From an uncultured Planctomycetia bacterium (GTDB lineage: Bacteria; Omnitrophota; Gorgyraeia; Duberdicusellales; 4484-171): a stretch of 64,000 nucleotides of DNA. Of the stretch, positions 1-64,000 are shown in pieces (positions within the stretch are counted from its first letter, which is position 1; each line of letters opens with the position of its first letter). Both the position numbers and the translations under genes were made by a program. The notes beneath the pieces are model-generated. The model was not told the DNA's origin and made no database searches. It worked only from the letters and a program-made list of their open reading frames with translations. Where the stretch lies: the NCBI GenBank assembly GCA_964605645.1, contig CAZSDJ010000002.1, positions 394 through 64,393 on the forward strand. The letters are read 5' to 3'.

Positions 1-1
1 A

Positions 2-1561
2 GAAACTTCAACTACCGCAATTACCAGCCTAATTTTTGAAGGCCTAACCAGAACAAACGGTGTAACTCAAGAGGTTGAACCAAACCTGGCTAAAGCCTGG
101 GAAGTTTCAGAAGATGGAAGGGTTTGGACATTTTATTTAAGAGAAGATGCAAAATGGTTTGACGGCGAGCCTTTTACTGCAGATGATGTGGTGTTTACCT
201 TCCGGCGGCTTATCTTTAATCCTGAGATTGAAACCAGCGCCCGGGATATTTTTACAGTTGAGGGGAAAATTATAAAAGTTAAAAAAATAGATGATTTTAC
301 TGTAGAGTTTAATTTGCCTACTAAATTTGCTCCTTTTTTGCGGGCGATGCCACAAAGCATTTTACCTAAACACCTCTTAGCTGATGTGGTAAAAAAAGAT
401 GAATTTAATTACTTCTGGGGGATAAACACAAAGCCGGAGGAATTGGTAGGAACCGGCCCTTTTAAATTAAGTAAATACCTTTCCGGTGAAAGGATAGTTT
501 TAGAGAAAAATAAAAATTACTGGCGCAGAGGTAAAGGCGGATGCAGGCTTCCCTTTTTAGAAAAAGTAGTCTATGTTATAGTCCAAAATCAAGATGTTGC
601 TTTGTTAAAATTCCTGGAAGGTGAGATTGATTATGTAAGTATAAGAGGCCAGGACTATCCGATCATAAAACCAGCCGAAAAAAAAGGGAATTTTACAATT
701 TATAACGTGGGGCCGGTTTTAAGCTCTAACTTTTTAGTTTTTAATCAAAACAACCGTATAAATCCTAAAACCGGCAAACACTATATTAGCCCTCAAAAAT
801 TAGGTTGGTTCAATGAAGAAAATTTTAGAAAAGCAGTAGCTTATGCGATTGACCGGCAAGCGATAATTGATATTGTTTTTAACGGCCTCGGTTACAGGCA
901 ATATTCTCCCGTGCCGGAATCAGCCGGTTTTTTTCATAATCCAAAGGTAAAAAAGTATGATTATAATACGGAAAAATCTTTAGAATTATTAAAAGATATC
1001 GGAATTTACGACCGGAATCAAGATGGTATTTTAGAAGATAAAGAAGGTAACCAAATAAAATTTAATTTATTTGCGCCAGCCAGAAGTAATCAGCGCCGCG
1101 ACATTGCCAATATTATCAGAAAAGATTTAGAGGATATAGGTATTGGGGTAAATTTTGTGCCGTTAGCATTTAACCAAATTGTGGCAAAACTTGATTCAAC
1201 TTATAATTGGGATGCAATTTTAATTGGCCTAACCGGTGGGATTGAGCCTCATTTTGGCAAAAATGTCTGGAGCTCATCCGGCCATTTGCATATGTGGTAC
1301 CCTAAACAGAAGCAGCCGGCAACTAGATGGGAGGCTGAAATTGATAAGATATTTAATAAGGGAGTTCAAATTTTAGATAGAGATAAACGTAAAATTGTAT
1401 ATGATCGTTGGCAGGAAATTGTGGCTGACAAACTGCCTTTAATTTATACAGTTCAGCCGGCAAATATCTTTGCAATAAGAGATAAGTTTGGCAACTTAAA
1501 GCCTACCTCATACGGGGGAGCTTTTCATAATTTGGAAGAAATCTATATAAAAAATGATTAG
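2..1561 (+). CDS. ABC transporter substrate-binding protein, family 5 (Opp/Dpp-like), 5'-truncated at window edge
   Basis: The frame is open from nt 2 with no upstream stop, so the listed ORF start at 188 is internal. Size and sequence fit periplasmic peptide-binding proteins. It is followed directly by two permeases and two ATPases. Confidence 0.8.
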   Translation, partial: ETSTTAITSLIFEGLTRTNGVTQEVEPNLAKAWEVSEDGRVWTFYLREDAKWFDGEPFTADDVVFTFRRLIFNPEIETSARDIFTVEGKIIKVKKIDDFTVEFNLPTKFAPFLRAMPQSILPKHLLADVVKKDEFNYFWGINTKPEELVGTGPFKLSKYLSGERIVLEKNKNYWRRGKGGCRLPFLEKVVYVIVQNQDVALLKFLEGEIDYVSIRGQDYPIIKPAEKKGNFTIYNVGPVLSSNFLVFNQNNRINPKTGKHYISPQKLGWFNEENFRKAVAYAIDRQAIIDIVFNGLGYRQYSPVPESAGFFHNPKVKKYDYNTEKSLELLKDIGIYDRNQDGILEDKEGNQIKFNLFAPARSNQRRDIANIIRKDLEDIGIGVNFVPLAFNQIVAKLDSTYNWDAILIGLTGGIEPHFGKNVWSSSGHLHMWYPKQKQPATRWEAEIDKIFNKGVQILDRDKRKIVYDRWQEIVADKLPLIYTVQPANIFAIRDKFGNLKPTSYGGAFHNLEEIYIKND

Positions 1562-2519
1562 TTATATAATACGCAGGTTATTATTTTTAATTCCGCTTTT
1601 GTTAATTATGGGGCTGATTGCTTTTATCTGTATCAATCTTGCTCCGGGGAACTATTTTGATACTCTCCGGCTTAACCCTCAAGTTTCAGAACAAACTATA
1701 AAAACTTATGAGCAAAAATATCACTTAGACCAAAATGTATTTGTTCAGTATTTTTATTGGATAAAAAATATTTTGCGCCTGGATTTTGGGTATTCATTCA
1801 CTTATAATCGGCCGGTTTTTGAAGTTTTATACAGCCGGATGTTTAATACCTTTATTTTAGCTTTGTCAGTTATATTATTTAGTTGGTTTATTGCAATTCC
1901 GCTTGGGATATATTGTGCAGTTCATCAATATAAATTTTCGGATAAAATTTTTTCTTTACTATCATTTATTGGATTATCTATCCCTAATTTTTTCTTAGCT
2001 TTACTTCTTTTGTACTTAGTTTCATTAACCGGGGTTTTGCCTACCGGCGGGATGCATTCGGTAGGTTATTATGACTTATCTTTATCGCAGAAATTTATAG
2101 ATTTATTGAAGCATTTAATTATTCCCACCGTAGTTATCGGCACCGCAAGTATTGCCGGCCTGCAGCGGCTGATGCGGGGGAATTTACTGGAGGTGTTACG
2201 CAGCCAGTATGTAATTGCAGCCAGAGCTAAAGGATTACCGGAAAAAAGAGTTATTTATGTCCATGCCCTCAGAAATGCAATAAATCCGATGGTTACAATT
2301 TTTGGCGGCACCTTGCCTGCTCTTTTAAGCGGGGCAGCTTTGACCGAAATTATTTGTAGTTGGCCGGGGCTGGGATCGCTGATGCTGGAGGCGGTGATGA
2401 AACAAGATTTATTTTTATTTGCCGGGAATCTGTTGATGGTTGGTTCTCTTTTGATAATTGGTTATCTGATCGCAGATGTTTTGTTGGCTTGGGTTGATCC
2501 GAGGATTCAGTACAAGTAA
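1554..2519 (+). CDS. ABC transporter permease (OppB/DppB-like)
   Basis: 321 aa, multi-TM, N-terminal hydrophobic MISYIIRRLLFLIPLL typical of DppB/OppB. Overlaps the upstream SBP stop. Confidence 0.85.
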   Translation: MISYIIRRLLFLIPLLLIMGLIAFICINLAPGNYFDTLRLNPQVSEQTIKTYEQKYHLDQNVFVQYFYWIKNILRLDFGYSFTYNRPVFEVLYSRMFNTFILALSVILFSWFIAIPLGIYCAVHQYKFSDKIFSLLSFIGLSIPNFFLALLLLYLVSLTGVLPTGGMHSVGYYDLSLSQKFIDLLKHLIIPTVVIGTASIAGLQRLMRGNLLEVLRSQYVIAARAKGLPEKRVIYVHALRNAINPMVTIFGGTLPALLSGAALTEIICSWPGLGSLMLEAVMKQDLFLFAGNLLMVGSLLIIGYLIADVLLAWVDPRIQYK

Positions 2520-2545
2520 ATAAGTAAAGAGGTAAAGAGGTAAAG

Positions 2546-3643
2546 ATGAAGAGTAAAGACAAGTCAGAGAGTAGTTTCAGGAAAGGATTGAGAAAGTTAA
2601 AGCAGCATAAGCTGGCGGTGTTTTCTTTTTGGCTGTTGTTGATTTTCTATTTATCGGCTTTTTTTGCGCCAATGATTGCTCCTTATCATTACAAGACTGA
2701 AAAGAGAGCATTTAGCTATACACCGCCTTCTAAAATTCATATTATTGATGATAAAGGAAATTGGAATTGGCCTTTTATTTATCAGCGAAGTTATCAATTT
2801 AATCAATTTTATAAAAAGATTTACAAAGAAGACAAAACTGTAAAATATCCTATTAAATTATTTACAAAAGGAGATAGTTATAAATTTTTAGGTTTATTTA
2901 AAACTAATATCCATATTTTGGGAGTTGATAATCCAGCTTATCTTAATATATTAGGGACAGACTCGCGCGGCCGAGATTTATTTAGCCGGATAATTTATGG
3001 TGGGCAAATTTCTTTATCCGTTGGATTAGTAGGGGTCTTTATTGCTTTATTAATTGGGGTTTTTGTAGGAGGCATTTCCGGTTATTTTGGCGGGAAAACT
3101 GATAATTTTTTGATGCGTTTTGCTGAAATTATTATGGTTATCCCCAGTTTTTATTTAATGCTCTCTTTACGGAGTATGTTTTCATATTCGTTAACTTCTT
3201 TACAAATTTATTTTATTATTGTGTTTATTATGTCTTTTATTGGTTGGCCACAGATGGCGCGAGTGGTTAGGGGGATGGCCATATCTTTGCGCCAACGGGA
3301 ATATGTTTTGGCTTCACGCGCTCTCGGCAGCAGTCATTTTCAAACAATTAAAAAACACATTATACCGCATACATTCTCTTATTTGATAGTTTCTGTCTCA
3401 ATCTCAATCCCCGGTTATATTTTAGGAGAATCCGCTTTAAGTTTACTCGGCCTCGGAATTCAAGACCCTTATGCCAGTTGGGGCAATTTATTGTCAGAAT
3501 CGATGGCGATTGCTCAAATTAGGCTGCATCCCTGGGTACTTATCCCGGGTATTTTTATTTTTATTACAGTTATGGCCTTTAATCTATTAGGTGACGGCCT
3601 GCGGGATGCGTTCGACCCGCATGCTGATTTTATTAAAAAATAA
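2546..3643 (+). CDS. ABC transporter permease (OppC/DppC-like) with long N-terminal extension
   Basis: 365 aa multi-TM permease second in the operon. An 8-mer gtaaagag is repeated 3 times just upstream and includes the RBS. Confidence 0.8.
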   Translation: MKSKDKSESSFRKGLRKLKQHKLAVFSFWLLLIFYLSAFFAPMIAPYHYKTEKRAFSYTPPSKIHIIDDKGNWNWPFIYQRSYQFNQFYKKIYKEDKTVKYPIKLFTKGDSYKFLGLFKTNIHILGVDNPAYLNILGTDSRGRDLFSRIIYGGQISLSVGLVGVFIALLIGVFVGGISGYFGGKTDNFLMRFAEIIMVIPSFYLMLSLRSMFSYSLTSLQIYFIIVFIMSFIGWPQMARVVRGMAISLRQREYVLASRALGSSHFQTIKKHIIPHTFSYLIVSVSISIPGYILGESALSLLGLGIQDPYASWGNLLSESMAIAQIRLHPWVLIPGIFIFITVMAFNLLGDGLRDAFDPHADFIKK

Positions 3644-3645
3644 TT

Positions 3646-4638
3646 ATGGAAAATATTTTAGAAGTTAAAAATTTATCTACTCATTTTGAATTAGAAAATT
3701 CAATAGTAAAAGCAGTGGAAGGAGTTAGCTTTAATTTAAAAAAAGGCGAAGTTTTAGGGCTGGTAGGTGAATCCGGTTGTGGAAAATCGGTAACAGCTTA
3801 TTCGATAGTTAATTTGGTGGATAAACCGGGCCAAATAAAAGAGGGTAAAGTAATCTTTGCAGAAAAAGATTTATTAAAAATGAATCAAAAACAACTGCAA
3901 AAAATTAGAGGCGGAGAAATTTCTCTAATTTTCCAAGAACCCCATTCGGCCTTAAATCCGGTTTATACTGTAGGTTTTCAAATTGCCGAGACTATTAGGG
4001 CTCACCATAAAAATATAAAGCAACAAGATTTAAAAAAAAGGATTGAAGAGTTACTCCTGAAAGTAGGTTTGAAATATGATCAGAAAAATAGTTACCCTCA
4101 TAATTTAAGTGGTGGCGAGGCGCAAAGAGTAATGATTGCCCAATCTTTGAGTTGCAATCCAAAGATACTAATTGCCGATGAACCAACGACTGCTTTAGAT
4201 GTAACGGTGCAGGCAAAAATTATCGAACTTTTTAAAAAATTACAAAAAGAGGAGAACTTTAGTTTAATTTTTATTACTCATGATCTTGCGTTATGTTCAC
4301 AAATTGCTGATCGGGTTGCTGTTATGTATTTAGGGCAATTAGTTGAATTAGCTGATCTAGATATGATTATCAAAGAGCCTCTGCACCCATATACCCAAGC
4401 TTTATTTGCCTCACTACCGCAAAGAGCAAAAAGAAAAGAAAAATTAAAAGCAATTGGTGGTGATGTTCCTGATGCAGATGAAAAACCGAGCGGATGTTTT
4501 TTTAATTCGCGTTGTAAAATAAAAGAAGATGATTGTCAAAATATGCGGCCCAAGCTAACAGAGGTAAAAGAAGGCCATTGGGTGAGGTGCATAAAAGTAG
4601 GGAACAGGCCTGCCTGTTCCATTAATAAAAACAATTAA
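3646..4638 (+). CDS. oligopeptide/dipeptide ABC transporter ATP-binding protein (OppD-like)
   Basis: Walker A GESGCGKS, LSGGE signature, Walker B ILIADEPTTALD, C-terminal oligopeptide-transporter extension with Cys cluster. Confidence 0.9.
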   Translation: MENILEVKNLSTHFELENSIVKAVEGVSFNLKKGEVLGLVGESGCGKSVTAYSIVNLVDKPGQIKEGKVIFAEKDLLKMNQKQLQKIRGGEISLIFQEPHSALNPVYTVGFQIAETIRAHHKNIKQQDLKKRIEELLLKVGLKYDQKNSYPHNLSGGEAQRVMIAQSLSCNPKILIADEPTTALDVTVQAKIIELFKKLQKEENFSLIFITHDLALCSQIADRVAVMYLGQLVELADLDMIIKEPLHPYTQALFASLPQRAKRKEKLKAIGGDVPDADEKPSGCFFNSRCKIKEDDCQNMRPKLTEVKEGHWVRCIKVGNRPACSINKNN

Positions 4639-4651
4639 AATAAAGATAAGT

Positions 4652-5452
4652 ATGGAAAACATTTTAGAAGTTAAAAATTTAAAAAAATATTACCCGGTTA
4701 AAAGGGGCTTGTTTTCAAAAAACAATGCTTTTGTAAAAGCTGTAGATGGAGTAAGTTTTTCGGTTCAATCAGGGAAAACTTTAGGATTGGTGGGTGAATC
4801 CGGTTGTGGGAAGAGTACTTTGGCGCGGACGATTTTAAGGTTGATTGAACCTGACTTAGGTTCTGTTTTTTTTCAAGATAAAGATATAACAAAATTATCT
4901 TACAGAGAAATGAAGGTTATTAGAAAAAATTTTCAAATTATTTTTCAAGATCCATTTGGGTCGCTTGACCCGCGCTTTACAGTTTTTGCTATAATCTCAG
5001 AAGGGATAGTAAATTTTTCAAACAATATAAAACAAGAAGCGATCTATAAAAAAATGGTAAAAGTCTTAGAAGATGTCGGCTTGTCGAAGGATATCTTGAA
5101 CCGTTATCCGCACGAATTTAGCGGCGGCCAACGGCAAAGAATAAGTATCGCCAGAGCCTTGGTGCTTGAACCGAAACTTTTAGTTTTAGATGAGCCGGTT
5201 TCATCGCTAGATGTATCAATTCAAGCTCAAATTATCAATCTTTTAATCGATTTACAAAAAAAAAGAGGCCTTAACTATATATTTATTGCCCACGATCTCT
5301 CGGTTGTAAGGCATATTTGTGATAAAGTTTGTGTGATGAGAGAGGGTAAGATTATAGAAGAAGGGGAAACTAGCAAAATATTTGAAAATCCTGAGAATTA
5401 TTATACCAAAAAGTTACTTGTATCTATCCCTAAAATTTTTTCTCAATATTAA
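4652..5452 (+). CDS. oligopeptide/dipeptide ABC transporter ATP-binding protein (OppF-like)
   Basis: Walker A GESGCGKS, FSGGQRQR signature, Walker B LLVLDEPVSSLD. Confidence 0.9.
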   Translation: MENILEVKNLKKYYPVKRGLFSKNNAFVKAVDGVSFSVQSGKTLGLVGESGCGKSTLARTILRLIEPDLGSVFFQDKDITKLSYREMKVIRKNFQIIFQDPFGSLDPRFTVFAIISEGIVNFSNNIKQEAIYKKMVKVLEDVGLSKDILNRYPHEFSGGQRQRISIARALVLEPKLLVLDEPVSSLDVSIQAQIINLLIDLQKKRGLNYIFIAHDLSVVRHICDKVCVMREGKIIEEGETSKIFENPENYYTKKLLVSIPKIFSQY

Positions 5453-5473
5453 ATTTATTTGTTATTTTAATAG

Positions 5474-7327
5474 GTGTCTGTCCCTATTTTTGTCCCTATT
5501 TTTGGGGATTGCGGTTTGATTCTGGCTATGATAAACTATAATGTTATGAGGAATTCATCGCAAAAAGAATTGATTGATTTTATTCGGGAGAAGCAAGGCA
5601 GTATTTCAGAAGAGTTGGTGGGATATATAAAAAGATTGGCTTTTTATGATGTTTTGTACCTGTATGCTTTGTATCAAAAATTTTGGCAAGCAGAAAAAGA
5701 ACTTCAAATTGGCCATAATTTTATCCCCGCGGCACTTCTTAGTGAAAAAGAAAGAATCAAGGAGCTGAATGTAGTTGATTATAGTCAGATTAGAGATGAT
5801 TCCAGTTTAAATAAATTTGCAAAAAAAGTTAATCTTATTTGTAATCCGATGGACGCCGGACTTGGTTCATCCTTGTCGCGGCTGAGTTATTTAAAGAAAA
5901 TTTGGAAAAGTATCAATAGGAAAGGAAAGCCTCGCCTGGGGGCTAAAGGGGAAGATTTATATTTTGATATTAAGGTAGGAGATTCTAGTCAAAAAATAAA
6001 TGTTACCGAGATTAAATACTTACAAGCTATAAATGCAGCTTCCTGTTATAAAAAAATTATTATTGAAGAGCTAGTCAACGAAGAAAGCATTGATTCAATT
6101 AATGAATTTTTAGATGAAACTATTAATTTTAAGGGATTAACCTACCGGAAATTAATTGCGAAAAAGAAAAAAATAGATTTAGCCAAAAAGATGATTGTCC
6201 AAGCGTCTCTACCGACTATCGATAAAGAAAGCAAGAAGCTGACTATGAAGCGAGTTGCTCCCGGCGGCCACGGCCAGCTTGGTTCGATGGTTTTAGGAGA
6301 TGCCGCCGAAGCAAAGAATTCTTTTGCAGAGCTTTTAATTAGGGTAATTTACAACGGAGATGGCCCCAATAATTTTCCCGATCAAAAAATTATTGGATTT
6401 ATGGCAAAAAATAAAATACCGATTATTATGATTACTTCAACTAAAACTCCAATTGATCAAAAAGGGGGCCAAATTGGTTTGGAAATAACCGAAGAAGGCA
6501 ACAAGAAACCGCAAATTTTAGAGTTAGCTCAGGCAGAAGAGCAGGGACAAAAAGATATATTTAGAAAGATTGGGATAAAAGGATTTGATGAATCTATTTA
6601 CGGCAAAGCAGATAAACAATATTTTAATACCAATATTGCTCTGATAAATTATTCGGTAATTTCATCTTTTTTAAAAGATTTATACAATGTAATTGGAGCC
6701 AGAAAATTTTCTCAGATTATTAGTCCCGATTTAATTAAAAATGAAAAAATTCAAGCTAAAAAATCTTATATTCAATTAGAAGGAGCGTTAGCTTCAACTC
6801 TTTTAAATTTAGCCGGATTTATAAAAATAAATAAAGATAAAAAAGTAAAAAAGCTGATTAAGAAATATAAAGTTACTAATTTTTTAGTGATAGTAAATAT
6901 TGATAAAAAGCAAAGGACAGAATTCTTTACTCCGATTAAGTATGCTTGGGATTTTTGGTTTTATGCTTATTCGGATCATTTTAGGCTAGATATTAATAAT
7001 TTTAAGTTGGAAAATTTAAGATCAAACAGCTTACCCAGTTTTGATTTAGGTCCCTTTTATCAAGATTTAGAAAATTGTATTGAAGCTTTTGGCAAAGCCT
7101 CAACTATTGATTTAGATTTTTTGACAATCGAAGGCAAGGTATTTCTAAAAAATGCAAAATTGTCAGGAGTGGTTGTAATCGAGAATCAACTAGAGAAACT
7201 AATTGACCTCAATAATGATCTATTTAAAAATAAGCTTGAATATCAAAATCAATGTTTATTCTTAAAAGATATCAAGATAACGATTAAATCTGAGAAAAAA
7301 ATAGAAGTAGAAGAGCTAACCACTTAG
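5474..7327 (+). CDS. UDP-sugar pyrophosphorylase family protein (eukaryotic-type UTP-glucose-1-phosphate uridylyltransferase, UDPGP/PF01704-like)
   Basis: Motifs align with UGPase/UAP family: nucleotide loop AGLGSSLSR (cf. GGLGTSMG), PGGHGQ (cf. PPGHGD), TSTKTPIDQKGGQ...ILELAQ (cf. TNKTRADVKGG...LVEIAQ), FNTNIALIN (cf. FNTNNLWISL). Exact start uncertain (no clear RBS). Confidence 0.6.
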   Translation: MSVPIFVPIFGDCGLILAMINYNVMRNSSQKELIDFIREKQGSISEELVGYIKRLAFYDVLYLYALYQKFWQAEKELQIGHNFIPAALLSEKERIKELNVVDYSQIRDDSSLNKFAKKVNLICNPMDAGLGSSLSRLSYLKKIWKSINRKGKPRLGAKGEDLYFDIKVGDSSQKINVTEIKYLQAINAASCYKKIIIEELVNEESIDSINEFLDETINFKGLTYRKLIAKKKKIDLAKKMIVQASLPTIDKESKKLTMKRVAPGGHGQLGSMVLGDAAEAKNSFAELLIRVIYNGDGPNNFPDQKIIGFMAKNKIPIIMITSTKTPIDQKGGQIGLEITEEGNKKPQILELAQAEEQGQKDIFRKIGIKGFDESIYGKADKQYFNTNIALINYSVISSFLKDLYNVIGARKFSQIISPDLIKNEKIQAKKSYIQLEGALASTLLNLAGFIKINKDKKVKKLIKKYKVTNFLVIVNIDKKQRTEFFTPIKYAWDFWFYAYSDHFRLDINNFKLENLRSNSLPSFDLGPFYQDLENCIEAFGKASTIDLDFLTIEGKVFLKNAKLSGVVVIENQLEKLIDLNNDLFKNKLEYQNQCLFLKDIKITIKSEKKIEVEELTT

Positions 7328-7339
7328 AATCGCTCCCCA

Positions 7340-7368
7340 TTGACATTTACCTATATATTATATATAAT
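7340..7368 (+). promoter_or_regulatory. consensus sigma70-type promoter TTGACA-17-TATAAT upstream of lysS
   Basis: TTGACA at 7340-7345, 17-nt spacer, TATAAT at 7363-7368. The ATG at 7378 is about 10 nt downstream with no Shine-Dalgarno, implying a near-leaderless transcript. Confidence 0.55.
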
Positions 7369-7377
7369 CAGCAAGTC

Positions 7378-8808
7378 ATGGAAAACGAAGCCTTTAACAA
7401 AAATATAGACAAATTTGGCAATCCTTTTCAGGAAACCAGCTTTCCTAAGCCTTTATCTATCAAGGATATAGTTAATCAATACAGGGAAGAAAAACCGGTT
7501 TCATTAGCCGGCAGAGTTGTTTCGAAGCGGGAACACGGAAAATCGGGTTTTGCTCATTTAGCTGATGCGAGCGGAAAAATTCAAATTTATGCCCGTTTGA
7601 ATAATTTGGCTGAAAAATTTGAGTTGTTCAAAAACTTAGATATTGGCGATATTGTTGGGGTTGAAGGTAAACTTTTTATAACTAGAACCGAAGAGATTAC
7701 AGTTATAGCCGATCAGATAAAATTGTTGGCAAAAGCCTACAGGCCTTTGCCGGAGAAATGGCATGGCTTAAAAGATGTTGAAGTAAGGTATCGGCAGCGT
7801 TACCTTGATTTGATAGCTAACGACCAAGCTTGTGATGTTTTTAGAAAAAGAACAGAAATAGTGGCTTTGGTTCGAAAGTTTTTTGAAAACCTTTCATTTA
7901 TGGAAGTTGAAACTCCGATGCTGCATCATATCCCCGGCGGAGCAGCGGGACGGCCTTTTGAAACCTTTCACAACGCTACATCAAATAAAGTTTATTTGCG
8001 AATTGCTCCTGAACTTTACCTAAAAAGGCTTTTGGTGGGAGGGTTTGATAAAGTTTTTGAGATAAACAGAAGTTTTCGCAACGAGGGATTATCGAGGCGG
8101 CACAATCCGGAGTTTACGATGCTGGAAGCTTATGCAGCTTATTTTGATTATCAGTTTATGATGAAAGTTTGTGAAGATTTATTTACAAAGTTGGCAGAAA
8201 AATTTTGCGGTAGTTTAATCTTTGAATACCAAGGTAAAAAAATAGATTTTACAGCTCCTTGGCAAAGAATTTCTTTAACAAGCCTTTTTAAAAAAGAATT
8301 TGATATTAATCCCGAAGATGAATATAAAGAAGTAGTTTCAAAAATTAGCAAGAAAATAAAATTAAAAGAAGGATTGTCACGAACTCAGATACTTAAATTA
8401 TGCGAAGAGTTGATAGAAAAGAATTATCCTCAAGATAAACCGGCTTTTATTATTGATTTTTTTACTTGGACTTCGCCTTTAGCAAAGCAAAGGCCGGAAG
8501 ATCCGAATTTAGTGGAAAGATTTGAATTGTTTATCGCCGGCATTGAAGTTGCAAATGCTTATTCAGAGCTTAATGATCCGGTTGAGCAAAAACAACGGTT
8601 TTTGGCCCAGCAAAAAGATAAAGAACTTGATGCTAAAATAGATCAAGATTTTATAAAAAGCCTCCAATACGGGATGCCGCCGGCAACCGGCTTAGGAGTC
8701 GGGATAGATCGATTAGTAATGATTCTGCTCAATCAGCCTTCTATTCGGGATGTAATTCTTTTTCCTCTCTTGAAGTTAAAACAAGAATCTGAAGAAAAAA
8801 AATGTTAA
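7378..8808 (+). CDS. lysS: lysine--tRNA ligase (class II)
   Basis: N-terminal OB-fold region, class II motif 2 FRNEGLSRRHNPEFTMLEAY, motif 3 GxGIDRLVM. Confidence 0.92.
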   Translation: MENEAFNKNIDKFGNPFQETSFPKPLSIKDIVNQYREEKPVSLAGRVVSKREHGKSGFAHLADASGKIQIYARLNNLAEKFELFKNLDIGDIVGVEGKLFITRTEEITVIADQIKLLAKAYRPLPEKWHGLKDVEVRYRQRYLDLIANDQACDVFRKRTEIVALVRKFFENLSFMEVETPMLHHIPGGAAGRPFETFHNATSNKVYLRIAPELYLKRLLVGGFDKVFEINRSFRNEGLSRRHNPEFTMLEAYAAYFDYQFMMKVCEDLFTKLAEKFCGSLIFEYQGKKIDFTAPWQRISLTSLFKKEFDINPEDEYKEVVSKISKKIKLKEGLSRTQILKLCEELIEKNYPQDKPAFIIDFFTWTSPLAKQRPEDPNLVERFELFIAGIEVANAYSELNDPVEQKQRFLAQQKDKELDAKIDQDFIKSLQYGMPPATGLGVGIDRLVMILLNQPSIRDVILFPLLKLKQESEEKKC

Positions 8809-9956
8809 CAGAAATTTTCCTTGCCTTTCGTTATCTTTTTCGAGGCCAAGCTCGCCATTTATCCTTTATCGGGCTAATGTCGATTACCGGAATTGTTTTA
8901 GGGGTAGCTACAGTAATTGTAGCAATGTCAATTGTTAACGGAATCGACGGATCTTTAATTCAACGCATAATGAAGTTCAAATACCATGTTGTTATAGATT
9001 CTTCCGATGAGCAAGTTTTATCCGGCTTAGCCAAAAAAATGGAAAAGAGAGAAGAAGTCAAAGAGGCATCTTTGTCGGCCCGAACTCAAGTTTTTGCAAA
9101 AATAGATGATACAATCATCCCTTTGGTAGTAAGAGGGTTTGATTTAGAAAAATTTTCTAAAGATCATTTTTTTGCCAAATACATAAAAGAAGATTTTGGT
9201 AATTCAGGTTTTTTTCTGGGAAAAGGGCTGCAGAGGAGGTTTTATTTACAAGATTCAATTAGTTTTTATCCTTTGCAAAAGAAACTATCTTTAGAAAAAG
9301 AGAAGATTAGAGGTTATTTTGAGACCGGCCTTTATGATGTAGATAATTATTATTTAATTGCTGATTTAAAGAAAGTAAAAAGCCTTTCACCCCACTATCA
9401 TCTTTTTTTAGGATTACGGGTTAGAGAACCTTTTGCGGCGGATAAAATAGCAGAAAAAATTTCTGAAAGCAATCCTGAAATTTTAGTTTCAACTTGGACT
9501 GATTCAAATCAAGACTTATTTGCTACTTTAAAATTAGAAAAAATTGCTTTATTTATTATTTTAACTTTAATTATTATAATTGCTTCCTTTAACATCTTTG
9601 CTACCTTAACAGTTAAAGTGGTGGAGAAAACAAAAGATATTGGGGTGCTTAAATCAATCGGGTTTACGAGCCGAAAGATATTATCGATATTTACTGTGCA
9701 AGGTTTAATTTTAGGGATAATGGGGTCAGGAGGGGGCATCTTGTTGGGGTTGGGATTATGTTATTTGTTAAAAACTTATCCTTTTATTAAGCTGCCCGCA
9801 GAGATCTTTTTTACTGAATATCTTCCGATAATTGTAGATTTAGGTGAAGTTGTAATTATTGGGTTAGTGGCAGTCTTTATTTCATTTTTATCAAGTATTT
9901 GGCCGGCTCTGCGAGCTTGCCGGCTTTGTCCAACCGAGGCATTGCGTTATGAGTAA
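8802..9956 (+). CDS. lipoprotein-releasing system permease (LolC/LolE, FtsX family)
   Basis: 384 aa, N-terminal TM, large periplasmic loop, C-terminal three-TM FtsX-like domain. Followed by the lolD-type ATPase. Confidence 0.75.
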   Translation: MLTEIFLAFRYLFRGQARHLSFIGLMSITGIVLGVATVIVAMSIVNGIDGSLIQRIMKFKYHVVIDSSDEQVLSGLAKKMEKREEVKEASLSARTQVFAKIDDTIIPLVVRGFDLEKFSKDHFFAKYIKEDFGNSGFFLGKGLQRRFYLQDSISFYPLQKKLSLEKEKIRGYFETGLYDVDNYYLIADLKKVKSLSPHYHLFLGLRVREPFAADKIAEKISESNPEILVSTWTDSNQDLFATLKLEKIALFIILTLIIIIASFNIFATLTVKVVEKTKDIGVLKSIGFTSRKILSIFTVQGLILGIMGSGGGILLGLGLCYLLKTYPFIKLPAEIFFTEYLPIIVDLGEVVIIGLVAVFISFLSSIWPALRACRLCPTEALRYE

Positions 9957-10623
9957 TTTAATTACGGTAAATAATTTAACTAAATTATACAAAACGCATC
10001 AATATCAAGTCAAAGCCATTGAGGGAGTATCTTTTTCAGCGAATAAAGGAGACTTTATATCTATTGTCGGCCCTTCCGGATCAGGTAAATCCACTCTTTT
10101 GCACAGTATCGGGGGGATTTTAGCTCCCGACAAAGGTGAAATCTTATATAAAGGGACAAATATTTACAAACAACGGGAAAGCAAAATTGCGAATTGGCGC
10201 AATAGCAACGTTGGTTTTGTTTTTCAATTTTATTATTTAATCGAAGAGCTTAACGTCTTAGAGAATATAGCTTTAGCTGGGTTTAAAGTTAAAAAAAAAT
10301 ATTCTTTTCAAAGGGCTCATAAATTGTTAGAATATTTTAGGTTGAGAAAAAGAAGTGGTTTTTATCCTTCTCAATTAAGCGGAGGGCAAAAACAAAAAGT
10401 TGCTATTGCCAGAGCTTTAATGAATAAACCGGATCTTCTTCTTTGTGATGAACCAACAGGGAATTTAGATCAAGGATCGCAGGAAAAAATTAAAGTTTTG
10501 CTTGATAAGATAAATAAAGAAGATAAAACTACTATAATTTTGGTGACCCATAACATAGAGTTAGCTCAAATGGCAAAAAGGGTAATGTTTATTGAGAACG
10601 GAAAGTTAAAAAACGGAGAATAA
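9949..10623 (+). CDS. lolD: lipoprotein-releasing system ATP-binding protein
   Basis: Walker A GPSGSGKST, signature LSGGQKQKVAIARAL, Walker B LLLCDEPTGNLD. MacB/LolD-type short ATPase. Confidence 0.8.
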   Translation: MSNLITVNNLTKLYKTHQYQVKAIEGVSFSANKGDFISIVGPSGSGKSTLLHSIGGILAPDKGEILYKGTNIYKQRESKIANWRNSNVGFVFQFYYLIEELNVLENIALAGFKVKKKYSFQRAHKLLEYFRLRKRSGFYPSQLSGGQKQKVAIARALMNKPDLLLCDEPTGNLDQGSQEKIKVLLDKINKEDKTTIILVTHNIELAQMAKRVMFIENGKLKNGE

Positions 10624-10630
10624 GTAGGAA

Positions 10631-10790
10631 AGATACAAGATACAAGAAACAAGATGCAAATAAATTCCAAATCCCAATATCCAATAATCAAACATAGACC
10701 AGAGGGGTAGTTTGAAAATTGGTTATTGTATCTTGGTTATTGTTTGTATCTTGTAACTTGTATCTTGGTTATTTCGATTGTGCCTTGATT
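10631..10790. repeat. inverted arrays of heptamer repeats (CAAGATA)n ... (TATCTTG)n in lolD-ilvE intergenic region
   Basis: agatacaagatacaagaaacaagatgc at 10631-10657. Complementary ttgtatcttggttattgtttgtatcttgtaacttgtatcttgg at 10726-10768. Can pair into a long imperfect hairpin. Confidence 0.6.
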
Positions 10791-10831
10791 GTTGGTTGTT
10801 TTGATTACGAAAATGTTACAGGAGGAGTAAG

Positions 10832-11707
10832 ATGAAAGTATATCTTAATGGGAAGTTGGTAGATAAAAAGGATGCTAAAATTTCTGTATTTGATCATGGT
10901 TATTTGTATGGAGATGGTGTTTTTGAGGGGATAAGATCTTATAATCAGTTAGTTTTTAAGTTAGACGAGCATATAGGCCGTCTTTATGAATCAGCGCATT
11001 CGATAATGCTGCAGTTTCCTTTTACCAAGAAACAAATGGAAAAAGCAATAATTACAACTATTAAGGCAAATAAATTGAAAGATGCCTACATCAGGGTTAT
11101 TTTGTCACGAGGCGAGGGTGATCTTGGCCTTGATCCCAGAAAGTGTAAGGGTAATCATACTTTAGTTATTATAGCTGATAGAATCTCACTTTTTCCGAAT
11201 GAACTTTATAAACAAGGGATGGAAATAGTAACCGTTCCTACAGTGAGAAATTTACTGGAGGCGGTAAACCCGCAAATAAAATCTTTAAATTATTTGAATA
11301 ATGTTTTAGCAAAGATAGAAGCAATAAATTCCGGGCATCAGGAAGGGCTGATGTTAGACCATCTTGGTTATGTGGCGGAATGCACCGGAGAAAATATTTT
11401 TGTGATAAAAAGAGGGGAACTTTACACTCCACCTCAATGCATGGGTACTTTACGCGGGATTACCAGAGACACCGTGTTAGGCCTTGCCAAAAAATTAAAA
11501 ATTCCTGCCCATGAACATGTGTTAAGCAGGCATGAATTTTACATTAGTGACGAATCTTTTTTAACCGGAACTGCTGCAGAAATTGTGCCGGTAGTGAAAG
11601 TCGATGGCAGAAAAATCGGGGATGGGAAACCGGGTAAAGTTACGAAAAAAATAATGAAAGAGTTTCATAAATTAACTAAGAAGGATGGAGTCAAATATAG
11701 TTTATAA
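10832..11707 (+). CDS. ilvE: branched-chain-amino-acid aminotransferase (class IV PLP enzyme)
   Basis: 291 aa. N-terminus VFDHGYLYGDGVFEGIR is typical of IlvE/DAAT fold type IV. RBS GGAGGAG 6 nt upstream. Confidence 0.8.
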   Translation: MKVYLNGKLVDKKDAKISVFDHGYLYGDGVFEGIRSYNQLVFKLDEHIGRLYESAHSIMLQFPFTKKQMEKAIITTIKANKLKDAYIRVILSRGEGDLGLDPRKCKGNHTLVIIADRISLFPNELYKQGMEIVTVPTVRNLLEAVNPQIKSLNYLNNVLAKIEAINSGHQEGLMLDHLGYVAECTGENIFVIKRGELYTPPQCMGTLRGITRDTVLGLAKKLKIPAHEHVLSRHEFYISDESFLTGTAAEIVPVVKVDGRKIGDGKPGKVTKKIMKEFHKLTKKDGVKYSL

Positions 11708-11760
11708 TTAAAAAAATTAGATAATGTTAAAAATTTAATGAAAAATGAAATAATATTGTC

Positions 11761-11788
11761 ATTGCGAGGAGCACAGCGACGAAGCAAT
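11761..11788. repeat. ATTGCGAGGAGC-N-CGACGAAGCAAT element (copy 1)
   Basis: 28-nt element with 5-bp terminal inverted repeat ATTGC/GCAAT. A near-identical copy is at 53899-53927. Confidence 0.6.
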
Positions 11789-11811
11789 CTTTATGACTGG
11801 CGAGGAATAAA

Positions 11812-11990
11812 GTATTCGCTAAATAATTTCATTAAGTATAAAGGCATCTCGCCGAGGAAGTTGGCTCGATGTCATTAAAAATAAAGGTATTCGTTGAAGA
11901 ATAATATTAGGTATAAGGCATCTCGCCGAGGAAGTCGGCTCGATGTCATTAAAAATAAAGGTATTCGCTAAATATATTCATTTTTAATGA
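11812..11990. repeat. about 75-bp tandem direct repeat (2.3 copies) in clpC upstream region
   Basis: Unit gtattcgctaaataatttcattaagtataaaggcatctcgccgaggaagttggctcgatgtcattaaaaataaag. Copies at 11812-11886, 11887-11961, partial 11962-11990. Confidence 0.7.
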
Positions 11991-11997
11991 GGAGGGG
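11958..11997 (+). promoter_or_regulatory. conserved leader block with palindrome TCATTTTTAATGA abutting RBS GGAGG of clpC
   Basis: aaggtattcgctaaatatattcatttttaatgaggaggg is about 95% identical to 19022-19060 upstream of yacL. Perfect 5-3-5 palindrome at 11978-11990. Confidence 0.6.
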
Positions 11998-12000
11998 AAG

Positions 12001-14442
12001 ATGTTTAATCGATTTACGGAACGGGCCAGAAAGGTATTAGTGTTAGCAAAAGAAGAATCAAGGAGATTTAATCATGATTATATCGGCACAGAACATATTC
12101 TTCTCGGTTTAATCCGAGAAGGAGAAGGCGTTGCTTGTGCTGTTTTACAAAATATTGGTATGGATTTAGGGCGCCTGCGGGCCGAAATAGAAAAGCTGAT
12201 GTCGCCGGGCAGCACAGCATCAGTTTTAGGAGATATCCCTTTTACGCCGCGGGCAAAAAAAGCATTAGAACTTGCTACCGAAGAGGCGCGGGGATTAGGG
12301 CATAATTACATCGGCACAGAACATATTTTGTTGGGGTTATTGCGGGAAGAAGAGGGGATTGCTTCTCAGGTTCTTTTTTCGTTAGGGGTAGATATCAAAA
12401 AAGCAAAAAATGAAATAGCTGCACTTTTAGGGGGAGTGTCAGAATCGAGCCGCGCTCAATCAAAAAGAACTGCATCGAGGACCCCGGCTCTAGATTCTTT
12501 TGGCAAGGACCTTACTAAATTACAAAAAGAAGGCGAATTGGATCCGGTTATCGGCAGGAAAGCGGAAATTGAAAGAGTAATCCAGATTTTGTCGCGGCGA
12601 ACCAAGAATAATCCGGTGCTGTTGGGAGAAGCCGGAGTGGGCAAAACTGCGATTGTAGAGGGGTTGGCACAAAGTGTTGTGAGAGGCGATGTGCCGGAGA
12701 TTTTACGCAATAAGAGGATAATAGTACTTGATTTAGCATTGATGATTGCCGGGACTAAATACAGAGGCCAGTTTGAAGAGCGAATTAAAGCGGTGATGGA
12801 AGAAATTAAACGTTCTAAAGATGTAATAATTTTTGTTGATGAACTTCATACTTTAGTTGGCGCAGGAGCTGCGGAAGGCGCAATTGATGCATCAAATATT
12901 TTAAAACCGGCATTATCAAGAGGAGAAATCCAATGTATCGGAGCAACAACCTTAGATGAGTATCGCAAGCACATTGAAAAAGATGCAGCTCTGGAGAGAA
13001 GGTTTCAGATGATTTTTGTGGAACCAAATACCGTATCAGAAACAATTCAAATTTTAGAAGGCTTAAGAGACAAGTATGAAGCTCATCATCGCGTGAAATT
13101 TACTGATGAATCTCTTGCAGCTGCGGCTAAATTTTCAGATCGTTATGTTTCAGGCCGGTTCTTACCGGATAAAGCTATTGATTTAATTGATGAAGCAGGA
13201 GCAAGGTCTCGGCTTGCAATATTAACTGCTCCGGATGGAGTAAAAAAAATAGAAGATAAAATCTCGGAAATAGTTAGAGAAAAAGAAGCTTTTATCAGGC
13301 AGCAAGATTTTGAACAGGCAGCAAAATTGAGGGATGAAGAAAAAAAACTGCGTTTTGAACTCGAAGATTTAAGGCGTGAATGGGGGAAAAAGAGAGATAA
13401 AATTTCACCGGAGGTAAAGGAAGAGGATATTGCTAAATTGGTTTCACAAATAACAGGAGTACCTACTTATCGGTTAGAGCAAAAAGAATCAGAAAAATTA
13501 ATGAAGATGGAAGATTATTTATCGAAAAAAGTTATTGGCCAAGCAGAACCAATTCATGCGATTTCGCGGGCGGTACGCAGGGCCAGAGCCGGGGTTAAGG
13601 AACCGCGCCGGCCGATTGGTTCTTTTATGTTTTTAGGCCCTACTGGGGTAGGGAAAACTTTATTGGCAAGAGCCTTAACGGAATTTATGTTTGGTAATGA
13701 AGAATCATTAATTCAGTTGGATATGAGTGAATATATGGAAAAATTTAATGTATCAAGGCTGGTAGGGGCTCCGCCGGGTTATGTTGGCTATGAAGAAGGC
13801 GGGCAATTAACCGAAAGGGTAAGGCGGAGGCCGTATTCTGTAATTTTGTTGGATGAGATAGAAAAGGCACATCCTGATGTATACAATCTGTTACTCCAGA
13901 TTTTAGAAGAAGGCCGTCTCACTGACAGTTATGGGCGATCGGTAGATTTTAGAAATGTAATCTTGATTATGACTTCTAACGTAGGAGCAGATATTATTCG
14001 TCAAAAAGGGTCGTTAGGGTTTAAATCCAAGCAGGAAGGTGTTGGTTATCAGGAAATGAAAACAGCCTTATTAGATGAGGTTAAAAAGAAATTTAAGCCG
14101 GAATTTCTAAACAGGTTAGATGAAATTACGGTTTTTAAATCTTTAGATAAAAAATCATTAGAAAAAATAGTTGAAATAGAAATAGGGTATGTAAACCGGC
14201 GGCTTCAAGATCAAGGTTTTGTGGTAAAACTTAGCCCGGGAGCTAAGGATTTTTTTATTGAAAAAGGCTTTGATCCAAGTTATGGGGCCCGGCCCTTAAA
14301 AAGAGTTATCCAGAGATTTTTAGAAGACCCTTTAGCCGAGGATATTATTAAAGGCAGATTTTCCGAAAGAATAAAGAAGGCAAAAGAAAAGCCAATTACA
14401 ATTAAAGCTTTAAAAAAAGGACAAATATTAAAATTTGAATGA
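12001..14442 (+). CDS. clpC: ATP-dependent Clp protease ATP-binding subunit ClpC
   Basis: Two N-terminal Clp R repeats, two AAA+ modules (GEAGVGKT and GPTGVGKT), UVR-like linker [26 protein letters not shown]. 813 aa. Confidence 0.92.
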
Positions 14443-15308
14443 AGAAAAATGCAGTAATTTTTTTGTTTTCGTTGATTTTGTTTTTTTTGGTTGAGAGTAA
14501 AGTATATCCGGGGTACGTTGAAATTGATGTAAACCGGAAAAATATTAAAATAAAGGATATTTCTTTCGGTGAAAATGGTATTTCCGGAAATTTTAATTAT
14601 CAAATTGATAAAGAAGATGGAAGAATAATCTTTTTGATAAAGAGAAAAAATTTAAAGTTAGGGGGTAAAGAACTAAAAAATGTTCAAGTAAATCTAGAGA
14701 AAAAAGGAAATATTTTATTCTTCAATGAAATTAAATCATCGCGATTTTCGGGGACAGGAACTGTTGATTTAAAAGAAGAAAAAATTTTGTTTAACTTTAG
14801 CGGTACCTGGCAGGAAAACTTGGAGTATTTTAAAGGTGATATCAATTTACAGGCAAAAATTTGGGGTGATTTTGATAGTTTTTTAATAAGCGGGAATTTT
14901 ATAGTAACTGATGGAGTCTATGAAGGAATTTCTTTTAAGAAACTTCGCTGTAGTTTTGTCGGAACTCCGCCTGTATTTAATGTTACAGACGCTAAAGTAA
15001 TTCTTCATGAAGGGAGTATTTTTGAGTTAAAAGGAAATTTAGATATTAGGGATTCGGAAAATTTTTTCCCGGGTGCAGAGTTTCTCTCAGAAAAATTATT
15101 TGTTGATGGGTGGCAAATTTTTGGCGAAGAAGAAGAAGTGGGGCTAAAAAAGCAAATAGATGATAAGTTTAATGTTGAAATAGATACTGAGCGTGAAGCT
15201 GAAAGCGGTACGGAGCTAAGATACAGTCTGGAAAACGATAATTTTTTAAAATTAAGAATGCAGGAAGAAGAAACTATTTTAGGCCTTGAGAAGAAAAAAG
15301 AATTTTAA
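14439..15308 (+). CDS. hypothetical secreted protein, co-operonic with mlaEFD
   Basis: Signal peptide [20 protein letters not shown]. Beta-rich, low-complexity acidic C-terminus. Start overlaps the clpC stop (ATGA); mlaE begins 6 nt after its stop. Confidence 0.5.
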
Positions 15309-15313
15309 GAGAA

Positions 15314-16072
15314 ATGTTTTTATTCAAGCAAATCGAAGATTTTTTTTATTATATTGGCGGTATTGTTTGTTTTATAAAAGAAATATTTTATTGGTTGTTT
15401 ACAAAAAAAAGAGATTTAAAAATTGTAGGACGTGAAATAATTTTTGCCGGCATTGACAGTTTCTTTTTAGTGTCTTTGATTGCTTTTTTTATCGGGATGA
15501 TTATTGCCTTCCAAACTGCTTATCAATTACAGCAGTTTAAATCAGAAATTCACTTAGCTTCTTTGGTAGCTTTGTCCTTGGTGAGAGAGCTTGGCCCGGT
15601 GATTACAGCTTTAATTGTTGCAGCCAGAAGCGGTGCTTCAATAACAGCAGGCATTGGCTCAATGAAGATTAGTGAGCAAGTAGATGCATTGGAAGTTTTT
15701 GGTGTAGAGCCGATTGATTATTTGGTAGTACCAAAATTTATTGCACTGGTAATTTGTTTGCCGGTTTTGGTTATTTATGCTGATTTATTAGGAATATTTG
15801 GCGGTTATTTAGTTGGTTCATTGAAATTTTCGATGCCTTTTAATTTATATATGAGAATGACTTTAGAGTCTTTGAGCTTAATTGATGTTGTAAGCGGCCT
15901 GGTCAAGAGTGTATTTTTTGGCAGTATTATTGCTATTATTTGTTGTTTTGAAGGTTTTAAGCCTTTTTCTTCGATAGATGTATCAAAAGTCGTAACGCGC
16001 TCTATCGTTCGTTCTTTTATCTTAATTATTATTTTTGATTGCATACTAACGGCATTTTTTTATTTTATATGA
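15314..16072 (+). CDS. mlaE: phospholipid ABC transporter permease MlaE
   Basis: 252 aa, multi-TM, MlaE/YrbE-like. Followed by ATPase and MCE protein. Confidence 0.85.
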   Translation: MFLFKQIEDFFYYIGGIVCFIKEIFYWLFTKKRDLKIVGREIIFAGIDSFFLVSLIAFFIGMIIAFQTAYQLQQFKSEIHLASLVALSLVRELGPVITALIVAARSGASITAGIGSMKISEQVDALEVFGVEPIDYLVVPKFIALVICLPVLVIYADLLGIFGGYLVGSLKFSMPFNLYMRMTLESLSLIDVVSGLVKSVFFGSIIAIICCFEGFKPFSSIDVSKVVTRSIVRSFILIIIFDCILTAFFYFI

Positions 16073-16833
16073 AAAGTGAGATGATTAAATTATCGGATGT
16101 AAAAAGATCCTTTGGAGAAAAAAATGTTCTCAAAGGCATAAGTTTAGGGGTGAATAAAGGAGAAACATTTTTGTTGATTGGAAGAAGCGGAGCGGGAAAA
16201 ACCGTTTTACTTAAATCTATTTTAGGTTTGTTGCGGCCGGATTCAGGAACAATTATTGTTGACGGGCAGGAGATTACTCAATTAGTTAAACTAAAATTAG
16301 AAAAAATTAGGCTTAAGTTTGGATTAGTGTTTCAAAATAGCGCGCTTTTTGATTTTTTAACTGTTTGGGAAAATGTAAGTTTTTTCTTTAAACAACACAC
16401 CAAAATGTCCAAGCAAGAGATGCGAAAAAAAGTTACTAAAACTCTTGCTTTGGTGGGGCTAGAGGGGATAGAGGACATGTATCCTTATGAGTTAAGCGGG
16501 GGGATGCGGAAAAGAGTAGCTATTGCCCGGGCAATTATTTATAATCCGAAAATTGTGATTTATGATGAGCCGACAACGGGGATTGATCCGATTGCAGTAG
16601 ATAAAATTGTTTCGTTGATAAAAGATTTACACAGCCGGCTTGCTGTTACTTCGATAGTTGTAACTCATGATTTAGAAACGGGTTTAAAATTGGCAGATAG
16701 AGTAGCTTTTTTGTTAGGTGGTAAGATCATTTTTGAAGGCAAAAAAGAAGAGGTGGAAAATACAAACGATAAACGATTAATTCAATTTATTGAAGGTGCC
16801 TCCGGAGGGCCGATAAGGGAGATGGAAGTATAA
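16069..16833 (+). CDS. mlaF: phospholipid ABC transporter ATP-binding protein MlaF
   Basis: Walker A GRSGAGKT, signature LSGGMRKRVAIARA, Walker B IVIYDEPTTGIDP. Start chosen at the ATG overlapping the mlaE stop. Confidence 0.85.
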   Translation: MKSEMIKLSDVKRSFGEKNVLKGISLGVNKGETFLLIGRSGAGKTVLLKSILGLLRPDSGTIIVDGQEITQLVKLKLEKIRLKFGLVFQNSALFDFLTVWENVSFFFKQHTKMSKQEMRKKVTKTLALVGLEGIEDMYPYELSGGMRKRVAIARAIIYNPKIVIYDEPTTGIDPIAVDKIVSLIKDLHSRLAVTSIVVTHDLETGLKLADRVAFLLGGKIIFEGKKEEVENTNDKRLIQFIEGASGGPIREMEV

Positions 16834-16837
16834 AGGT

Positions 16838-16887
16838 AAGTCCAAAGTTTTTTGACATAGGACGTAGGACATAGGACGATGGACTAT
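16838..16887. repeat. heptamer repeat array (GGACNTA)x5 preceded by AAGTCCAAAGT, mlaF-mlaD spacer
   Basis: aagtccaaagttttttgacataggacgtaggacataggacgatggactat. Member of the dispersed AAGTCC/GGAC heptamer family. Confidence 0.7.
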
Positions 16888-16905
16888 AAAAAGGGAGGAA
16901 TATAG

Positions 16906-17610
16906 GTGAGTAAGAATTTGTGGGAAATTAGAAAAAGGTTTTCTTATATAAAAGTGGGTGTATTTTTTTTAGGAGGGGTATCTTTATTGTTTATAGCCTT
17001 GGTAGCAATTAAAGATATTAATTTATTCAAACAAGGTTATAAAATACAAGTTATTTTTGATTTTGCAGAAGGCATGAAAAGAGCTTCACCGGTGCGGTTT
17101 TGCGGGGTTGATATAGGTGAGGTGCAAGAAGTAGTAGTTGTAAATAGTACAAAAGGGCCTCATGTTCAGGCTAGAGTTAACCTGGAAAAGGGAGTAAAAA
17201 TACCAAAAGGTTCTTATTTTTTTATAAATAGTTTAAGTTTATTTGGTGAAAAATATTTGGAAATTACTCCGCCGGAAGAGTTTTCCGGGTATATAAAAGA
17301 GGGAGAAACGATTAAAGGAATATCACCGGTACCTCTTTTTAAGTTATTTGCTGATTTTAGTAAAACTATGGATGAACTAAGAAGCTTTGTGAAGGAAGGC
17401 GAAATTAAAGAATCTTTAGAAAATACGATGAAAAATTTAGAAGAGATTAGCTTGGAAGCTAAAAAGTTAATATTAGATGTAAGGGATAAAAAAGGTACAA
17501 TCGGAAAATTGTTTTATGATGATTCGCTCTATCAAGAAACAGAAGAGTTTATCTCAGATATAAAGAAAAACCCCTGGAAGCTATTATACAAACCGAAAGA
17601 GGGGAGATAG
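16906..17610 (+). CDS. mlaD: MCE-family phospholipid-binding protein MlaD (GTG start)
   Basis: N-terminal TM then MCE domain. RBS AAGGGAGGAA at 16891-16900 with GTG at 16906. Confidence 0.8.
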   Translation: MSKNLWEIRKRFSYIKVGVFFLGGVSLLFIALVAIKDINLFKQGYKIQVIFDFAEGMKRASPVRFCGVDIGEVQEVVVVNSTKGPHVQARVNLEKGVKIPKGSYFFINSLSLFGEKYLEITPPEEFSGYIKEGETIKGISPVPLFKLFADFSKTMDELRSFVKEGEIKESLENTMKNLEEISLEAKKLILDVRDKKGTIGKLFYDDSLYQETEEFISDIKKNPWKLLYKPKEGR

Positions 17611-17653
17611 TAGGAGTTTAAAAAGTTAAATGTCACACGTCTCAAACTAACAT

Positions 17654-19015
17654 ATGACTTGTGACTTTAATATTATGTATAGTTGTAAAGAATGCGGATA
17701 TCAATCAATAAAGTGGATGGGTAAGTGCCCTAATTGCGGGGGTTGGGAAACTTTTTTGCAAAAAATTAGTGAATCTTCTTCCCGAAAATTAAAATCTCGG
17801 CCCAAATCAGTTCCTCGTCTGCTTAAAGATATTGGTAAAATAAAAAACGAAAGAACAAAAACTGATCTTTCTGAATTTGACCGGATTTTGGGCGGAGGGT
17901 TAATAGCCGGCCAGGTAATATTGATTGGAGGTGAACCGGGGATTGGAAAATCTACGCTTTTGCTGGAGGTAGCTTCTAAATTATCAAAAGAAGGAAAAAC
18001 TATGTATGTAAGTGCTGAAGAATCGCCGCAGCAAATTGGAGTTAGAGCTGAGCGCCTGGCAAATGTTTATCCCGAAAAACTTTATATTAGTGATGAAGAA
18101 AGAGTGGAAAATATTTATAAAACTATTGAATCAGAAGGATTTCAATTTGTAGTTGTAGATTCTATTCAAGTTATGACTAGTGCTTTTGCCGACGGTGCCA
18201 AGGGGAGTGTTCTTTCGGTCAGAAGTTGTGCTGATTATCTAACTCAGGCAGCAAAAGCGTTAGGAGTTGTAATATTTATAGTGGGGCACGTTACAAAGTC
18301 GGGTACAATCGCCGGGCCTAAGCTGCTTGAACATATTGTAGATAGTGTACTTTATTTTGAGGGTGAAACTCTATCTAATTATCGAATTTTACGTTCAATT
18401 AAAAACCGATTTGGGCCAACGGGCGATATTGCTGTTTTTGATATGACATCCAGCGGTTTATCGGAAGTTAAAAAGATTAATGATATTTTTTTGCCGCATA
18501 AAAAAGAATCGTCTCCCGGGAGTTGTGTTATTTGCCCTTTACAAGGTTCGCGTCCAATTTTAGTTGAACTGCAATCACTTGTAAGCCGGGCAACTTTTGG
18601 AACAGTAAGAAGAAGAAGCTTAGGTTTTGATTTTAATCGATTTTCTTTATTGGTTGCGATAATTGAAAAAAGGTTGAAGGCTAAAATATCCGGTGAAGAT
18701 ATTTTTTTAAATGTTGCCGGCGGCCTGCGTATCAATGATCCGGCTGCAGATTTAGGGGCGGTAGTTGCGATTATCTCCAGTTTTTTAGAAAAAAAAGTTC
18801 CTGCCGGAGGGGTATTTATTGGTGAAGTGGGGTTAGGAGGAGAGTTAAGGAAAGTTCGGGATATAAATTCAAGGTTGCGAGAAATAGAGAGGGCAAATTT
18901 CACTTATTGTTATTTGCCTGAGGCTAACAAAAAAGAAGTGGATAAAAAATTTGTGAATAAGGTTTTTGGTTTTTCCAATTTAGGAGAAATTTATCAGGAA
19001 CTTTTTAAAAGTTGA
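17654..19015 (+). CDS. radA: DNA repair protein RadA (Sms)
   Basis: N-terminal C4 zinc finger CKECGY...CPNCGGW, RecA-like Walker A GEPGIGKST, KNRFG motif, C-terminal Lon-like domain. Alternative start at 17675 (MYSCKECG). Confidence 0.9.
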   Translation: MTCDFNIMYSCKECGYQSIKWMGKCPNCGGWETFLQKISESSSRKLKSRPKSVPRLLKDIGKIKNERTKTDLSEFDRILGGGLIAGQVILIGGEPGIGKSTLLLEVASKLSKEGKTMYVSAEESPQQIGVRAERLANVYPEKLYISDEERVENIYKTIESEGFQFVVVDSIQVMTSAFADGAKGSVLSVRSCADYLTQAAKALGVVIFIVGHVTKSGTIAGPKLLEHIVDSVLYFEGETLSNYRILRSIKNRFGPTGDIAVFDMTSSGLSEVKKINDIFLPHKKESSPGSCVICPLQGSRPILVELQSLVSRATFGTVRRRSLGFDFNRFSLLVAIIEKRLKAKISGEDIFLNVAGGLRINDPAADLGAVVAIISSFLEKKVPAGGVFIGEVGLGGELRKVRDINSRLREIERANFTYCYLPEANKKEVDKKFVNKVFGFSNLGEIYQELFKS

Positions 19016-19021
19016 TATTGT

Positions 19022-19060
19022 AAGGTATTCTCTAAATATATTCATTTTTAATGAGGAGGG
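19022..19060 (+). promoter_or_regulatory. conserved leader block with palindrome TCATTTTTAATGA abutting RBS GGAGG of yacL
   Basis: Near-identical to 11958-11997 (clpC leader). Palindrome at 19042-19054. Candidate -35 TTGATA at 19017-19022. Confidence 0.6.
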
Positions 19061-19063
19061 TGT

Positions 19064-20053
19064 ATGTGGGCTTTAGTTTTTTTACGAATATTTTTTATTT
19101 TTATTTTTGTGGTATTGGGTTTTTCTTTAAGTAAAGGTAATCCTTTATTATTTGCTGCAATCGGCCTCGGTACAGGGATTTTTGTAGTAGTTTTAGAGAT
19201 GTTTGGGCGCAAAGTATCATTAAAAGGCTTAAGCAGTGCTGTGTTTGGAATTTTACTGGGCTTATTGCTTTCTGCTGTCTTTGGCTTAGCTTTAGCTCAG
19301 TTTCCTTTGCCTGCTGATGTGACACCTGATTTTTTAGATAATATTAAATTGTTTGTTACTTTAGTTTTTGTTTACCTGGGTTTAACTTTGGGGATCAAAG
19401 GCCAGGATGAATTTAATTTGGTTATCCCTTATGTAAAATTTAAAAGAGGAGAATCGAGAGAAGAAGAAATTATTGTTGATACAAGTAGTATTATCGACGG
19501 GAGAATCCTGGATATTGTAAAAACCGGTTTTGTTGAAGCAAAATTTATTATTCCTCGCTTTGTGTTGAATGAAATGCATACTTTAGCTGATTCAACTGAT
19601 CACATGAAAAGGCAGAAAGGAAAAAGGGGGATAGAAATATTACATGATTTAAAAAAACAGCCGAATATCGACATTGAAGTTACGGAAGAAGAAATTGCCG
19701 TAGTGAAAACAGTTGATGAAAAGATTATTAAATTAGCTCAAAAACACAGCGCTAAAGTGTTAACTACAGATTATAATTTAAATCGAATTGCTCAATTTCA
19801 GGGAGTAAAAGTATTAAATATCAATGATCTTGCGAATGCCTTAAAGCCGTCTTTGATAACGGGTAATACTTTTAATTTGAAATTAGTGAAAGAAGGTAAA
19901 GAACGGAATCAGGCAATAGGATATCTAGAAGATGGAACGATGGTAGTTGTCGAGGGCGGCAAGAAATTAGTGGGAAAAACTGTGAATGTAGAAGTTGCTT
20001 CTGTATTACAGAATCCAAGTGGTAGAATTATTTTTACAAAATTAAGTAGTTAA
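19064..20053 (+). CDS. yacL: PIN/TRAM domain membrane protein (YacL-like)
   Basis: N-terminal TM helices, PIN-like core, C-terminal TRAM-like beta domain. Position after radA and before ispD/ispF as in the Firmicutes clpC-radA-disA-yacL-ispDF locus. Confidence 0.7.
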   Translation: MWALVFLRIFFIFIFVVLGFSLSKGNPLLFAAIGLGTGIFVVVLEMFGRKVSLKGLSSAVFGILLGLLLSAVFGLALAQFPLPADVTPDFLDNIKLFVTLVFVYLGLTLGIKGQDEFNLVIPYVKFKRGESREEEIIVDTSSIIDGRILDIVKTGFVEAKFIIPRFVLNEMHTLADSTDHMKRQKGKRGIEILHDLKKQPNIDIEVTEEEIAVVKTVDEKIIKLAQKHSAKVLTTDYNLNRIAQFQGVKVLNINDLANALKPSLITGNTFNLKLVKEGKERNQAIGYLEDGTMVVVEGGKKLVGKTVNVEVASVLQNPSGRIIFTKLSS

Positions 20054-20054
20054 G

Positions 20055-20717
20055 ATGAAAGTTGCAGCTGTAATTGTGGGTGCCGGTTTTGGCAAGCGTA
20101 TTGGCAAAGCGAAGGCAGCTATTTTGCTGGAGGGGAAGCCTCTTTTTTACTATAGCCTAAAGACTTTTTTGAATTGCAAAGCGATAGGCCAAGTAATTTT
20201 GGTCCTTCAGAAAAAGCATTTTAAAATAGCAAAAAATTTTATAGATAATAAGAAAGTTACTTTAACAGCTGGCGGTCAAACCAGAAAACAATCTGTAATA
20301 AATGGATTGGAAAAAGTAAGAGAAGGGATAGATTTTATTTTAATTCATGATTGTGCGCGGCCTTTTTTAAAAAAACAATTAATATTAAAAGTAATTAAAG
20401 AATTAAAAAATTATCCGGCCGTAATTCCGGGGATTAAGGTAAAAGATACTTTAAAACAAGTTCAAAAAGGGCTAGTAAAAAAGACCTTAAATAGAGAGAA
20501 TATTTTATCTATTCAGACCCCTCAGGGTTTTCGAAAAAATTTACTTAAATCTGAATATAAAAAACATAAACATCTTAAAATAACCGATTCAGCCAAAATT
20601 TTTGAAAAAGCAGGGCATCCTGTAAAAATAGTCGAAGGAGACAGGCTCAATTTTAAAATAACTTATAAAGAAGATATCTTTTTGGCCAAGAGGATAAAAA
20701 AATATGAAAGAATATAG
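20055..20717 (+). CDS. ispD: 2-C-methyl-D-erythritol 4-phosphate cytidylyltransferase
   Basis: N-terminal AAVIVGAGFGKRIG nucleotide-binding motif. 220 aa. Directly upstream of ispF. Confidence 0.85.
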   Translation: MKVAAVIVGAGFGKRIGKAKAAILLEGKPLFYYSLKTFLNCKAIGQVILVLQKKHFKIAKNFIDNKKVTLTAGGQTRKQSVINGLEKVREGIDFILIHDCARPFLKKQLILKVIKELKNYPAVIPGIKVKDTLKQVQKGLVKKTLNRENILSIQTPQGFRKNLLKSEYKKHKHLKITDSAKIFEKAGHPVKIVEGDRLNFKITYKEDIFLAKRIKKYERI

Positions 20718-21198
20718 AGTTGGTTTAGGTTTTGACTTGCACCGGTTATCAAAAGGAAAATTACCTTTAGTTTTAGGGGGAGTTGAAATTGACTGCGCTC
20801 TTAACTTAATAGCTGTGTCTGACGGAGACGTGTTATTACATGCAATAGCAGATGCAGTTTGTGGTGCTTGCAGCTTAGGCGATATTGGAGATTATTTCCC
20901 GCCTGCCGACAAAAGCAATCAAGGTATAGACAGTAAAGATATTGTTGATACTATTTTAAGTAAAATAGAAGGTAATTATAAGTTAATTAATATCGATATA
21001 ACACTAGTTGCAGAGAAGCCGAAATTGGTTTCTTATAAAAAAGAAATTGTTAAATCATTGAAAAATATATTTAAGATAAAAGACATTAATTTAAAAATAA
21101 AATCTAAAGAAGCCACAGAAGTTTTAGGAGGCATTGATTCTATGAGCTGTCTTGCGGCAGTCTTAGTTTCAAAGTTTGAAGATGATAAAAATTTATAA
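20704..21198 (+). CDS. ispF: 2-C-methyl-D-erythritol 2,4-cyclodiphosphate synthase
   Basis: RVGLGFDLHRL metal-binding motif. 164 aa. Confidence 0.9.
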   Translation: MKEYRVGLGFDLHRLSKGKLPLVLGGVEIDCALNLIAVSDGDVLLHAIADAVCGACSLGDIGDYFPPADKSNQGIDSKDIVDTILSKIEGNYKLINIDITLVAEKPKLVSYKKEIVKSLKNIFKIKDINLKIKSKEATEVLGGIDSMSCLAAVLVSKFEDDKNL

Positions 21199-22591
21199 TT
21201 CATTAACTAAAAAAAAGCAAGAATTTATACCTGTTGAAAAAAATCATATTAAATTTTATGCTTGCGGCGTAACTGTTTATGATGATTGTCATATCGGCCA
21301 CGGCCGTTCCTTATATATTTTTGATGTTATTTACCGTTATTTAGAATTTCGCGGCTACAAAGTAAAATTTGTCCGCAATATTACAGATATTGATGATAAA
21401 ATTATTAATAAATCTCGACAATTAGGGATTAGCTGGAAAGAGGTAGCTGATAAATACATAAGCCATTACCGGAAGGATTTAGAAAGTTTAGAGTTAAAAC
21501 CGATTAATTGCCAGCCAAAAGCAACAGAAAATATTAAAGAGATGATAAATTACATAAAACAATTAATCGAAAAAGGATATGCTTACCAAACTGATACCGG
21601 TGTCTATTTTTCTGTGAGAAAATTTAGCCAATACGGTCAACTATCCGGCCAGAAAATTGATGATATTTTAGCTTCGGGGAGAATCAGTGCTGATGAAAAT
21701 AAAAAAGATCCTCTTGATTTTGCACTTTGGAAAGCATCGAAAGAAGGCGAACCAAGTTGGGAGAGCCCCTGGGGAAAAGGAAGGCCGGGTTGGCATATAG
21801 AGTGTTCTGTAATGAGTCAAAAATATCTTAAGTGTGAAACTTTAGATATTCATGGGGGGGGGAGGGATTTAATTTTTCCTCATCATGAAAATGAAGCTGC
21901 ACAGGCTGAAAGTTTATCCGGGAAGAATTTTGTAAACTATTGGCTGCATCATGGCCTATTAACTATTGAGGGGCAAAAGATGTCGAAGTCTTTAGGTAAT
22001 TTTGTAAAAATATCGGATGTATTACACCGGTATCCCGCGGATGTTTTAAAGTTTTTTTATTTACAAGCTCATTATTCTTCTGCGATTGATTTTTCTTGGG
22101 CTAAAATGGAAGAAGCAAAAAAAGCATATCAACACATTAAAATATTGAAAGAAAAGTTAGAAAATTATCTTCAAGGTAAAAAAGGCCAAAAAGAAATTCC
22201 AGAAGAAAATGATAAGAGCAAAGATTACCGGAAGCAGTTTAGTGAAGTTATGGATGATGATTTTAATATGCCGAAAGGCTTGGCAGTATTATTTGATTTA
22301 ATAAATCAGGCAAATAAAAAGTTTGCCGAAAAAACAAGCAGTAAAAAAGATAAAAGTTTAGCCGGTTACAGGAAAATATTAGCGAAAATAACAAATGTTT
22401 TTGGGTTTAGTTTTTCAAAAAAAGAAGCGGCCGAAATAAATAGCGGCCAAATAAACAAATTAATAGAAAAAAGAAATCAATGCAGAACAGAAAAAAACTT
22501 TACAAAAGCTGATCAGATCCGGGATGAACTGGCCGGAAAAGGAATAATATTGGAAGACAGCAAAGAAGGAACCGTATGGCGAAGAGAATAA
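21176..22591 (+). CDS. cysS: cysteine--tRNA ligase
   Basis: Class I HIGH (CHIGHGRS) and KMSKS (QKMSKSLGN) motifs. Zinc-binding Cys at WHIECS. Confidence 0.9.
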   Translation: MKMIKIYNSLTKKKQEFIPVEKNHIKFYACGVTVYDDCHIGHGRSLYIFDVIYRYLEFRGYKVKFVRNITDIDDKIINKSRQLGISWKEVADKYISHYRKDLESLELKPINCQPKATENIKEMINYIKQLIEKGYAYQTDTGVYFSVRKFSQYGQLSGQKIDDILASGRISADENKKDPLDFALWKASKEGEPSWESPWGKGRPGWHIECSVMSQKYLKCETLDIHGGGRDLIFPHHENEAAQAESLSGKNFVNYWLHHGLLTIEGQKMSKSLGNFVKISDVLHRYPADVLKFFYLQAHYSSAIDFSWAKMEEAKKAYQHIKILKEKLENYLQGKKGQKEIPEENDKSKDYRKQFSEVMDDDFNMPKGLAVLFDLINQANKKFAEKTSSKKDKSLAGYRKILAKITNVFGFSFSKKEAAEINSGQINKLIEKRNQCRTEKNFTKADQIRDELAGKGIILEDSKEGTVWRRE

Positions 22592-23223
22592 AAAGAAAAA
22601 AAGCAATATTAATTACTGTTGAAGGCTTGGAAGGCTGCGGTAAAACCAGTGTTATTAAATTTCTTGAAAATTTATTTTCTGAAAAAAAAATGAAAGTTAA
22701 AGTTTACCGCGAACCGGGTTCAACAAAAATTGGTGAAGAGATAAGAAAGATTTTGCTGGATAAAAAAGAAATGGTGCTTTCTCCGCACACTGAACTGCTC
22801 CTTTATTTAGCAGCCCGGACACAATTGATTGAAGAAAAGCTAAATAAGGATTTAGGTAATTTTGATATTATTATCTGTGATCGCTTTTATGATTCAACTT
22901 TAGTTTATCAAGGTTATGCCTTAGGTTTAGGTGAAATTGTAAAAAAGTCGGTAGAATTTTTTTCTTTAGGGATAAAGCCCGATTTAACTTTATTCTTAGA
23001 TGTGGCAGTGGAGATAGGTTTATCTCGATTAAAAACAAAGGATAGAATTGAATCACGTTCATTAACTTTTCATAAAAAATTAAGGGAAGGTTTTCTAAAA
23101 CTAGCCCATACAGAACCAAAGCGGATAAAGGTTGTTAATGCATCAGGCCGGCTTAATCAAATTTATCCCCGGATCAGAGAAATTTTGATTAAATCAAAAA
23201 AAGTTCCGCTATCCAAAGATTAA
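22576..23223 (+). CDS. tmk: thymidylate kinase
   Basis: P-loop EGLEGCGKTS, DRF/DRY motif, LID region. 215 aa. Confidence 0.85.
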   Translation: MAKRIKRKKAILITVEGLEGCGKTSVIKFLENLFSEKKMKVKVYREPGSTKIGEEIRKILLDKKEMVLSPHTELLLYLAARTQLIEEKLNKDLGNFDIIICDRFYDSTLVYQGYALGLGEIVKKSVEFFSLGIKPDLTLFLDVAVEIGLSRLKTKDRIESRSLTFHKKLREGFLKLAHTEPKRIKVVNASGRLNQIYPRIREILIKSKKVPLSKD

Positions 23224-23245
23224 TCTTTCAACAATAAAAAGAAAA

Positions 23246-25069
23246 ATGATAAAAAAATACGATCTTATTATAATTGGTGGGGGCCATGCCGGAATCGAAG
23301 CAGGCAATGCAGCCTCAAAGATGGGGTGTTTGGTGCTGTTGATTAGTCTTGACCTTGATTTAATCGGAAAACTTTCCTGCAACCCGGCTGTGGGGGGAGT
23401 TTCAAAAGGAACTTTGGTGAGGGAAGTTGATGCTTTAGGCGGGTTAATCGGTAAAATTACAGATCAGTGTGCTTTGGGATATAAAACTTTAAATAAAAGT
23501 AAGGGGAAAGCCGTGTGGGCGACACGAGCCCAAGTAGATATGTTTTTATATCCGCAACTAGCAAAAAAATATTTGGAAAACAATCAAAATATAGATATAT
23601 TGCAGGCAAAAGTAAAAGAAATCATTGTACGTAAAGGCAAAGCAGCCGGGGTTAAAACTAATCTTGGCCAAGATTTTTTAAGTAGTTGTATTATTGTTGC
23701 AGCCGGCACTTTTTTAAAAAGTAAAATCCATATTGGTTTAAACTCATTTTCCGGGGGACGGATAGCTGAAAGCTCCAGTGATCAATTATTTAATTCAATT
23801 AAGGCTTTAGGTTTTAAAACTAAACATTTTAAAACGGGAACTTGCGCCCGCCTTGACAACAGAACAATTAATTTTGATAAAATGATCAAGCAGCTGCCGG
23901 AAAATGATGTCCTGCCATTTTCATTTACCAATAAAAAGATTAATAAAAATAGAGTCAGTTGCTTTATTACCCATACTAATAAAAAAACTCATAAAATAAT
24001 AAAAGATAATTTAAAATTCTCACCTCTTTATACCGGTAAAATTAAATCTCAAGGGGTAAGATATTGCCCTTCTTTGGAAGATAAGATTATAAAATTTTGG
24101 CAAAAAGATAAACATCAAATTTTCATTGAACCGGAAGGGCTTGATTCTTATGAAGTATATCCTAACGGTATTTCAACTTCATTGCCTTTTCAAACTCAAA
24201 TACAATTTATTCATTCAATAGCAGGGTTAGAAAAAGCAAAAATTATTCGGCCCGGTTATGGGATTGAGCACGGCTTAATCGATGCACGTCAGCTTTTCGC
24301 TAATCTTGAATCCAAGAAATATTCGGGTTTGTTTTTCGCCGGGCAAGTTAACGGCACAACCGGGTATGAAGAAGCTGCCGCGCAAGGGATTGTGGCCGGG
24401 ATAAATGCAGCTTTAAAAATAAAAAATAAAAAACCTTTTGTTTTAAAAAGAGATCAAGCTTATATCGGGGTGTTAATTGATGACTTGGTTAAGAAGGGGA
24501 CAGATGAGCCTTACCGGATGTTTACTTCGCGTTGTGAGTTTAGGCTAACTTTACGAGAAAGTAATTCTGGCTTACGCCTTGGTTGGTTAGGTTATCAATT
24601 AGGATTATTGAAGAAACAGGATTATCAACTGATAAAGGAAAAAGAACAAGAAATAAAAAGAATCAAAAATAAATTAAAGAGCATTAATTCTAAAAAAAGA
24701 CCAAAACAGAAAAATTTATTTGAATTACTTAAGGAGCCCGGAGTTACTTTTCGGCAGATTAAAAAGGAAGCAAAAGAAAGTAAAATTCCTCCGGATGTTG
24801 AAGCTGAAGTGGAAATAGCTGCTAAATATCAAGGGTTTTTAAAGCGAGAGAAGGTTTGGCTGCGTGAACTTAAAAATTTAGATAAAGTTAAAATGCCGAA
24901 AATAGATTTTGCTCAAATACCTTCTTTATCTAAAGAGGTGACCGAAAAGCTTAATAAGTTTAAGCCGGATTCCCTGGGTGAAGCTTTTGCTATTTCCGGA
25001 ATTACTCCGGCTGCAATTTTGACTGTTTATAATTTTATTAAAAGTAAGCAGAAGAAAAATAAGTTATAA
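23246..25069 (+). CDS. mnmG: tRNA uridine 5-carboxymethylaminomethyl modification enzyme MnmG (GidA)
   Basis: FAD-binding DLIIIGGGHAGIEAG. 607 aa, GidA family signature regions. Confidence 0.9.
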   Translation: MIKKYDLIIIGGGHAGIEAGNAASKMGCLVLLISLDLDLIGKLSCNPAVGGVSKGTLVREVDALGGLIGKITDQCALGYKTLNKSKGKAVWATRAQVDMFLYPQLAKKYLENNQNIDILQAKVKEIIVRKGKAAGVKTNLGQDFLSSCIIVAAGTFLKSKIHIGLNSFSGGRIAESSSDQLFNSIKALGFKTKHFKTGTCARLDNRTINFDKMIKQLPENDVLPFSFTNKKINKNRVSCFITHTNKKTHKIIKDNLKFSPLYTGKIKSQGVRYCPSLEDKIIKFWQKDKHQIFIEPEGLDSYEVYPNGISTSLPFQTQIQFIHSIAGLEKAKIIRPGYGIEHGLIDARQLFANLESKKYSGLFFAGQVNGTTGYEEAAAQGIVAGINAALKIKNKKPFVLKRDQAYIGVLIDDLVKKGTDEPYRMFTSRCEFRLTLRESNSGLRLGWLGYQLGLLKKQDYQLIKEKEQEIKRIKNKLKSINSKKRPKQKNLFELLKEPGVTFRQIKKEAKESKIPPDVEAEVEIAAKYQGFLKREKVWLRELKNLDKVKMPKIDFAQIPSLSKEVTEKLNKFKPDSLGEAFAISGITPAAILTVYNFIKSKQKKNKL

Positions 25070-25082
25070 TTTACTTGTTTAT

Positions 25083-26162
25083 TTATAAATTTAGGTAATC
25101 CGCTATATAATCGGCGAATTTAGTGATTCCATCAGAAGGGCTGAGTATCTTTTTTGCTTCTTTTAATCTTTCCTTAAACAAATTATAGGCTTCTTTATCT
25201 CTTAAATAATATAGGGTATTGTCAGCTATATTTTGAGGGGTTGCTTTTTCCTGAAGCAGTTCAGGGACTATCTGTTTGTTTGCTAATATGTTGATCATCC
25301 CGGCAAATTTTGTATGGATAAGTTTTTTTATTATATACCAGGTAAGTTTGTTAACTTTATAGATTATTAAATAGGGAATTTCTAAAATTGCAGTCTCAAC
25401 TGTTGCTGTACCGGATGCCGCTACCGCAAACTCAGAATGGCTTAAAACTTTATAAGAGTGGTTTATAATTTCCTCTTTGCTAAAAAACCTTTGATATATT
25501 TTTTTATCTAATCCCGCAGGCTTCAATATTTGAAATTTATAATTAGGTAATGATTTTTTGATAATTTTTTTTGCCTCGGCTAAAATTTTGAGGTGGTATT
25601 TTATTTCGTTTTTGCGTGAGCCGGGCAAAAAAGAGATAATATTTTTCTTTTTTAAATCTTTTTTATTGATTATCTCAAGCAAAGGATGGCCAAAATAAGC
25701 AGTATCGGTATTTTCTTTTTCATAGATCTTTTTTTCAAATTTAAAAATAGGGATCATTTTGTCGGTATATTTTTTAATAGTTTTTATTCGTTTTTTCCGC
25801 CAAGCCCACACTTGCGGACTGACATAGTAAAAGATTGGTATTTTGTGGTTTATATTTTTTGCTACGTTTAAATTAAAATCAGGGAAATCTATTAAAATTA
25901 TTAAGTCCGGTTTGATTTTATTAATTTCAAATATAGTTTGATCAAATATTTTTTTAAATTTTCCCAAAGAAGAGATTACTTCTATTAAGCCGCAAACTGA
26001 ATGGGAAACCAAATCTATTAATTGGCAAGAATTATCTGCTAAGACTTTTCCGCCAAATGAATAAATTCGGCAAGAATTAAATTTTTCATTAATTGTTTTA
26101 GCTAAATGGCCTCCGTAGAGGTCGCCGGAAGCATCACCGGCGATAATAACAATTTTTTTCAT
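25083..26162 (-). CDS. lpxB: lipid-A-disaccharide synthase
   Basis: N-terminus IVIIAGDASGDLYGGHL characteristic of LpxB. 359 aa. Confidence 0.85.
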   Translation of the reverse strand: MKKIVIIAGDASGDLYGGHLAKTINEKFNSCRIYSFGGKVLADNSCQLIDLVSHSVCGLIEVISSLGKFKKIFDQTIFEINKIKPDLIILIDFPDFNLNVAKNINHKIPIFYYVSPQVWAWRKKRIKTIKKYTDKMIPIFKFEKKIYEKENTDTAYFGHPLLEIINKKDLKKKNIISFLPGSRKNEIKYHLKILAEAKKIIKKSLPNYKFQILKPAGLDKKIYQRFFSKEEIINHSYKVLSHSEFAVAASGTATVETAILEIPYLIIYKVNKLTWYIIKKLIHTKFAGMINILANKQIVPELLQEKATPQNIADNTLYYLRDKEAYNLFKERLKEAKKILSPSDGITKFADYIADYLNL

Positions 26163-26175
26163 TATTTTTTAAAAA

Positions 26176-27075
26176 TTAAGATTTTTTAATAATGTCTTCA
26201 ATTTTTGTTGCAGCCAACAATGCGTCTTTTGCTGATTCGGCATAGGAACTATTTGAATCTTTTTTAATCACTAAATTTATAAAATGATCAATTTCTTTTT
26301 TTAGAGGTTCTTCTTTTTCTATTGTTAAATTTTGATGAGATATTTTAGTGCCGGTTTTTTTGTATACTTCAACACTTTGCCGGGCATAATCGATAGAAAT
26401 ATATTTATTCTGCATAAATATTCTTATTTTTCTTTCTTTTTTTGATGATATTCGCGATGATGTTATGTTGGCTACACAACCGTTTTTAAAACTTATTCTA
26501 CAATTAGCGATATCTTCCGCAGAAGATAGTACTTTAACGCCTTTAGCGTCTATTTTCTTTATTTTATCTTGTACTAAATCTAAAATGATATCTAAATCAT
26601 GAATCATTAAATCAAGCACTACGCTTATATCTAAAGAACGATGCGGATAAGGGCTGAGCCGGTGGCATTCTATAAATAAAGGATTTTTTATACTTTCTTT
26701 GACTTTTAAATAAGCACTGTTATATCTTTCAACGTGTCCTACAAAAAGAAGGGTATTATTTTTTTTTGCAATATTAATTAATTTTTTTGCCTGGCGAGAG
26801 TTTTTTGTGATTGGTTTTTCCACCAACACCGGTATTTTATTTTGAAGAAAAAAGCCGGCTATTTTAAAATGAGACGGAGTAGGGGTTGCGATACTTACCA
26901 AATCTACTTTTTTTACTAAATTATGGTAACTTGAAGAAGCAGGAAGATTGTGTTTTTCTAATTTTTCCTTATCTGTGTCGACAATATAAATTTTTTCTAT
27001 TTTTTTTGATTCCTGATAGATACGTAAATGAATTGAGCCTAGTTTTCCCAGGCCGATTACCGCGGCTTTTAACAT
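26176..27075 (-). CDS. Gfo/Idh/MocA-family NAD-dependent oxidoreductase
   Basis: Rossmann AAVIGLGKLGSIHL. Start chosen at the ATG with RBS AAGGAG 5 nt upstream, rather than the TTG at 27138 used by the ORF track. Co-directional with lpxB. Confidence 0.7.
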   Translation of the reverse strand: MLKAAVIGLGKLGSIHLRIYQESKKIEKIYIVDTDKEKLEKHNLPASSSYHNLVKKVDLVSIATPTPSHFKIAGFFLQNKIPVLVEKPITKNSRQAKKLINIAKKNNTLLFVGHVERYNSAYLKVKESIKNPLFIECHRLSPYPHRSLDISVVLDLMIHDLDIILDLVQDKIKKIDAKGVKVLSSAEDIANCRISFKNGCVANITSSRISSKKERKIRIFMQNKYISIDYARQSVEVYKKTGTKISHQNLTIEKEEPLKKEIDHFINLVIKKDSNSSYAESAKDALLAATKIEDIIKKS

Positions 27076-27117
27076 GGAACTCCTTATATTAAGCAGATCG
27101 ATGATACCTAAATATAC

Positions 27118-27140
27118 CCTTGACATTTTTAATGTCAAGG
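27118..27140. promoter_or_regulatory. perfect 23-bp palindrome CCTTGACATT-TTT-AATGTCAAGG in divergent oxidoreductase/msbA promoter region
   Basis: Contains TTGACA on both strands. Minus-strand TTGACA-16-TATATT arrangement could drive the oxidoreductase-lpxB transcript. Core CATTTTTAATG also occurs in the clpC and yacL leaders. Confidence 0.55.
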
Positions 27141-27304
27141 ATTATCCGCCTCAAGACTGCTGTTTCATCTATTTTTAATGATAATGAAGGCGGATAAAAT
27201 TATATTATCAGAGAACTTGAGAAAAGTCAATTAATGTGGTACAATCCCTCACCGTTTAATAAGGATAAAGGATAAAGGTTAAAAAAGGGAAGAGTGAAGA
27301 AAAA

Positions 27305-29122
27305 ATGAAAGAATGCCTAAAGGAATATCGTAAATTATTAAGCTTTGCTAAAGGCCAAAAACTCTGGCTTTTTTTAGCAATTGTTTGTATGGGAGTTACT
27401 ACTCTTTTTGAAGGGGTAAGCCTGGGTTTGATTATCCCTGTTTCGGACAGAGTCTTAACGAATAAAGAGATAGTTATCCCGGGCCAACTCCCTGATTTTT
27501 TAAGTAATTTGATCGATAAATTAAATGCGATTGAACCAATTTCTTTTTTAAAAATTATTGTTATTTTTATACCTTTTCTTTTCTTGCTTAAAGGTATTTT
27601 TGTTTTTCTCCAAAATTATTTTATGAATATAGTCGGCCAAAAAGTAATTTATGAAGTGAGAAACCGCCTTTTTGATAAATTCCATCAGCTTTCTATGAAT
27701 TTTTATTCACGCACCAGGATGGGGGAACTTATGTCCCGAATTACAAATGATGTGGGGGCAATTACCCAAGCTATTTCTTATGCCTTAAAAGACCTTTTAT
27801 TTGAATCAATGAAAGTTATTATTTTTGCGATTTTGGCTTTTTATATCGGTTTTAAAATTTCCTGGAAACTTCCCTTGGTGGCGTTTGTTCTTTTTCCTTT
27901 AATTATGCTTCCTGTCATCAAATTAGGAAAAAGAATTAAAAAATTTACAAGAACTATGCAGGAGAAAATGGCTGATTTAAATTCTTTAATGGCCGATACA
28001 ATTGGCGGAATGTATATTGTAAAAGCTTTTTCCCGCCAAAATCATGAAATGAAACGGTTTAGAGACATAAATTACAGTTATTATAAATTTAATATAAAAG
28101 CAATTAAAAGATTAATCATGATTTCTCCCTTAACAGAATTTATCGCTACAATCGGAGTTGGTTTTGTGTTGTGGGTGGTAGGGAGTGAAGTTATTGCCGG
28201 GAGAGTTTCTTTCGGTATTTTTGGTGCATTTATGGCTTATTTAATGTCAATGATTAGCCCTCTGAAGAAATTATCAAATGTGCATGCCATTAATCAGAAA
28301 GCATTAGCCGCATCATCCAGAATTTATCAAATCTTAGAGGAAACTCCGCAAATAGAAGAAAAAGATGATGCAGAAAACATTGACAATATGAATAATTGCA
28401 TTGAATTTAAAGATGTTTATTTTAGATATGGCTCCGACGATGAATTAGTATTAAAGGATATCAACTTAACAGTGAAAAAGGGGGAAGCCGTTGCTTTAGT
28501 GGGCCCGTCAGGAGCCGGTAAAACTACTCTGGTTAATTTGTTGCCGCGTTTTTATGATCCGGAAAAGGGGATGGTTCAAATTGACCAAAAGGATATAAAA
28601 AATCTAAAAATTGAACCTTTGCGAAATTTAGTTTCAATAGTTTCCCAACAAACAGTACTTTTTCATTCTACTGTGGGCGAAAATATTGCTTACGGGAAAG
28701 AAGGCGCGAGCCGAAGAGAGGTAGAGGAGGCTGCAAAAAAAGCACATGCTTATCAATTTATTCAACAATTTCCGAAAAAGTTTGATACTGTTGTCGGCGA
28801 TCGGGGCGTAAAGCTCTCCGGAGGCCAAAAACAAAGAATATCTATTGCCAGAGCAATCTTAAAAGATGCACCAATTTTAATTTTAGATGAGGCCACTAGC
28901 CAGTTAGACTCAGTTTCAGAGAAATTTATTAAAGAAGCTTTATCGTTATTGATGAAAGATAAAACTACCTTTGTGATTGCTCATCGGCTTTCTACAGTAG
29001 AAAATGCTGATTTAATTGTGGTTTTAGATAAAGGCAGAATCCAGGAAACCGGGACTCACGCCTCGCTTATTGCCGGTGATACTGCTTATAAAAGGCTGTA
29101 TGAACTGCAATTTAACATATAG
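27305..29122 (+). CDS. msbA: ABC transporter permease/ATPase, MsbA-like lipid A exporter
   Basis: Six-TM N-terminal domain and C-terminal NBD (GPSGAGKTT, LSGGQKQRISIARA, ILILDEATSQLD). Adjacent to lpxB. Confidence 0.7.
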   Translation: MKECLKEYRKLLSFAKGQKLWLFLAIVCMGVTTLFEGVSLGLIIPVSDRVLTNKEIVIPGQLPDFLSNLIDKLNAIEPISFLKIIVIFIPFLFLLKGIFVFLQNYFMNIVGQKVIYEVRNRLFDKFHQLSMNFYSRTRMGELMSRITNDVGAITQAISYALKDLLFESMKVIIFAILAFYIGFKISWKLPLVAFVLFPLIMLPVIKLGKRIKKFTRTMQEKMADLNSLMADTIGGMYIVKAFSRQNHEMKRFRDINYSYYKFNIKAIKRLIMISPLTEFIATIGVGFVLWVVGSEVIAGRVSFGIFGAFMAYLMSMISPLKKLSNVHAINQKALAASSRIYQILEETPQIEEKDDAENIDNMNNCIEFKDVYFRYGSDDELVLKDINLTVKKGEAVALVGPSGAGKTTLVNLLPRFYDPEKGMVQIDQKDIKNLKIEPLRNLVSIVSQQTVLFHSTVGENIAYGKEGASRREVEEAAKKAHAYQFIQQFPKKFDTVVGDRGVKLSGGQKQRISIARAILKDAPILILDEATSQLDSVSEKFIKEALSLLMKDKTTFVIAHRLSTVENADLIVVLDKGRIQETGTHASLIAGDTAYKRLYELQFNI

Positions 29123-29177
29123 TAATAAATAATTGAAAATATTGTTGAATATGATATACTTTTCAAATGAATCTTAC

Positions 29178-29219
29178 TCCTTGACAATCAAACTGCCTAG
29201 ATAGTATATTTGTCAAGGA
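29178..29219 (+). promoter_or_regulatory. rpsB promoter P1 (TTGACA-18-TATATT) embedded in inverted repeat TCCTTGACAA...TTGTCAAGGA
   Basis: TTGACA at 29181-29186 and TATATT at 29205-29210. 10-bp arms at 29178-29187 and 29210-29219. A second TTGACA at 29238-29243. Confidence 0.5.
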
Positions 29220-29314
29220 TTTAGATGAATTTGACCCTTGACATTTCTTGATGAACAAAGTTTATTATACATACATTTTACAATGCGAAAACGATATAAG
29301 GAGGAAAAAATACA

Positions 29315-30310
29315 ATGGGATTGACAGATACTATTAAAAAAATGTTGGAAGGAGGGGTTCATTTTGGGCATCTGAAGCGCAATTGGAACCCTAAAATGAA
29401 GAAATTTATTTTTGGTAGAAAGAAGAATATTTATATTATTGACTTAGAAAAAACTACTAAAAAGTTAGATCAAGCAAAAGAATTTGTTAAAGAAATAGCC
29501 AAATCAGGCGGGAATATTCTTTTTGTGGGGACCAAAAGGCAGATTAGGCCGGTGATTAAAGAGTTGGCAAATTCGTGTGACATGCCTTATGTGGACCAAA
29601 AATGGGTAGGAGGCTTGCTTACCAATTTTTCTACTATCAAAAAACGCTTGCAAAGATATCAAGAACTTCTCAAAATGCGGGAAAATGGAGAATTCGACGA
29701 CATCCCCAGTAAAGAAGTGGTGCGCCTGAATCGCCAAATTAGCCGGATGGATAAAAATTATAGTGGGCTGACCTCACTTACAACTTTACCGGATTGCGTG
29801 TTTGTGGTAGATCCAAAAAGAGAAAAATCTTCTGTAAGAGAAACAGCTAAATTATCAATTCCTTTGGTGGCTCTAATTGATACCGATGCTAACCCTGAAG
29901 AAGTAGATTACCCTATCCCCGGTAATGATGATGCAATTAGATCAGTAAAATTTATTGTCAGTTCTTTAGTTGAGGCGATAGAGGCCGGAAGAGAAAGTTA
30001 CCACAAAATAGAAAAAGAAAAAGAATCTAAAGAAAATAAAGAATTAAATGGCCAAGAAGAAAAATCGGAAGATGGAACCGAACAAGATAAAGAGCAGCAA
30101 GGAGAGAAAAAAGAGAAGGGAGAGAAATCCGAAATAGGAAATGCGAAATCCGAAAAGGAGAAAGGAGAAGAACAAAAAGAGAAATCCGAAATACGAAATA
30201 CGAAATCCGAAAAGGAGAAAGGAGAAGAACAAAAAGAGAAATCCGAAATAGGAAATGCGAAATCCGAAAAGGAGAAAGGAGAAACAAACAAAGAGGAGGA
30301 AGAGGAGTAG
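29315..30310 (+). CDS. rpsB: 30S ribosomal protein S2 with about 95-aa acidic/lysine-rich tandem-repeat C-terminal extension
   Basis: N-terminal S2 core (GVHFGH, ILFVGTKRQ, FVVDP...AL...IP). The tail contains three 19-aa repeats EKSEIGNAKSEKEKGEEQK. Confidence 0.9.
   Translation: MGLTDTIKKMLEGGVHFGHLKRNWNPKMKKFIFGRKKNIYIIDLEKTTKKLDQAKEFVKEIAKSGGNILFVGTKRQIRPVIKELANSCDMPYVDQKWVGGLLTNFSTIKKRLQRYQELLKMRENGEFDDIPSKEVVRLNRQISRMDKNYSGLTSLTTLPDCVFVVDPKREKSSVRETAKLSIPLVALIDTDANPEEVDYPIPGNDDAIRSVKFIVSSLVEAIEAGRESYHKIEKEKESKENKELNGQEEKSEDGTEQDKEQQGEKKEKGEKSEIGNAKSEKEKGEEQKEKSEIRNTKSEKEKGEEQKEKSEIGNAKSEKEKGETNKEEEEE
30122..30292 (+). repeat. 3 x 57-bp tandem repeat within rpsB 3' coding region
   Basis: Unit gagaaatccgaaataggaaatgcgaaatccgaaaaggagaaaggagaagaacaaaaa repeated in-frame. 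Explains the spurious minus-strand ORFs at 29998-30380. Confidence 0.85.
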
Positions 30311-30841
30311 ATGAGTTTAGAGGACATAAAAAAATTGCGAGAACAAACTTCATTGGGGATAAAAGATTGTAAACAGGCACTTAAAGAGGCAGAAGGTGAT
30401 TTCGGAAAAGCCCTAAAAGTGTTGAGGGCAAAAGGAGCGGATGTTTTAAAAAAGAAAGGTTCCCGTACAGCTTCCCAAGGTGTAATTGAATCTTATGTGC
30501 ACTTTGGCGGTAATATCGGGGTTTTAGTTGAGGTTAATTGTGAAACGGATTTTGTGGCCAGAACCGACTTATTTAAAAAATTTGCAAAAGATATAGCAAT
30601 GCACATTGCAGCTATCGCACCTGAACATATAAGTGAAGACCAAGTACCGGAAGATATTTTAGAACAAGTAAAAAATAAGGATGATTATATTAAAAAAAAT
30701 TGCTTGTTAAATCAATCTTTTGTGAAAGACCCTTCGTTAACGGTGGCTGATTATTTAAAGAAGGTAGTATCTCAAACCGGTGAAAATATGAGGATAAAGA
30801 GATTTGCCCGCTTTGTAGTTGGGGAGGAAGATGAAGCCTAA
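30311..30841 (+). CDS. tsf: translation elongation factor Ts (short form)
   Basis: N-terminal UBA-like region LREQTSLGIKDCKQALKEAEGDFGKALKVLRAKG. 176 aa. Immediately after rpsB. Confidence 0.85.
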   Translation: MSLEDIKKLREQTSLGIKDCKQALKEAEGDFGKALKVLRAKGADVLKKKGSRTASQGVIESYVHFGGNIGVLVEVNCETDFVARTDLFKKFAKDIAMHIAAIAPEHISEDQVPEDILEQVKNKDDYIKKNCLLNQSFVKDPSLTVADYLKKVVSQTGENMRIKRFARFVVGEEDEA

Positions 30842-31544
30842 ATACAAGCGAATTTTGCTTAAATTGAGCGGCGAAGCATTTTTAGGAAAATTCTCGCACG
30901 GCATAGACACTGTAATTTGTGCTAATCTTGCTAAACAGATTAAAGAAATAGAAAAGATTGGTACAGAGATAGCGTTAGTAGTTGGCGGAGGCAATATCTT
31001 TCGCGGAGTTTCTAAGTCAAAAGAATTCAAGATGGAAAGAACGGTAGCTGATTATATGGGGATGATCGCTACAGTTATAAATGGCTTAGCTCTGCAGAAT
31101 GCCCTCAAAAATGAAAAAATTGATTCAAGAGTGATGACTGCGATCTCGATGCATAAGGTAGCAGAACCATATATACGGAGGCGGGCGATAAGACATTTGG
31201 AGAAAAAAAGAGTTGTTATTTTTGTAGCCGGAACGGGAAATCCTTATTTTACAACTGATACTGCAGCAGCTTTAAGAAGTGTTGAAATCGGCGGAGATGC
31301 ATTGTTTAAGGCGACCAAAGTAGATGGAGTTTATAGCGAGGATCCTTTGAAAAATAAAAAAGCAAAACTGTATACTAGTTTAAAATATAGGGATGTAATC
31401 AATAAAGAACTAAAAATCATGGATTCTACAGCAATTACTTTATGTATGGAAAATAAATTACCGATTACTGTTTTCAATTTTACAAAAGCCGGTAATTTAA
31501 AAAAAGCTGTTTCCGGACAAAAAATTGGGACAGTTATCAGTTAA
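30831..31544 (+). CDS. pyrH: uridylate kinase
   Basis: Start MKPKYKRILLKLSGEA with RBS GGGGAGGAAG. UMP kinase motifs VVGGGN and GTGNPYFTTD. Confidence 0.9.
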   Translation: MKPKYKRILLKLSGEAFLGKFSHGIDTVICANLAKQIKEIEKIGTEIALVVGGGNIFRGVSKSKEFKMERTVADYMGMIATVINGLALQNALKNEKIDSRVMTAISMHKVAEPYIRRRAIRHLEKKRVVIFVAGTGNPYFTTDTAAALRSVEIGGDALFKATKVDGVYSEDPLKNKKAKLYTSLKYRDVINKELKIMDSTAITLCMENKLPITVFNFTKAGNLKKAVSGQKIGTVIS

Positions 31545-31555
31545 GGGGAGGAAGT

Positions 31556-32116
31556 ATGGGGACTAAAGAAGTAATAAAGAAAATTGAAAATAATATGGAA
31601 AAAACGATAGAAGCTATTAAACGCGAATTTTCCGAATTACGTTCAGGCCGGGCTAACCCTAAAATGGTAGAAGGGGTGAGGGTTAATTATTACGGCACAC
31701 CTACCTTGCTTAAGGAATTAGCTACAATTGGTGTTCCGGAAGCCAGAATGCTGGTAATTAGTCCTTACGACCCGTCTTCAGTAGCTGAAATTGAAAAAGC
31801 GATTCTCCAAGCAGATCTGGGGATTGCACCGATAAATGACGGTAAAATTATTCGTTTAGTGGTCCCGCCTTTATCCGAAGAAAGAAGAGACGAGCTGATA
31901 AAAATGGTCAAAAAAATTACTGAAGAAGGAAAAGTTTCTTTAAGAACAATACGCAGAGGCGGTAGAGAAGACATTAAAGATTTAGAAAAAGATAAAGAAA
32001 TTTCAGAAGATGAAAAATATAACACAGAAGAAGAACTTCAAAAATTAACTGACCGATATATAAAAACATTAGATAATCTTCTCGAAGAGAAAGAAAAAGA
32101 ATTAAAAGAATTTTAA
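31556..32116 (+). CDS. frr: ribosome recycling factor
   Basis: 186 aa, RRF family. RBS GGGGAGGAAG upstream. Confidence 0.9.
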   Translation: MGTKEVIKKIENNMEKTIEAIKREFSELRSGRANPKMVEGVRVNYYGTPTLLKELATIGVPEARMLVISPYDPSSVAEIEKAILQADLGIAPINDGKIIRLVVPPLSEERRDELIKMVKKITEEGKVSLRTIRRGGREDIKDLEKDKEISEDEKYNTEEELQKLTDRYIKTLDNLLEEKEKELKEF

Positions 32117-32122
32117 AATTTA

Positions 32123-32195
32123 GAGCCGCTAGCTCAGTTGGTAGAGCACCGCCCTTTTAAGGCGGCTGTCCCGAGTTCGAGCCTCGGGCGGCTCA
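32123..32195 (+). tRNA. tRNA-Lys (anticodon TTT)
   Basis: Cloverleaf read by hand: acceptor GAGCCGC/GCGGCTC, D-arm GCTCAGTTGGTAGAGC, anticodon loop CTTTTAA, T-arm CCGAGTTCGAGCCTCGG. No encoded CCA. Confidence 0.8.
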
Positions 32196-32198
32196 CTT

Positions 32199-32283
32199 GC
32201 CGCGGTGGCGGAATTGGCAGACGCGCTGGACTTAGAATCCAGTCTCGTGAGAGGTGGGAGTTCGACTCTCCCCCGCGGCACCA
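32199..32283 (+). tRNA. tRNA-Leu (anticodon TAG), class II with long variable arm, CCA encoded
   Basis: Acceptor GCCGCGG/CCGCGGC, anticodon loop CTTAGAA, variable arm TCTCGTGAGAGGT, T-arm GGGAGTTCGACTCTCCC, 3' ACCA. Confidence 0.8.
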
Positions 32284-32323
32284 ATTAGCCAATGGCTAAT
32301 GGCTAATAGCTATAAGCTAAATT

Positions 32324-32396
32324 GCGGGTGTAGCTCAGCCGGTAGAGCGTCACGTTGCCAACGTGAAGGTCGGGGGTTCGAGACCCCTCGCCCGCT
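32324..32396 (+). tRNA. tRNA-Gly (anticodon GCC)
   Basis: Acceptor GCGGGTG/CGCCCGC, D-arm AGCTCAGCCGGTAGAGC, anticodon loop TTGCCAA, T-arm GGGGGTTCGAGACCCCT. Confidence 0.8.
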
Positions 32397-32459
32397 TGTT
32401 TAATGTTCTTTATATAAGGCGAGTAGCAAGTAGTAAATTAACCAATTAACCAATTAATT

Positions 32460-32930
32460 ATGGATATAGTTAATTATTTAGATGAAGAAAGTATTATTTT
32501 TGGTTGTAAACAAAGGGATAAAAAAAGTCTTATTTCTTTTTTGTTGGATAATTTAGTATTGTCTAATAAGTTAAATAAAAAAAATAAAAGAGACATTTTA
32601 GCTACTGTAATCCAAAGAGAAGAAATGGGTTCGACTGCTATTGGCGGCAGTATTGCCTTACCTCACGCTCGCATTAATTCAGTTAACAATATTTTACTTT
32701 CCTTATATATCACCAAAGAAGGTATTGATTTTGATGCTCTTGATGAAAAGCCGGTTAACATTGTAGTTTTACTTTTATCCAATAAAATGCAAGCCGGTAG
32801 CCATTTGAAAACTTTAGCATTTTTGGCGAGGATGCTCAGAGATAAATATTTTGTAGAAAGTTTGACAAAAGCAAAAGATAAAAAAGAAATTATCAAATTA
32901 TTAATAAAACAACAGCAAGCTGTTAGTTGA
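32460..32930 (+). CDS. ptsN: PTS EIIA(Ntr)-type regulatory protein
   Basis: PTS EIIA type-2 fold with active-site His in GGSIALPHARI. 156 aa. No EIIB/C nearby, which suggests a regulatory PTS. Confidence 0.75.
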   Translation: MDIVNYLDEESIIFGCKQRDKKSLISFLLDNLVLSNKLNKKNKRDILATVIQREEMGSTAIGGSIALPHARINSVNNILLSLYITKEGIDFDALDEKPVNIVVLLLSNKMQAGSHLKTLAFLARMLRDKYFVESLTKAKDKKEIIKLLIKQQQAVS

Positions 32931-34201
32931 TTGTTATGAAAAAATTTATAAAAATTGTAAAATGGTTTTACCCCGGCCTTAGGGTTAAAAGATGGGTTAG
33001 CTTGCTGCTGGTAAGTTTATTTTTCCTTGTTTTTTCTGCGGTTCGTCTTTTTTTTGATACAGTTTTGTTGTTGAGGGTCTTTGACAGCCTTCTTTTAATT
33101 GCTTCTTTTCTAGGGGTGGTTGTAGGGCTTTCTTCTTTGATGCATAGTTTTTTTCAAGCCGTTTATCCTCAGGATCAACGGGGGATGATTGATTTAATAT
33201 ATGAAAAAAGATTTTTATCAAAAGGCCCGAAGATAGTGGCGATTGGAGGCGGGACCGGCCTTTCGACATTACTGGAAGGACTGAAAAAATATACCGCAAA
33301 CATTACCGCAATTGTAACTGTTGCCGATGAAGGTGGTTCTTCAGGCCGCTTGCGGGAAGAATTTGGGATATTGCCGCCGGGGGATATCAGAAATTGTCTT
33401 GTTTCGTTAGCTGAGACTCCTCAGTTGTTGCGTGATTTATTTCAGTATCGGTTTAAAGAAGGCGAAGGAATGAAAGGGCATAGTTTTGGCAATATTTTTA
33501 TTACTGCCATGACCCAGGTAAGCGGAAGCTTTAAGGATGCAATCAAGGAATCCAGCATTATTTTAGCAATTCGCGGAAAGGTTTTGCCGTCTTCGCTCTC
33601 AAATTTAAGAATTAAAGCTGATTACTTAGATGGAACCACTATCCAGGGAGAAGATAAGATTCCGCAGAATAGAAGTAATATCAAAAGATTGCATTTAATG
33701 CCAAAAGATGCTAAAGCTAACCCGGAAGCAATAGCGGCAATTAAAAAAGCAGACATTATAGTTTTAGGCCCGGGAAGTTTATTTACCAGTGTAATTCCAA
33801 ATTTATTAATTAAGGATTTAGGTGATGCAATTTCGCGTCAGCAAGTTACAAAAGTATATATTTGCAACGTAATGACTCAGGAAGGTGAAACTGATAATTA
33901 TACCGCAGCCGATCACCCAAAACAGATTATAGCTCATACTAATAAAAATATTGTTAATTCATGTATTGTAAATTCCGGTAGGTTGAATTCAAATTTATTA
34001 TCTAAATATGCAGAACAAAAATCATTTCCGGTTGTGTTTGACCGAGGCAGGTTAAAGAGCATGGGGATATCTGTTTATGAGTCTGACGTAATAGATCGAA
34101 CTAATTATCTCAGGCATAATCCTCAAAAAACAGCTCGTGAAATAATACGTATTTATAATAAAAGAAGGAAAAAATGGCTAGGGTTGAGAAACAGGTTTTA
34201 A
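32927..34201 (+). CDS. YvcK/CofD-like (UPF0052, gluconeogenesis factor) protein with N-terminal two-TM membrane anchor
   Basis: KIVAIGGGTGLSTLLEGL motif typical of YvcK. About 95-aa N-terminal extension with two hydrophobic helices. Sits between ptsN and ptsH. Confidence 0.75.
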   Translation: MIVMKKFIKIVKWFYPGLRVKRWVSLLLVSLFFLVFSAVRLFFDTVLLLRVFDSLLLIASFLGVVVGLSSLMHSFFQAVYPQDQRGMIDLIYEKRFLSKGPKIVAIGGGTGLSTLLEGLKKYTANITAIVTVADEGGSSGRLREEFGILPPGDIRNCLVSLAETPQLLRDLFQYRFKEGEGMKGHSFGNIFITAMTQVSGSFKDAIKESSIILAIRGKVLPSSLSNLRIKADYLDGTTIQGEDKIPQNRSNIKRLHLMPKDAKANPEAIAAIKKADIIVLGPGSLFTSVIPNLLIKDLGDAISRQQVTKVYICNVMTQEGETDNYTAADHPKQIIAHTNKNIVNSCIVNSGRLNSNLLSKYAEQKSFPVVFDRGRLKSMGISVYESDVIDRTNYLRHNPQKTAREIIRIYNKRRKKWLGLRNRF

Positions 34202-34437
34202 TAAAAAGAAAACACGGGCTGCATGCAAGGCCGGTTACTTTATTTGTACAAATTGCTAATAAATTTAATTCAGTGATAAAAATAAAACATAAAAAAGAAG
34301 TTGTTGACGGAAAATCGATAATTGCTACCCTTAGCCTTGGCCTAAACAGAGGGGAAAAGATTAACATTATTACCGAAGGTGAAGATGCTAAAGAGGCTTT
34401 AAATGAATTAGTAAATTTTATCAAAGAAGGAGATTGA
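34174..34437 (+). CDS. ptsH: phosphocarrier protein HPr
   Basis: Active-site His in KHGLHARP. 87 aa. Confidence 0.9.
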   Translation: MARVEKQVLIKRKHGLHARPVTLFVQIANKFNSVIKIKHKKEVVDGKSIIATLSLGLNRGEKINIITEGEDAKEALNELVNFIKEGD

Positions 34438-34472
34438 GTTGAATTTATATATAGAATATTCAGGGAGGTTTT

Positions 34473-36230
34473 ATGATTAAGCGCAAGGGTGTGGTGGCAT
34501 CCGGTGGAGTAGGCATAGGTAAAGCTTACATAATTAGAGAAGATGACCTTTTTGTACCGAAGAAAAAGATTGCCTATGGTGATATATCGCGCGAAATCTA
34601 TAAATTCGAAGAAGCTTTGATAAAAACTCGGCGTCAAATATCTCAAATTCAAGAAAAAATTTCAAAGGAAATTGGATTTGACCACGGGAGAATTTTTGAA
34701 GCTCATTTTCTTGTTTTAGAAGACAGGGTTTTAATTGAAGATGTGATTAAACAGATAAAGAATAATCGGGTAAATGTGGAATATGCTTTTTCACAAAGTA
34801 TCAAAAAGTATATCGAAACATTGTTAAAATTAAATGATGAATATTTGCGGGAAAGGGTTGTAGACATTAAAGATATTGCGCGTCGAGTAATAAAAGCAAT
34901 GCTTAAAGAAAAAAGTGCAAAATTGATGGATTTAAAAAATAAAAGTGTAATTGTAGCTCATGACCTCACCCCTTCTCAAACAGCAGATATACCTAAGGAA
35001 AAAGTTATAGCTTTTATTACGGATGTGGGGGGGAGAACTTCACATACGGCAATTATTGCCAGAAGCTTGGGGATCCCGGCAGTAGTGGGGCTTAAAGATG
35101 TTACTAAAAATATCAGCGATGGCAATGAAGTAATAGTTGATGGGTTTTCGGGGATGGCGATAGTTAAGCCGACTAAAAAAACAGTTGCAGATTATAAGAA
35201 AAAAATAAATCGCTACTCTCAAGAAATAAAAGCAGCTAAAAGGCCGAAAATCGGCAAGGCGGTGACCAAAGACGGCAGGCGAATTGAGGTTTCAGCTAAT
35301 ATAGAATTACCGGAAGAATTAGGATTAGTGAAAAAATATGGTGCCGACGGGATAGGCCTTTATCGGACTGAATATATTTTTCTCGGTAAAAGGGATTTGC
35401 CTTCTGAAGAACAGCAATATCAAGCTTATCTAAATGTGGCGAAGAAAGGTAAACCGGAATCGGTCATAATTAGAACGATTGATATTGGCGGAGATAAGTT
35501 TTTATCGCGGCCTGATGTTCCTCAAGAAATGAGTCCTTTTTTAGGCTGGAGAGCAATACGATTTTGTTTGGCTCGCCCCGAAGTATTTAAAACTCAAATT
35601 CGTGCTATATTGAGAGCTTCTGCAGAAGGAAATGTAAAAATGATGTTTCCGATGATCTCCGGGATTGAAGAACTGCGTCAAGCTAAAAAGGTAGTTTCTG
35701 ACTGCAAAAGAGAATTGAGAAAAAAAGGAAAAAAATTTGATGAACATATTAAAATAGGAGCAATGATTGAAGTTCCTGCGGCCGCCTTAACTGCTGATAT
35801 CTTGGCAAAAGAATCTGATTTTTTTAGCATTGGCACAAATGATTTAATTCAATATTCTTTGGCAGTGGACAGGGCAAATGAAAAGGTTGCTTATCTTTAC
35901 CAGCCGGCGCATCCGGCGGTATTGAAATTAATCAAAACTATTATTGAAGGTGCACAAAAAAATAAAATTTGGGTAGGGATGTGTGGGGAAATGTCATCAG
36001 AGCCTACTTTAGCATTTTTACTGTTAGGCCTTGGCCTTGATGAATTCAGTATGCCGCCGCCTCAAGTATTAAAAATTAAAGAATTAATCCAAAGAGTAAA
36101 ATTTGCAGATGCTAAAACGGCTGCCCAAAAAGCAATTAGCTTGCCTACTGCAGGAGAGATAGAAAAATATTTAAAAAGTAAATTAAGAAAAATTTTAGAT
36201 AAAGATTTTTATAATTTTCTCAATATATAA
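34473..36230 (+). CDS. ptsI: phosphoenolpyruvate-protein phosphotransferase (PTS enzyme I)
   Basis: 585 aa. Phosphohistidine domain GGRTSHTAIIARSLGIPAVVG. PEP-utilising C-terminal TIM barrel. Confidence 0.92.
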   Translation: MIKRKGVVASGGVGIGKAYIIREDDLFVPKKKIAYGDISREIYKFEEALIKTRRQISQIQEKISKEIGFDHGRIFEAHFLVLEDRVLIEDVIKQIKNNRVNVEYAFSQSIKKYIETLLKLNDEYLRERVVDIKDIARRVIKAMLKEKSAKLMDLKNKSVIVAHDLTPSQTADIPKEKVIAFITDVGGRTSHTAIIARSLGIPAVVGLKDVTKNISDGNEVIVDGFSGMAIVKPTKKTVADYKKKINRYSQEIKAAKRPKIGKAVTKDGRRIEVSANIELPEELGLVKKYGADGIGLYRTEYIFLGKRDLPSEEQQYQAYLNVAKKGKPESVIIRTIDIGGDKFLSRPDVPQEMSPFLGWRAIRFCLARPEVFKTQIRAILRASAEGNVKMMFPMISGIEELRQAKKVVSDCKRELRKKGKKFDEHIKIGAMIEVPAAALTADILAKESDFFSIGTNDLIQYSLAVDRANEKVAYLYQPAHPAVLKLIKTIIEGAQKNKIWVGMCGEMSSEPTLAFLLLGLGLDEFSMPPPQVLKIKELIQRVKFADAKTAAQKAISLPTAGEIEKYLKSKLRKILDKDFYNFLNI

Positions 36231-36241
36231 TTGGGGGTAGT

Positions 36242-37300
36242 ATGGAAATTGGTAAAATACGAAAAAAAATAGATAAAATTGACGAACAAATCTTAAAAAA
36301 TTTAAATCAGCGGGCTGAAGAAGTTTTAAAGATATCAAATTTGAAAAAGGAAAAAAAGATAAGAAGGTATTCTCCCGAACGAGAAAGTAAAATTATTAGG
36401 CGCTTGAGCCGGATTAACAAAGGGCCATTTACAAAAAAAGATATACAAAATATATTTGTGGAGATTCTTTCAGCTTCAAGATCTCAAAAAGAACAACTTA
36501 AAATAGCCTATCTTGGCCCGGAAGGTACCTTTACCCATTTGGCAGCAAGAAAAAAATTTGGTAAAAAATGTCAATATTTACCGGCTGAAGGGATCGCTGA
36601 TGTTTTCTCCGGGATAGCCAAAGAAAAGGCAGATTTTGGAGTAGTCCCTGTCGAGAATTCTACAGAAGGGGTGGTAAGCCATACTTTAGATATGTTTTTT
36701 ACTTCAAATTTAAGTATTTGTGCAGAAGTTACTTTAAATATTTCTCATAACCTTCTCGGGCGGAAAAACTGTAAGATAAAAAGAGTTTACTCTAATCCTC
36801 AAGTATTTTCTCAATGCCGAGGTTGGCTTGCTAAAAATTTAGCCGATGTAGAATTGATACCGACAACTTCAACTGCAACTGCGGCAAAAAGAGCAAAAAG
36901 TGACCGCTGGGGCGCTTGCGTTGGAGGAAAAATTTTGGCTGATTTATACAAGCTGGATTGGATAACCGGTTCTATTGAAGATTCATCTTCAAATTATACA
37001 AGGTTTTTAGTTATTGCCCCTTCAGACAGTGATCCTTCCGGAGACGATAAGACTTCGGTATTATTTTCAGTAAAGGATAAAGTGGGGGCACTATATGATG
37101 TGTTATCTTTTTTTCGGCAGAATAAAATAAATCTTACCAAAATTGAATCGCGGCCTTCTAAAAAGAAACCCTGGGAATATTATTTTTTTGTGGATCTCGA
37201 AGGACATAAAAATTCAAAACATCTCAAAAAAGCATTAGATAAATTAAAAGAAAAGTGTATTTTTGTTAAAATTTTAGGATCTTATCCAAAAGAAAAATAA
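36242..37300 (+). CDS. pheA: bifunctional chorismate mutase / prephenate dehydratase
   Basis: N-terminal CM domain (IRKKIDKIDEQILKNLNQRAE). PDT domain with TRF and ESRP motifs. C-terminal ACT domain. Confidence 0.85.
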   Translation: MEIGKIRKKIDKIDEQILKNLNQRAEEVLKISNLKKEKKIRRYSPERESKIIRRLSRINKGPFTKKDIQNIFVEILSASRSQKEQLKIAYLGPEGTFTHLAARKKFGKKCQYLPAEGIADVFSGIAKEKADFGVVPVENSTEGVVSHTLDMFFTSNLSICAEVTLNISHNLLGRKNCKIKRVYSNPQVFSQCRGWLAKNLADVELIPTTSTATAAKRAKSDRWGACVGGKILADLYKLDWITGSIEDSSSNYTRFLVIAPSDSDPSGDDKTSVLFSVKDKVGALYDVLSFFRQNKINLTKIESRPSKKKPWEYYFFVDLEGHKNSKHLKKALDKLKEKCIFVKILGSYPKEK

Positions 37301-37315
37301 AACTAATTTAAAATA

Positions 37316-38410
37316 TTGAATATGAAATATCGAAATGAATTAGATAAAGTGAAGGCTTATCAACCCGGTAAACCCATTGAAGAGTTAAAACGAGAAAAAA
37401 AATTGATAAAAATTGATAAATTAGCTTCGAATGAAATTCCTTTTAGGCCCACTTACATTAATAAAGCCGTAAACAAAGAATTAAAAAATATAAACCGTTA
37501 TCCGGAAAGTTCTTGTTTTTACCTAAGGCAAAAATTAGCCAAAAACTTAGATGTAACAACTGATTCGATAGTATTTGGAAATGGATCTGATGAAATTATC
37601 ACATTAGCCCTTAAAACTTTTATAGAAAAACAAGATGAAGTTATTGTAGCTTTTCCCACATTTTTAATTTACCAAATACAATCCCAACTTTTTGGGGCGA
37701 AGGTGGTGAAAATACCTTTAAAGAATTACGTTAATTATTTAGATAAAATTATTGAAAAAATCAATAAAAAAACAAAAATTATTTTTATCGCTAATCCGGA
37801 TAATCCAACCGGGATTTATTTCAATCAAAACCAAATAATGAATTTTATCAGAAAAGTACCTAAGAATATCTTGTTATTTTTTGATGAGGCTTACTTTGAA
37901 TTTGCACCTGATGATTTTCCAAATCTAATTAAATTATTAAAAACCAGAAAGAATATATTAGTAACCAGAACTTTTTCAAAAGCTTACGGCTTAGCCGGCT
38001 TGAGGATCGGTTACGCTGTAACCGGTAAAAAAATAGCAGAACTGCTTAATAAGGTACGTGAACCTTTTAATATAAATAGAATTGCCCAAGTTGCAGCTCA
38101 AGCTGCTTTAGAAAATAAAGATTTTGCTAAAAAAATAGTTAACTTTACAAACAAGGAGAAGAATTATTTTTATAAAAGTTTTGATCGTTTAAATATTAGT
38201 TATCAAAGAAGTGCAACTAACTTTATTTTAGTTAATTTTAAAAAAAATACCAAAAAACTTTATCAATATATGTTAAATAATGGTGTAATTGTGAGAGAAT
38301 TAAGTAGGTGGGGCCTGACTAATTATTTTCGAGTTACCGTCGGCACCAATCTACAAAATAAAAATTTTATTAAACTTCTTAAAAATTATGCGGGGAGGAA
38401 AAAGAGATGA
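37316..38410 (+). CDS. hisC: histidinol-phosphate/aromatic aminotransferase (class II PLP)
   Basis: LDKVKAYQPGKP N-terminal motif. PLP-lysine region TFSKAYGLAGLRIGY. Located inside the aromatic amino-acid cluster. Confidence 0.75.
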   Translation: MNMKYRNELDKVKAYQPGKPIEELKREKKLIKIDKLASNEIPFRPTYINKAVNKELKNINRYPESSCFYLRQKLAKNLDVTTDSIVFGNGSDEIITLALKTFIEKQDEVIVAFPTFLIYQIQSQLFGAKVVKIPLKNYVNYLDKIIEKINKKTKIIFIANPDNPTGIYFNQNQIMNFIRKVPKNILLFFDEAYFEFAPDDFPNLIKLLKTRKNILVTRTFSKAYGLAGLRIGYAVTGKKIAELLNKVREPFNINRIAQVAAQAALENKDFAKKIVNFTNKEKNYFYKSFDRLNISYQRSATNFILVNFKKNTKKLYQYMLNNGVIVRELSRWGLTNYFRVTVGTNLQNKNFIKLLKNYAGRKKR

Positions 38411-39423
38411 TTATTGTTTTAAAAAAAGGCACAGAGCAGAAAGATATTGATAATTTACTTAAAAAAGTGAAGAGTTTAGGTTTGAAACCGATGGTATCTA
38501 AAGGACAAGAACGAACAATTGTAGGGGTGATCGGCCCGGAAGATGTTATCCGGCTTCAGCCACTAGAAGCTTATCCCGGTGTTGATAAAGTTATGCCGGT
38601 ATTGGCACCTTACAAATTAGTTTCTCGGGAATTTAAACAGCAAAATAGTGTGATTAAAATTAAAGATTCAGTTGAATTTGGCGCAAAAAAAATAAATATT
38701 GTTGCCGGCCCTTGTTCAATTGAGACAAAAGAATCACTGGAGGCGGTGGCAAAAAGTATAAAAATGATGGGTGGATCTTTGGTTCGGGGCGGAGCTTTTA
38801 AACCGAGAACTTCTCCCTATAGTTTTCAAGGACTGGGAGAAGAGGGTTTGAAAATTTTGCAAGGGGTATCAGAACAGTTTGATATGCCTACTGTAACTGA
38901 AGTTATGGATACCAGAGATGTTGAATTAGTGGCTCGTTATGCTGATGTATTGCAGATTGGTGCAAGAAATATGCAGAATTTTAATCTTTTGAAAGAAGTC
39001 GGCCAAACTAAAAAACCAATTATCTTAAAAAGAGGATTGTCGGCTACCGTCAAAGAACTTTTGATGAGTGCAGAATATATTTTATCCGAGGGTAATTTTA
39101 ACGTAATTTTATGTGAAAGGGGTGTTAGAACTTTTAGTGAATTTACCCGCAACACTTTAGATATAAGTGCTGTCCCGGTTATCAAGATGCTTTCACACCT
39201 TCCGGTAATTGTCGATCCTTCTCATGCTGCCGGCAAGTGGGGTTTGGTCAATCCTTTAAGTAAAGCTGCGGTGGCAGCCGGTGCCGATGGCCTTTTAGTT
39301 GAGGTTCACCCTAATCCTAAGGAAGCTTTAAGCGATGGCCCTCAGCAATTGTTGCCGGAAAATTTTAATGTTTTAGTTAAGGAAGTAAGAAAAGTCGCTG
39401 AAGCTGTGGGAAGAGAGTTATAA
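38407..39423 (+). CDS. 3-deoxy-7-phosphoheptulonate (DAHP) synthase, type I-beta with N-terminal regulatory domain
   Basis: About 80-aa N-terminal ACT/ferredoxin-like extension then KDO8P/DAHPS barrel (GPCSIE, KPRTSPYSFQG, DPSHA). Confidence 0.85.
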   Translation: MIIVLKKGTEQKDIDNLLKKVKSLGLKPMVSKGQERTIVGVIGPEDVIRLQPLEAYPGVDKVMPVLAPYKLVSREFKQQNSVIKIKDSVEFGAKKINIVAGPCSIETKESLEAVAKSIKMMGGSLVRGGAFKPRTSPYSFQGLGEEGLKILQGVSEQFDMPTVTEVMDTRDVELVARYADVLQIGARNMQNFNLLKEVGQTKKPIILKRGLSATVKELLMSAEYILSEGNFNVILCERGVRTFSEFTRNTLDISAVPVIKMLSHLPVIVDPSHAAGKWGLVNPLSKAAVAAGADGLLVEVHPNPKEALSDGPQQLLPENFNVLVKEVRKVAEAVGREL

Positions 39424-39426
39424 ATT

Positions 39427-39458
39427 AGTCCATAGTCCAAAGTCCTATGTCCAAAGTC
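39427..39458. repeat. heptamer repeat array (AGTCCNN)x4.5 after DAHP synthase stop
   Basis: agtccatagtccaaagtcctatgtccaaagtc. Overlaps the annotated tyrA 5' end, whose true start may be 39474. Confidence 0.7.
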
Positions 39459-40310
39459 AATATTAGAAATGATATGGAGTTGAAGCAAGTTAAAAAAGTT
39501 GGGGTTATCGGAGTTGGTTTAATGGGGGGCTCTTTAGCCTTGGCTCTTAAGAAAAGTTTCAATAATTTTGAGATTATAGGCCATGCCAGAAGCGATAAAA
39601 CATTTAGGCGCCTTAGAAAAGCAAAGGTCTTAGATAGGATTGAAAGGTCTGATAAAAAAATTGCTCAAGAAGCGGATATTCTAATTTTAGCTACTCCGGT
39701 GGGGATAATTATTGATCTTTTAAAGAAATTAGCTCCTCACCTTAAAAAAGGAGCAATTGTTTTTGATTTAGGAAGCAGTAAAAAAGAAATAGAAAAAATA
39801 GCTAAAAGCAATCTTTCTAAAGGAGTTTATTTTGTGGGTTGCCATCCTTTTTGCGGTTCAGAAAAAAAAGGAGTTGCCAGAGCCAGAGGGGATCTTTACC
39901 AAGATTCAATATGCTTTATAACTTCAAAAAATAAAGCAACACCGGTAGTTTCCAAAATTTGGAAAAAAATTGGTGCTATTGTTATTCAAGTAAACTCAAA
40001 AGCTCATGATAAAATTACTTGTTTTCTTTCGCACCTACCTCATCTTATTTGTTTTTCTTTGCTGAATACAGTACCGAATAATTATTTAAATTTCAGTTCG
40101 TCAGGTTTTCGTGATTTTACCAGAATCGGTTCTTCTTCCGATAGCCTTTGGACCGATATTTTTTTAACCAACAAAAAAGAAATATTAAAAAGTATAAATA
40201 AAACAAAAAAAGAAATAGGTAAATTTACTAAAGCAATTAAAACAGAAGACCGGAAAAAAATAAAAATATTAATAAAGAAAGCAAACAGAAAAAGAACTAA
40301 AGTTTTATGA
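39447..40310 (+). CDS. tyrA: prephenate dehydrogenase
   Basis: Rossmann VGVIGVGLMGGSLALAL. Alternative start 39474 (MELKQVKK) would place the heptamer repeat in the intergenic region. Confidence 0.8.
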   Translation: MSKVNIRNDMELKQVKKVGVIGVGLMGGSLALALKKSFNNFEIIGHARSDKTFRRLRKAKVLDRIERSDKKIAQEADILILATPVGIIIDLLKKLAPHLKKGAIVFDLGSSKKEIEKIAKSNLSKGVYFVGCHPFCGSEKKGVARARGDLYQDSICFITSKNKATPVVSKIWKKIGAIVIQVNSKAHDKITCFLSHLPHLICFSLLNTVPNNYLNFSSSGFRDFTRIGSSSDSLWTDIFLTNKKEILKSINKTKKEIGKFTKAIKTEDRKKIKILIKKANRKRTKVL

Positions 40311-40960
40311 TTGTAGCAATAGATGGGCCGGCAGGTTCAGGTAAAACTACTGTAGCAAGAAGGTTAGCTAAAAGATTAGGTTTTGCTTTCCTCGATACGG
40401 GGGCAACTTACCGGGCTTTAACTTATTCTGCTTTGGAAAAAAATATCAACCTGGAAGTTGAAGAAAAATTAGCTGATTTGGCAGCCAATCTCAATTTAAA
40501 GATAGAAGACAATAAAATATATCTGTACGACAATGATATCAGTAAGGAAATTCGTAAATCAAGAATTGATAAAAATATTTCAAAAATAGTTAGTTTTGAG
40601 AAAGTGCGGAAAGTGATGAGCTCACTGCAAAGGCGAGAAGCTTCCGATAAAGATTGTGTGATAGAAGGCAGGGATATTACAACTGTAGTTTTTCCCGATG
40701 CAGAATTTAAATTTTATCTGGACGCTGATCAAAAGATCCGGGCTAAAAGAAGAATCCATCAATTGTTGGAAGAAGGAGAGGCTGTAAATTCAGAAGAGGT
40801 TGAAGCCGATCTGATAAAAAGAGACAATGCAGATAAAAACCGCAAAGTAGGATCTCTTCAATTAACCAAAGAAACTCGTTATATTGATACTACAAAGTTA
40901 TTAATTCCAGAAGTTATTGAAAAGTTATACGGGATAGTTAGCCAGAGATTTCAAAAGTAA
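40307..40960 (+). CDS. cmk: cytidylate kinase
   Basis: IAIDGPAGSGKTT P-loop. 217 aa. Confidence 0.9.
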   Translation: MIVAIDGPAGSGKTTVARRLAKRLGFAFLDTGATYRALTYSALEKNINLEVEEKLADLAANLNLKIEDNKIYLYDNDISKEIRKSRIDKNISKIVSFEKVRKVMSSLQRREASDKDCVIEGRDITTVVFPDAEFKFYLDADQKIRAKRRIHQLLEEGEAVNSEEVEADLIKRDNADKNRKVGSLQLTKETRYIDTTKLLIPEVIEKLYGIVSQRFQK

Positions 40961-40996
40961 TTGAACTTGCCAATTGCTGATAAATAAGTAAAAAAG

Positions 40997-42793
40997 ATGA
41001 ATCAAATAAATAAAATTAGAAATTTTTGTATTATTGCTCATATTGATCATGGCAAATCTACTTTGGCTGATCGATTTTTAGAAATAGCCGGTACTATCGG
41101 AAAAGGTAAAATTGCTCAGCAAATGTTAGATAGCATGGAACTGGAAAGGGAAAGAGGGATAACCATCAAAGCAAAAGCAGTGCGATTGATTTACTCAGCG
41201 GGCGGGATCAGTTACATTTTAAATTTGATTGATACCCCCGGCCATGTTGATTTTAGTTATGAGGTAGCAAAATCTCTTAAAGGCTGTGAAGGAGCGATTC
41301 TTTTGGTTGATGCGGCTCAAGGGATTGAAGCTCAAACAGTAGCTAATTTTCATCTTGCTTTAGAAAGTAATTTAAAAATCATACCGGTTCTGAATAAAAT
41401 TGATTTACCGGGAGCAGATCCTGAAAAAATTTATCGGCAACTATTTGATATTTTTGGTTTTAGGCGAGAAGAGATTTTAGCAGTATCTGCCAAAGATGGA
41501 ACCGGGGTGAAACATTTGTTAAATAAAATAATTGAAGAGGTTCCATCTCCCTCTGGAAACATTAGTGATCCGGTTAAAGCCGTGCTTTTTGATTCTGCCT
41601 ACGACCTATACAAAGGAGTTATACTTTTTGTACGTGTTTTTGACGGTAAAATTAAATTAGGAGATAAAATTTTATTGATGTACCAAAACAAAGAGTACCG
41701 GGTGGAAGAAATGGGGATATTCTGTCCGGAACCGCTAAAAAAAGAAAGTCTGGCTTGCGGCCAAGTTGGTTATGTTTGTTGTAATATAAAAAATCCTAAT
41801 GAAATTGATGTAGGAGACACCATAACATTGAGTGCTAAGCCGGCTGCTACTCCTTTTGAAGGGTATAAAAAAATGTCACCTATGGTTTTTGCAGGGATTT
41901 TTCCTTCTTCTTCACAAGATTATGAGGGTTTGCGGAAAGCAATTGAAAAATTAAACCTTTCCGACTCTTCTTTTAGTTATGAGCCGGATAGTTTAGGGAG
42001 TTTAGGCTATGGTTTTCGCTGTGGTTTTTTAGGCCTTCTCCACATGGATATAGTTCAAGAAAGATTGGAAAGAGAATATAATCTGGATTTAATAGTCACA
42101 TCACCCAGTGTTAAGTATAAAATAAAACGAAAAGGAGAAACCAAAACCGAAGAAATCGAAAGTGCCCATCAATTCCCGGATCAACAAGAAGTTGAAGAAG
42201 CTTATGAACCGTATGTTTCTGCGGCGATTATGGCGCCGGTTGATTTTATTGATCCCGTCTGTGATTTGGCTAAATCAAAAAGAGGGAATTTTGTAAAAAT
42301 GGATTATTTAGGAAAAGACCGGTTGAATATTGTATTTGAAATACCATTATCGGAGATAGTTATTGATTTTTATGATAAAATAAAATCTGTTACTCGCGGC
42401 TACGGTTCCTTTGATTACCAGTTTATAGGGTACAAAAAAACAGATATTGTCCAATTAGATATTTTGTTTAATCAAAAGAAAGTGGATGCTTTTTCACTTT
42501 TAGTACATAGTAGCAAAGCCGAAAGCAAAGGTAGAGCAGTTGCGGAAAGGTTAAAAGAATTGATACCGCGTCAGATGTATGAAGTTAAAGTTCAGGCTGC
42601 AATTGGTTCAAAAATTATTGCATCCACTAAAGTTCGGGCTATGAAAAAGAATGTTACTGCCAAGTGCTACGGAGGCGATGTAACTCGAAAAAGAAAACTT
42701 TGGGAAAAGCAGAAACAAGGTAAAAAGAAAATGAAACAATTAGGCAATGTTTCTGTACCAAGGGAAGCATTTCTCGAAGTTTTAAAAATGTAG
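40997..42793 (+). CDS. lepA: translation elongation factor 4 (LepA)
   Basis: G-domain AHIDHGKST, DTPGHVDF, NKID. 598 aa with LepA C-terminal domain. Confidence 0.92.
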   Translation: MNQINKIRNFCIIAHIDHGKSTLADRFLEIAGTIGKGKIAQQMLDSMELERERGITIKAKAVRLIYSAGGISYILNLIDTPGHVDFSYEVAKSLKGCEGAILLVDAAQGIEAQTVANFHLALESNLKIIPVLNKIDLPGADPEKIYRQLFDIFGFRREEILAVSAKDGTGVKHLLNKIIEEVPSPSGNISDPVKAVLFDSAYDLYKGVILFVRVFDGKIKLGDKILLMYQNKEYRVEEMGIFCPEPLKKESLACGQVGYVCCNIKNPNEIDVGDTITLSAKPAATPFEGYKKMSPMVFAGIFPSSSQDYEGLRKAIEKLNLSDSSFSYEPDSLGSLGYGFRCGFLGLLHMDIVQERLEREYNLDLIVTSPSVKYKIKRKGETKTEEIESAHQFPDQQEVEEAYEPYVSAAIMAPVDFIDPVCDLAKSKRGNFVKMDYLGKDRLNIVFEIPLSEIVIDFYDKIKSVTRGYGSFDYQFIGYKKTDIVQLDILFNQKKVDAFSLLVHSSKAESKGRAVAERLKELIPRQMYEVKVQAAIGSKIIASTKVRAMKKNVTAKCYGGDVTRKRKLWEKQKQGKKKMKQLGNVSVPREAFLEVLKM

Positions 42794-42801
42794 GAGAAAA
42801 A

Positions 42802-43386
42802 ATGAAAAAAGGTGCATTAAGAGAGTGGATTGAATCAATAGTTGTTGCAGCGATTTTGGTAATAATTTTAAAAATGTTTTTCTTTCAAATGTATAAAATC
42901 CCTACTACTTCAATGGTTCCCACTTTGATGCCGGGAGATAAAATTTTTGTCAGTAAATTAAGTTATGGGCCAAAGCTCCCGTTTAGTTTATTGCGCTTGC
43001 CCGGATTTAGTAAGGTTAAGAGAGGAGATGTAATTGTTTTTGTTCCGCCGGATGAAGTCAATCAGCCATGGTACAGGCGGAAACCTTATATAAAAAGAGT
43101 TATTGGCTTACCGGGAGAGATGGTGCAGATAAAAAAAGGAAATATCAGGATTAATGATCAAGAAATTTTAATGCCGGAGATTGCTGCGTTTTTTTATTAT
43201 AATCAAGGCAAATACGGAGATTTAGAAAAAAAAGTAATTGTTCCCCAAGATAAATATTTTTGTTTAGGCGATAATAGCATTAGTTCCAAGGATAGCCGCT
43301 ATTGGGGGTTTGTAGATCAAGAACAAATTATTGGGGAAGCACTTTTTATTTGGTGGCCGCCAAAAAGAATCGGGATGATTGAATGA
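42802..43386 (+). CDS. lepB: signal peptidase I
   Basis: S26 motifs SMVPTLMPGD (Ser nucleophile), KRVIGLPGE, GDNSISSKDSRYWG. Immediately after lepA as in E. coli. Confidence 0.9.
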   Translation: MKKGALREWIESIVVAAILVIILKMFFFQMYKIPTTSMVPTLMPGDKIFVSKLSYGPKLPFSLLRLPGFSKVKRGDVIVFVPPDEVNQPWYRRKPYIKRVIGLPGEMVQIKKGNIRINDQEILMPEIAAFFYYNQGKYGDLEKKVIVPQDKYFCLGDNSISSKDSRYWGFVDQEQIIGEALFIWWPPKRIGMIE

Positions 43387-43700
43387 TTAAAAGTCCAAAG
43401 TCCAAAGTCCAAAGTCCAAAGTCAATAAAAGAGATTAGTTTACTTTTTATAATAGGTTTGTTTTTAATTGGTTGCATTAGAACTCAGGAATATATTTATC
43501 AAGAGGATGCTTTTAAGAAAGTTGAAGAAGTTGAAGGACAGCCGGAAGAAAAGTTAGAAATTGGCCAAGAAAAATGGATGGATATTTATTTCGAAGAAAA
43601 TAATTTTATTATGCAGTGTCCGGTTTGTATGAGAAGATATCCGGGCAATGTAGAAAAATGTCCTTATGATGGGGCAAATTTAGATAAAATTAAGGAGTAA
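43383..43700 (+). CDS. small lipoprotein with C-terminal zinc-ribbon (CPVC...CPYDG); N-terminus encoded by heptamer repeat
   Basis: Start overlaps the lepB stop (ATGA). N-terminus KSPKSKVQSPKS translates the (AAGTCC)n array. Lipobox LIGC. C-terminal CxxC-x13-CxxDG. Confidence 0.5.
   Translation: MIKSPKSKVQSPKSIKEISLLFIIGLFLIGCIRTQEYIYQEDAFKKVEEVEGQPEEKLEIGQEKWMDIYFEENNFIMQCPVCMRRYPGNVEKCPYDGANLDKIKE
43391..43423. repeat. heptamer repeat array (AAGTCCA)x4.5
   Basis: aagtccaaagtccaaagtccaaagtccaaagtc. The most regular copy of the family. Confidence 0.8.
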
Positions 43701-43723
43701 CTTTTAACCTATGAGGTGTAAAA

Positions 43724-44275
43724 ATGAGTTTTGCCGATAAGATTAGTTCGATTAGGATAATTCTTATCCCGGTTTTTGTATCATTGCTTATTTATTCCGG
43801 CAACCATCCTCAGCTGAGATATTTTGCAGTTGCAGTTTTTATCTTAGCAATTTTAACAGATTTTTTTGATGGGATGGTGGCTAGGATAAAAAAAGAAAAA
43901 TCAGAACTAGGGCAAATTATTGATCCTTTAGCAGATAAGCTCCTTCTCTTAACTGCTTTTATAACGTTATTATTGCTTAATCAATACTCCATGTATCTAT
44001 GGTTAGTTTTGATTGTAGTAAGCAGAGATTTGATTATTTCCTTTGGTTTTGGGATTTTAAAAATGCTTAATATTGAGGTAAAAATTTCTCCCTCATCTTG
44101 GGGTAAAATCACTACTTTTTCTCAAATGATTACAATTCTTTGGATTTTATTGCAAATACCTTATTATTTTTATATTTCACTGGTAGCGGCGGGTTTTACT
44201 TTAATTTCGGGATTAGATTATTTTTTAAGAGGTATAAAGGCATTAAATGCTAAAGCTAATTCTTCCCATAGCTAG
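43724..44275 (+). CDS. pgsA: CDP-alcohol phosphatidyltransferase (PgsA-like)
   Basis: DFFDGMVAR ... GQIIDPLADK signature D(x)2DG(x)2AR...G(x)3D(x)3D. Multi-TM, 183 aa. Confidence 0.75.
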   Translation: MSFADKISSIRIILIPVFVSLLIYSGNHPQLRYFAVAVFILAILTDFFDGMVARIKKEKSELGQIIDPLADKLLLLTAFITLLLLNQYSMYLWLVLIVVSRDLIISFGFGILKMLNIEVKISPSSWGKITTFSQMITILWILLQIPYYFYISLVAAGFTLISGLDYFLRGIKALNAKANSSHS

Positions 44276-44846
44276 TTTTTTATTGGGGGCTATCCCTTTC
44301 GGTTATTTAGTCTCATACTTTGTAAAAGGGGTTGATATTCGAAAATATGGTTCAGGTAATGTGGGTGCAACTAATGTTTTTCGAGTAGTAGGCGAAGGCT
44401 GGGGGATTTTAGTTTTTGTCTTAGATTTTTTAAAAGGTTTTATTGTTCTTTTTTTAACTTATCAATTAGGCAGTTTTGGGCTGTATTTTTTAATTTTAAT
44501 TGGTGTATTGGCAATTCTCGGCCACAATTGGACTCCTTTTTTACAATTTAAAGGCGGAAAAGGAGTGGCTACCAGTTTAGGGGTTTTATTTGCATTATCT
44601 TTTTCTTTTTCTTCTTTAAAAATGATTATACCGGCTGCTTTGTTAGTTTGGATTATTGCATTTTTATTGTTGCGAATTGTTTCGGCTGCATCTCTTTTAG
44701 CTAGTTTTTCTTTTTTAATTTTATCTTTATTATTAGCTGAGATAATTCAGGTAAAAATTCTAGCTGTTTTGCTTTTTTTATTTATTGTAATCAGGCATAA
44801 AAGTAATCTAAGGCGAATATTAAAAGGAAAAGAAAATAAATTTTAA
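44247..44846 (+). CDS. plsY: glycerol-3-phosphate acyltransferase PlsY
   Basis: GSGNVGATN motif. Multi-TM, 199 aa. Confidence 0.9.
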   Translation: MLKLILPIASFLLGAIPFGYLVSYFVKGVDIRKYGSGNVGATNVFRVVGEGWGILVFVLDFLKGFIVLFLTYQLGSFGLYFLILIGVLAILGHNWTPFLQFKGGKGVATSLGVLFALSFSFSSLKMIIPAALLVWIIAFLLLRIVSAASLLASFSFLILSLLLAEIIQVKILAVLLFLFIVIRHKSNLRRILKGKENKF

Positions 44847-44857
44847 TCTTGTGGAAT

Positions 44858-44886
44858 TTGACACTCTTATTTTAGAAGAGTATAAT
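44858..44886 (+). promoter_or_regulatory. consensus promoter TTGACA-17-TATAAT for recA with inverted repeat CTCTT-N7-AAGAG in spacer
   Basis: TTGACA at 44858-44863, TATAAT at 44881-44886. RBS GGAGGT precedes the ATG at 44922. Confidence 0.55.
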
Positions 44887-44921
44887 TCAAATGAAACTCA
44901 AACTTATGAATGGAGGTAACT

Positions 44922-45950
44922 ATGAGCCAGAAAAAAACCAATAATCAAGACAGTAAAAAGAAAGCACTTAATCTTGCTCTTTCACAAATTGAGAAACAAT
45001 TTGGCAAGGGGGCGATTATGAGGATGGGAGAGGGGCGCAGTTTAGATGTAGCGGTGATACCTACGGGGATATACTCTTTAGATGAAGCATTGGGTGCAGG
45101 AGGCTTGCCGCGAGGCAGAGCGATGGAGATTTACGGGCCGGAAGGCTCCGGCAAAACCACACTTACTTTAAGTATTATTGCGCAAGCCCAAACTAACGAG
45201 GGGGTTGCTGCTTTTATCGATGCTGAACATAGCTTTGACCCGAAATACGCAAAATTAATTGGATTAAATTTAGAGGATCTTTTAATTTCGCAGCCGGATA
45301 CCGGTGAACAAGCTTTAGATATAGTGGAAGCTTTAGTGCGTTCAAATGCAGTGGATATGATTGTAATTGATTCAGTAGCAGCACTTGTGCCGAAAGCTGA
45401 GATTGAAGGGCAAATGGGGGATTCTCAAATTGCCTTACAAGCTAGATTAATGAGTCAAGCTATGCGCAAACTAACTGCAGTTGTAAGTAAGTCCAAAACT
45501 TGTGTTGTTTTCATCAACCAAATTAGAGAAAAGATTGGTGTAATGTTTGGTTCGCCGGAAGTTACACCCGGAGGAAGAGCATTAAAATTTTATTCATCAG
45601 TCAGGATTGATCTTCGAAAAAGAGCAACCCTGACGACCAGCGAAGGAGTTGTCGGGATGAGGGTTAGGGCAAAAATTGTAAAAAATAAAGTCGCACCGCC
45701 GTTTCGAGAAGCAATGTTTGAAATCATGTTTGATGAAGGGGTTTCTAAAACGGGTGCATTAATTGATGCGGCGATGGAAAAAGGGATATTAACGCAATCG
45801 GGAAGCTGGTTTTCCTGGGGCGATAAAAATATTGCCCAAGGTAAAGAAAAATTACGCAAAACTCTAAAAGAAGACAAACAGTTAAAAGAAAAATTAGAAC
45901 AAGAATTAACTAAAGTGGCCACAGCCGGGAAAGAAGAAAAGGAGGCCTAA
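44922..45950 (+). CDS. recA: recombinase RecA
   Basis: Walker [10 protein letters not shown] and Walker B region. RBS-supported start MSQKK. Confidence 0.95.
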
Positions 45951-47363
45951 ATGAAAAAAGTAATAATAACTTTAATTTTAGTACTTTGTTTTATACCGGC
46001 CGGTTTTGCGGCTAAAGTTTCTGATCTAGAAAAAGCGACTATTGAAGTCGCAGAAAGTATCGGTAAGTCAGTAGTATCGATAAGTACGGTAGTCAAAGAA
46101 AAAATCGGCGGCCAATTTTATTTTGGATCTCCTTTTGAAGGTGAAAGTAATGATCTTTTTCAGAGATTCTTTGAAGATTTTTTTCAAACGCAGCCGGAGC
46201 GAGAATACAAACGAATGGGGTTGGGCAGCGGCTTGGTAATTAAAGAGGATGGGTATATCTTAACTAATCAGCATGTTGTTTCAAGAGCAACTGACATTAA
46301 AGTAAAGTTGTCAGACGGCAGAGAATTTGATGCAGAGGTAACCGGATCTGATCCAAAAAGTGATTTAGCGGTAATAAAAATAAAAACTAAAGGCTTGCCT
46401 GTCCCCCGTTTTGGCAATTCATCTCAATTGAAAATAGGCAGCTGGGTGGTTGCAGTCGGAAATCCCTTTGGGTTTGCAATTGAAAATCCGGAACCGACAG
46501 TTACCGTAGGGGTAGTTAGTGCAGTCAAAAGATACTTACCGGCTTTAGGAAGAAGAAGCAGCGGCTATGACGACTTAATTCAAACCGATGCCGCGATTAA
46601 TCCCGGCAATAGCGGCGGCCCTCTTGTTAATTTAAGCGGAGAAGTGATTGGTATCAACGTAGCTATCCTTATCCGTACCGGCGGCAGCCAAGGGCTTGGA
46701 TTTGCAATCCCCATTGATAGGGCTAAAAAGATAATGGAAAAGTTGATTAAAGGCCAAGAGGTAACCTATGGTTGGTTAGGGGTAAGTATCCAAGATTTAA
46801 ACAAAGATCTCCGAAATTATTTTAATATCGAGAAAAAAGAAGGGGTAATCATAGTTAAAGTTTATAAAAATTCGCCGGCCGAAAAAACAGGCCTCCGGGA
46901 AGGTGATTTAATTCTAGCTTACGACAACAGTCCGGTAAAAGCAACGCGGGATTTAGTGCGGATGGTTACCGAAACAGAAGTTGGGAAAAAAGCCAACTTG
47001 TCATTTTTACGAAATGGTAAAATGAAAGATGTCCATATCATAATTGGTAAAAGGCCCGAAGATGCAGCAAGCTTAGGAAGGCCGTCTGGAGGAGGAGAAG
47101 CTAGTTTCCGGGGGATGTCGGTTAAAAATATTACTCCTGTCGTTAGTCAACACTTGCAAATTAAAGACAAAGAGGCGGTGGTCGTAATAGGTATCGAAAA
47201 CGGTTCAAGAGCAGAAGATAGCGGGTTGCAGGAAGGGGACCTGATCAAAGAAATTGAGAATAAAGAAATAAAAAATGTTGAAGATTTTAAAAAAATTACA
47301 TCAACAGTAAGAGGAAGCTGCTTGCTGAAGACAAATCGAGGCTATATAGTTTTAAAAGAATGA
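45951..47363 (+). CDS. htrA: periplasmic serine endoprotease HtrA/DegP (trypsin domain + 2 PDZ)
   Basis: Signal peptide. Catalytic triad context HVV...D...GNSGGPL. Two PDZ domains. 470 aa. Confidence 0.9.
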   Translation: MKKVIITLILVLCFIPAGFAAKVSDLEKATIEVAESIGKSVVSISTVVKEKIGGQFYFGSPFEGESNDLFQRFFEDFFQTQPEREYKRMGLGSGLVIKEDGYILTNQHVVSRATDIKVKLSDGREFDAEVTGSDPKSDLAVIKIKTKGLPVPRFGNSSQLKIGSWVVAVGNPFGFAIENPEPTVTVGVVSAVKRYLPALGRRSSGYDDLIQTDAAINPGNSGGPLVNLSGEVIGINVAILIRTGGSQGLGFAIPIDRAKKIMEKLIKGQEVTYGWLGVSIQDLNKDLRNYFNIEKKEGVIIVKVYKNSPAEKTGLREGDLILAYDNSPVKATRDLVRMVTETEVGKKANLSFLRNGKMKDVHIIIGKRPEDAASLGRPSGGGEASFRGMSVKNITPVVSQHLQIKDKEAVVVIGIENGSRAEDSGLQEGDLIKEIENKEIKNVEDFKKITSTVRGSCLLKTNRGYIVLKE

Positions 47364-47367
47364 TAAA

Positions 47368-47838
47368 TTGAAAAATTTCAGTAAGGCCTTAAGTTATTCT
47401 TTTCTTCTTCTCCGTTATCGGCCAAGAACTGAAGTTGAGATTTATAAACGTCTTAAAAATAAAAAATATCCCTGGGCAATTATCAAGGATGTAGTTGAAG
47501 TTTTAAAAAATTATAATTACATAAATGACCAAGATTTTATAAAATCTTATATAAGCAGTTCTCTAGAAAAGGGTTGGGGGCCGGTAAGGGTTAACGTTAA
47601 TTTGAAAAAAATTGGAATATCTGAAAAATTACGGGAAAAAGCCGTAAGAAAAATAGAAGCAAAAAGTAATAAATTAATAAAAAATCTTATAGATCAAAAA
47701 AAATATTCTTTAAATAAAAACCAGCCAAATTTAGATAAAAACAAAAAACAAAAAAAAATAATAAAGTTTTTAGCAAATAAGGGTTTTTACTATCGAGATA
47801 TATTTACTCATTTAGCAAATAAAAAAAATGAAAACTAA
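47368..47838 (+). CDS. recX: recombination regulator RecX
   Basis: RecX-like three-repeat helical protein (ALSYSFLLLRYRPRTEVEIYKRL, KGWGPVRVNVNLKKIGI). Between recA and alaS as in many bacteria. Confidence 0.7.
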   Translation: MKNFSKALSYSFLLLRYRPRTEVEIYKRLKNKKYPWAIIKDVVEVLKNYNYINDQDFIKSYISSSLEKGWGPVRVNVNLKKIGISEKLREKAVRKIEAKSNKLIKNLIDQKKYSLNKNQPNLDKNKKQKKIIKFLANKGFYYRDIFTHLANKKNEN

Positions 47839-50503
47839 CCAACTCCGAAAAAAATACATAAACTTCTTTAAAGAAAAAGGCCACCGGCTTTTTCCTTCTG
47901 ATAGCTTAGTTCCTGATGATCCTTCAGTTCTTTTTACTTCAGCGGGCATGAATCAATTTAAACCTTATTTTCTTGGCCAAAATAAAAAAGTAAATACAGC
48001 TGTATCTTGTCAAAGGTGCTTGCGTACCGGCGATATTGAAAGAGTAGGGCAAACTCCTTATCATCATACTTTTTTTGAAATGTTAGGTAATTTTTCTTTT
48101 GGGGATTATTTTAAAAAGAAAGCAATAAGTTTAGCTTGGGAATTCCTGACTCAAACTTTAAAAATTGATAAAAAAGATCTTTGGGTCTCAGTTTATAAAA
48201 AAGATAAAGAAGCTTTTTCAATTTGGAAGGATGAAATAGGAGTTTCCACCAAAAAAATATTAAAATTAGGCCAAGATGAGAATTTTTGGCCGGCTAATGT
48301 TATTGAGGAGGGGCCCTGCGGCCCCTGCGGCCCTTGTTCTGAAATTTTTTTTGATCGAGGCAACAATATTGGGTGCAAAAAAAAATCTTGCAATCCAACC
48401 TGTGATTGTAATCGTTTTGTAGAAATTTGGAATCTTGTTTTTACTCAATTCAACCGGCAAGCCGACAAAAACCTAAAGCCATTACCTCAAAAAAATATTG
48501 ATACCGGGATGGGGCTGGAAAGGATGGCTTCTGTTTTACAAAATAAAGATTCTAATTTTGAAATTGATATTTTAGCTCCGGCGGTTAGCAAAGTAAAAGA
48601 AATATTAAAATTAGATAAAAATTTTGATAAAAATTATTTAATCAATTCCATTGTTGATCATTCCCGTGCAGTTGTGTTTTCAATAGCGGATGGGGTGTAC
48701 CCTTCTAATGAAGAACGAGGCTATGTTATCCGTAAATTATTGCGAAAATCTTTGTGGGCTGCTAATCTTTGTGGTTATAAAGAATCATTTGTTTATAAAT
48801 TATTACCTATATTTATTAAAACGATGCAGGAACCTTATCCTTACTTGGCAAAAAAAGAAAAAGTAATAAAAAAGGTTATAAAAGCGGAAGAAGAAAAGTT
48901 TATTCTCTCCTTAGAAGAAGGGAAAAATAAATTTTTTGAATATTTAAAAGAATTAAAAAATAAAAATAAAAAAATTTTGCCGGCAACAAAATTGTTTCGC
49001 CTTTACGATACTTACGGTTTTCCTTTTGAGTTAAGTGAAACTATGGCAAAAGAAAATAATATTAATGTTGACAAGCAAGGAGCAAAAAAGCTATTGGCAA
49101 AACAAAAAGAACGTTCTCGGGCCGGCAGTAAGTTTTTAAAAGATATATTTACAAAGAATTCCTCTCTGTTTGGCGGCAGCGAGCCTACAATTTTTGTTGG
49201 TTATCAAAAAATAAAAACTAATGCTCGAATTAGTCATATTTTGCCCATAGACAAAATGAAAGTTAATTGGCACAAGCAAAAACAGCAACTTCAAGAAGGA
49301 GAAACCGGAGTAATTATTTTAGACAAAACTTCTTTTTATCCGGAATCCGGCGGGCAACTTTCTGATTGCGGCCGGATCAAAACTAATCAAGGAGTATTTT
49401 TTGTAGAGAATGTGTATAAAATAGGTGATGGAGATATTTTTGTTCACCGGGGAAAAGTTATTGAAGGTATAATTAAAAAAGAAGATGCAGAATTAATAGT
49501 TGACCAAAAAAGAAGGCAAGCCTTAAAAAGGGCTCATACTGCAACGCACCTTCTTCAAGCAGCTTTAAAACATTGCTTGGGAGATCATGTAAGCCAACAG
49601 GGTTCTTTAGTTGATGTAGATAGATTACGCTTTGATTTTACTCATTTTAAAGCGTTAACTAAAAAAGAAATAGAAACTACAGAAGAGTTAGTAAATACTT
49701 ATATTTTTGCAGCAAATAAGATTAATAAAGAAGAAAAATCTTTAGAGCAGGCTAAAAAAGAAGGAGCACTGGCATTTTTTAAAGAAAAGTATAAAGATAA
49801 AGTTAGAATGGTTTCTGTAGCTAACTATAGTAAAGAATTGTGTGGAGGTACTCATTTAGAAAATACTTCAGAAGTAGGGGGTTTTGCAATAGTTTCAGAA
49901 AGTTCAGTAAGCAGTGGGATAAGAAGAATTGAAGCGATAACCGGAAATAAATTCTATCGGCTTTTTAAGCAGAATGAAAAAGAAATTATCGATTTAGCCC
50001 AGCTGCTTAAATGCAATCCTGCCAGTATCAAACAAACTATTATAAAAACAATAAATAGTTACAAAGATTGCAAGAGTGAGATTGGTAAAATTGCTAAAGA
50101 AAAAATTTTAGATATTTCTAAAAAATTAATTAAAGATTCTGCTGAAAAAATTAAGGGTATCGATTTGGTAGTCTATGATTTTACAAAAAAAGATAATTTT
50201 AACCTAGAATACAATAATTTTTTTGATTTATTGGATATAACCAAAAAACAAATAAAATTATTTTTTATTTTTGTAATTGGCCGGCAGAATGATAAAATAA
50301 GGTTTTTTTGTTCTTGCTCAAAACAACTCAATAAGAAAGGAATAAGTTGCCGGAGTTTTATCAATCAATTTAAAGAGGAGCTGCCCATAAAAGGCGGCGG
50401 CACCGATAGTTTAGTGCAGGGGGTTGTAAGCGGCAAAGGTAACAACTTGGATCAGAAGGTTAAAAAATGTATTGTGAGGTATTTAAAAAATGAGAGTAGT
50501 TAG
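47828..50503 (+). CDS. alaS: alanine--tRNA ligase
   Basis: Class II catalytic core with GPCGPC(GPC)SEIFFD. Editing domain HTATHLL and CGGTH. C-terminal DHHA1 with GGG. 891 aa. Confidence 0.95.
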   Translation: MKTNQLRKKYINFFKEKGHRLFPSDSLVPDDPSVLFTSAGMNQFKPYFLGQNKKVNTAVSCQRCLRTGDIERVGQTPYHHTFFEMLGNFSFGDYFKKKAISLAWEFLTQTLKIDKKDLWVSVYKKDKEAFSIWKDEIGVSTKKILKLGQDENFWPANVIEEGPCGPCGPCSEIFFDRGNNIGCKKKSCNPTCDCNRFVEIWNLVFTQFNRQADKNLKPLPQKNIDTGMGLERMASVLQNKDSNFEIDILAPAVSKVKEILKLDKNFDKNYLINSIVDHSRAVVFSIADGVYPSNEERGYVIRKLLRKSLWAANLCGYKESFVYKLLPIFIKTMQEPYPYLAKKEKVIKKVIKAEEEKFILSLEEGKNKFFEYLKELKNKNKKILPATKLFRLYDTYGFPFELSETMAKENNINVDKQGAKKLLAKQKERSRAGSKFLKDIFTKNSSLFGGSEPTIFVGYQKIKTNARISHILPIDKMKVNWHKQKQQLQEGETGVIILDKTSFYPESGGQLSDCGRIKTNQGVFFVENVYKIGDGDIFVHRGKVIEGIIKKEDAELIVDQKRRQALKRAHTATHLLQAALKHCLGDHVSQQGSLVDVDRLRFDFTHFKALTKKEIETTEELVNTYIFAANKINKEEKSLEQAKKEGALAFFKEKYKDKVRMVSVANYSKELCGGTHLENTSEVGGFAIVSESSVSSGIRRIEAITGNKFYRLFKQNEKEIIDLAQLLKCNPASIKQTIIKTINSYKDCKSEIGKIAKEKILDISKKLIKDSAEKIKGIDLVVYDFTKKDNFNLEYNNFFDLLDITKKQIKLFFIFVIGRQNDKIRFFCSCSKQLNKKGISCRSFINQFKEELPIKGGGTDSLVQGVVSGKGNNLDQKVKKCIVRYLKNESS

Positions 50504-51710
50504 AAACATAGAAAGCTTAAAAAAAGTAATTGATAAAAGAAGAGTGCGCAAAGATAGTGTTAACCTAAAGGTTGCTAAAATTATTGCAAAAGTTAAACAA
50601 GAAGGGGATAAGGCCTTAGTCGATTATACTAAAAAATTTGATAAAGTGAAAATTCCTTTAAAAGCTATTCAAATTAGCGAATCAGAAGTAAGTGCGGCTT
50701 TTGGAGATTTAAATTCAGCACTTATTTCCAGCTTTAAAATAGCTATTGAAAATATTACTAAATTTTATAAAAAACAAATCCCCAAAGCCAGAAGAACAAA
50801 AGACCCTAATGGCAAAAAACTTATTAGCCGTTATGTTCCTTTGGCTAAAGTTGGGGTTTATGTCCCGGCTGGTACAGCTCCGCTCGTGTCTTCTGTGTAT
50901 ATGTCTGTGATCCCGGCGTTGGTAGCAGGAGTTGATGAAGTCGTATTAGTTTCACCGCCGAATAAAGAAGGCAGAATTAATCCTTTTATTTTAGCTATTG
51001 CATCTTTATTGAAAATTAAAAAAATATATCGAGCCGGCGGCGCGCAAGCTATTGCTGCTTTAGCTTATGGCACAGAAACTATTGAAAAAGTTGATAAAAT
51101 TGTCGGTCCCGGTAATGAATATGTTACCGAGGCAAAAAGGCAAGTTTTTGGGCAAGCTGATATTGATATGTTAGCCGGGCCTTCCGAGGTTGTGGTGGTA
51201 GCATCCAGTAATTCAAACGTTGACTACATTATTGCTGATCTGGACGCTCAGATAGAACATTATAAAGGGTTAGGGATTGTGGTTACTAATTCAAAGCGAA
51301 TTATTAGGGCCCTGCGGCAAAGTAAAGTTACCGGTTATGCTTTAAGGGTAAGGAATTTGGATAAGGCAGTCGAAGTAGTCAACCAAATTGCACCGGAACA
51401 TTTAGCAATTTTAACTAAAAAACCACATGCTTTAGTTAGTAAGATAAGAAATGCCGGAGCAATATTCTTAGGAGATTATAGTCCCGTTGCTTTAGGAGAT
51501 TATACTGCCGGGCCGTCCCATGTTCTCCCCACCGGAGGCAGCAGCCGTTTCTTTTCTACACTTTCGGTAAAAGATTTCTTAAAAGAAAGCCATATTATTC
51601 GTTATACTAAAAAAGCTGTATTAGAAGAGTTTGATACTTTAGAAAAAATTGCGAATTTAGAAGGGATGAAAAAACACATAGAAAGTGTGAGAAAACGGAT
51701 AGAAAATTAA
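50490..51710 (+). CDS. hisD: histidinol dehydrogenase
   Basis: 406 aa, HisD family (zinc and NAD binding regions). Confidence 0.9.
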
Positions 51711-51725
51711 GCAAGGAGAAGAGTG

Positions 51726-52355
51726 ATGTTCAATAAAAAAAGAGAATCAAAATTAATGAGAAAAACTAACGAAGTAGATATTGAAGGCTGTTTTAACCTG
51801 GATGGCTCAGGTAAAACTAAAATAAATACCGGTTTTGAACCGCTTAATCATCTACTTACTTTATTTGTTTTCCATGGCTTGTTTGATTTAGAGTTGAAAG
51901 CGAAAGGTGATCTCCAACATCATATCATAGAAGATATCGGGATTGCTTTGGGAAAAGCCCTGAAAGAATCATTGGCAGAAAAAAAAGGCATAAATAGATA
52001 CGGTACTTTTTCCGCTACTATGGATAAGGTAGTGGTTGAAGCAAACATTGATATCAGCGGCAGGCCTTCTTTACAGAAAAAAGTAAGTGATGACAATAAA
52101 GCAATCGTTGAAGCTACCTTGTCCGGAGATACTTTTGATGACACAAACTTTCGTTTTAAGGATGCTGAGGAATTTTTAGAAGCATTTATTCAGCACTCGG
52201 GTTTAAGTGTGGTTTATATAATTAAATCTGGAGAAGGAGATCTGCACCATCTATTGGAAGCTTTATTTAAAGCTTTGGGTAAGGCCCTAGATCAAGCCAG
52301 TCAAATTGATCCTCGCCGTCGCGGTGTTCCTTCAACCAAGGGAATTATTGATTGA
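51726..52355 (+). CDS. hisB: imidazoleglycerol-phosphate dehydratase (monofunctional)
   Basis: IGPD motifs (TNEVDIEG, HHIIEDIGIALG, GDLHHLLEA). RBS AAGGAG supports the ATG at 51726. No fused phosphatase domain. Confidence 0.9.
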   Translation: MFNKKRESKLMRKTNEVDIEGCFNLDGSGKTKINTGFEPLNHLLTLFVFHGLFDLELKAKGDLQHHIIEDIGIALGKALKESLAEKKGINRYGTFSATMDKVVVEANIDISGRPSLQKKVSDDNKAIVEATLSGDTFDDTNFRFKDAEEFLEAFIQHSGLSVVYIIKSGEGDLHHLLEALFKALGKALDQASQIDPRRRGVPSTKGIID

Positions 52356-52357
52356 AA

Positions 52358-52463
52358 AGTCCTAAGTCCAGAGTCCTATGTCCTGTGTCGAAAAAATAAT
52401 TAAGAAAGATTTAATAAATTATAAAAATTATGACGTTGGACTTAAGACGTAGGACCTTGGACT
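52358..52463. repeat. inverted pair of heptamer arrays (AGTCCNN)x4 ... (GGACNNN)x4 flanking a 48-nt A/T-rich spacer, hisB-hisH intergenic
   Basis: Left arm aagtcctaagtccagagtcctatgtcctgtgtc at 52358-52389. Right arm ggacttaagacgtaggaccttggact at 52438-52463, the approximate reverse complement. Confidence 0.75.
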
Positions 52464-52471
52464 AAAATATT

Positions 52472-53128
52472 ATGACAGTAATAGTTGACTATGGGATGGG
52501 TAATTTAGAGAGTGTAAAAAACGCGGTTCTTTTTTTAGACAAAAAAGTAATTATTACCAGCTCACCTAAAGACTTACTCGCGGCTGAAAAGATTATTTTT
52601 CCCGGTGTGGGCCATTTTGGAAAAGCAATAACTGAATTAAAAAAAAGAGGGCTTGTTGAAATTTTAAAGAAAAGAATTAACCAAGGTATACCTTTTTTAG
52701 GAATTTGTTTAGGGATGCAATTGCTATTTGAAAAAAGCAGCGAAGCAGAAGGGGTAAACGGCCTTGGCCTGATAAAAGGAGAAGTTTTAAAGTTTAATTC
52801 TAAAAATTTAATTGTGCCTCATATGGGGTGGAATCAGATAAATAAAGTCCAAAGTCCTAAGTCCAAAGTCTCCGCCTCCGCCAAGACTATGGCGGACAAG
52901 CTAAGTCAAGAAAAGGGGTTGTTTGAGGGGATTGAAGACGGCAGTTATTTTTATTTTGCCCACTCTTATTTTTGTAAGCCCCATGAAGATGTTACCTTAG
53001 CAACCGTTGATTATGGTGAAAATTTTAGTTGTGCTATACATAAAAAAAATATTTGGGCTATTCAATTTCATCCGGAAAAAAGCCAAAAGAAAGGCTTAAA
53101 AGTTTTAGATAATTTCTTAATAATTTAG
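52472..53128 (+). CDS. hisH: imidazole glycerol phosphate synthase glutaminase subunit HisH, with in-frame repeat-derived insertion
   Basis: Class I GATase triad (GICLGMQ Cys, HPE His). Extra segment KVQSPKSKVSASAKTMADKLSQEK between the GWN and LF motifs. Confidence 0.9.
   Translation: MTVIVDYGMGNLESVKNAVLFLDKKVIITSSPKDLLAAEKIIFPGVGHFGKAITELKKRGLVEILKKRINQGIPFLGICLGMQLLFEKSSEAEGVNGLGLIKGEVLKFNSKNLIVPHMGWNQINKVQSPKSKVSASAKTMADKLSQEKGLFEGIEDGSYFYFAHSYFCKPHEDVTLATVDYGENFSCAIHKKNIWAIQFHPEKSQKKGLKVLDNFLII
52845..52870. repeat. heptamer array (AAGTCCN)x3.5 inside hisH coding sequence
   Basis: aagtccaaagtcctaagtccaaagtc read in-frame as KVQSPKSKV. Followed by the tccgcctccgcc mini-repeat. Confidence 0.75.
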
Positions 53129-53132
53129 AAAA

Positions 53133-53840
53133 ATGATAATAATTCCTGCTATTGATTTATATCAGAAAAAAGTTGTAAGATTGATTAAGGGAGAGAAGTC
53201 CGATTGTAAGGTTTATAGTGATAACCCGGTTGAGGTGGCAAAAAAATGGCAAAGCCAAGGAGCTAAGTGGCTGCATTTAGTAGATTTATCTGCTGCTTTT
53301 TCTGAAGGTGACAACAAAGATATAATCGAAAGGATTATAAGAGAAGTAAATATCTCAGTGGAGGTAGGCGGCGGTATTCGCAGTCTTGAAGAAATAGAAA
53401 AATTAGTGTCTCTGGGGACAGATAGGATAATATTAGGCACTAAGGCAACAGAATTAGATTTTTTAAAACAAGCTTTAGCTATTGCCGGTGATAAAATAGC
53501 AGTGGCAGTGGATGAAAAAGATGACAAAGTCGCAGTAGACGGTTGGCAGAAAAATAGTGATTTATCAATATCCCAATATCTAAATTATCTAAAAAAGCAG
53601 AGAGTTGAGTGGGTAATTTATACCGATATCTCTCGTGATGGCACCTTGCAAGGCTTAAATTTTTCGAAAATAAAACAATTTTTTAAAGATAATCAATTTA
53701 ATTTAATTTTTTCCGGAGGTATTTCTTGCCTAGAAGATATAAAAAGCTTAAAAACAGCAGCTCCTACCGCAAAAGGAGTAATCGTGGGAAAAGCTCTTTA
53801 TGAGAAAAGATTCAGTCTCGCAGCTGCTTTAGCTATTTAG
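53133..53840 (+). CDS. hisA: ProFAR isomerase HisA
   Basis: N-terminus IIIPAIDL, (beta/alpha)8 HisA/HisF family. 235 aa. Follows hisH. Confidence 0.85.
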   Translation: MIIIPAIDLYQKKVVRLIKGEKSDCKVYSDNPVEVAKKWQSQGAKWLHLVDLSAAFSEGDNKDIIERIIREVNISVEVGGGIRSLEEIEKLVSLGTDRIILGTKATELDFLKQALAIAGDKIAVAVDEKDDKVAVDGWQKNSDLSISQYLNYLKKQRVEWVIYTDISRDGTLQGLNFSKIKQFFKDNQFNLIFSGGISCLEDIKSLKTAAPTAKGVIVGKALYEKRFSLAAALAI

Positions 53841-53898
53841 GTTTAAGAAGATTGTAATTACAAGTGCGACAATTCTAAAAAGTAGTTTTTTACCTGTT

Positions 53899-53927
53899 AT
53901 TGCGAGGAGCGTAAGCGACGAAGCAAT
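53899..53927. repeat. ATTGCGAGGAGC-N-CGACGAAGCAAT element (copy 2)
   Basis: Differs from copy 1 (11761-11788) at about 3 positions. Lies in the hisA-MNT spacer. Confidence 0.6.
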
Positions 53928-53957
53928 CTCTCATAAATAGAGTAAAGATTGTTTCGC

Positions 53958-53996
53958 CTTTGACAACAGAACCGCTAAAATATACAGTTGTCAAAG
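53958..53996. promoter_or_regulatory. inverted repeat CTTTGACAAC-N19-GTTGTCAAAG containing TTGACA -35-like boxes on both strands
   Basis: Same architecture as the rpsB P1 region and the 27118 palindrome. Upstream of the MNT/HepT pair. Confidence 0.45.
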
Positions 53997-54116
53997 ACTC
54001 CCAATGACACTGAGACAAGTTGTTGCAATATGAGTTACAATTCACCTTGATAGTGCTCAGTTGCAAAAAAGGTGTTTTTTAGAATCTTTTTATGCTATAA
54101 TTATTCGAATATAATT

Positions 54117-54419
54117 ATGTTGACTAGAAAAGAAATATTTTCAATTTTAAAAAATCAATTGCCTTATTTACGCAATTATTTTGGTGTAAGCCGCATTGCA
54201 GTTTTTGGTTCTTTTGCAGAGGGTTCTCCGCGGGAAAATAGTGATGTTGATTTATTGGTTGAATTTGATAAATCACCCGGATTAAAATTTATAGAACTGA
54301 GCGAGTATCTTGAAAAAAAAATAGGTAAAAAGGTTGATATTTTGACACCGGGCGGCCTTAAAGGGATACGGCTTTCTAGAGTGGCTGAAGATATAAAGAA
54401 TAGTTTGCACTATGTCTAA
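54117..54419 (+). CDS. minimal nucleotidyltransferase (MNT) antitoxin of HepT/MNT type VII TA system
   Basis: GSFAEGSPRENSDVDLLV, a Pol-beta-type NTase GS...D.D motif. About 100 aa. Start chosen at MLTRKEIF rather than the ORF-track 54072. Confidence 0.7.
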   Translation: MLTRKEIFSILKNQLPYLRNYFGVSRIAVFGSFAEGSPRENSDVDLLVEFDKSPGLKFIELSEYLEKKIGKKVDILTPGGLKGIRLSRVAEDIKNSLHYV

Positions 54420-54759
54420 AAGAAATGATCTTGATTATATAGCAGACATCTTGGAAGCATTAAAAAGGATATTTTCTTACTGTGATAATTTGAATTATGA
54501 TCAATTTTTAGATGATGAAAAGACTCAGGATGCTGTAGTACGCAACCTTGAAATAATTGGCGAAGCATCTAAAAATATTTCTTCTGTTTTTTCTCAAAAA
54601 TATTCCGAAGTTACTTGGAGTGATTTAGCTAAAGTTAGAGACAAGCTTATTCATCATTATTTTGGTGTGAATATAGATATTGTTTGGAGTATTATCGAAA
54701 GTTCTTTGCCTAAACTGCAGAATCAATTAAAAGAGATTTATGATCGCGAGATTTGCTAG
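54412..54759 (+). CDS. HepT-like (DUF86/HEPN) RNase toxin
   Basis: HEPN Rx4HxY motif RDKLIHHY. 115 aa. Overlaps the MNT gene by 8 nt. Confidence 0.7.
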   Translation: MSKRNDLDYIADILEALKRIFSYCDNLNYDQFLDDEKTQDAVVRNLEIIGEASKNISSVFSQKYSEVTWSDLAKVRDKLIHHYFGVNIDIVWSIIESSLPKLQNQLKEIYDREIC

Positions 54760-54812
54760 TTTTTTAAGATTAATTGTTGACAAGACTCTATAATATGGTA
54801 TAAAAATTGCCT

Positions 54813-55238
54813 ATGCAAAAGACTAAATTTTATAAAAAAGACGAAAAAGATTGGATTTTGATTAACGGCCGCGGCAGGATTTTGGGCCGTTTAGCTACCC
54901 GCATTGCGCGAATTTTGCAGGGTAAACACAAGGCTACCTATACTCCTAATTCTATTTGTGGAGATAAAGTGGTGGTTATCAATGCAAAAGGGATAAAAGT
55001 AACGGGCAAAAAAGATACAGATAAAAAATATGATAAATATTCCGGCTATCCGGGTGGGCGAAAAGAAATCAGGTTAGAAGAGTTATTGGAAAAAAGCCCT
55101 ACTAAAGCTTTATTTTATGCGGTAAGCGGGATGCTTCCGAAAAATAAATTAAGAAAAGATATGCTGAGGTCATTAAAGATTTATGCCGGCAAAGATCATA
55201 AACAAGCTGCACAGCAGCCAAAAGAGGTAGATGTTTAA
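54813..55238 (+). CDS. rplM: 50S ribosomal protein L13
   Basis: L13 family (DWILINGRGRILGRLATRIARIL). 141 aa from the ATG at 54813. Confidence 0.9.
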   Translation: MQKTKFYKKDEKDWILINGRGRILGRLATRIARILQGKHKATYTPNSICGDKVVVINAKGIKVTGKKDTDKKYDKYSGYPGGRKEIRLEELLEKSPTKALFYAVSGMLPKNKLRKDMLRSLKIYAGKDHKQAAQQPKEVDV

Positions 55239-55239
55239 G

Positions 55240-55650
55240 ATGGAAATGAAAACAGAAAATAATAAGATACATAATGCTACCGGCCGCCGCAAGGAATCAG
55301 TGGCAAGGGTTAAATTAGTGCCGGAAGGCTCAGGAGTGCTAAAGGTAAATGGTAAAAAGATAGATGATTATTTTACTACTGTTGACAGTAGAAATCAGGC
55401 AAAGAAGCCTTTGCTCGCAACTGAATTAGATAAAAATGTAGATATTCAGGCGAAGGTAAGCGGTGGAGGCCTAAGCGGTCAAGCGGGGGCAATCTCTTTA
55501 GGGATAGCCCGTTGCTTACTTGTTTGGCGGCCGGAATTAAAGACCATCCTTAAAGAACAGAACTTTCTTACCCGTGATCCCCGTGCAAAAGAGCGGAAAA
55601 AATACGGCCGTAAAGGTGCCCGCAAAAGATTTCAGTGGACAAAGCGCTAA
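55240..55650 (+). CDS. rpsI: 30S ribosomal protein S9
   Basis: GRRKESVARVKL and C-terminal KYGRKGARKRFQWTKR. Start chosen for RBS AAGAGG spacing. Confidence 0.9.
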   Translation: MEMKTENNKIHNATGRRKESVARVKLVPEGSGVLKVNGKKIDDYFTTVDSRNQAKKPLLATELDKNVDIQAKVSGGGLSGQAGAISLGIARCLLVWRPELKTILKEQNFLTRDPRAKERKKYGRKGARKRFQWTKR

Positions 55651-55698
55651 TTTTTTTCGTCTTGATAATTATTTTTGTAAATTGAGGTATTCCCATTC

Positions 55699-56886
55699 AT
55701 GACCAATACAATTGAAGAAATTATTGAAGATATTAAGCAAGGTAAGCCGGTAATTGTGGTCGATGATGAATCTCGCGAAAATGAGGGTGATATTGTCATT
55801 GCAGCTCAATTTGCAACTCCTAAAATTATTAATTTTATGATTAAAGAGGCAAGAGGATTAGTTTGTGTGCCTTTAACCAAAAAAAGGACAGAACAATTAC
55901 AACTTAATCCGATGTCTGATAAAGATTCTGATGATAAATTTAAAACGGCTTGGCGAATTTCAGTTGATGCAAAAAAGGGAGTAACTACCGGAATTTCTGC
56001 TTATGATCGAGCTCGGACCATTGAAGTATTAATTGATCCAAAAAGCAATGGAGATTCTTTTCTGAAGCCCGGCCATCTTTTTCCCCTTGAAGCTGAAGAA
56101 GGAGGAGTTTTAGTAAGGGCCGGCCACACTGAGGCGGCCGTTGATTTAGCAAAGATATCAGGGCTTAAGCCAGCTGGAGTAATTTGTGAAGTGATCAAAG
56201 AAGATGGCTCAATGGCAAGATTCCCCGATTTAGTTGAATTTACTAAAATTCATAATTTAAAAATTTGTACTATTGCTTCTTTAATCGAATATCGCAGGCG
56301 TAAAGAAAAATTAGTTAGTTTAGTTGAAAAAGTTAAATTGCCCACTGCTTATGGTGATTTTTCTTTATGTTTATATCAATCAATTTTAGATAACAGCCAA
56401 CATCTGGCTTTAGTTAATAATTTAAAAAGAGATAAACCTGTTTTGGTTAGAGTTCACTCCGAATGTTTAACGGGTGATGTGCTGGCCTCACTGCGGTGTG
56501 ATTGCGGAACTCAATTGCAAAAAGCCTTAAAGATGATTGGAGAATCGGGAGGAGTGCTTTTGTATATGCGTCAAGAAGGTAGGGGGATTGGCCTCGCCAA
56601 TAAAATTAAAGCTTATAAATTGCAAGAAGAAGGTAAAGATACAGTGGAGGCAAATACTGATTTAGGTTTTGAGCCTGACCTCCGTGATTATGGGATTGGG
56701 GCACAAATTTTAGCGGATTTGGGTATTAAAAAAATAAGGCTGCTAACCAATAATCCGCGCAAAATAGTCGGCCTGGAAGGTTATGGCTTAGAGATAACCG
56801 AAAGAGTTTCAGTTAAAATTAAATCAGGTAAAGACAATAGTTGTTACCTCAATACAAAAAAAGATAAATTAGATCATATCTTGTGA
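55699..56886 (+). CDS. ribBA: bifunctional 3,4-dihydroxy-2-butanone-4-phosphate synthase / GTP cyclohydrolase II
   Basis: DHBP synthase N-terminal half (VVDDESRENEGD, RAGHTEA). GCH II half with zinc Cys CLTGD...CDCG. 395 aa. Confidence 0.9.
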   Translation: MTNTIEEIIEDIKQGKPVIVVDDESRENEGDIVIAAQFATPKIINFMIKEARGLVCVPLTKKRTEQLQLNPMSDKDSDDKFKTAWRISVDAKKGVTTGISAYDRARTIEVLIDPKSNGDSFLKPGHLFPLEAEEGGVLVRAGHTEAAVDLAKISGLKPAGVICEVIKEDGSMARFPDLVEFTKIHNLKICTIASLIEYRRRKEKLVSLVEKVKLPTAYGDFSLCLYQSILDNSQHLALVNNLKRDKPVLVRVHSECLTGDVLASLRCDCGTQLQKALKMIGESGGVLLYMRQEGRGIGLANKIKAYKLQEEGKDTVEANTDLGFEPDLRDYGIGAQILADLGIKKIRLLTNNPRKIVGLEGYGLEITERVSVKIKSGKDNSCYLNTKKDKLDHIL

Positions 56887-56913
56887 TATAATCGTATTTA
56901 ATCGGGAGGGTTT

Positions 56914-57372
56914 ATGAAAGAAATCAAAGGCAAATTTGACGGTAAAGGGAAAAAGATAGCGATAGTAATTTCCCGTTTTAATGAATTAATTAGTAAGCGG
57001 TTGCTGGAAGGCTGTCTGGATACTTTAGGAAAGTGCGGGACTGACGACAAAAGTATCTCTATCTATTGGTCACCGGGTGCTTATGAAATCCCTCAAGTTT
57101 TGTCAAAATTACAGACAAGCAAGTTTGACGCAGTCGTAACTTTAGGTGCAGTGATTAGAGGCGATACGCCTCATTTTGAATATATATCTTCTGAGGTTGC
57201 AAAAGGAGTGGCGAAAGTAGCTCAAGATAAAAAAATACCAATAGCTTTTGGGATAATTACAGCTGATACCATTGAGCAAGCAACCGAAAGATCAGGGACT
57301 AAACAGGGCAATAAAGGCTCTCAGGCAGCTTTTTCTGCTTTGGAAATGGCTAACTTATACAGTCAATTATAA
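56914..57372 (+). CDS. ribH: 6,7-dimethyl-8-ribityllumazine synthase
   Basis: 152 aa lumazine synthase fold (IAIVISRFNE, GAYEIP). Confidence 0.9.
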   Translation: MKEIKGKFDGKGKKIAIVISRFNELISKRLLEGCLDTLGKCGTDDKSISIYWSPGAYEIPQVLSKLQTSKFDAVVTLGAVIRGDTPHFEYISSEVAKGVAKVAQDKKIPIAFGIITADTIEQATERSGTKQGNKGSQAAFSALEMANLYSQL

Positions 57373-57375
57373 AAC

Positions 57376-57477
57376 AGTCCAAAGTCCATAGTCCCAAGTC
57401 AAAAGAATAAACTTTATTGCTTATTTTAAAATTTAAAAATAATGACATAGGGCTTCGGACACAGGACATAGGACTAT
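57376..57477. repeat. inverted pair of heptamer arrays (AGTCCNN)x3.5 ... (GGACNNN)x4.5 flanking a 44-nt A/T-rich spacer, ribH-nusB intergenic
   Basis: Left arm agtccaaagtccatagtcccaagtc at 57376-57400. Right arm gacatagggcttcggacacaggacataggactat at 57445-57477. Confidence 0.75.
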
Positions 57478-57506
57478 AAAGTCGTTACTTAATTTTCGTT
57501 CTAAAC

Positions 57507-57932
57507 ATGAGATCTCGATCAAAAGCACGTGATATAGCTCTTTGCCTTCTCTATCAGATAGAGATATCTAAGATTAAACCCGAAGACGCCCTCCTTGGCG
57601 ATTTAGCCAAAAGTTTTAAAGACCAAATAGTAATTGATTTCATGTCTCAATTAGTTGAAGGGGTAATTTTCAATCAAGAAAAAATTGATTCTATAATTAA
57701 AAAGTATGCACAAAATTGGAAAATAAAACGAATGGCTGTTGTTGACAGAAATGTGTTAAGGATATCTGTTTATGAACTATTTTTTTTAGAGGATATCCCT
57801 CCGAAGGTTTCGATCAACGAAGCAATTGAATTGGCTAAGCGGTATGGAGATCTTGATTCAGCTCGTTTCGTGAATGGTATTTTAGATAAAATTTATAAAA
57901 AAGAAAAAATGATTCAGGAAAAAAAGAATTAA
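57507..57932 (+). CDS. nusB: transcription antitermination factor NusB
   Basis: 141 aa all-helical NusB family (ARDIALCLLYQ, ARFVNGILD). Follows rib genes as in many bacteria. Confidence 0.85.
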   Translation: MRSRSKARDIALCLLYQIEISKIKPEDALLGDLAKSFKDQIVIDFMSQLVEGVIFNQEKIDSIIKKYAQNWKIKRMAVVDRNVLRISVYELFFLEDIPPKVSINEAIELAKRYGDLDSARFVNGILDKIYKKEKMIQEKKN

Positions 57933-58774
57933 TGCAGAACCAAGAAAAAAAATGTGACCTTCATCTCCATACATCTTATTCAGACGGGGATTTATCACCG
58001 CAAGAATTAATAGAGGCTGCTTTGGCAGCAAAAGTGGCTTGTATTTCTATTACCGACCACGATAGCATAAAAGCAATTCAAGAAGTTGAAAATAAATCCT
58101 ACCTAGATTATTTAGAGTTAATAAAAGGAATAGAATTAACTACTTCCTACCAAGATCACGAAGTCCACATTTTAGGATATTTAATTGATATAAAAAGTGA
58201 TTCTTTTCAACAAAAAATAAGAGAAGCTTATCAAGTTCGACAAGATAGGTTTAAAGTAATGGTTGAAAGATTAATATTGAAAGGATTAAACATTGATCAA
58301 GAAAGCTTATTGAAAACAGTAAAAGATGTTGCTCCAACTCGCCTTCATTTGGCAAAGTATCTTTTGGAAATTAGGCAGGTCAATTCTATCCATGAAGCTT
58401 TTCGCAGGCATCTTAGCCCCGGTAAAGACGGCTATCTATGCAGCAGTAGATTTAGTGCTAAAGAAGCCATTGATTTTATTCATCAGCATCAGGGTTTAGC
58501 CTTTTTAGCTCATCCCCACAAGCTTATTTGCCAAGATTGGTTAGGTGATTTTTTATCACTCGGTATCGATGGATTGGAAGTTTCTTATCCTACTATGGGG
58601 AGTAAAGAAAAATATTCTTATACTGAATATGCCTTAAAAAATAAACTTTTATTTAGCGGTGGGTCTGATTTTCATCAAAAAATCAAGGGGTTTTCCGGTA
58701 TTGGCTCTGTAGATGTTCCTTATGATTGGGTTATAAAGATGAAACAAAGAAAAAAAGAATTAATTGGTATATAA
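57932..58774 (+). CDS. PHP-domain metal-dependent phosphoesterase (TrpH/YciV-like)
   Basis: N-terminal CDLHLHTSYSDGDLSPQELIEAA, a PHP motif I HxH with Asp. Later HILG and DGLEV. 280 aa. Embedded between nusB and ribD. Confidence 0.7.
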   Translation: MQNQEKKCDLHLHTSYSDGDLSPQELIEAALAAKVACISITDHDSIKAIQEVENKSYLDYLELIKGIELTTSYQDHEVHILGYLIDIKSDSFQQKIREAYQVRQDRFKVMVERLILKGLNIDQESLLKTVKDVAPTRLHLAKYLLEIRQVNSIHEAFRRHLSPGKDGYLCSSRFSAKEAIDFIHQHQGLAFLAHPHKLICQDWLGDFLSLGIDGLEVSYPTMGSKEKYSYTEYALKNKLLFSGGSDFHQKIKGFSGIGSVDVPYDWVIKMKQRKKELIGI

Positions 58775-58790
58775 AAAAATTTTAATAAAA

Positions 58791-59873
58791 ATGGAAAAAA
58801 AAGATATTTATTTTATGAGAAAAGCTATAAATTTAGCCAAGCAAGGCGAAGGGGAAACTTCACCTAATCCGTTAGTCGGGGCGGTGGTGGTTAAGAATCA
58901 AAAAATATTAGCTAAAGGGTTTCACCAAAGATACGGGATGGCTCATGCAGAAATTAATGCATTAGAAAAAGCTGGCAGCTTGGCTTGTGGTGCAACTCTG
59001 TATGTAAACCTTGAACCCTGTTGCCATTATGGTAAAACTCCGCCTTGCCTGGATAGGATAATTAAAGCCGGGATTAAGAGAGTGGTGATAGCTATCAAAG
59101 ATCCTAACCCGCAGGTGTGCGGTAAATCGATTAGAAAGTTAAGAAGCCACAGTGTAAAAGTGTCTTTAGGGATTTGTAAAGAAGAAGCTTTAGAATTGAA
59201 TAAAGTATTTTTTAAAAATATGAAGCAAAGGCTTCCCTTTGTAGCCGCAAAAGCAGCTCAAAGCTTGGATGGAAAAATTGCAACTAGTGCCGGCCAATCA
59301 AAATGGATTACCACAAAGCAGGCAAGAAATTTTTCTTATAAGCTTCGTGACAAATATGATGCAATTTTAATTGGAGCAGAAACTTTACGCAAAGATAATC
59401 CGAAACTTAATGGTTTAAAAAAAATTCCCTATAAAGTGATAATTTCTTCTAGTCTGGATTTACCGGAGAATTCTTATCTATTTAAAAATTTTCCCGGCAA
59501 TACTGTAATTTTTACTGATAAAAAATCAGGTAAAAACAACAAATTACCGAAGCAAATTAAAATTATTCCTTTAAAAATGACCAAAAAAGGACTCTCTTTA
59601 AAACAAATATTAAAAAAATTATACTCATTTGGCATTATGTCGGTGTTTGTTGAAGGTGGTTCTGAAACTTTAGGCAGATTTTTTAAACAAAAATTGATAG
59701 ATAAGGCTTATTTTTTTCTGGCCCCAAAAATTTTGGGTGGGAAAAAGGCCTTAACTTCAGTAGGATTTGAAGGTTTTCGAAAAATAAATGAAGCTTTAGA
59801 AATTGATAACATAACAATAAACAAAATAGGCAAAGACATTTTAATTTCCGGCTACCCTATTAAAAGTAGATAA
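58791..59873 (+). CDS. ribD: bifunctional riboflavin biosynthesis deaminase/reductase RibD
   Basis: CMP/dCMP-type deaminase zinc motif HAE...PCCHYGKTPPC. C-terminal RibD reductase domain. Start 58791 chosen over 58764. Confidence 0.85.
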   Translation: MEKKDIYFMRKAINLAKQGEGETSPNPLVGAVVVKNQKILAKGFHQRYGMAHAEINALEKAGSLACGATLYVNLEPCCHYGKTPPCLDRIIKAGIKRVVIAIKDPNPQVCGKSIRKLRSHSVKVSLGICKEEALELNKVFFKNMKQRLPFVAAKAAQSLDGKIATSAGQSKWITTKQARNFSYKLRDKYDAILIGAETLRKDNPKLNGLKKIPYKVIISSSLDLPENSYLFKNFPGNTVIFTDKKSGKNNKLPKQIKIIPLKMTKKGLSLKQILKKLYSFGIMSVFVEGGSETLGRFFKQKLIDKAYFFLAPKILGGKKALTSVGFEGFRKINEALEIDNITINKIGKDILISGYPIKSR

Positions 59874-59902
59874 AATATTTAAATATGCTATAATTTATAA
59901 AT

Positions 59903-60250
59903 ATGGATAATAAAAGAAAATTAATTAGGTTAGAGGCTTCTGATTTTTTGCAAATTAAGCCGATAAATGAAATAGGCAGAATTTATGAAGCAGAAGTTAA
60001 GGATTTTACCTTTATGGGTATCTGTTTTTTTTCATCAGTAGAGTGGAAAAAAGGGCAAGTTCTGGCAATAAATTATTTTCTTTCTGAAAATAATGAACCG
60101 GTTAAGATGAAGATGGTCGTGATTTGGTCGGAATTTATTGGTTCAAAGCAAGGTTATTTTTGTGGTGGGCAAATTACAAATATTGAAGAAAAACATCAAG
60201 CTCAGTTTGCTCATTATTATTACAAGAAGCTTAAAGAAAAGTCTTCCTAA
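59903..60250 (+). CDS. PilZ-domain protein (putative c-di-GMP receptor)
   Basis: RxxxR (RKLIR) near the N-terminus and DxTxxG (DFTFMG) about 25 aa later match the PilZ bipartite c-di-GMP motif. 115 aa. Confidence 0.45.
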   Translation: MDNKRKLIRLEASDFLQIKPINEIGRIYEAEVKDFTFMGICFFSSVEWKKGQVLAINYFLSENNEPVKMKMVVIWSEFIGSKQGYFCGGQITNIEEKHQAQFAHYYYKKLKEKSS

Positions 60251-60332
60251 TTCGCTATAATTTTCCTATATTTTAAAATTTTCCTTCATTTTGATCAAAT
60301 TTTTCTAATTTGGTTATGTTAAAAAAAAATTT

Positions 60333-63300
60333 ATGCAAATTCAATATCCTCAAATTACAATAGTTGAAGCATCAGCAGGATCGGGGAAGACTTATGCTTT
60401 GGCTAAACGCTTTTTGCAATTGTTGATTAACAGACAATCTCCTTCCCCCGATTACTTGCGAACAATTTTAGCCATCACTTTTACTAATAAAGCTGCTTAT
60501 GAAATGAAAGAAAGAATTTTAGAGATTTTAAAAAATATTGCTTTAGATTCGTTTTCTGATCAATCCCAAAAAAAAGATGTTTTAGATAGCTTGACGGTAG
60601 ATTATAATTTTGCCCGCAAGCAAGCACACCTATTAATTGAAAAAATTATTCACAATTATAGTTATTTCGGGATTAAAACTATAGATAGTTTTATCAATTC
60701 TTTATTATTGGGTTGTCCTCTTCATATTGGGCGCTCAGCGTCATTTACGATTAAAAGAAATTATAAAGAATATCTTTTATATGCGCTTGATACCTTAATT
60801 GATAAATCATTATCGAGTCAAGAATTAAAAAAGGATTTTAATGAATTTTTAAGCCATTATCTTTTTGTTGAAAACAGGGGCAGTTGGTTTCCGAAAGATA
60901 AAATATTAGATTTAATGATAACTCTTTTTGAATTGGTTAATCGTTATGGCAAAGATTTTTCTAAATATAAAACTAGTACTGATTTATTGTTTAATCAAAA
61001 AAGGTATTTATATAAAAAAATAAAAGAACTAGTTGATGTTTTTCCTTCCGGCTTGAACAAAAGGAGTAAAGACTCTTTTATTAAGTTTATTGAGCAAAAT
61101 GGCTGCCAATTCGAAATAGCTAATTTACCCAACAGTTTAGCTAAAGCCGGCCCTCCCCTCAATAAAGATAAATTTGCGAATAAAGATTTTTTGAAAAAAT
61201 GGCATTCAATTCATAAACAAGTAGAAAATTTAATAGAAACAGAAGCAGAAACTTCTTATAATTCTTATATCGGATTATTTAATGAAGTGGAAGATGTTTT
61301 TGAAATTTTTGCAGAAAAAGAAGATATTTTATTTTTAAGTCAGCTCAATCATCAAGCCCGTTTTCTTTTTAGTAAGCAAGGTATAACCGTAGCCGAACTT
61401 TATTATCGGTTGGCCACGCGATTCCAACATTATTTGATTGATGAATTTCAAGATACAAGCCAACTGCAATGGGATAATTTAGAAGAAATGATCTCTGAAG
61501 GCCTAGCTTCGGGAGGGACGCTTTTTTATGTTGGTGATAAAAAACAGGCAATTTACCGCTTTCGCGGCGGGCAAAGCCAGCTTTTTTATGAAATCAAGAG
61601 AAAGCTTGAACCTTACCAATCGGCTACATTATTATTAAAAAAAAATTGGCGCAGTCAAAAAGAAATAGTTGAGTTTAATAATTTTATTTTTTCTCAACAA
61701 AATTTAAAAAGTTTCTTGGAAAGATCAAAAATTTCTAAAGAAGTTAGTAATAGAAAGTATCTTCAGGAAATTAGGGATAATTTTAAAAATGGCGAACAAA
61801 CCTATACAAAAGGCAATAAGGATGGATTTGTATTTATTGAAAAATTAAATGAATCCGACAAGGCAGAACGGGACAAAATAGTCAGGGATAAAGTTGTTAA
61901 TTTAATTAAAGATTTAAAAAAGCGTTTTAGTTTGGGAGACATTGCGTTATTAACCAGAGACAATCGAGAAGTAGAACTTTTAACCGGATGGTTGATAGAA
62001 GAGGGCTTTCCGGTTGAATCTGAAAAGACTTTATGTGTGTTGGAGCATCCTCAAATAAAAGAAATAATCAGCCTCCTGCAATTTTTATATTCACCAATTA
62101 ATGATTTAAGTTTTGCTTCATTTATCCTAGGAGATATTTTTAGCAAAGAAACAGGGATAAAAAAAGAAAAAATAACTGATTTCCTTTTCAATTTATACCA
62201 GAATAAGAAAAAAGAAAATATAAGCACCTACCGTAAGTTTATAGATGAATTTCCTCAAGTTTGGAATTCCAAATTTGCTTCTTTTTTTAAAACAGTTGGC
62301 TTTGTTTCCCCCTACCAGTTGATAGTTGCTATTTATGAACAATTTAATTTACCGAAAAATTTTCCTAAAGCCCAGGCTTTTTTTAAAAAATTTCTTCAAC
62401 TTTGTAAAGACAGCCAAGAAGAAAAGCTTGGCTTGTGGGGATTTTTAACTTATCTTCAGAATCCTGAACCTGATAAACTTTATGTCGAGATAAATGCAAA
62501 AAATTCTTTAAAAATTTTAACTATTCATAAAGCTAAAGGCCTGGAGTTTCCGGTTGTAATCATCCCATTTTTAAAAATTGATATTTCTTCAGAAATTGTC
62601 AAGATGGGGGCCAAATCTCATTTGGAAAAAAAGAGACAAAAGCTGCATCTTTTGAGAATTACAAAAGAATATTCGCGTTATTCAAGCCGCCTCAGAAATA
62701 TTTATCAGAATGATTATAAACTGGCCTGCATTGATGAACTTAATAATATTTATGTAGCATTAACTCGGCCCAAATATGAACTTTATGTCTTTATCCCCCG
62801 CAAAAGCGGCAATTCTTTGAATCAAGCTTCCTTTTTAGTAGATCAAGAAAACATAAAAAGAGGAAAAAAAGTTTGCTATCCCCGCTTGGACTCACAGCAA
62901 AACATTAAAAAAATTAAGGCTTCACAATATAGGAATTGGGTTCATTACTTAAATGAAGAATCTTTTTCCGGCCAGTCAGCCAGAAACAGGGAAGAAAAAA
63001 AAGAAGGTATAATTTTACATCAGGCCTTATCTGCTGTCGGAGATTGTTCTAAAAAGAATATTAATATATATCTTGACCAAGCAATGGCTAAAATTAAAAA
63101 TAATTTTTTCAGCGAAGATATTAAAAAATACAGAAGAAAAATAAAAGAAATAATTACCAATAAAAATTTAAAGGAGATATTCTTTCCTCTAAAAGCCGGG
63201 GTTTATTGCGAAAAGGAATTTGTAAATAAAAAGGGAGAAACAAGGAAAATAGATAGAATTATGATTTTTAAAGATAAGATAACAATTGTTGATTATAAAA

Positions 63301-63437
63301 AAAGCAGGAGTCGAAAAATAGAACATCGCAGGCAATTAAAAGATTACAAAGAAGTTGTTCGAGCCATTTATCCGCAAAAAAAAATTCGAGGGGTTATCGT
63401 TTATCTCGCGGAATTAGAAAAAGAATATTTATTTTAA
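60333..63437 (+). CDS. UvrD/PcrA-type SF1 helicase fused to C-terminal PD-(D/E)XK nuclease (AddA/RecB-like helicase-nuclease)
   Basis: Helicase motifs I ASAGSGKT, Ia TFTNKAA, II DEFQDTSQ, III GDKKQAIYRFRGG, IV NWRSQ, V-VI TIHKAKGLEFPVV / VALTRPK. Nuclease motifs ILHQALSAVGD and IDRIMIF...IVDYKKS. 1034 aa. Confidence 0.75.
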   Translation: MQIQYPQITIVEASAGSGKTYALAKRFLQLLINRQSPSPDYLRTILAITFTNKAAYEMKERILEILKNIALDSFSDQSQKKDVLDSLTVDYNFARKQAHLLIEKIIHNYSYFGIKTIDSFINSLLLGCPLHIGRSASFTIKRNYKEYLLYALDTLIDKSLSSQELKKDFNEFLSHYLFVENRGSWFPKDKILDLMITLFELVNRYGKDFSKYKTSTDLLFNQKRYLYKKIKELVDVFPSGLNKRSKDSFIKFIEQNGCQFEIANLPNSLAKAGPPLNKDKFANKDFLKKWHSIHKQVENLIETEAETSYNSYIGLFNEVEDVFEIFAEKEDILFLSQLNHQARFLFSKQGITVAELYYRLATRFQHYLIDEFQDTSQLQWDNLEEMISEGLASGGTLFYVGDKKQAIYRFRGGQSQLFYEIKRKLEPYQSATLLLKKNWRSQKEIVEFNNFIFSQQNLKSFLERSKISKEVSNRKYLQEIRDNFKNGEQTYTKGNKDGFVFIEKLNESDKAERDKIVRDKVVNLIKDLKKRFSLGDIALLTRDNREVELLTGWLIEEGFPVESEKTLCVLEHPQIKEIISLLQFLYSPINDLSFASFILGDIFSKETGIKKEKITDFLFNLYQNKKKENISTYRKFIDEFPQVWNSKFASFFKTVGFVSPYQLIVAIYEQFNLPKNFPKAQAFFKKFLQLCKDSQEEKLGLWGFLTYLQNPEPDKLYVEINAKNSLKILTIHKAKGLEFPVVIIPFLKIDISSEIVKMGAKSHLEKKRQKLHLLRITKEYSRYSSRLRNIYQNDYKLACIDELNNIYVALTRPKYELYVFIPRKSGNSLNQASFLVDQENIKRGKKVCYPRLDSQQNIKKIKASQYRNWVHYLNEESFSGQSARNREEKKEGIILHQALSAVGDCSKKNINIYLDQAMAKIKNNFFSEDIKKYRRKIKEIITNKNLKEIFFPLKAGVYCEKEFVNKKGETRKIDRIMIFKDKITIVDYKKSRSRKIEHRRQLKDYKEVVRAIYPQKKIRGVIVYLAELEKEYLF

Positions 63438-63443
63438 TGGTAT

Positions 63444-64000
63444 GGAAAAAGAAAATATAATCACTAATAACTTCGGAGTTGACTCAATTAATTTGATTGC
63501 TGATACTTTGTATAAAGATTTTTATAAAAATAATAAATCTTTAGAAACGATAGCTTGTGTATTTGGCGGAAAACGTCCGGCGTTATTTTTAAAAGATAAA
63601 CTTTCCCAAAAAATTAATAATAGCTTTATCCCCCCTCTTATTTTTTCCATGGATGAATTTATGCAATATCTCATAGCCAAGAATCAAACTATTGCTAAGA
63701 TTTCTGATTTAGAATTATATTATCTTATCTATAGAATCTCTAAAGATAAATTCAATATTTTTGGGAAAAAACAAATAGATTTTTCGGCTTTTTTAAGTTG
63801 GGCAAAAGAAATAACTGCTTTTATTGAACAGCTTGATTTGGAAAAAGTTGCCAATAACTCCTTATTAGATGTTGAAAAAAGTGCAACAATTGGATATGAA
63901 ATACCGGACAGTATTAATCATATTTTAAAAAATATTGTTTTAATCAGAAAAGAGTATCATAGTGTTTTACAAAAAAATAATATTTATTCGCGGGGATTGA
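63444..64000 (+). CDS. hypothetical protein, 3'-truncated at window end; possible partner subunit of the helicase-nuclease
   Basis: Frame is open from the ATG at 63444 to the end of the window (more than 185 codons). No Walker A motif in the visible part. Immediately downstream of the AddA-like gene. Confidence 0.4.

What the first reader, a model, noticed from the sequence alone, without database searches (positions are those of the whole stretch)
5474..7327. Eukaryotic-type UDP-glucose pyrophosphorylase (UDPGP family) homologue directly downstream of the oligopeptide ABC operon
The 617-aa protein shares the diagnostic blocks of the UGPase/UAP (PF01704) family rather than the bacterial GalU family.

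- AGLGSSLSR matches the GGLGTSMG nucleotide loop.
- PGGHGQ matches PPGHGD.
- KTPIDQKGGQ...ILELAQ matches KTRADVKGG...LVEIAQ.
- FNTNIALIN matches FNTNNLWISL.

Bacteria usually make UDP-glucose with the unrelated GalU enzyme. A UDPGP-family enzyme here suggests horizontal acquisition or a lineage-specific sugar-nucleotide pathway. Its long N-terminal (about 120 aa) and C-terminal extensions are unexplained.

Its position between a peptide importer and lysS gives no functional context, so its substrate is unknown.
Basis: partly seen in the sequence, partly recalled or inferred. Interest (0 to 1): 0.6.

Follow-up and report, generated by a model that had tools for sequence, protein, structure and literature searches.

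The report
Divergent eukaryote-type UDP-glucose pyrophosphorylase, Omnitrophota
This gene encodes a very divergent bacterial relative of the eukaryotic enzyme that makes UDP-glucose. It is an ordinary, vertically inherited gene here, but in related bacteria the same module is built into giant multi-enzyme sugar-metabolism proteins.

Summary

Both "unexplained extensions" are the normal N- and C-terminal domains of the fold. The true start is probably ATG 5546 (593 aa), not GTG 5474.

Positions matching all 14 functionally assigned UGP residues are conserved. One deviates: the first NB-loop Gly is Ala128.

Recent horizontal transfer is not supported. Synteny holds in eight Omnitrophota genomes, GC3 is typical, and identity to eukaryotic enzymes is only 14-20%.

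The protein belongs to a separate bacterial clade of about 290-380 clusters. Nearly half the listed members are fused into long or giant ORFs with PGM, PGI, FBPase, NDK, CMK, GT48 glucan synthase or TreT. That supports an NDP-hexose, most likely UDP-glucose, product.

One distant subclade sits beside a GDP-mannose dehydratase, so the nucleotide and sugar remain unproven.

Verdict: a new member of a known family, of moderate interest.

The parts
5546..7327 (+). Probable true coding sequence of the UDPGP-family protein (593 aa plus stop). The 617-aa reading from GTG 5474 is the longest ORF and the one held in the NCBI-derived record (P0001).
   Evidence: in-frame stops just upstream of the equivalent start in L008 and L009; residues 1-15 below pLDDT 50.
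5546..5827 (+). N-terminal, mostly helical domain (residues 25-118). It corresponds to the N-terminal domain of eukaryotic UGPases and is not an extra extension.
5849..5881 (+). Nucleotide-binding (NB) loop, M126-D-A-G-L-G-S-S-L-S-R136. It corresponds to LNGGLGTSM of fungal UGPs. The first Gly is Ala128. G129, G131 and R136 are invariant or nearly so across the clade.
   Evidence: Residue roles from PMC10470519 and PMC5381698. Not significant by sequence alone.
5939..5959 (+). G156-A-K158-G-E-D161-L162. Inferred to be the equivalent of the GPK motif, the phosphate-binding Lys (human K127, A. nidulans K135), reached after a clade-specific insertion of about 18 residues.
   Evidence: K158 is kept in 153 of 155 copies. 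The equivalence is inferred from motif order and predicted secondary structure. It was not shown by any alignment.
6200..6223 (+). Q243-ASLPTID. Inferred equivalent of the uridine-contacting Gln (A. nidulans Q198).
   Evidence: Q in 76 of 82 stand-alone copies. It lies inside the Pfam-matched stretch 226-561. The equivalence is inferred.
6260..6277 (+). P263-G-G265-H266-G-Q. Equals the PPGHGD motif. H266 equals L. major H191, human H223 and A. nidulans H228 (beta-phosphate contact).
   Evidence: HMMER alignments. H is kept in 154 of 155 copies. PMC5381698, PMC10470519.
6353..6373 (+). N294-G-D296-G-P-N-N. Equals the N-x-D-N motif. N294 contacts sugar and phosphate (human N251). D296 contacts Mg2+ or ribose (human D253).
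   Evidence: Mutagenesis data in PMC5381698.
6443..6469 (+). Sugar-binding loop K324-TPID328-Q-K330-G-G332. Equals KTRADVKGG.
6515..6535 (+). I348-L-E350-L-A-Q-A. E350 equals the glucose-binding Glu (A. nidulans E307, A. thaliana E271).
   Evidence: PMC10470519.
6623..6649 (+). F384-N385-T-N387-IALIN. Equals FNTNN. N385 and N387 equal the glucose-pocket Asn residues (A. nidulans N329 and N331).
   Evidence: PMC10470519.
6914..6952 (+). R481-TEFFTPI-K489-YAWD493. Equals R-FLPVK-T-SD. K489 is the catalytic Lys (human K396, A. nidulans K403, LmUSP K434).
   Evidence: HMMER alignments. K is kept in 155 of 155 copies. PMC5381698, PMC10470519, PMC12584669.
6962..7324 (+). C-terminal beta-rich domain (residues about 497-617). 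It corresponds to the C-terminal left-handed beta-helix domain of eukaryotic UGPases.
   Evidence: Residues 485-581 align to yeast Ugp1 residues 373-470. The profile aligns to residues 372-476. Strands predicted.
5453..5545 (+). Gap between oppF and the probable start. It has no sigma-70-like promoter on the + strand, no terminator and no Rfam match. It contains a tandem direct repeat, GTCCCTATTTTT x2, at 5480-5503.

Best explanation
The gene encodes a soluble, cytoplasmic, stand-alone sugar-1-phosphate nucleotidyltransferase. It has the three-domain fold of eukaryotic UDP-glucose pyrophosphorylases. It belongs to a deep bacterial sister clade of those enzymes and is inherited vertically in this Omnitrophota lineage.

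Most likely reaction: UTP + glucose-1-phosphate <-> UDP-glucose + PPi, by the single-Mg2+, Lys-assisted in-line mechanism described for eukaryotic UGP and USP.

Proposed residue roles:
- The Gly-rich loop (126-136), Q243 and G265 hold the uridine.
- K158, H266 and K489 hold the phosphates.
- D296 binds Mg2+ or ribose.
- N294, E350, N385 and N387 hold the glucose.

Shown here: family membership, fold, conservation of these positions, vertical inheritance, and the fusion and neighbour partners of relatives.

Inferred: the K158 and Q243 equivalences, the cytoplasmic location, and the identity of both substrates.

Confidence is about 0.9 that it is an active NDP-hexose pyrophosphorylase, and about 0.55-0.6 that the product is specifically UDP-glucose.
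For: Family and fold:
- Pfam UDPGP above its cut-off.
- The clade profile hits only UGPases among PDB sequences, with E from 1.9e-15 to 8e-8.
- The model has pLDDT 89.7 and pTM 0.89.
- The top 32 Foldseek hits are all eukaryotic UGPases, E 3e-24 to 4e-18. UAP and USP come at about 1e-13.

Active site:
- All 14 positions matched to the assigned A. nidulans and human UGP residues are conserved in 82 stand-alone and 73 long copies. Roles come from PMC10470519, PMC5381698 and PMC12584669.

Fusions in the nearest outgroup relatives (41-50% identity):
- PGM/PMM in P0034, P0145 and five others.
- Cupin GPI in P0031 and P0151.
- PGI in P0145.
- FBPase in P0037 and P0048.
- NDK in P0038 and two others.
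- In the L013 ORF of at least 5,933 aa: GT48 1,3-beta-glucan synthase (E 1.7e-73), cytidylate kinase and TreT trehalose synthase.

Other context:
- A separate PGM gene lies just upstream in three Elusimicrobia loci.
- The giant ORFs are uninterrupted under the standard code.
- From M25 there is no N-terminal hydrophobic segment.
- NCBI already names close relatives UTP--glucose-1-phosphate uridylyltransferase.
Against: - No member of this clade has been assayed.
- The first NB-loop glycine is Ala128 here and in 53 of 82 stand-alone copies. In the human enzyme G115D leaves 0.004% activity, and the position is described as sterically restricted to Gly (PMC5381698, PMC10470519). Nucleotide binding may therefore differ.
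- Residues 112-275 show no sequence-detectable similarity to any solved UGPase. The K158 and Q243 equivalences are therefore unverified.
- In one subclade (33% identity; L005, L021, L022, L023) the neighbours are a GalK-like kinase and a near-equivalog GDP-mannose 4,6-dehydratase. That hints at a GDP-hexose or salvage role there.
- PGM/PMM domains do not distinguish glucose from mannose.
- Cytidylate kinase points to CTP as much as to UTP.
- The window's own context (opp operon, lysS) says nothing about function.
- The gene is the fastest-evolving of its syntenic block.
- Whether the genome also has galU, glgC or manC could not be checked.
Confidence: 0.58

Rival explanations
1. It is a pyrophosphorylase for a different nucleotide or sugar, for example GTP + mannose-1-phosphate giving GDP-mannose, or a CDP- or ADP-hexose. 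On this reading the clade is an NDP-hexose pyrophosphorylase family whose nucleotide is not uridine.
For: - The gene directly downstream of the homologue in L005, L021 and L023 scores 405-407 bits on TIGR01472 GDP-mannose 4,6-dehydratase (cut-off 415). Any other dehydratase or epimerase model scores about 100 bits.
- PGM/PMM fusion partners could be phosphomannomutases.
- Cytidylate kinase is fused in L013 and L016.
- Ala replaces the first NB-loop Gly.
- The published Omnitrophota giant-protein sugar module includes starch synthase, which is often ADP-glucose dependent (bioRxiv 10.64898/2026.06.07.730766).
Against: - The Gmd-linked loci are one subclade: the UDPGP proteins are 67-86% identical and the Gmd proteins 88-93%. 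They share only 33% identity with the window protein, so they count as a single, distant observation.
- The nearer relatives (41-50%) are fused to GPI/PGI, which is the glucose branch, not a mannose isomerase. They are also fused to the UDP-glucose users GT48 and TreT.
- The uridine-contact positions (Q243, G129, G265) and the glucose-contact positions are the same as in UGPs.
- No PF01704 enzyme using GTP is known to me (own knowledge).
Confidence: 0.17
2. It is a broad-specificity UDP-sugar pyrophosphorylase (USP-like). It would work in a salvage route behind sugar-1-kinases, as in plants, Leishmania and Bifidobacterium.
For: - A GalK-like GHMP kinase lies near the homologue in L005, L021, L022 and L023.
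- Characterised bacterial USPs exist: BLUSP and BiUSP (PMC5974040).
- USP and UGP share most active-site residues (PMC12584669).
Against: - The clade profile finds no USP among PDB sequences at E below 0.01.
- No sugar-1-kinase lies near the gene in the window or among the nearer relatives.
Confidence: 0.15
3. It is a recent horizontal acquisition from a eukaryote.
For: The closest solved structures are all eukaryotic.
Against: - Identity to eukaryotic UGPases is only 14-20%.
- About 290-380 bacterial clusters form a separate clade. It is found in Omnitrophota, Elusimicrobia/Endomicrobia, Planctomycetales, Bdellovibrio-like and other MAGs.
- Synteny is conserved in eight Omnitrophota genomes.
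- GC and GC3 are typical of the neighbours.
Confidence: 0.03
4. It is a UDP-GlcNAc pyrophosphorylase (UAP-like), or a catalytically dead scaffold or regulatory protein.
For: - The gene is the fastest-evolving of its block.
Against: - The profile hits no UAP by sequence.
- All catalytic and sugar-pocket positions are conserved across 155 copies, which argues against loss of activity.
- Bacteria normally use GlmU for UDP-GlcNAc (established knowledge).
Confidence: 0.04

Closest known systems
Eukaryotic UDP-glucose pyrophosphorylases (UGPase-A; T. brucei 3gue, L. major 2oef, human 3r2w/4r7p, yeast 2i5k, A. thaliana 2icy, A. nidulans 8c0b)
   Same: - Same order of motifs.
- Same phosphate-binding His and Lys, Mg/ribose Asp, sugar-pocket Asn/Glu/Asn/Asn and uridine Gln.
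   Different: - Only 14-20% identity.
- About 120 extra residues, spread as insertions: about 18 between the NB loop and K158, about 22 between K158 and Q243, and about 54 between H266 and K489.
- The first NB-loop Gly is Ala.
- The N-terminal half of the catalytic domain is unrecognisable by sequence.
- Bacterial, and in relatives embedded in giant ORFs.
Characterised bacterial UDP-sugar pyrophosphorylases of Bifidobacterium (BLUSP, BiUSP)
   Same: They are bacterial enzymes of the eukaryote-type family, so a UDPGP-type enzyme in a bacterium is not unprecedented (PMC5974040). That they belong to PF01704 is my own knowledge and was not tested here.
   Different: They are promiscuous USPs. The window protein is structurally nearer to UGP than to USP. 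It comes from a different, uncharacterised clade.
GalU-type bacterial UDP-glucose pyrophosphorylases (NTP_transferase family; e.g. Y. pestis 6mnu)
   Different: - No Pfam NTP_transferase hit.
- No N-terminal or C-terminal UGP-type domains in GalU.
- Different catalytic-motif layout.
Sugar-metabolism modules of Omnitrophota giant multi-enzyme proteins (bioRxiv 10.1101/2023.11.21.568195 and 10.64898/2026.06.07.730766)
   Same: Relatives of the window protein are domains of such giant ORFs. They sit alongside PGM/PMM, GPI and FBPase, the same partner enzymes those papers list.
   Different: - The window protein is a free-standing gene of 593 aa.
- Neither paper's main text mentions a UDPGP/PF01704 or pyrophosphorylase domain, UDP-glucose, or (in the 2026 preprint) GalU. 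Their supplements were not searched.

Membership tests
UDPGP family (Pfam PF01704; eukaryote-type UGP/USP/UAP) | Match to the family HMM above the curated gathering score | tested here: met
   45.4 bits against a cut-off of 22, E 6.2e-12, residues 226-561 on profile positions 119-410.
UDPGP family (Pfam PF01704; eukaryote-type UGP/USP/UAP) | Three-domain architecture: N-terminal domain, central Rossmann-like catalytic domain, C-terminal beta-helix domain | tested here: met
   The model (pLDDT 89.7) aligns to 430 of 457 residues of 3gue and 433 of 465 residues of 3r2w. The C-terminal domain also aligns by sequence to yeast residues 373-470.
UDPGP family (Pfam PF01704; eukaryote-type UGP/USP/UAP) | Gly-rich nucleotide-binding loop (L-x-G-G-x-G-T/S) | tested here: inconclusive
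   M126-D-A-G-L-G-S-S is at the expected place, and G129 and G131 are nearly invariant. However, the first Gly is Ala. HMMER gives this alignment about 0 bits, and a sub-profile of residues 112-275 finds no UGPase. No residue-level structural alignment could be obtained.
UDPGP family (Pfam PF01704; eukaryote-type UGP/USP/UAP) | Phosphate-coordinating Lys/His/Lys triad (human K127, H223, K396) | tested here: met
   H266 and K489 align by HMMER. They are kept in 154 of 155 and 155 of 155 copies. K158 (153 of 155) is assigned by inference only.
UDPGP family (Pfam PF01704; eukaryote-type UGP/USP/UAP) | N-x-D motif (human N251 and D253) and sugar-binding loop KxxxDxKGG | tested here: met
   N294, D296, and K324..D328-x-K330-G-G align and are conserved. 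D296 is D or E across the clade.
UGPase subfamily (UDP-glucose specific) | Glucose pocket Asn/Glu/Asn/Asn (A. nidulans N256, E307, N329, N331) and uridine Gln | tested here: met
   N294, E350, N385 and N387 align and are almost invariant. Q243 is conserved but its equivalence is inferred (PMC10470519).
UGPase subfamily (UDP-glucose specific) | Closer to UGP than to UAP or USP | tested here: met
   [not shown]
UGPase subfamily (UDP-glucose specific) | Catalyses UTP + Glc-1-P <-> UDP-Glc + PPi, with UTP specificity | not testable with these tools
   Only indirect support: fusions with PGM, GPI/PGI, FBPase, NDK, GT48 and TreT in relatives. Contrary hint: a Gmd neighbour in a distant subclade.
GalU / NTP_transferase-type bacterial UGPase | Match to the NTP_transferase family and a GalU-like single-domain architecture | tested here: not met
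   [not shown]
Omnitrophota giant multi-enzyme proteins | The domain is part of one very long uninterrupted ORF | tested here: not met
   The window gene is bounded by a stop at 7325-7327 and by non-coding gaps of 93 nt and 50 nt. The modules M1, M2, M3, GT48, TreT, PGM, GPI, FBPase and NDK are absent from the window.

The most novel reading that the evidence does not exclude
The window protein is the free-standing form of an undescribed bacterial sister clade of eukaryotic UGPases. The clade's main role would be to feed UDP-glucose to eukaryote-type GT48 beta-1,3-glucan synthase and TreT trehalose synthase.

In relatives (Omnitrophota-like and Endomicrobia), the whole route FBPase -> PGI -> PGM -> UGPase (+NDK/CMK) -> glucan or trehalose synthase is hard-wired into single giant polypeptides. 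These are often signal-peptide-bearing and often framed by two uncharacterised "bookend" modules (M1 and M3).

That would make the clade a marker of a single-polypeptide sugar assembly line. It would also make it a candidate bacterial relative of the eukaryotic UGP/GT48 pair.
Probability: 0.2. Interest if true: 0.7.

Novelty: new member of a known kind. Interest (0 to 1): 0.4.

Why it matters
For this gene the result mostly tidies things up. It is a genuine eukaryote-type UGPase-fold enzyme with a complete active site. Its "extensions" are normal domains. It is an old, vertically inherited Omnitrophota gene, not a recent import.

It matters somewhat more widely for three reasons:

1. It defines an uncharacterised bacterial clade of about 300 clusters. 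The clade is so divergent that half of the catalytic domain escapes sequence searches.
2. It adds the missing sugar-activating step (a UDPGP-type pyrophosphorylase) to the sugar-metabolism modules already reported in Omnitrophota giant proteins. It also links that step to GT48 glucan synthase and TreT domains.
3. A small soluble stand-alone member like this one is the practical entry point for assaying the clade's nucleotide and sugar specificity.

Tried and rejected
- **NCBIfam scan of the protein:** no hit.
- **Sub-profile of residues 112-275 against PDB sequences:** only chance MCM3 matches at E about 1.5. There is therefore no sequence proof for the NB-loop, K158 or Q243 equivalences.
- **Search with a 91-aa yeast Ugp1 segment to obtain full-length eukaryotic UGPases:** it returned only exon-sized fragments of 80-160 aa. 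The planned profile-profile alignment and phylogeny could not be done.
- **afdb50 fold library:** unavailable.
- **Model coordinates:** not available to scripts, so no residue-level superposition was possible.
- **Idea that the giant fused ORFs are gene-calling or genetic-code artefacts:** rejected. With all three stop codons counted, the ORFs run at least 5,933, 4,145, 3,935 and 2,477 aa, and one is in 61%-GC DNA.
- **Partner modules in the window:** no hit for GT48, TreT, PGM, GPI, FBPase, NDK, M1, M2 or M3. Only a housekeeping cmk at 40307-40960 was found.
- **Pfam on modules M1, M2 and M3 and on the unknown neighbours in L003 and L005:** nothing significant.
- **Riboswitch or other RNA element upstream of the gene:** none; Rfam finds only three tRNAs elsewhere.
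- **The three Gmd-linked contexts as independent evidence from three phyla:** rejected. They are one near-identical cassette.
- **Literature:** no paper linking Omnitrophota and UDP-glucose pyrophosphorylase. The search for bacterial GT48 gave nothing specific.
Full report
**Observation.** The + strand carries an ORF at 5474-7327, giving 617 aa from a GTG start. Pfam scores it as UDPGP (PF01704) at 45.4 bits against a gathering score of 22 (E 6.2e-12). The match covers only residues 226-561. NCBIfam has no model for it.

The start codon is probably wrong. Close relatives, including one at 89% identity, begin at the position of M25 (ATG 5546). In relatives L008 and L009 an in-frame stop lies only 2-5 codons upstream of that position. 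Residues 1-15 are modelled below pLDDT 50. The likely product is therefore 593 aa.

**Organism and inheritance.** The exact 617-aa protein is in the collection from an NCBI contig of 83.8 kb, with no name attached. The nearest named relatives (75-81% identity) are "UTP--glucose-1-phosphate uridylyltransferase" of Candidatus Omnitrophica/Omnitrophota MAGs.

The block oppABCDF – this gene – lysS – lolC/D-like – class IV aminotransferase – clpB is syntenic in eight Omnitrophota loci. GC3 of the gene is 0.27, inside the neighbours' range of 0.25-0.37. It is therefore inherited vertically within this lineage.

It is also the fastest-evolving gene of the block: 59-77% identity, against 76-94% for lysS, the aminotransferase and clpB in the same genome pairs.

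The rest of the window is housekeeping: radA, cysS, mnmG, lpxB, msbA, rpsB, ptsI. It contains no partner sugar genes.

**Fold and family.** An AlphaFold model built on 22 homologues is confident (pLDDT 89.7, pTM 0.89).
- Foldseek against the PDB returns eukaryotic UGPases as the top 32 hits (E 3e-24 to 4e-18, TM up to 0.77 on the target). UDP-GlcNAc pyrophosphorylases and L. major USP follow at about 1e-13.
- A profile of the clade finds only UGPases among PDB sequences (best 1.9e-15).

The protein is thus a eukaryote-type, UGP-like member of the family and not a GalU. Both "unexplained extensions" are the regular N- and C-terminal domains of that fold. Residues 485-581 align by sequence to residues 373-470 of yeast Ugp1. 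The extra length of about 120 residues is spread over internal insertions.

**Active site.** I used the residue roles published for A. nidulans, human and Leishmania enzymes (PMC10470519, PMC5381698, PMC12584669) together with the HMMER alignments. The correspondences are:

| Role | Window residue | Reference residue |
|---|---|---|
| Uridine (NB loop) | M126 | L121 |
| Uridine (NB loop) | A128 | G123 |
| Uridine (NB loop) | G129 | G124 |
| Uridine | G265 | G227 |
| Beta-phosphate | H266 | H228 (L. major H191) |
| Sugar/phosphate | N294 | N256 |
| Mg2+/ribose | D296 | D258 |
| Sugar-binding loop | K330 | K292 |
| Glucose | E350 | E307 |
| Glucose | N385, N387 | N329, N331 |
| Catalytic Lys | K489 | K403 (human K396, LmUSP K434) |

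K158 (for K135) and Q243 (for Q198) are assigned only from motif order and predicted secondary structure. Taken alone, residues 112-275 have no detectable sequence similarity to any solved UGPase.

All these positions are conserved in 82 stand-alone and 73 long copies of the module. The one deviation is Ala at the first NB-loop glycine, seen here and in 53 of 82 stand-alone copies. The literature describes that position as sterically restricted to Gly.

**The clade.** An exhaustive profile search of 1.84 billion representatives finds 584 proteins at E <= 1e-3 and 289 at E <= 1e-30. It is a small, isolated clade. In representative genomes it occurs in Omnitrophota, Planctomycetales, Elusimicrobia/Endomicrobia, Bdellovibrio-like bacteria and a few other MAGs.

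The unexpected result is that 77 of the 170 proteins collected are 700 aa or longer and 57 are 1,000 aa or longer, up to 7,886 aa. In these the whole module of about 580 aa is embedded. These are true ORFs: with all three stop codons counted they run at least 5,933 aa (L013), 4,145 aa (L032), 3,935 aa (L030) and 2,477 aa (L017, 61% GC).

The window protein sits in a tight stand-alone subclade of 12-13 sequences. Its nearest outgroup relatives (41-50% identity) are mostly fused forms.

**Functional context from relatives.** The recognisable fusion partners are enzymes that feed or use an NDP-glucose:
- Phosphoglucomutase/phosphomannomutase: P0034, P0145, P0029, P0059, P0084, P0106, P0136.
- Cupin GPI: P0031, P0151.
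- PGI: P0145.
- glpX FBPase: P0037, P0048.
- NDK: P0038, P0059, P0143.
- In the L013 ORF: a GT48 1,3-beta-glucan synthase domain (E 1.7e-73), cytidylate kinase, RelA/SpoT-ACT and a TreT trehalose synthase.

GT48-like segments also occur with the module in P0062, P0082 and the Endomicrobiaceae ORF of L032. In three Elusimicrobia loci a PGM gene lies just upstream.

Two preprints already describe Omnitrophota giant "multi-enzyme" proteins with PGM, GPI, FBPase, starch synthase and GT1 domains. Their main texts do not mention a UDPGP or pyrophosphorylase domain.

Together these data support the route FBPase -> PGI -> PGM -> this enzyme -> glucosyltransferases, with UDP-glucose as the product.

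**A conflicting hint.** In one distant subclade (33% identity: L005, L021, L022, L023) the neighbours are a GalK-like kinase, a near-equivalog GDP-mannose 4,6-dehydratase (405-407 bits, cut-off 415) and a methyltransferase. These loci carry one near-identical cassette despite different phylum labels, so they count as a single observation. They still show that the nucleotide and sugar cannot be taken as settled for the whole clade.

**Localisation.** From M25 the window protein has no hydrophobic N-terminus and is most simply cytoplasmic. Many fused relatives start with signal-peptide-like segments inside two recurrent uncharacterised N-terminal modules: M1 in 18 proteins and M2 in 11. Of the 18 M1 proteins, 16 also end in a module of about 75 aa, M3. 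One stand-alone relative (P0013, 50% identity) has a lipoprotein-type signal. Whether those enzyme modules are inside or outside the cell is an open question, also raised in the 2023 preprint.

**Verdict.** The family assignment is right. The extensions are explained. Recent horizontal transfer is not supported.

The best reading is an active, cytoplasmic UDP-glucose pyrophosphorylase of a deep bacterial UGP-like clade. Confidence is about 0.9 for an NDP-hexose pyrophosphorylase and about 0.58 for UDP-glucose. It is a new member of a known family, already named as such by automatic annotation. Interest is moderate and comes mainly from the clade's recurrent incorporation into giant sugar-metabolism proteins.

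Noticed in passing
L013:3-17801 (CAZDKO010000016.1); also P0062, P0082, L032:3075-4784: One uninterrupted ORF of at least 5,933 aa carries, in order, a eukaryote-type GT48 1,3-beta-glucan synthase domain (E 1.7e-73), the UDPGP-like module, cytidylate kinase, HD/RelA-SpoT/ACT, and a TreT trehalose synthase. GT48-like segments recur with the module in three other giant ORFs, including one from Endomicrobiaceae.
   Followed up: partly
P0034, P0036, P0038, P0048, P0052, P0069, P0071, P0073, P0078, P0085, P0098, P0100, P0105, P0114, P0136, P0155: A "bookend" architecture. An uncharacterised N-terminal module of about 400 aa starts with a signal-peptide-like segment (M1). An uncharacterised module of about 75 aa sits at the extreme C-terminus (M3, ...GFVPVIINI..P..LPLLG...). 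They frame the same 16 proteins, with the UDPGP module and sometimes PGM or NDK in between. Neither module has a Pfam match.
   Followed up: partly
L005, L021, L022, L023: A GalK-like kinase ... UDPGP-like – Gmd-like dehydratase – methyltransferase cassette. It is 67-93% identical at the protein level in MAGs labelled Roizmanbacteria (CPR), Gammaproteobacteria and Limisphaerales. That indicates either recent cassette transfer or mis-binned contigs.
   Followed up: partly
window 5480-5503: A perfect tandem direct repeat, GTCCCTATTTTT x2, lies in the gap between oppF and the probable ATG start (5546). It falls inside the 5' part of the annotated GTG-started ORF. It could be a regulatory site.
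   Followed up: no
window 7340-7368: A perfect sigma-70 consensus promoter (TTGACA-17-TATAAT) lies in the 50-nt gap before lysS. No promoter-like site lies on the + strand between oppF and the UDPGP gene, so the gene may be co-transcribed with the opp operon.
   Followed up: no
window 5546-7327 compared with L001, L002 and L007-L012: The UDPGP gene is the fastest-evolving gene of its conserved block: 59-77% identity, against 76-94% for lysS, the class IV aminotransferase and clpB in the same genomes.
   Followed up: partly
L001:1-680: In a syntenic Omnitrophota relative, a gene for an 11,419-aa protein ends a few kb upstream of the opp operon. A Y1 transposase and an HTH/Fic pair lie in between. 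The equivalent region lies outside the window.
   Followed up: no
P0013 (residues 1-34): The nearest stand-alone relative outside the syntenic subclade (50% identity) has a lipoprotein-type signal peptide (…FILLG-C). That would place a UGPase-like enzyme outside the cytoplasm.
   Followed up: no
window 32123-32396: A cluster of three tRNA genes on the + strand. These are the only Rfam matches in the window.
   Followed up: no
window 188-1561: The oppA ORF listed from GTG 188 (457 aa) is probably cut by the window edge. Its Pfam match starts at profile position 41, and the syntenic orthologue is 569 aa.
   Followed up: no

Follow-up and report, generated by a model that had tools for sequence, protein, structure and literature searches.

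The 293-nt spacer between ilvE and clpC, which runs from the ilvE stop at 11707 to the clpC start at 12001, is probably a composite, in which an expansion specific to the clpC leader, built around a hairpin (P1) acting at the RNA level, is accompanied by a solo CGTC/TGTC REP unit that is carried as a passenger. The two repeat types in the spacer are unrelated, the one being a tandem clpC-leader array and the other a REP-type palindrome. Coordinates refer to the window, which is the whole 64-kb stretch of DNA that was analysed, and the features of the locus are arranged in the following order.

10832..11707, + strand: ilvE, branched-chain amino acid aminotransferase, the upstream gene (Pfam PF01063; NCBIfam NF006185 and TIGR01122, above cut-offs)
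11757..11791, + strand: solo CGTC/TGTC-tagged REP-type unit, composed of the tag TGTC (11757-11760), ATTGCGAGGAGC-ACA-GCGACGAAGCAAT (11761-11788) and the tail CTT (exact pattern match)
11809..11883, + strand: tandem unit 1, composed of box A (11809-11833), AAGTATAAA, hairpin P1a (11843-11873) and ATTAAAAATA (TRF, repeat search, fold and covariance model)
11884..11957, + strand: tandem unit 2, composed of a degenerate box A (11884-11908), hairpin P1b (11917-11947) and the left arm of P2 (11948-11956) (TRF and repeat search)
11958..12003, + strand: partial unit 3, composed of the box A leader (11958-11990), GGAGG (11991-11995) and the clpC start codon (12001-12003) (HMM)
12001..14442, + strand: clpC, with two Clp_N domains, UVR and two AAA modules (Pfam; homologues named ClpC by their sources)

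The tandem repeat, described in the earlier note as a 75-bp unit present in 2.3 copies, is recovered by TRF at 11806-11982 with a period of 74, 2.4 copies, 82% matches and a score of 268, the second-highest in the 64-kb window, and a repeat search places the starts of the 74-75 bp units at 11809, 11884 and 11958. The module consists of box A and the 31-nt hairpin P1. The motif that had been assigned to each unit is present as a hairpin core in the two full units (11843-11873 and 11917-11947), the partial third unit being box A only. P1a folds at -13.0 kcal/mol (z = -2.6) and scores 87 bits against the covariance model, with P1b reaching -15.1 kcal/mol (z = -3.4) and 91 bits, and the box A leader of the third unit, which contains the right arm of P2 at 11980-11988, is found by the box A HMM at E = 6e-11. 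Divergence between the units is uneven, with 95% identity over the 58-nt segments that contain P1 and 76% over the box A parts. The hexamer CGAGGA, which was said to recur throughout, occurs 14 times in the window against 13.3 expected by chance; four of these lie within 170 nt in the spacer, where the duplicated loops of P1 account for two of them.

On comparative and folding grounds, P1 is most likely an RNA stem-loop, placed in an ilvE-clpC transcript or in the 5' leader of clpC. Its consensus is GGCAYYUCGCCRA-loop-UYGGCUCRRUGUC, and all 11 pairs form in each of the four sequences, which fold at z = -2.6 to -4.5. Compensatory changes are seen at three of the pairs, one of which shows a GC/GU/AU series, and there is in addition an invariant G-U; the basis is four P1 sequences from three clades, so that the covariation amounts effectively to two or three independent changes. 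In slid-alignment controls only 18-36% of cells pair, compared with all of them in P1. Because G-U pairs are kept, the GC/GU/AU series among them, pairing in RNA is favoured over a DNA operator.

A reading at the DNA level would make the duplicated units promoters or operators, with box A or GTATAA(A/G) serving as a -10 element and the two units as tandem promoters or cooperative sites, or would make the P1 palindrome the operator of a dimeric repressor that has replaced McsA/McsB-type control; together these possibilities are unlikely. The sequence GTAT-AGG directly upstream of P1 is invariant in 4/4 sequences, in one relative (L082) a clean TATAAT immediately precedes box A, and the genome does use canonical sigma-70 promoters, such as TTGACA-17-TATAAT at 7340. 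Moreover, symmetric changes in P1 would equally preserve a DNA palindrome for a dimeric protein, and the compensatory changes do keep the dyad symmetry. Against this, promoter-like matches in the spacer number 3 where 2.1 are expected, none of them with a good -35, and both the conserved G-U and the G-U intermediate at the covarying position fit RNA rather than the symmetry of duplex DNA. The arms of P1 are also interrupted by a non-symmetric TC/TC, tandem heptads of the CtsR type are absent, and no regulator gene is linked to the clpC locus. The earlier suggestion of duplicated promoters or operators therefore finds little in its favour, given the near-chance number of sigma-70-like matches and the G-U pairs of the hairpin. 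Box A was also compared by eye with the consensus sequences for sigma-54, sigma-B, sigma-32, CIRCE and CtsR, none of which fits consistently across the copies. CsrA sites, which would have drawn on GGA in the P1 loops and on the Shine-Dalgarno sequence, were dropped because the L209 loop, GUAAU, lacks GGA.

The number of modules varies between close relatives, as the earlier note had proposed to examine, and genomes whose clpC DNA is 80-94% identical have 0, 1 or 2 of them. The spacers compare as follows.

29 nt, no module and neither P1 nor box A: L081 (sister genome, ClpC 98%)
39-43 nt, box A only: L083, L084-89, L208
103 nt, box A only, preceded by TATAAT: L082
103-119 nt, one P1: L090/91, L209/210
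293 nt, two P1: the window

The box A leader is found upstream of clpC in L082, L083, L084, L208, L209 and L090 as well as in the window. It had been called a conserved clpC leader, which is true within the genus-level group (ClpC at least 87% identical) and does not extend to the more distant Omnitrophota, which have mcsB in front of clpC. Each of the three clades in the clpC tree includes one P1-bearing and at least one P1-less member, which argues that P1 is ancestral, with a minimum of three losses. The spacer of L084 resembles what recombination between the two box A copies of L209 would give. The module is dispensable, L081 having neither P1 nor box A at 98% ClpC identity. Other spacers nearby contain unrelated inverted heptamer arrays, which differ from relative to relative.

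That the array is neutral, a recent slippage duplication of no consequence in a lineage whose spacers are full of fast-evolving hairpin repeats, is rather improbable, though it would account for the lack of the module in the closest relative and several others, for the variation of the heptamer arrays in the adjoining spacers and for the decay of the middle box A to 76% identity. It fits poorly with the retention of P1 in all three clades with compensatory substitutions. P1 is also 94% identical between L090 and L209, where the clpC DNA is only 80% identical, and the two window copies of P1 are 95-98% identical despite the divergence of the sequence between them.

The second helix, P2, would likewise act at the RNA level, pairing the AU-rich tract that immediately precedes the ribosome-binding site. 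It has 9 pairs, which are 9/9 A-U in the window and 8/9 A-U in L090 and L209, with one compensatory change from A-U to G-C, and it ends 2 nt 5' of GGAGG, leaving the Shine-Dalgarno sequence outside the helix. P1 and P2 together give 20 pairs, 100% paired, with 4 compensatory. An AU-rich helix so close to GGAGG, in front of a stress gene that here is without mcsA/mcsB, might be an RNA thermometer, in which P2 melts when hot and frees an AU-rich enhancer so that more ClpC is translated. Such a device is highly unlikely, however, since the Shine-Dalgarno sequence is not part of the P2 helix. Partition-function folds raise its unpaired probability only gradually, from about 0.45 to 0.7 over 10-55 C, with the AU tract staying paired, and relatives without the module behave similarly and keep the same tract though P2 cannot form in them.

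The earlier note also raised a small RNA as a possible meaning of the duplicated modules. That the 75-bp unit is a small mobile element (MITE) or small-RNA gene inserted upstream of clpC is scarcely credible, although the flanks of P1 resemble each other (TCATTAA...TCATTAA) and its presence among relatives is patchy. In 202 kb made up of the window and 15 related loci (64 kb of the source genome and about 10 kb per relative), the covariance model recovers no P1 beyond the four known ones, all of them upstream of clpC and always at the same locus, and the unit has neither terminal inverted repeats nor dispersed copies in that search. A metagenome scan with the P1 pattern gave one chance match in a GC-rich coding region, in a collection that lacks even the contigs of the known JGI relatives. 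There are 0 terminator-like sites in 11600-12100, P1 being followed by AUUAAAAAUA with no U-tract. Rfam reports only 3 tRNAs in the window and nothing above noise in 11650-12100, which leaves the small RNA without a terminator or a family match.

Box A on its own is more widely used, and a second full copy is present in the window.

19022..19059, + strand: second full box A leader (97% identical to 11958-11990 by blastn; HMM E = 5e-10)

This copy adjoins the Shine-Dalgarno sequence of a yacL-like PIN/TRAM gene (19064; Pfam PIN and TRAM), and box A is also found before mlaD in L211, L208 and L090. Box A would thus be a portable leader, employed at yacL and mlaD as well as at clpC. Its occurrence before three different genes is also what would be expected of a regulon site in the DNA-level reading.

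In B. subtilis-type control, clpC belongs to a ctsR-mcsA-mcsB-clpC operon with CtsR heptad operators. The window resembles this Firmicute type in the gene order of the neighbourhood, clpC ... radA - yacL - ispD, and relatives keep mcsA-mcsB upstream of clpC, as in L211, or mcsB before clpC, as in more distant Omnitrophota. It differs in that the clade of the window has lost mcsA-mcsB and has no tandem GTCAAA heptads. A search for the CtsR operator (A/G)GTCAAA-NAN-(A/G)GTCAAA gave a single AGTCAAA near 11689, inside the 3' end of ilvE, with no partner heptad spaced as the operator demands, and neither box A nor P1 has sequence similarity to CtsR, CIRCE or HAIR operators. The CCTTGACA palindromes upstream of clpC in L211 and upstream of rpsB in the window (29163-29234) were considered as heat-shock operators and are more simply explained as promoter elements of the -35 type, TTGACA.

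For the expansion of the clpC leader we propose that an ancestral module, box A - P1 - box A - Shine-Dalgarno, arose between ilvE and clpC after the loss of mcsA-mcsB. Unequal recombination or slippage between the box A direct repeats would then add or remove a module of 74-75 bp, so that different relatives have come to have 0, 1 or 2 copies of P1. The role of P1 is most likely post-transcriptional, and the hairpin may act as a barrier to processing or decay, or as an insulator that uncouples the clpC mRNA from ilvE.

The other component of the spacer is the 28-nt ATTGC...GCAAT element, an imperfect palindrome which, when set against 121 other copies, proves to be part of a longer conserved unit (11758-11790). 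Viral contigs of 32-70% GC contain the same core in 138 matches, of which 121 have a unique context; ATTGC...GCAAT is present in both window copies, and in all 138 viral matches by construction of the search pattern. Across the 121 copies the tag is YGTC, with GTC in 120, preceded by C in 60 and by T in 54; TGTC is the tag of window copy 1, and window copy 2 has a degenerate TGTT. The 3' tail has C at +1 in 119 copies, C (58) or T (59) at +2 and A (54) or C (58) at +3, which gives CCA or CTC, the window copies having CTT (copy 1) and CTC (copy 2). In the fold of the unit a purine-rich internal loop separates an outer stem of 5 bp from an inner stem of 2 bp with loops of 3-4 nt, the inner stem reaching 3-4 bp in the 14 copies with longer inserts, and an inverted partner lies within 130 nt of 56/121 viral copies. 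K-turn and hammerhead readings of the purine-rich internal loop are ruled out by strand topology. The unit is found as well on alphaproteobacterial and cyanobacterial plasmids, with at least 40 places in one Novosphingobium replicon, and the copies examined are intergenic. Among related phage contigs there are filled and empty sites, one of them between a Shine-Dalgarno sequence and a start codon, and another pair has an in-frame copy in a portal gene. The unit also yields spurious short ORFs or extensions (SLRGAQRRSNL, VIARSEATKQ), for example the window ORF 11738-11878.

Judged by its sequence, the 28-nt element belongs, as a variant unit, to the superfamily of CGTC/TGTC-tagged REPs (Di Nocera 2013, BMC Genomics 14:522, PMC3733652), and the suspicion that it was a recognisable dispersed element is borne out across phyla. 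In that account, CGTC-tagged REPs include Neisseria dRS3 and Rickettsia RPE-4/RPE-6, the tag variants TGTC or CCTC are allowed, and the first and second stem positions are complementary A/T. The window element shares with them the unpaired 5' CGTC/TGTC tag and the A-T-starting stem (ATTGC/GCAAT), together with frequent inverted dimers whose spacers have complementary ends; its short 3' tail may match theirs, which is often CCA. Also in common are a placement between genes, shortly after the end of one, with a few copies lying in frame within genes, a distribution over Alphaproteobacteria, Cyanobacteria and other phyla, and the lack of a linked transposase (PMC3733652). The families CGTC-1 to CGTC-4 are described there with stems of 8-9 bp and loops of 4-5 nt, whereas the window unit, of 28-29 nt, combines an outer stem of 5 bp with an inner GC-(GNA/GNNA)-GC mini-hairpin; on account of this different stem and loop it is filed as a variant, which may belong to one of the four or to a fifth family. 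Unlike the CGTC-tagged REPs of that account, the window element is abundant in phage contigs and appears low-copy in its genome, the 64-kb window containing 2 copies and about 100 kb from relatives containing none. Nothing but unrelated primer matches came from searching the literature for its sequence and the peptides it encodes.

REP/BIME elements are regarded as stabilisers of mRNA 3' ends or as structures resembling terminators, and as moving in the form of hairpins of single-stranded DNA. The E. coli REP/BIME and REPIN-RAYT elements are like the window unit in being short intergenic palindromes, often in inverted pairs. GTAG-tagged REP/REPIN-RAYT elements differ from it in their tag, which is YGTC here, and a RAYT gene was not seen in the window. 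No transposase-like ORF was found near either window copy in the ORF list or in the Pfam assignments of the neighbours, and clustering of the genes adjoining the 138 viral copies gave only phage structural genes (portal, capsid), with no transposase. The inner hairpin of 71/121 copies, window copy 2 (GCGTAAGC) included, is exactly the GCGNAGC / GCGNNAGC mini-hairpin DNA (PMC13037366), which is a motif of physical chemistry rather than a genetic element; window copy 1 has GCACAGC. The unit at 11757-11791 is absent from the relatives that carry the hairpin module, and it is probably a passenger downstream of ilvE with no function for clpC.

The recurrence of the element at 53899-53927 also stands. 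This second copy has 29 nt, its 12-nt and 13-nt flanks being identical to those of copy 1 (sequence and blastn) and its loop being GTAA rather than ACA, and because of the different loop and length it was missed by a search allowing 3 mismatches. It belongs to an inverted dimer within a larger insertion.

53849..54769, + strand: 921-bp insertion containing the REP dimer, MntA (about 54117-54419) and HepT (54412-54759) (junctions from comparison with L215)
53896..54008, + strand: inverted REP dimer of about 113 nt, whose left unit (53896-53930) is GTT-ATTGCGAGGAGC-GTAA-GCGACGAAGCAAT-CTC (sequence)

The right unit of the dimer (53947-54008) is degenerate and has an extra hairpin at 53959-53996, and the dimer folds into a four-way junction on either strand (z = -4.9). 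Neither 53800-54130 nor any of 12 loci with a full REP dimer gave an Rfam score above noise, and an integron attC reading was rejected as the RYYYAAC/GTTRRRY cores are missing. MntA and HepT were assigned by Pfam and NCBIfam. In L215 (sister genome) and in L216, hisA is followed directly by rplM, without the insertion, which is in line with the earlier suggestion of a mobile or recognised element at the toxin-antitoxin locus. When the empty site of L215 is taken as the reference, each junction shows the 7-bp direct repeat TTTAAGA (53842-53848 and 54763-54769). No terminal inverted repeats of the 921-bp insertion were found by eye, and microhomology-mediated insertion suits the block as well as transposition does. 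The dimer entered with the 0.9-kb MntA/HepT insertion; no relatives of MntA were found in the viral scan.

It is possible, if doubtful, that the YGTC-ATTGCGAGGAGC-(GNA)-GCGACGAAGCAAT unit is a currently active, horizontally travelling CGTC REP, a single-stranded DNA mini-hairpin recognised by a widely available trans-acting enzyme. Bearing on this is the near-invariance of the 33-nt sequence across hosts of 32-70% GC, phage genomes and toxin-antitoxin cassettes. If the unit were active in this way, the movement of transposase-less CGTC REPs would be directly testable from filled and empty site pairs, to which the 921-bp MntA/HepT insertion with its 7-bp direct repeat adds a third; such pairs in any case bear on how these REPs spread. 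The observations extend the CGTC-tagged REPs to the Omnitrophota and to many phage contigs, in a variant whose core is the very stable GCGNAGC DNA mini-hairpin.

For clpC, the picture is of an uncultured Omnitrophota genus in which mcsA-mcsB have been lost and a modular leader is present instead, with a hairpin count of 0, 1 or 2 between near-identical genomes. If the hairpin affects the stability or translation of the clpC mRNA, these genomes would represent a simple natural dosage series for a stress chaperone, and also an example of regulatory regions evolving by unequal recombination.

The spacer between ilvE and clpC is 293 nt long, and every gene surrounding it lies on the + strand. Candidatus Omnitrophota accounts for all of the best ClpC matches; in the genome collection the nearest species representative shows 79% identity, and relatives in the protein database fall into tiers at 98%, 92-87% and ~81% identity.

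Genes around the clpC spacer, in order
Before ilvE, + strand: ABC-transporter ATPase
10832-11707, + strand: ilvE
12001-14442, + strand: clpC, after ilvE
After clpC, + strand: unknown gene, 289 aa
After the 289-aa gene and before radA, + strand: mlaE, mlaF, mlaD
17654, + strand: radA
19064, + strand: PIN/TRAM yacL-like gene, after radA
After the yacL-like gene, + strand: ispD

Further upstream, a perfect TTGACA-17-TATAAT promoter consensus (7340-7368) ends just 9 nt before an ATG at 7378, which opens a 476-aa ORF whose counterpart in relatives carries class II aminoacyl-tRNA synthetase domains. An mRNA from this promoter would be leaderless or nearly so.

The tandem 75-bp unit that an earlier note described in the 293-nt spacer is borne out by TRF (11806-11982, period 74, 2.4 copies, score 268), and a repeat search places the unit starts at 11809, 11884 and 11958. 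A full unit comprises box A (AAGGTATTCGCTAAATA..TTCATT), then a conserved GTATAA(A/G)G, followed by P1, a 31-nt hairpin (GGCATCTCGCCGAGGAAGTYGGCTCGATGTC), and finally ATTAAAAATA. The hairpin is found in the two full units, whereas the third, partial unit is only box A, directly abutting GGAGG and the clpC ATG. A predicted AU-rich helix, P2, is formed by ATTAAAAAT, 3' of the second P1, with ATTTTTAAT, which ends the last box A. The CGAGGA motif said to be repeated is not enriched in the window overall (14 against 13.3 expected), but four copies cluster in the spacer, two of which are the duplicated hairpin loops.

The 28-nt element, an ATTGC...GCAAT palindrome also termed the REP unit, is present exactly at 11761-11788. 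Its reported recurrence at 53899-53927 is correct for the 12-nt and 13-nt flanks, which are identical, but the loop there is 4 nt instead of 3. Scanning viral contigs for the pattern gave 138 matches, spread over 116 stretches, and the unit conserved over 121 unique contexts is YGTC-ATTGCGAGGAGC-loop-GCGACGAAGCAAT-C(C/T)(A/C), hosted by loci of 32-70% GC and with an inverted partner within 130 nt in 56 copies. GNA triloops (61/87) or GNNA tetraloops (10/19) predominate, longer inserts lengthen the inner stem with complementary bases in 14/14 cases, and in 71 of the 121 copies the inner hairpin is an exact GCGNAGC/GCGNNAGC, the "mini-hairpin DNA" motif (PMC13037366). Plasmids carry it as well, between genes and without annotation: those of Methylosinus, Methylocystis, Methylobacterium, the cyanobacterium Aulosira and Novosphingobium, where a single replicon has it in at least 40 places. 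Rfam does not include it.

Di Nocera et al. (2013, PMC3733652) define CGTC-tagged REPs by a CGTC/TGTC tag, A-T stem starts, CCA tails and frequent dimers, place them chiefly in Alphaproteobacteria, with others in Cyanobacteria and further phyla, and report no dedicated transposase. The 28-nt element shares the tag, stem start and dimers. Its tail, CCA or CTC, fits only in part, and it lacks the stem of 8-9 bp and the loop of 4-5 nt. It is filed here as a variant within the CGTC-tagged superfamily.

The REP unit is polymorphic in phages, related contigs having or lacking it at homologous sites (L092 4312-4390 versus L151, L099 and L157). In some, the unit and a C-rich 12-nt leader are inserted between a Shine-Dalgarno sequence and its start codon, and in L121 (minus strand, around 1173) it lies in frame within a portal gene, encoding ...LSLRGAQRRSNLE... 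In the GC-rich viral contigs L159 (3095-3437) and L206, three complete REP dimers each are arrayed in tandem with a ~157-nt period.

The second window copy belongs to a complete, partly degenerate REP dimer (53896-54008) with a predicted four-way-junction fold (z = -4.9). The sister genome L215, which shares its sample of origin with L081, has rplM immediately after hisA, as does L216; both show the empty site. The window instead has a 921-bp insertion (53849-54769) between hisA and the rplM promoter, flanked by a 7-bp direct repeat, TTTAAGA. Inside it lie the REP dimer and MntA and HepT, a type VII toxin-antitoxin pair, along with a hairpin resembling a terminator and a promoter-like TATAAT. 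The suggestion of a mobile or recognised element holds for the 28-nt element, given its dispersed copies and an insertion absent from L215 and L216. No further REP units were found in the window or ~100 kb of relatives, and the element seems to have been acquired in this lineage, not amplified. It is unrelated to the tandem array. The left arm of P2 (11944-11956, and its equivalents in L090 and L209) begins TGTC-ATT(A/G)AAAAT and so has a TGTCATT start in common with the REP unit (TGTC-ATTGCGAGG), a likeness that is probably coincidental. Tandem array and REP unit are each variants of already known kinds of feature.

Many intergenic spacers hold a 7-nt tandem array (e.g. AAGATAC, AAGTCCA, GGTTAAA) followed by a complementary array, giving long imperfect hairpins. 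At a given spacer, close relatives have different heptamers, and such arrays resemble cyanobacterial STRR repeats.

Heptamer arrays
Window 10630-10806, 16838-16890, 52357-52455, 57376-57474: array plus complementary array
Window 39426-39462, 43390-43423, 52844-52870: solo arrays
L082-L084, L090, L208, L209, L211: arrays in the mlaF-mlaD and mlaD-radA spacers

Within its 3' part, rpsB contains a 57-nt in-frame tandem repeat (30121-30283, 2.9 copies, 96% matches), which gives ribosomal protein S2 (331 aa in total) a repetitive Lys/Glu-rich C-terminal extension. Upstream of rpsB, 29163-29260 holds an imperfect 32-nt inverted repeat with CCTTGACA / TGTCAAGG and a third CCCTTGACA. L211 has CCTTGACA palindromes of a similar kind in front of its clpC; these sequences probably serve as strong -35 elements or as a shared operator.

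The ilvE-clpC region was compared in eight further genomes, seven of the window's clade plus L211. Variation in copy number of the tandem unit, raised in the earlier note, is seen as zero, one or two P1.

The ilvE-clpC spacer in the window's clade (ClpC identity; spacer; content)
L081: 98%; 29 nt; without box A or P1
L083, L084-89, L208: 91%; 39-43 nt; single box A only
L082: 92%; 103 nt; TATAAT then box A
L090/91: 91%; 103 nt; one P1 and box A
L209/210: 90%; 119 nt; box A - P1 - box A
Window: reference; 293 nt; two P1

A neighbour-joining tree of clpC DNA has three clades, each with one P1-bearing genome and at least one lacking P1, so P1 was ancestral in this group, with at least three losses since; the two-P1 state of the window shows expansion. 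The lone box A of L084 resembles the 5' part of the first L209 copy fused to the 3' part of the second, which would be the expected product of recombination between flanking direct repeats, here the box A copies. The same process may have made the extra unit in the window.

All 11 P1 pairs form in all four P1 sequences, and three show compensatory changes (CG<->UA twice and one GC/GU/AU series), a small sample amounting to two or three independent events; one G-U pair is invariant. When partners were slid by 1-3 columns, just 18-36% of cells paired. P1 and P2 together give 20 pairs, all paired and four compensatory, and P1 is the predicted minimum-energy fold in each case (z = -2.6 to -4.5). 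Between L090 and L209 the P1 modules share 94% identity against 80% for clpC DNA, and the two window P1 segments are 95-98% identical whereas the intervening box A has decayed to ~76%. Symmetric changes would also be compatible with a conserved DNA dyad, but the G-U evidence tips towards RNA. The unit is not dispersed: over 202 kb, comprising the window plus 15 related loci, a covariance model of P1 matched just the four copies already known. A pattern scan of a metagenome collection gave one chance match, in a GC-rich gene, and carries little weight as even the known relatives are missing from that collection.

The proposed promoter or operator function of the tandem units finds no support, with promoter-like matches in the spacer at chance level, nor does a small RNA, as the region yields no terminator and no Rfam match. 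These two absences, together with a P2 that leaves the Shine-Dalgarno sequence uncovered, no temperature switch in folds computed from 10 to 55 C and a P1-loop GGA that is not kept in L209, favour a post-transcriptional role for P1/P2. In this tentative reading, given somewhat less than even odds, they would act as a barrier against decay or processing, located in the ilvE-clpC transcript or in the leader of clpC.

Box A itself appears to be a portable leader. A 33-nt stretch at 19022-19059, 5' of the yacL ribosome-binding site, matches the last partial unit at 97% identity, and a box A HMM matches upstream of mlaD in L211, L208 and L090, with no match beyond the genus-level group to which these genomes belong. 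It could be a translation-initiation region, internal promoter or binding site.

In L211 (ClpC 87%), ilvE and clpC are separated by mcsA and mcsB, the latter a protein arginine kinase gene (2303-3860), and in more distant Omnitrophota they also precede clpC, with mcsB immediately 5' (L001-L006, upstream of position 3001). The window clade has lost both genes, and there ilvE abuts clpC. Strong palindromes unrelated to P1 lie immediately upstream of clpC in L211 and L007, so this junction may have acquired a hairpin as a solution more than once. In the window clade, the box A/P1 leader occupies the clpC junction vacated by the lost mcsA-mcsB.

Follow-up and report, generated by a model that had tools for sequence, protein, structure and literature searches.

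In Bacillus, clpC belongs to an operon of the order ctsR-mcsA-mcsB-clpC-radA-disA-yacL-ispD-ispF that is controlled by CtsR and McsAB. The window analyzed here, a 64,000-nt stretch of DNA from an uncultured member of the Omnitrophota, resembles that operon in its clpC ... radA-yacL-ispD-ispF-cysS neighborhood, and the outgroup genomes L037, L045, and L046 add to the likeness by keeping mcsA and mcsB directly 5′ of clpC. Pfam matches identify ClpC (12001..14442, forward strand), MlaE/F/D (15314-17610), RadA (17654-19015), and a YacL-type protein with PIN and TRAM domains (19064..20053, forward strand). In contrast to Bacillus, there is no ctsR gene in the cluster, mcsA and mcsB have been lost in the subclade of the window, and a gene for an unknown 289-aa protein and mlaEFD stand between clpC and radA throughout the phylum. 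An earlier sequence-only reading of this DNA noted that mla genes and radA separate clpC from yacL; this is no rearrangement of this genome alone, since the order ilvE-(mcsAB)-clpC-x-mlaEFD-radA-yacL-ispDF is kept across Omnitrophota. That reading was right that a CtsR-type repeat is missing, as no operator of the form (A/G)GTCAAA-NAN-(A/G)GTCAAA lies near clpC. Searches of the leader described below found no CIRCE or HAIR box and no matching Rfam family.

What clpC and yacL do have in common is a 39-mer, AAGGTATTCGCTAAATATATTCATTTTTAATGAGGAGGG, found at 11958-11996 before clpC and again, with 38 of 39 positions matching, at 19022-19060 before yacL. The single difference is a G to T change in the yacL copy. 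No match at three or fewer mismatches is expected by chance (100 dinucleotide-preserving shuffles), which upholds the claim of near-identical leaders at the two genes. Their dimensions needed correction from 40 nt with the ATG 5-6 nt later: the strings measure 39 nt, and the ATG comes 4 nt after the string at clpC (12001) and 3 nt after it at yacL (19064), or 5 and 4 nt past the GGAGG that places both copies against a ribosome-binding site, as had been proposed. Strong Shine-Dalgarno sequences precede only about 12 of the 61 window genes. When the 60-nt regions upstream of 61 ORFs in the window were compared as 1830 pairs, the longest substring common to clpC and yacL was 29 nt, the next-best pair reached 14 nt, and the median was 6 nt; long shared leaders are therefore not general in this AT-rich genome. 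On the forward strand, the clpC leader consists of a conserved block L5, AAGGTATTCGCTAAATATATTC (11958-11979), an A/U tract P, ATTTTTAATGA (11980-11990), and the adjoining Shine-Dalgarno GGAGG (11991-11995). The yacL leader, also on the forward strand, has the same parts (L5 19022-19043, P 19044-19054, GGAGG 19055-19059) in a bare form that has no upstream pairing arm, and the radA stop codon (19013-19015) is 6 nt 5′ of it. Both copies also have a AATGAGGAGGG junction. The palindrome TCATTTTTAATGA is exact at 11978-11990 and 19042-19054, and its pattern has seven matches in the window at one mismatch or fewer, with 0.86 expected. A suggested link to the palindrome at 27118-27140 does not hold: CCTTGACATTTTTAATGTCAAGG is there as written, but it is part of another hairpin family and has no match to the leader profile or covariance model.

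The clpC leader (11958..11996) differs from that of yacL in being the 3′ end, and partial last unit, of a tandem array on the forward strand (11806..11982; 74-nt period, 2.4 copies). A full array unit runs from an L5-like block through a GC-rich hairpin, HP, to an arm, P′. The HP of unit 1 (11843..11873) reads GGCATC-TC-GCCGA-GGAAG-TTGGC-TC-GATGTC and that of unit 2 (11917..11947) reads GGCATC-TC-GCCGA-GGAAG-TCGGC-TC-GATGTC. The P′ arms, each TCATTAAAAAT, follow at 11872..11882 and 11946..11956 and are complementary to P. The second is predicted to pair with P at 11980-11990 in a helix that begins at the HP end and encloses L5 as a 23-nt loop. Ahead of the array on the same strand is a sigma-70-like site, TTAAAA-16-AATAAT with an upstream TG (11727..11754), a weak match to consensus that might serve as promoter of the structured clpC leader. 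A 264-nt block (11727..11990) on the forward strand takes in this promoter-like site, the array, L5, and P, together with a GTCATTGCGAGG...GCAATC hairpin. It is missing from L041, the closest relative, and the indel junction is located in a short repeat, TAATG. L041 has neither leader nor array before clpC, and the element is therefore dispensable there.

Comparison across 12 related genomes demonstrates a leader family of 18 terminal copies (nine before clpC, four each before mlaD and yacL, and one before ilvE) that is strict in position and strand: all lie on the sense strand, and each terminates with a GGAGG 3-10 nt 5′ of the start codon. The core consensus is AAGGUAUUCGCUAAAUAWAUUS for L5 and AUUUUYAAUG for P, followed by GGAGG; in L001 and L056, L5 differs at clpC and yacL (GGAATAACAC...). 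The leader is not the mark of the heat-shock or protein-quality regulon that had been expected, as in relatives it also stands before mlaD and ilvE. Within the roughly 258 kb of clade DNA surveyed, no copy was found beyond the ilvE-clpC-mla-radA-yacL cluster, nor was any found in the distant Omnitrophota loci surveyed, and on this sampling the family is specific to a narrow group of uncultured Omnitrophota. Leaders of different genomes are about 80-95% identical (most pairs 27-37/38), while four-fold sites of clpC are only 0.33-0.46 identical between the window and every compared clade genome save its sister L041 (random 0.26). With these sites near saturation, the conserved leaders must be under selection, which the comparison shows to be purifying. 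The coding flanks next to the leader, with no rise in identity (0.39-0.61), give no hint of a recent recombination tract. Cross-genome copies (35-36/38) are also about as alike as the window's own two (37/38), so constraint is enough to account for the identity and recent copying need not be invoked.

These results bear directly on the idea that the leader is a neutral or selfish local repeat, with slippage, ectopic recombination, or gene conversion spreading copies among the gaps of the cluster and the near-identity in the window due to recent functionless copying. Turnover is indeed rapid. Close relatives have anywhere from 0 to 3 or more array units, the 264-nt indel relative to L041 is clean with its junction in TAATG, the L043 leader is split in two by an insertion, heptamer arrays and GC hairpins occupy the same gaps, and the window copies share their AATGAGGAGGG junction. 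Even so, orientation and start-codon distance are strict in 18/18 copies, conservation greatly exceeds that of synonymous sites and flank identity is not raised, copies from different genomes match as well as the window pair, and compensatory changes hold the helices intact, all of which leaves functionless copying improbable. The module is nonetheless dispensable, given its absence before clpC in L041 and the loss, replacement, or splitting of the yacL copy in several relatives. The full module of units and core also appears 5′ of yacL in L056 and 5′ of ilvE in L045. The heptamer arrays and GC hairpins are other repeat families. A Y1 transposase was seen only in L056, flanked by a hairpin different from that of the leader.

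Both helices are backed by compensatory changes, although the independent events are few and all come from 12 related genomes. In the HP alignment 97.3% of cells are paired, and three pairs have changed on both sides, in 10 cells; none of 500 shuffles reached the observed value, and slid controls ranged over 19-42%. At one position, five of 10 pairs are G·U on the sense strand. Pairing of P′ with P is complete (100%) in the first four sequences compared and 93.6% in ten. Its central pair is A-U in five and G-C in four, with compensatory changes from U-A to C-G in L002 and from A-U to G-C in L046. RNAalifold independently predicted HP and P′:P as adjacent helices with four compensated pairs, and single-sequence folds returned the same P′:P stem in every array-bearing leader. 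Bare leaders, the window yacL copy included, have no significant structure of their own (z of -1.2 to +0.7). Template switching at the DNA level is another way in which inverted repeats 23 nt apart could coevolve.

The sequence-only reading had suggested a lineage-specific operator or translational control element at the two genes. On the operator version, a dimeric, lineage-specific repressor would bind TCATT-N3-AATGA, or the P′/P inverted repeat, and co-repress clpC and yacL in place of CtsR. The exact palindrome in both window copies, the loss of mcsA and mcsB in a subclade whose outgroups L037, L045, and L046 keep them, and the inverted repeat that P′ and P form on either side of a possible -10 would all suit such an operator. 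However, the palindrome is not what is conserved. The region reads GCATTTTTAATGG, GTATTTTTAATGA, or TTCATTTTCAATT in orthologous leaders and is degraded in L002, L003, L042, and the L056 clpC copy, where the remaining leader is conserved. The feature that covaries is instead ATTTTYAATG paired with the upstream arm, and the base that changes with P′ is the central one of the palindrome, which a repressor would normally not contact. Most copies have no P′, the targets (mlaD and ilvE included) are not a stress set, and the G·U pairs in the adjacent HP indicate selection on the sense-strand RNA. A cis-element under selection survives from the proposal, but we regard the operator as very unlikely. 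The sense-strand copies, the G·U pairs, and, in L002, L042, and L043, sigma-70-like promoters with near-consensus TATAAT boxes just 5′ of the element favor one that acts at the RNA level.

Alternatively, the repeat might be an internal promoter cassette, with a -10 within CTAAATAWAT, a -35 (TTGAAA or TTAAAA) from the P′ region, and a ribosome-binding site, that gives clpC, mlaD, and yacL their own transcription starts in a long operon, tandem units being tandem promoters. The only intergenic gaps of any size in the cluster are indeed those that hold copies, a TTAAAA-18-TATATT match spans P′ and L5 before clpC, and the P′ arm of L001 and L045 contains TTGAAA 16 nt 5′ of AATAAT. On the other hand, the promoter scan was negative at the yacL leader, no -35 is conserved 5′ of the mlaD, L042, L043, or L045 copies, and the best -10 register moves between leader subtypes while the flanking blocks are invariant. 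The clear promoters of this genome are near-consensus TTGACA/TATAAT, with canonical TTGACA-17-TATAAT in use in the window; three genomes already have TATAAT boxes 5′ of the element; and a promoter would not be expected to show the G·U pairs and compensatory changes that HP and P′:P have. This option is unlikely, though it deserves some weight.

We give about an even chance to the explanation we prefer, in which the 39-mer forms the 3′ portion of a leader or intercistronic RNA module that is specific to the clade, acts in cis, and governs translation or mRNA fate. Judged from sequence, its most likely role is to tune translation of a few genes of the cluster. The long co-directional ilvE-clpC-mla-radA-yacL cluster has few real intergenic gaps, and the module sits in these, at points where a gene would have to begin translation by itself. 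The A/U tract and GGAGG would provide strong initiation. In the full form (clpC in the window; clpC, ilvE, or yacL in relatives), the core follows one to three or more 74-nt units, and each unit would form a stable HP followed by P′, which with P would make a 9-11 bp A-U helix ending at the Shine-Dalgarno and holding L5 as its loop. This pairing and the HP stack may modulate access to the A/U tract and GGAGG or shield the mRNA end. L5 may be the recognition site of a putative shared trans-acting protein or RNA, so that the genes bearing the leader would be adjusted together post-transcriptionally.

The same A-U-rich P′:P helix could instead make the clpC leader an RNA thermometer that melts on heat shock and frees translation. 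A 9-11 bp helix, almost all A-U, does adjoin the Shine-Dalgarno of a classical heat-shock gene, and predicted Shine-Dalgarno accessibility from 5 to 45 °C rises from 0.23 to 0.63 for window clpC and from 0.19 to 0.62 for L001. The Shine-Dalgarno and AUG lie outside the helix, however, and P is modeled as mostly paired up to 45 °C. Accessibility shifts are modest and inconsistent across leaders, with no trend in the others. Folding z-scores are weak, and the full module also heads yacL (L056) and ilvE (L045). Together these points make a thermometer highly improbable.

Among described RNA elements, thermometers such as fourU, ROSE, and cyanobacterial hsp17 are like the clpC leader in that a heat-shock gene has a short A/U-rich helix in its 5′ leader, by the ribosome-binding site. 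The leader helix differs in that it does not sequester the Shine-Dalgarno or AUG, serves non-heat-shock genes too, and has no clear modeled melting. Tandem cis-regulatory RNA architectures, tandem riboswitch aptamers among them, are likewise repeated structured units with conserved loop nucleotides, covarying stems, and a last unit at the ribosome-binding site. Here, by contrast, Rfam offers no match, nothing points to a ligand pocket, the downstream genes are mixed in function, and unit number varies among close relatives. REP/BIME, ERIC, and Neisseria Correia elements, which can affect expression of neighboring genes, resemble the leader as small intergenic hairpin repeats whose copy number varies among close relatives. 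In contrast to these, the leader has no terminal-repeat or target-duplication signatures, and its copies keep to one cluster, one orientation, and a fixed relation to start codons. Finally, A/U-rich translational enhancers, for example the phage T7 gene 10 and E. coli atpE leaders, are binding sites for ribosomal protein S1, and the leader is like them in its unstructured A/U tract directly 5′ of a strong, optimally spaced Shine-Dalgarno. It departs from them in that about 38 nt are conserved nearly base for base, far beyond what a composition-type enhancer would require, and in that its upstream complementary arm is kept by covariation.

The 39-mer AAGGTATTCGCTAAATATATTCATTTTTAATGAGGAGGG that precedes clpC at 11958-11996 recurs before yacL at 19022-19060 with one mismatch, as the sequence-only reading had reported, and this recurrence is absent from shuffled versions of the window. 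The Shine-Dalgarno GGAGG lies 5 nt from the start codon of ClpC (12001) and 4 nt from that of yacL (19064), the latter gene encoding a PIN and TRAM protein of the YacL type. When the 60-nt upstream regions of 61 window ORFs were compared, clpC and yacL had an exact run of 29 nt in common, against 14 nt for the runner-up pair and a median of 6; therefore the idea that long identical leaders are simply common between gene pairs here does not hold. The same reading had drawn attention to a 5-3-5 palindrome and had taken the shared leader that contains it for a likely lineage-specific operator or translational control element of both genes, with a stress regulon expected. The palindrome TCATTTTTAATGA is indeed present in both window copies, but its 5-3-5 form is not conserved in relatives, where this position reads GCATTTTTAATGG, GTATTTTTAATGA or TTCATTTTCAATT, and covariation with an upstream complementary arm, P', is seen at its central base. 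The observation thus stands, and its interpretation in terms of an operator, a palindrome and a stress regulon is only partly right. A caution follows for readings of this kind: the eye-catching palindrome is not what is conserved, and constraint toward a family consensus accounts for how alike the copies are.

That family was delimited by pattern, profile (nhmmer) and covariance-model searches of the window and about 780-800 kb of loci from related and more distant genomes (numbered with the prefix L), with extra loci collected by using the poorly conserved 289-aa protein of the cluster and IlvE as queries; covariance-model E-values are rough, as the calibration was shortened. Eighteen terminal leader copies were found in 12 genomes of a narrow clade, on the sense strand only and in this cluster only, and all 18 carry GGAGG 3-10 nt before a start codon. 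Nine copies precede clpC (the window, L001, L002, L003, L004, L042, L043, L056 and L059), one precedes ilvE (L045), four precede mlaD (L037, L045, L046 and L056) and four precede yacL (the window, L004, L037 and L056). Within the clade DNA surveyed, about 258 kb in all, neither the remaining 57 kb of the window nor the sequence flanking the relatives' loci holds a further copy, and profile and covariance-model searches found none in the distant Omnitrophota loci L005-L036 and L038-L040. Scanning the GTDB representative genomes for an exact 22-mer produced 0 matches. A first degenerate leader pattern had no match in a JGI metagenome collection, which evidently lacks the samples holding L043 and L056; a second gave eight matches there, none followed by GGAGG, and these were read as chance. 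Searches of the literature turned up no relevant report of intergenic repeats in Omnitrophota or of the GC hairpin string.

At clpC, the leader is the last, partial unit of a tandem repeat with a 74-nt period and 2.4 copies (11806-11982). Each full unit consists of a block resembling the 5' part of the leader (L5), a GC-rich hairpin (HP; 11843-11873 and 11917-11947) and the arm P', TCATTAAAAAT (11872-11882 and 11946-11956). The complement of P' is the A/U tract P, ATTTTTAATGA, at 11980-11990, which adjoins the Shine-Dalgarno sequence. The number of upstream units varies: none in L003, L004, L042 and L043, one in L001 and L059 and at each of the clpC and yacL copies of L056, two in the window and L002, and at least three in L045, where an assembly gap breaks the array. 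Just 5' of the window array, at 11758-11790, is another GC-rich hairpin, GTCATTGCGAGG...CGAAGCAATC; it belongs to a separate small repeat family, several copies of which fill the radA-yacL gap of L042 in both orientations (L042 7690-7860, 13877-13909).

Two adjacent helices are supported by covariation. Across ten copies of HP, 97.3% of cells are paired and three positions have changed on both sides (10 cells); the observed covariation was reached by 0 of 500 shuffles, and slid controls gave 19-42%. In the four array-bearing leaders that were compared first, P' and P pair along their whole length; in ten sequences the helix is 93.6% paired, with a central pair that is A-U in five and G-C in four. 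Compensatory changes in this helix (U-A to C-G in L002, A-U to G-C in L046) come, as does the covariation support generally, from few independent events in 12 related genomes. RNAalifold, run on an independent alignment, predicted both helices directly adjacent to each other, with L5 enclosed as a loop and four compensated pairs. Single-sequence folds recovered this P':P stem, with energies of -10 to -12 kcal/mol and weak z-scores, and folding of leaders that lack the upstream units and P', the window yacL copy included, gave no significant structure of their own. The helices bear directly on whether the element acts as DNA. A DNA operator would fit the shared palindrome before two genes and the fact that P' and P are inverted relative to each other; however, the palindrome is not a family feature, most leader copies lack P', and G·U pairs at several HP positions, read on the sense strand, speak for a sense-strand RNA and not for DNA or an antisense RNA.

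An internal promoter cassette is a further rival reading. A sigma-70 scan gave one weak 9/12 match, over P'-L5 before clpC (11949-11978); the yacL leader had no match, and no -35 element is conserved among the leader copies; clear TTGACA-17-TATAAT promoters occur elsewhere in the window. TATAAT boxes just 5' of the element in L002, L042 and L043 would place it within the transcript. A sigma-54, ECF or sigma-B promoter in L5 was dropped because, on inspection, the spacing does not fit the consensus sequences. The rival reading as an RNA thermometer draws on a helix so near the ribosome-binding site, but the conserved helix stops 0-1 nt before GGAGG and leaves it outside, and in partition-function modelling from 5 to 45 °C the changes in accessibility were modest and inconsistent between leaders. 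HP was also considered as an intrinsic terminator and rejected because no U tract follows it on either strand. A leader peptide or uORF was dropped on sequence inspection, since neither the reading frame, which changes from one subtype to another, nor the ATG of P is conserved; in P, the clpC copy of L056 has AATT and L046 has AACG. CsrA-type GGA sites were dropped as well, the hairpin loop being GGAAG in the window only and GTAAT in relatives.

Conservation of the leader stands out from a synonymous-site background that is near saturation. At four-fold sites of clpC, the window is 0.33-0.46 identical to all clade members except its sister L041, where random expectation is 0.26, and synonymous identity is not raised beside the leader (last 150 codons of ilvE, first 150 of clpC). 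Leaders from different genomes are mostly identical at 27-37 of 38 columns, those of yacL or mlaD at 35-36. Because flanking synonymous identity is not raised, a recent recombination tract does not explain the conservation, and recent horizontal replacement was rejected on the flanking four-fold sites. The two window copies are identical at 37 of these 38 columns. Recent gene conversion was at first favored for their 38/39 identity, since other clpC leaders read AATTGC where those of yacL and mlaD read ATATTC; it was dropped as unnecessary once L059 supplied a clpC leader of the latter subtype and between-genome copies proved 35-36/38 identical. The window value thus mostly reflects constraint by the family consensus.

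The same module is frequently lost. In L041, whose ClpC is 98% identical to that of the window and whose four-fold sites are 0.82 identical, a clean 264-nt block (11727-11990) holding the array, L5 and P is missing and only ...TAATGGGAGGGGAAGATG is left, the indel junction falling in the short repeat TAATG. In L043 (14783-15259), about 430 nt are inserted within the yacL leader, so that the L5 half adjoins radA and the TTTATTTTAATGAGGAGG half adjoins yacL; the insertion carries a 108-aa ORF without a Pfam match and three copies of GTCATTCGCCGGTTTATCCGGCGAATC. Other repeats occupy the radA-yacL gap in L001, L002, L003 and L042. Such losses, together with the tandem arrays, are what a neutral local repeat would show, and the fixed strand and distance to the start codon, the paired changes and the leader identities are what it would not. 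The module is thus conserved where present, yet dispensable and often lost.

The genomic setting is old. A YacL search of species-representative genomes returned 40 loci, nearly all from metagenome-assembled genomes of Candidatus Omnitrophota, and the order ilvE-clpC-(289-aa unknown)-mlaE-mlaF-mlaD-radA-yacL-ispD-ispF is conserved phylum-wide. The mla genes do therefore separate clpC from yacL, as had been noted, but by an ancient arrangement and not a local rearrangement. In more distant members and in the outgroups L037 (1069-2839), L045 (4603-6355) and L046 (3153-4906), ilvE and clpC are separated by mcsA and mcsB, the genes of the arginine kinase system. The window's subclade has lost them here, and its clpC follows immediately on the leader or array (window 10832-12001). 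The 289-aa gene (14439-15308) has an ATGA overlap with the stop codon of clpC and is found before mlaE across the phylum; its product, which begins like a signal peptide and matches nothing in Pfam or NCBIfam, may be an uncharacterized partner of the Mla system. Among window ORFs of at least 90 aa, 59 of 61 are on the plus strand with mostly overlapping (negative) or tiny gaps, and only about 12 of the 61 genes have a strong GGAGG-type Shine-Dalgarno sequence. Several near-consensus TTGACA-17-TATAAT promoters located only 8-12 nt from the starts at 7378, 44910, 54807 and 59903 suggest that many genes have a very short leader or none.

What is established here is that the leaders form a family with a strict position and strand, that they are under selection and that two helices covary; a cis-acting leader or intercistronic RNA is the best-supported reading. 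In such an RNA, the A/U tract and GGAGG would allow strong initiation independent of the preceding gene at the few points where translational coupling is broken, P' pairing and the stacked HP would modulate access to the initiation region or protect the mRNA end, and the nearly invariant L5 loop could be the recognition site of a common trans-acting factor. A more ambitious proposal, which we consider improbable as a whole, treats the module as a riboregulator of an undescribed kind, in which a portable structured leader would offer its conserved L5 loop as the docking site of a dedicated putative factor and the variable number of hairpin/anti-enhancer units would set the gain. One candidate factor would be YacL, the PIN-TRAM ribonuclease, in autoregulation of its own gene, since a yacL copy of the leader is found both in the outgroup L037 and in the window's subclade. 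If true, the riboregulator would couple ClpC proteostasis, Mla outer-membrane lipid transport and yacL-ispDF post-transcriptionally in a lineage without McsAB-type control. To our knowledge, the Omnitrophota are uncultured and almost nothing is known of their gene regulation. The leader is a concrete, covariation-supported candidate for a cis-regulatory RNA in this phylum, and suggests how a lineage may wire the expression of ClpC and neighboring envelope and repair genes without CtsR; at 40-125 nt, it is a small target that can be synthesized. Its scope is narrow, a single gene cluster in about a dozen related metagenome-assembled genomes, and it is dispensable in the nearest relative, so its general impact is modest.

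Other repeats crowd the same intergenic space. The palindrome at 27118-27140 had been noted to have the leader core at its center. It belongs to a separate CCTTGACA...TGTCAAGG inverted-repeat family with variable loops of 7-27 nt, which the leader models do not match, and a relation to the leader was rejected. This copy (27119-27139) separates divergent genes of the envelope, with an oxidoreductase/lpxB operon on one side and an msbA-like gene on the other; others are at window 29180-29217 before rpsB, L002 18512-18549, L042 7802-7837 and, both between mcsB and clpC, L037 2723-2763 and 2783-2811. Their arms contain the -35 consensus TTGACA, so they could be operators or promoter-embedded hairpins. 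The rpsB gene itself (ribosomal protein S2, 29315-30310) has a Glu/Lys-rich C-terminal extension made of 2.9 copies of a 57-nt tandem repeat (30121-30283). Tandem heptamers (AAAGTCC, GACATAG, TTGTATC and others) fill many gaps, in the window at 10630-10659, 10744-10767, 16854-16884, 27261-27283, 39426-39462, 43390-43423, 52844-52870, 57376-57405 and 57444-57474, and in L043 at 12379-12585 and 13271-13449. In relatives, they form inverted arrays predicted to fold into long hairpins, and similar runs precede clpC in the distant Omnitrophota L019, L022, L026 and L029. These heptamer arrays are reminiscent of the cyanobacterial STRR repeats.

Comparison of the leader with known element classes begins with CtsR, whose repeats had been noted as missing. 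A fuzzy whole-window search for (A/G)GTCAAA-NAN-(A/G)GTCAAA with up to two mismatches found nothing near 11700-12000 or 19000-19060, in agreement with that remark, its single match being on the minus strand inside a gene (26704-26688). No ctsR was found at the cluster head: the window clpC directly follows ilvE, and in L037, as in L045 and L046 by precomputed Pfam annotation, the ORFs after ilvE are McsA-like and McsB-like, with none in addition. The CIRCE element TTAGCACTC-N9-GAGTGCTAA has no window match at up to four mismatches, and the HAIR element CTTGAGT-N7-ACTCAAG has three-mismatch matches only at 47922 and 48135, both inside genes and neither near clpC or yacL. Rfam 15 at gathering thresholds identified only three tRNAs in the whole window; in E-value mode over 11650-12060, the best matches (E = 0.74-9.6, 12-19 bits, far under the gathering thresholds of those families) were to unrelated eukaryotic snoRNA and miRNA families. 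The leader does not resemble MITE or Correia elements, as the inverted arm P' is missing from most copies, flanking duplications are absent and orientation and start-codon distance are fixed. REP/BIME-RAYT elements are dispersed in both orientations, whereas the leader occurs only as sense-strand, in-cluster copies in the roughly 780-800 kb searched. A Y1/IS200-like transposase gene (PF01797, E = 2e-5) does lie at L056 4060-4870, between opp and UDP-sugar pyrophosphorylase genes. Its three flanking ATTCCACTGCGGCAGTGGAAT hairpins give a REP/RAYT-like arrangement that is absent from the window, and a link to HP was rejected because these hairpins are neither HP nor the leader. A riboswitch would share the covarying helices and conserved loop, but ilvE, clpC, mlaD and yacL share no metabolite logic. 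On comparative sequence grounds, we regard the leader as a real, selected and previously undescribed motif of narrow distribution that belongs to the broad class of structured cis-regulatory leaders.
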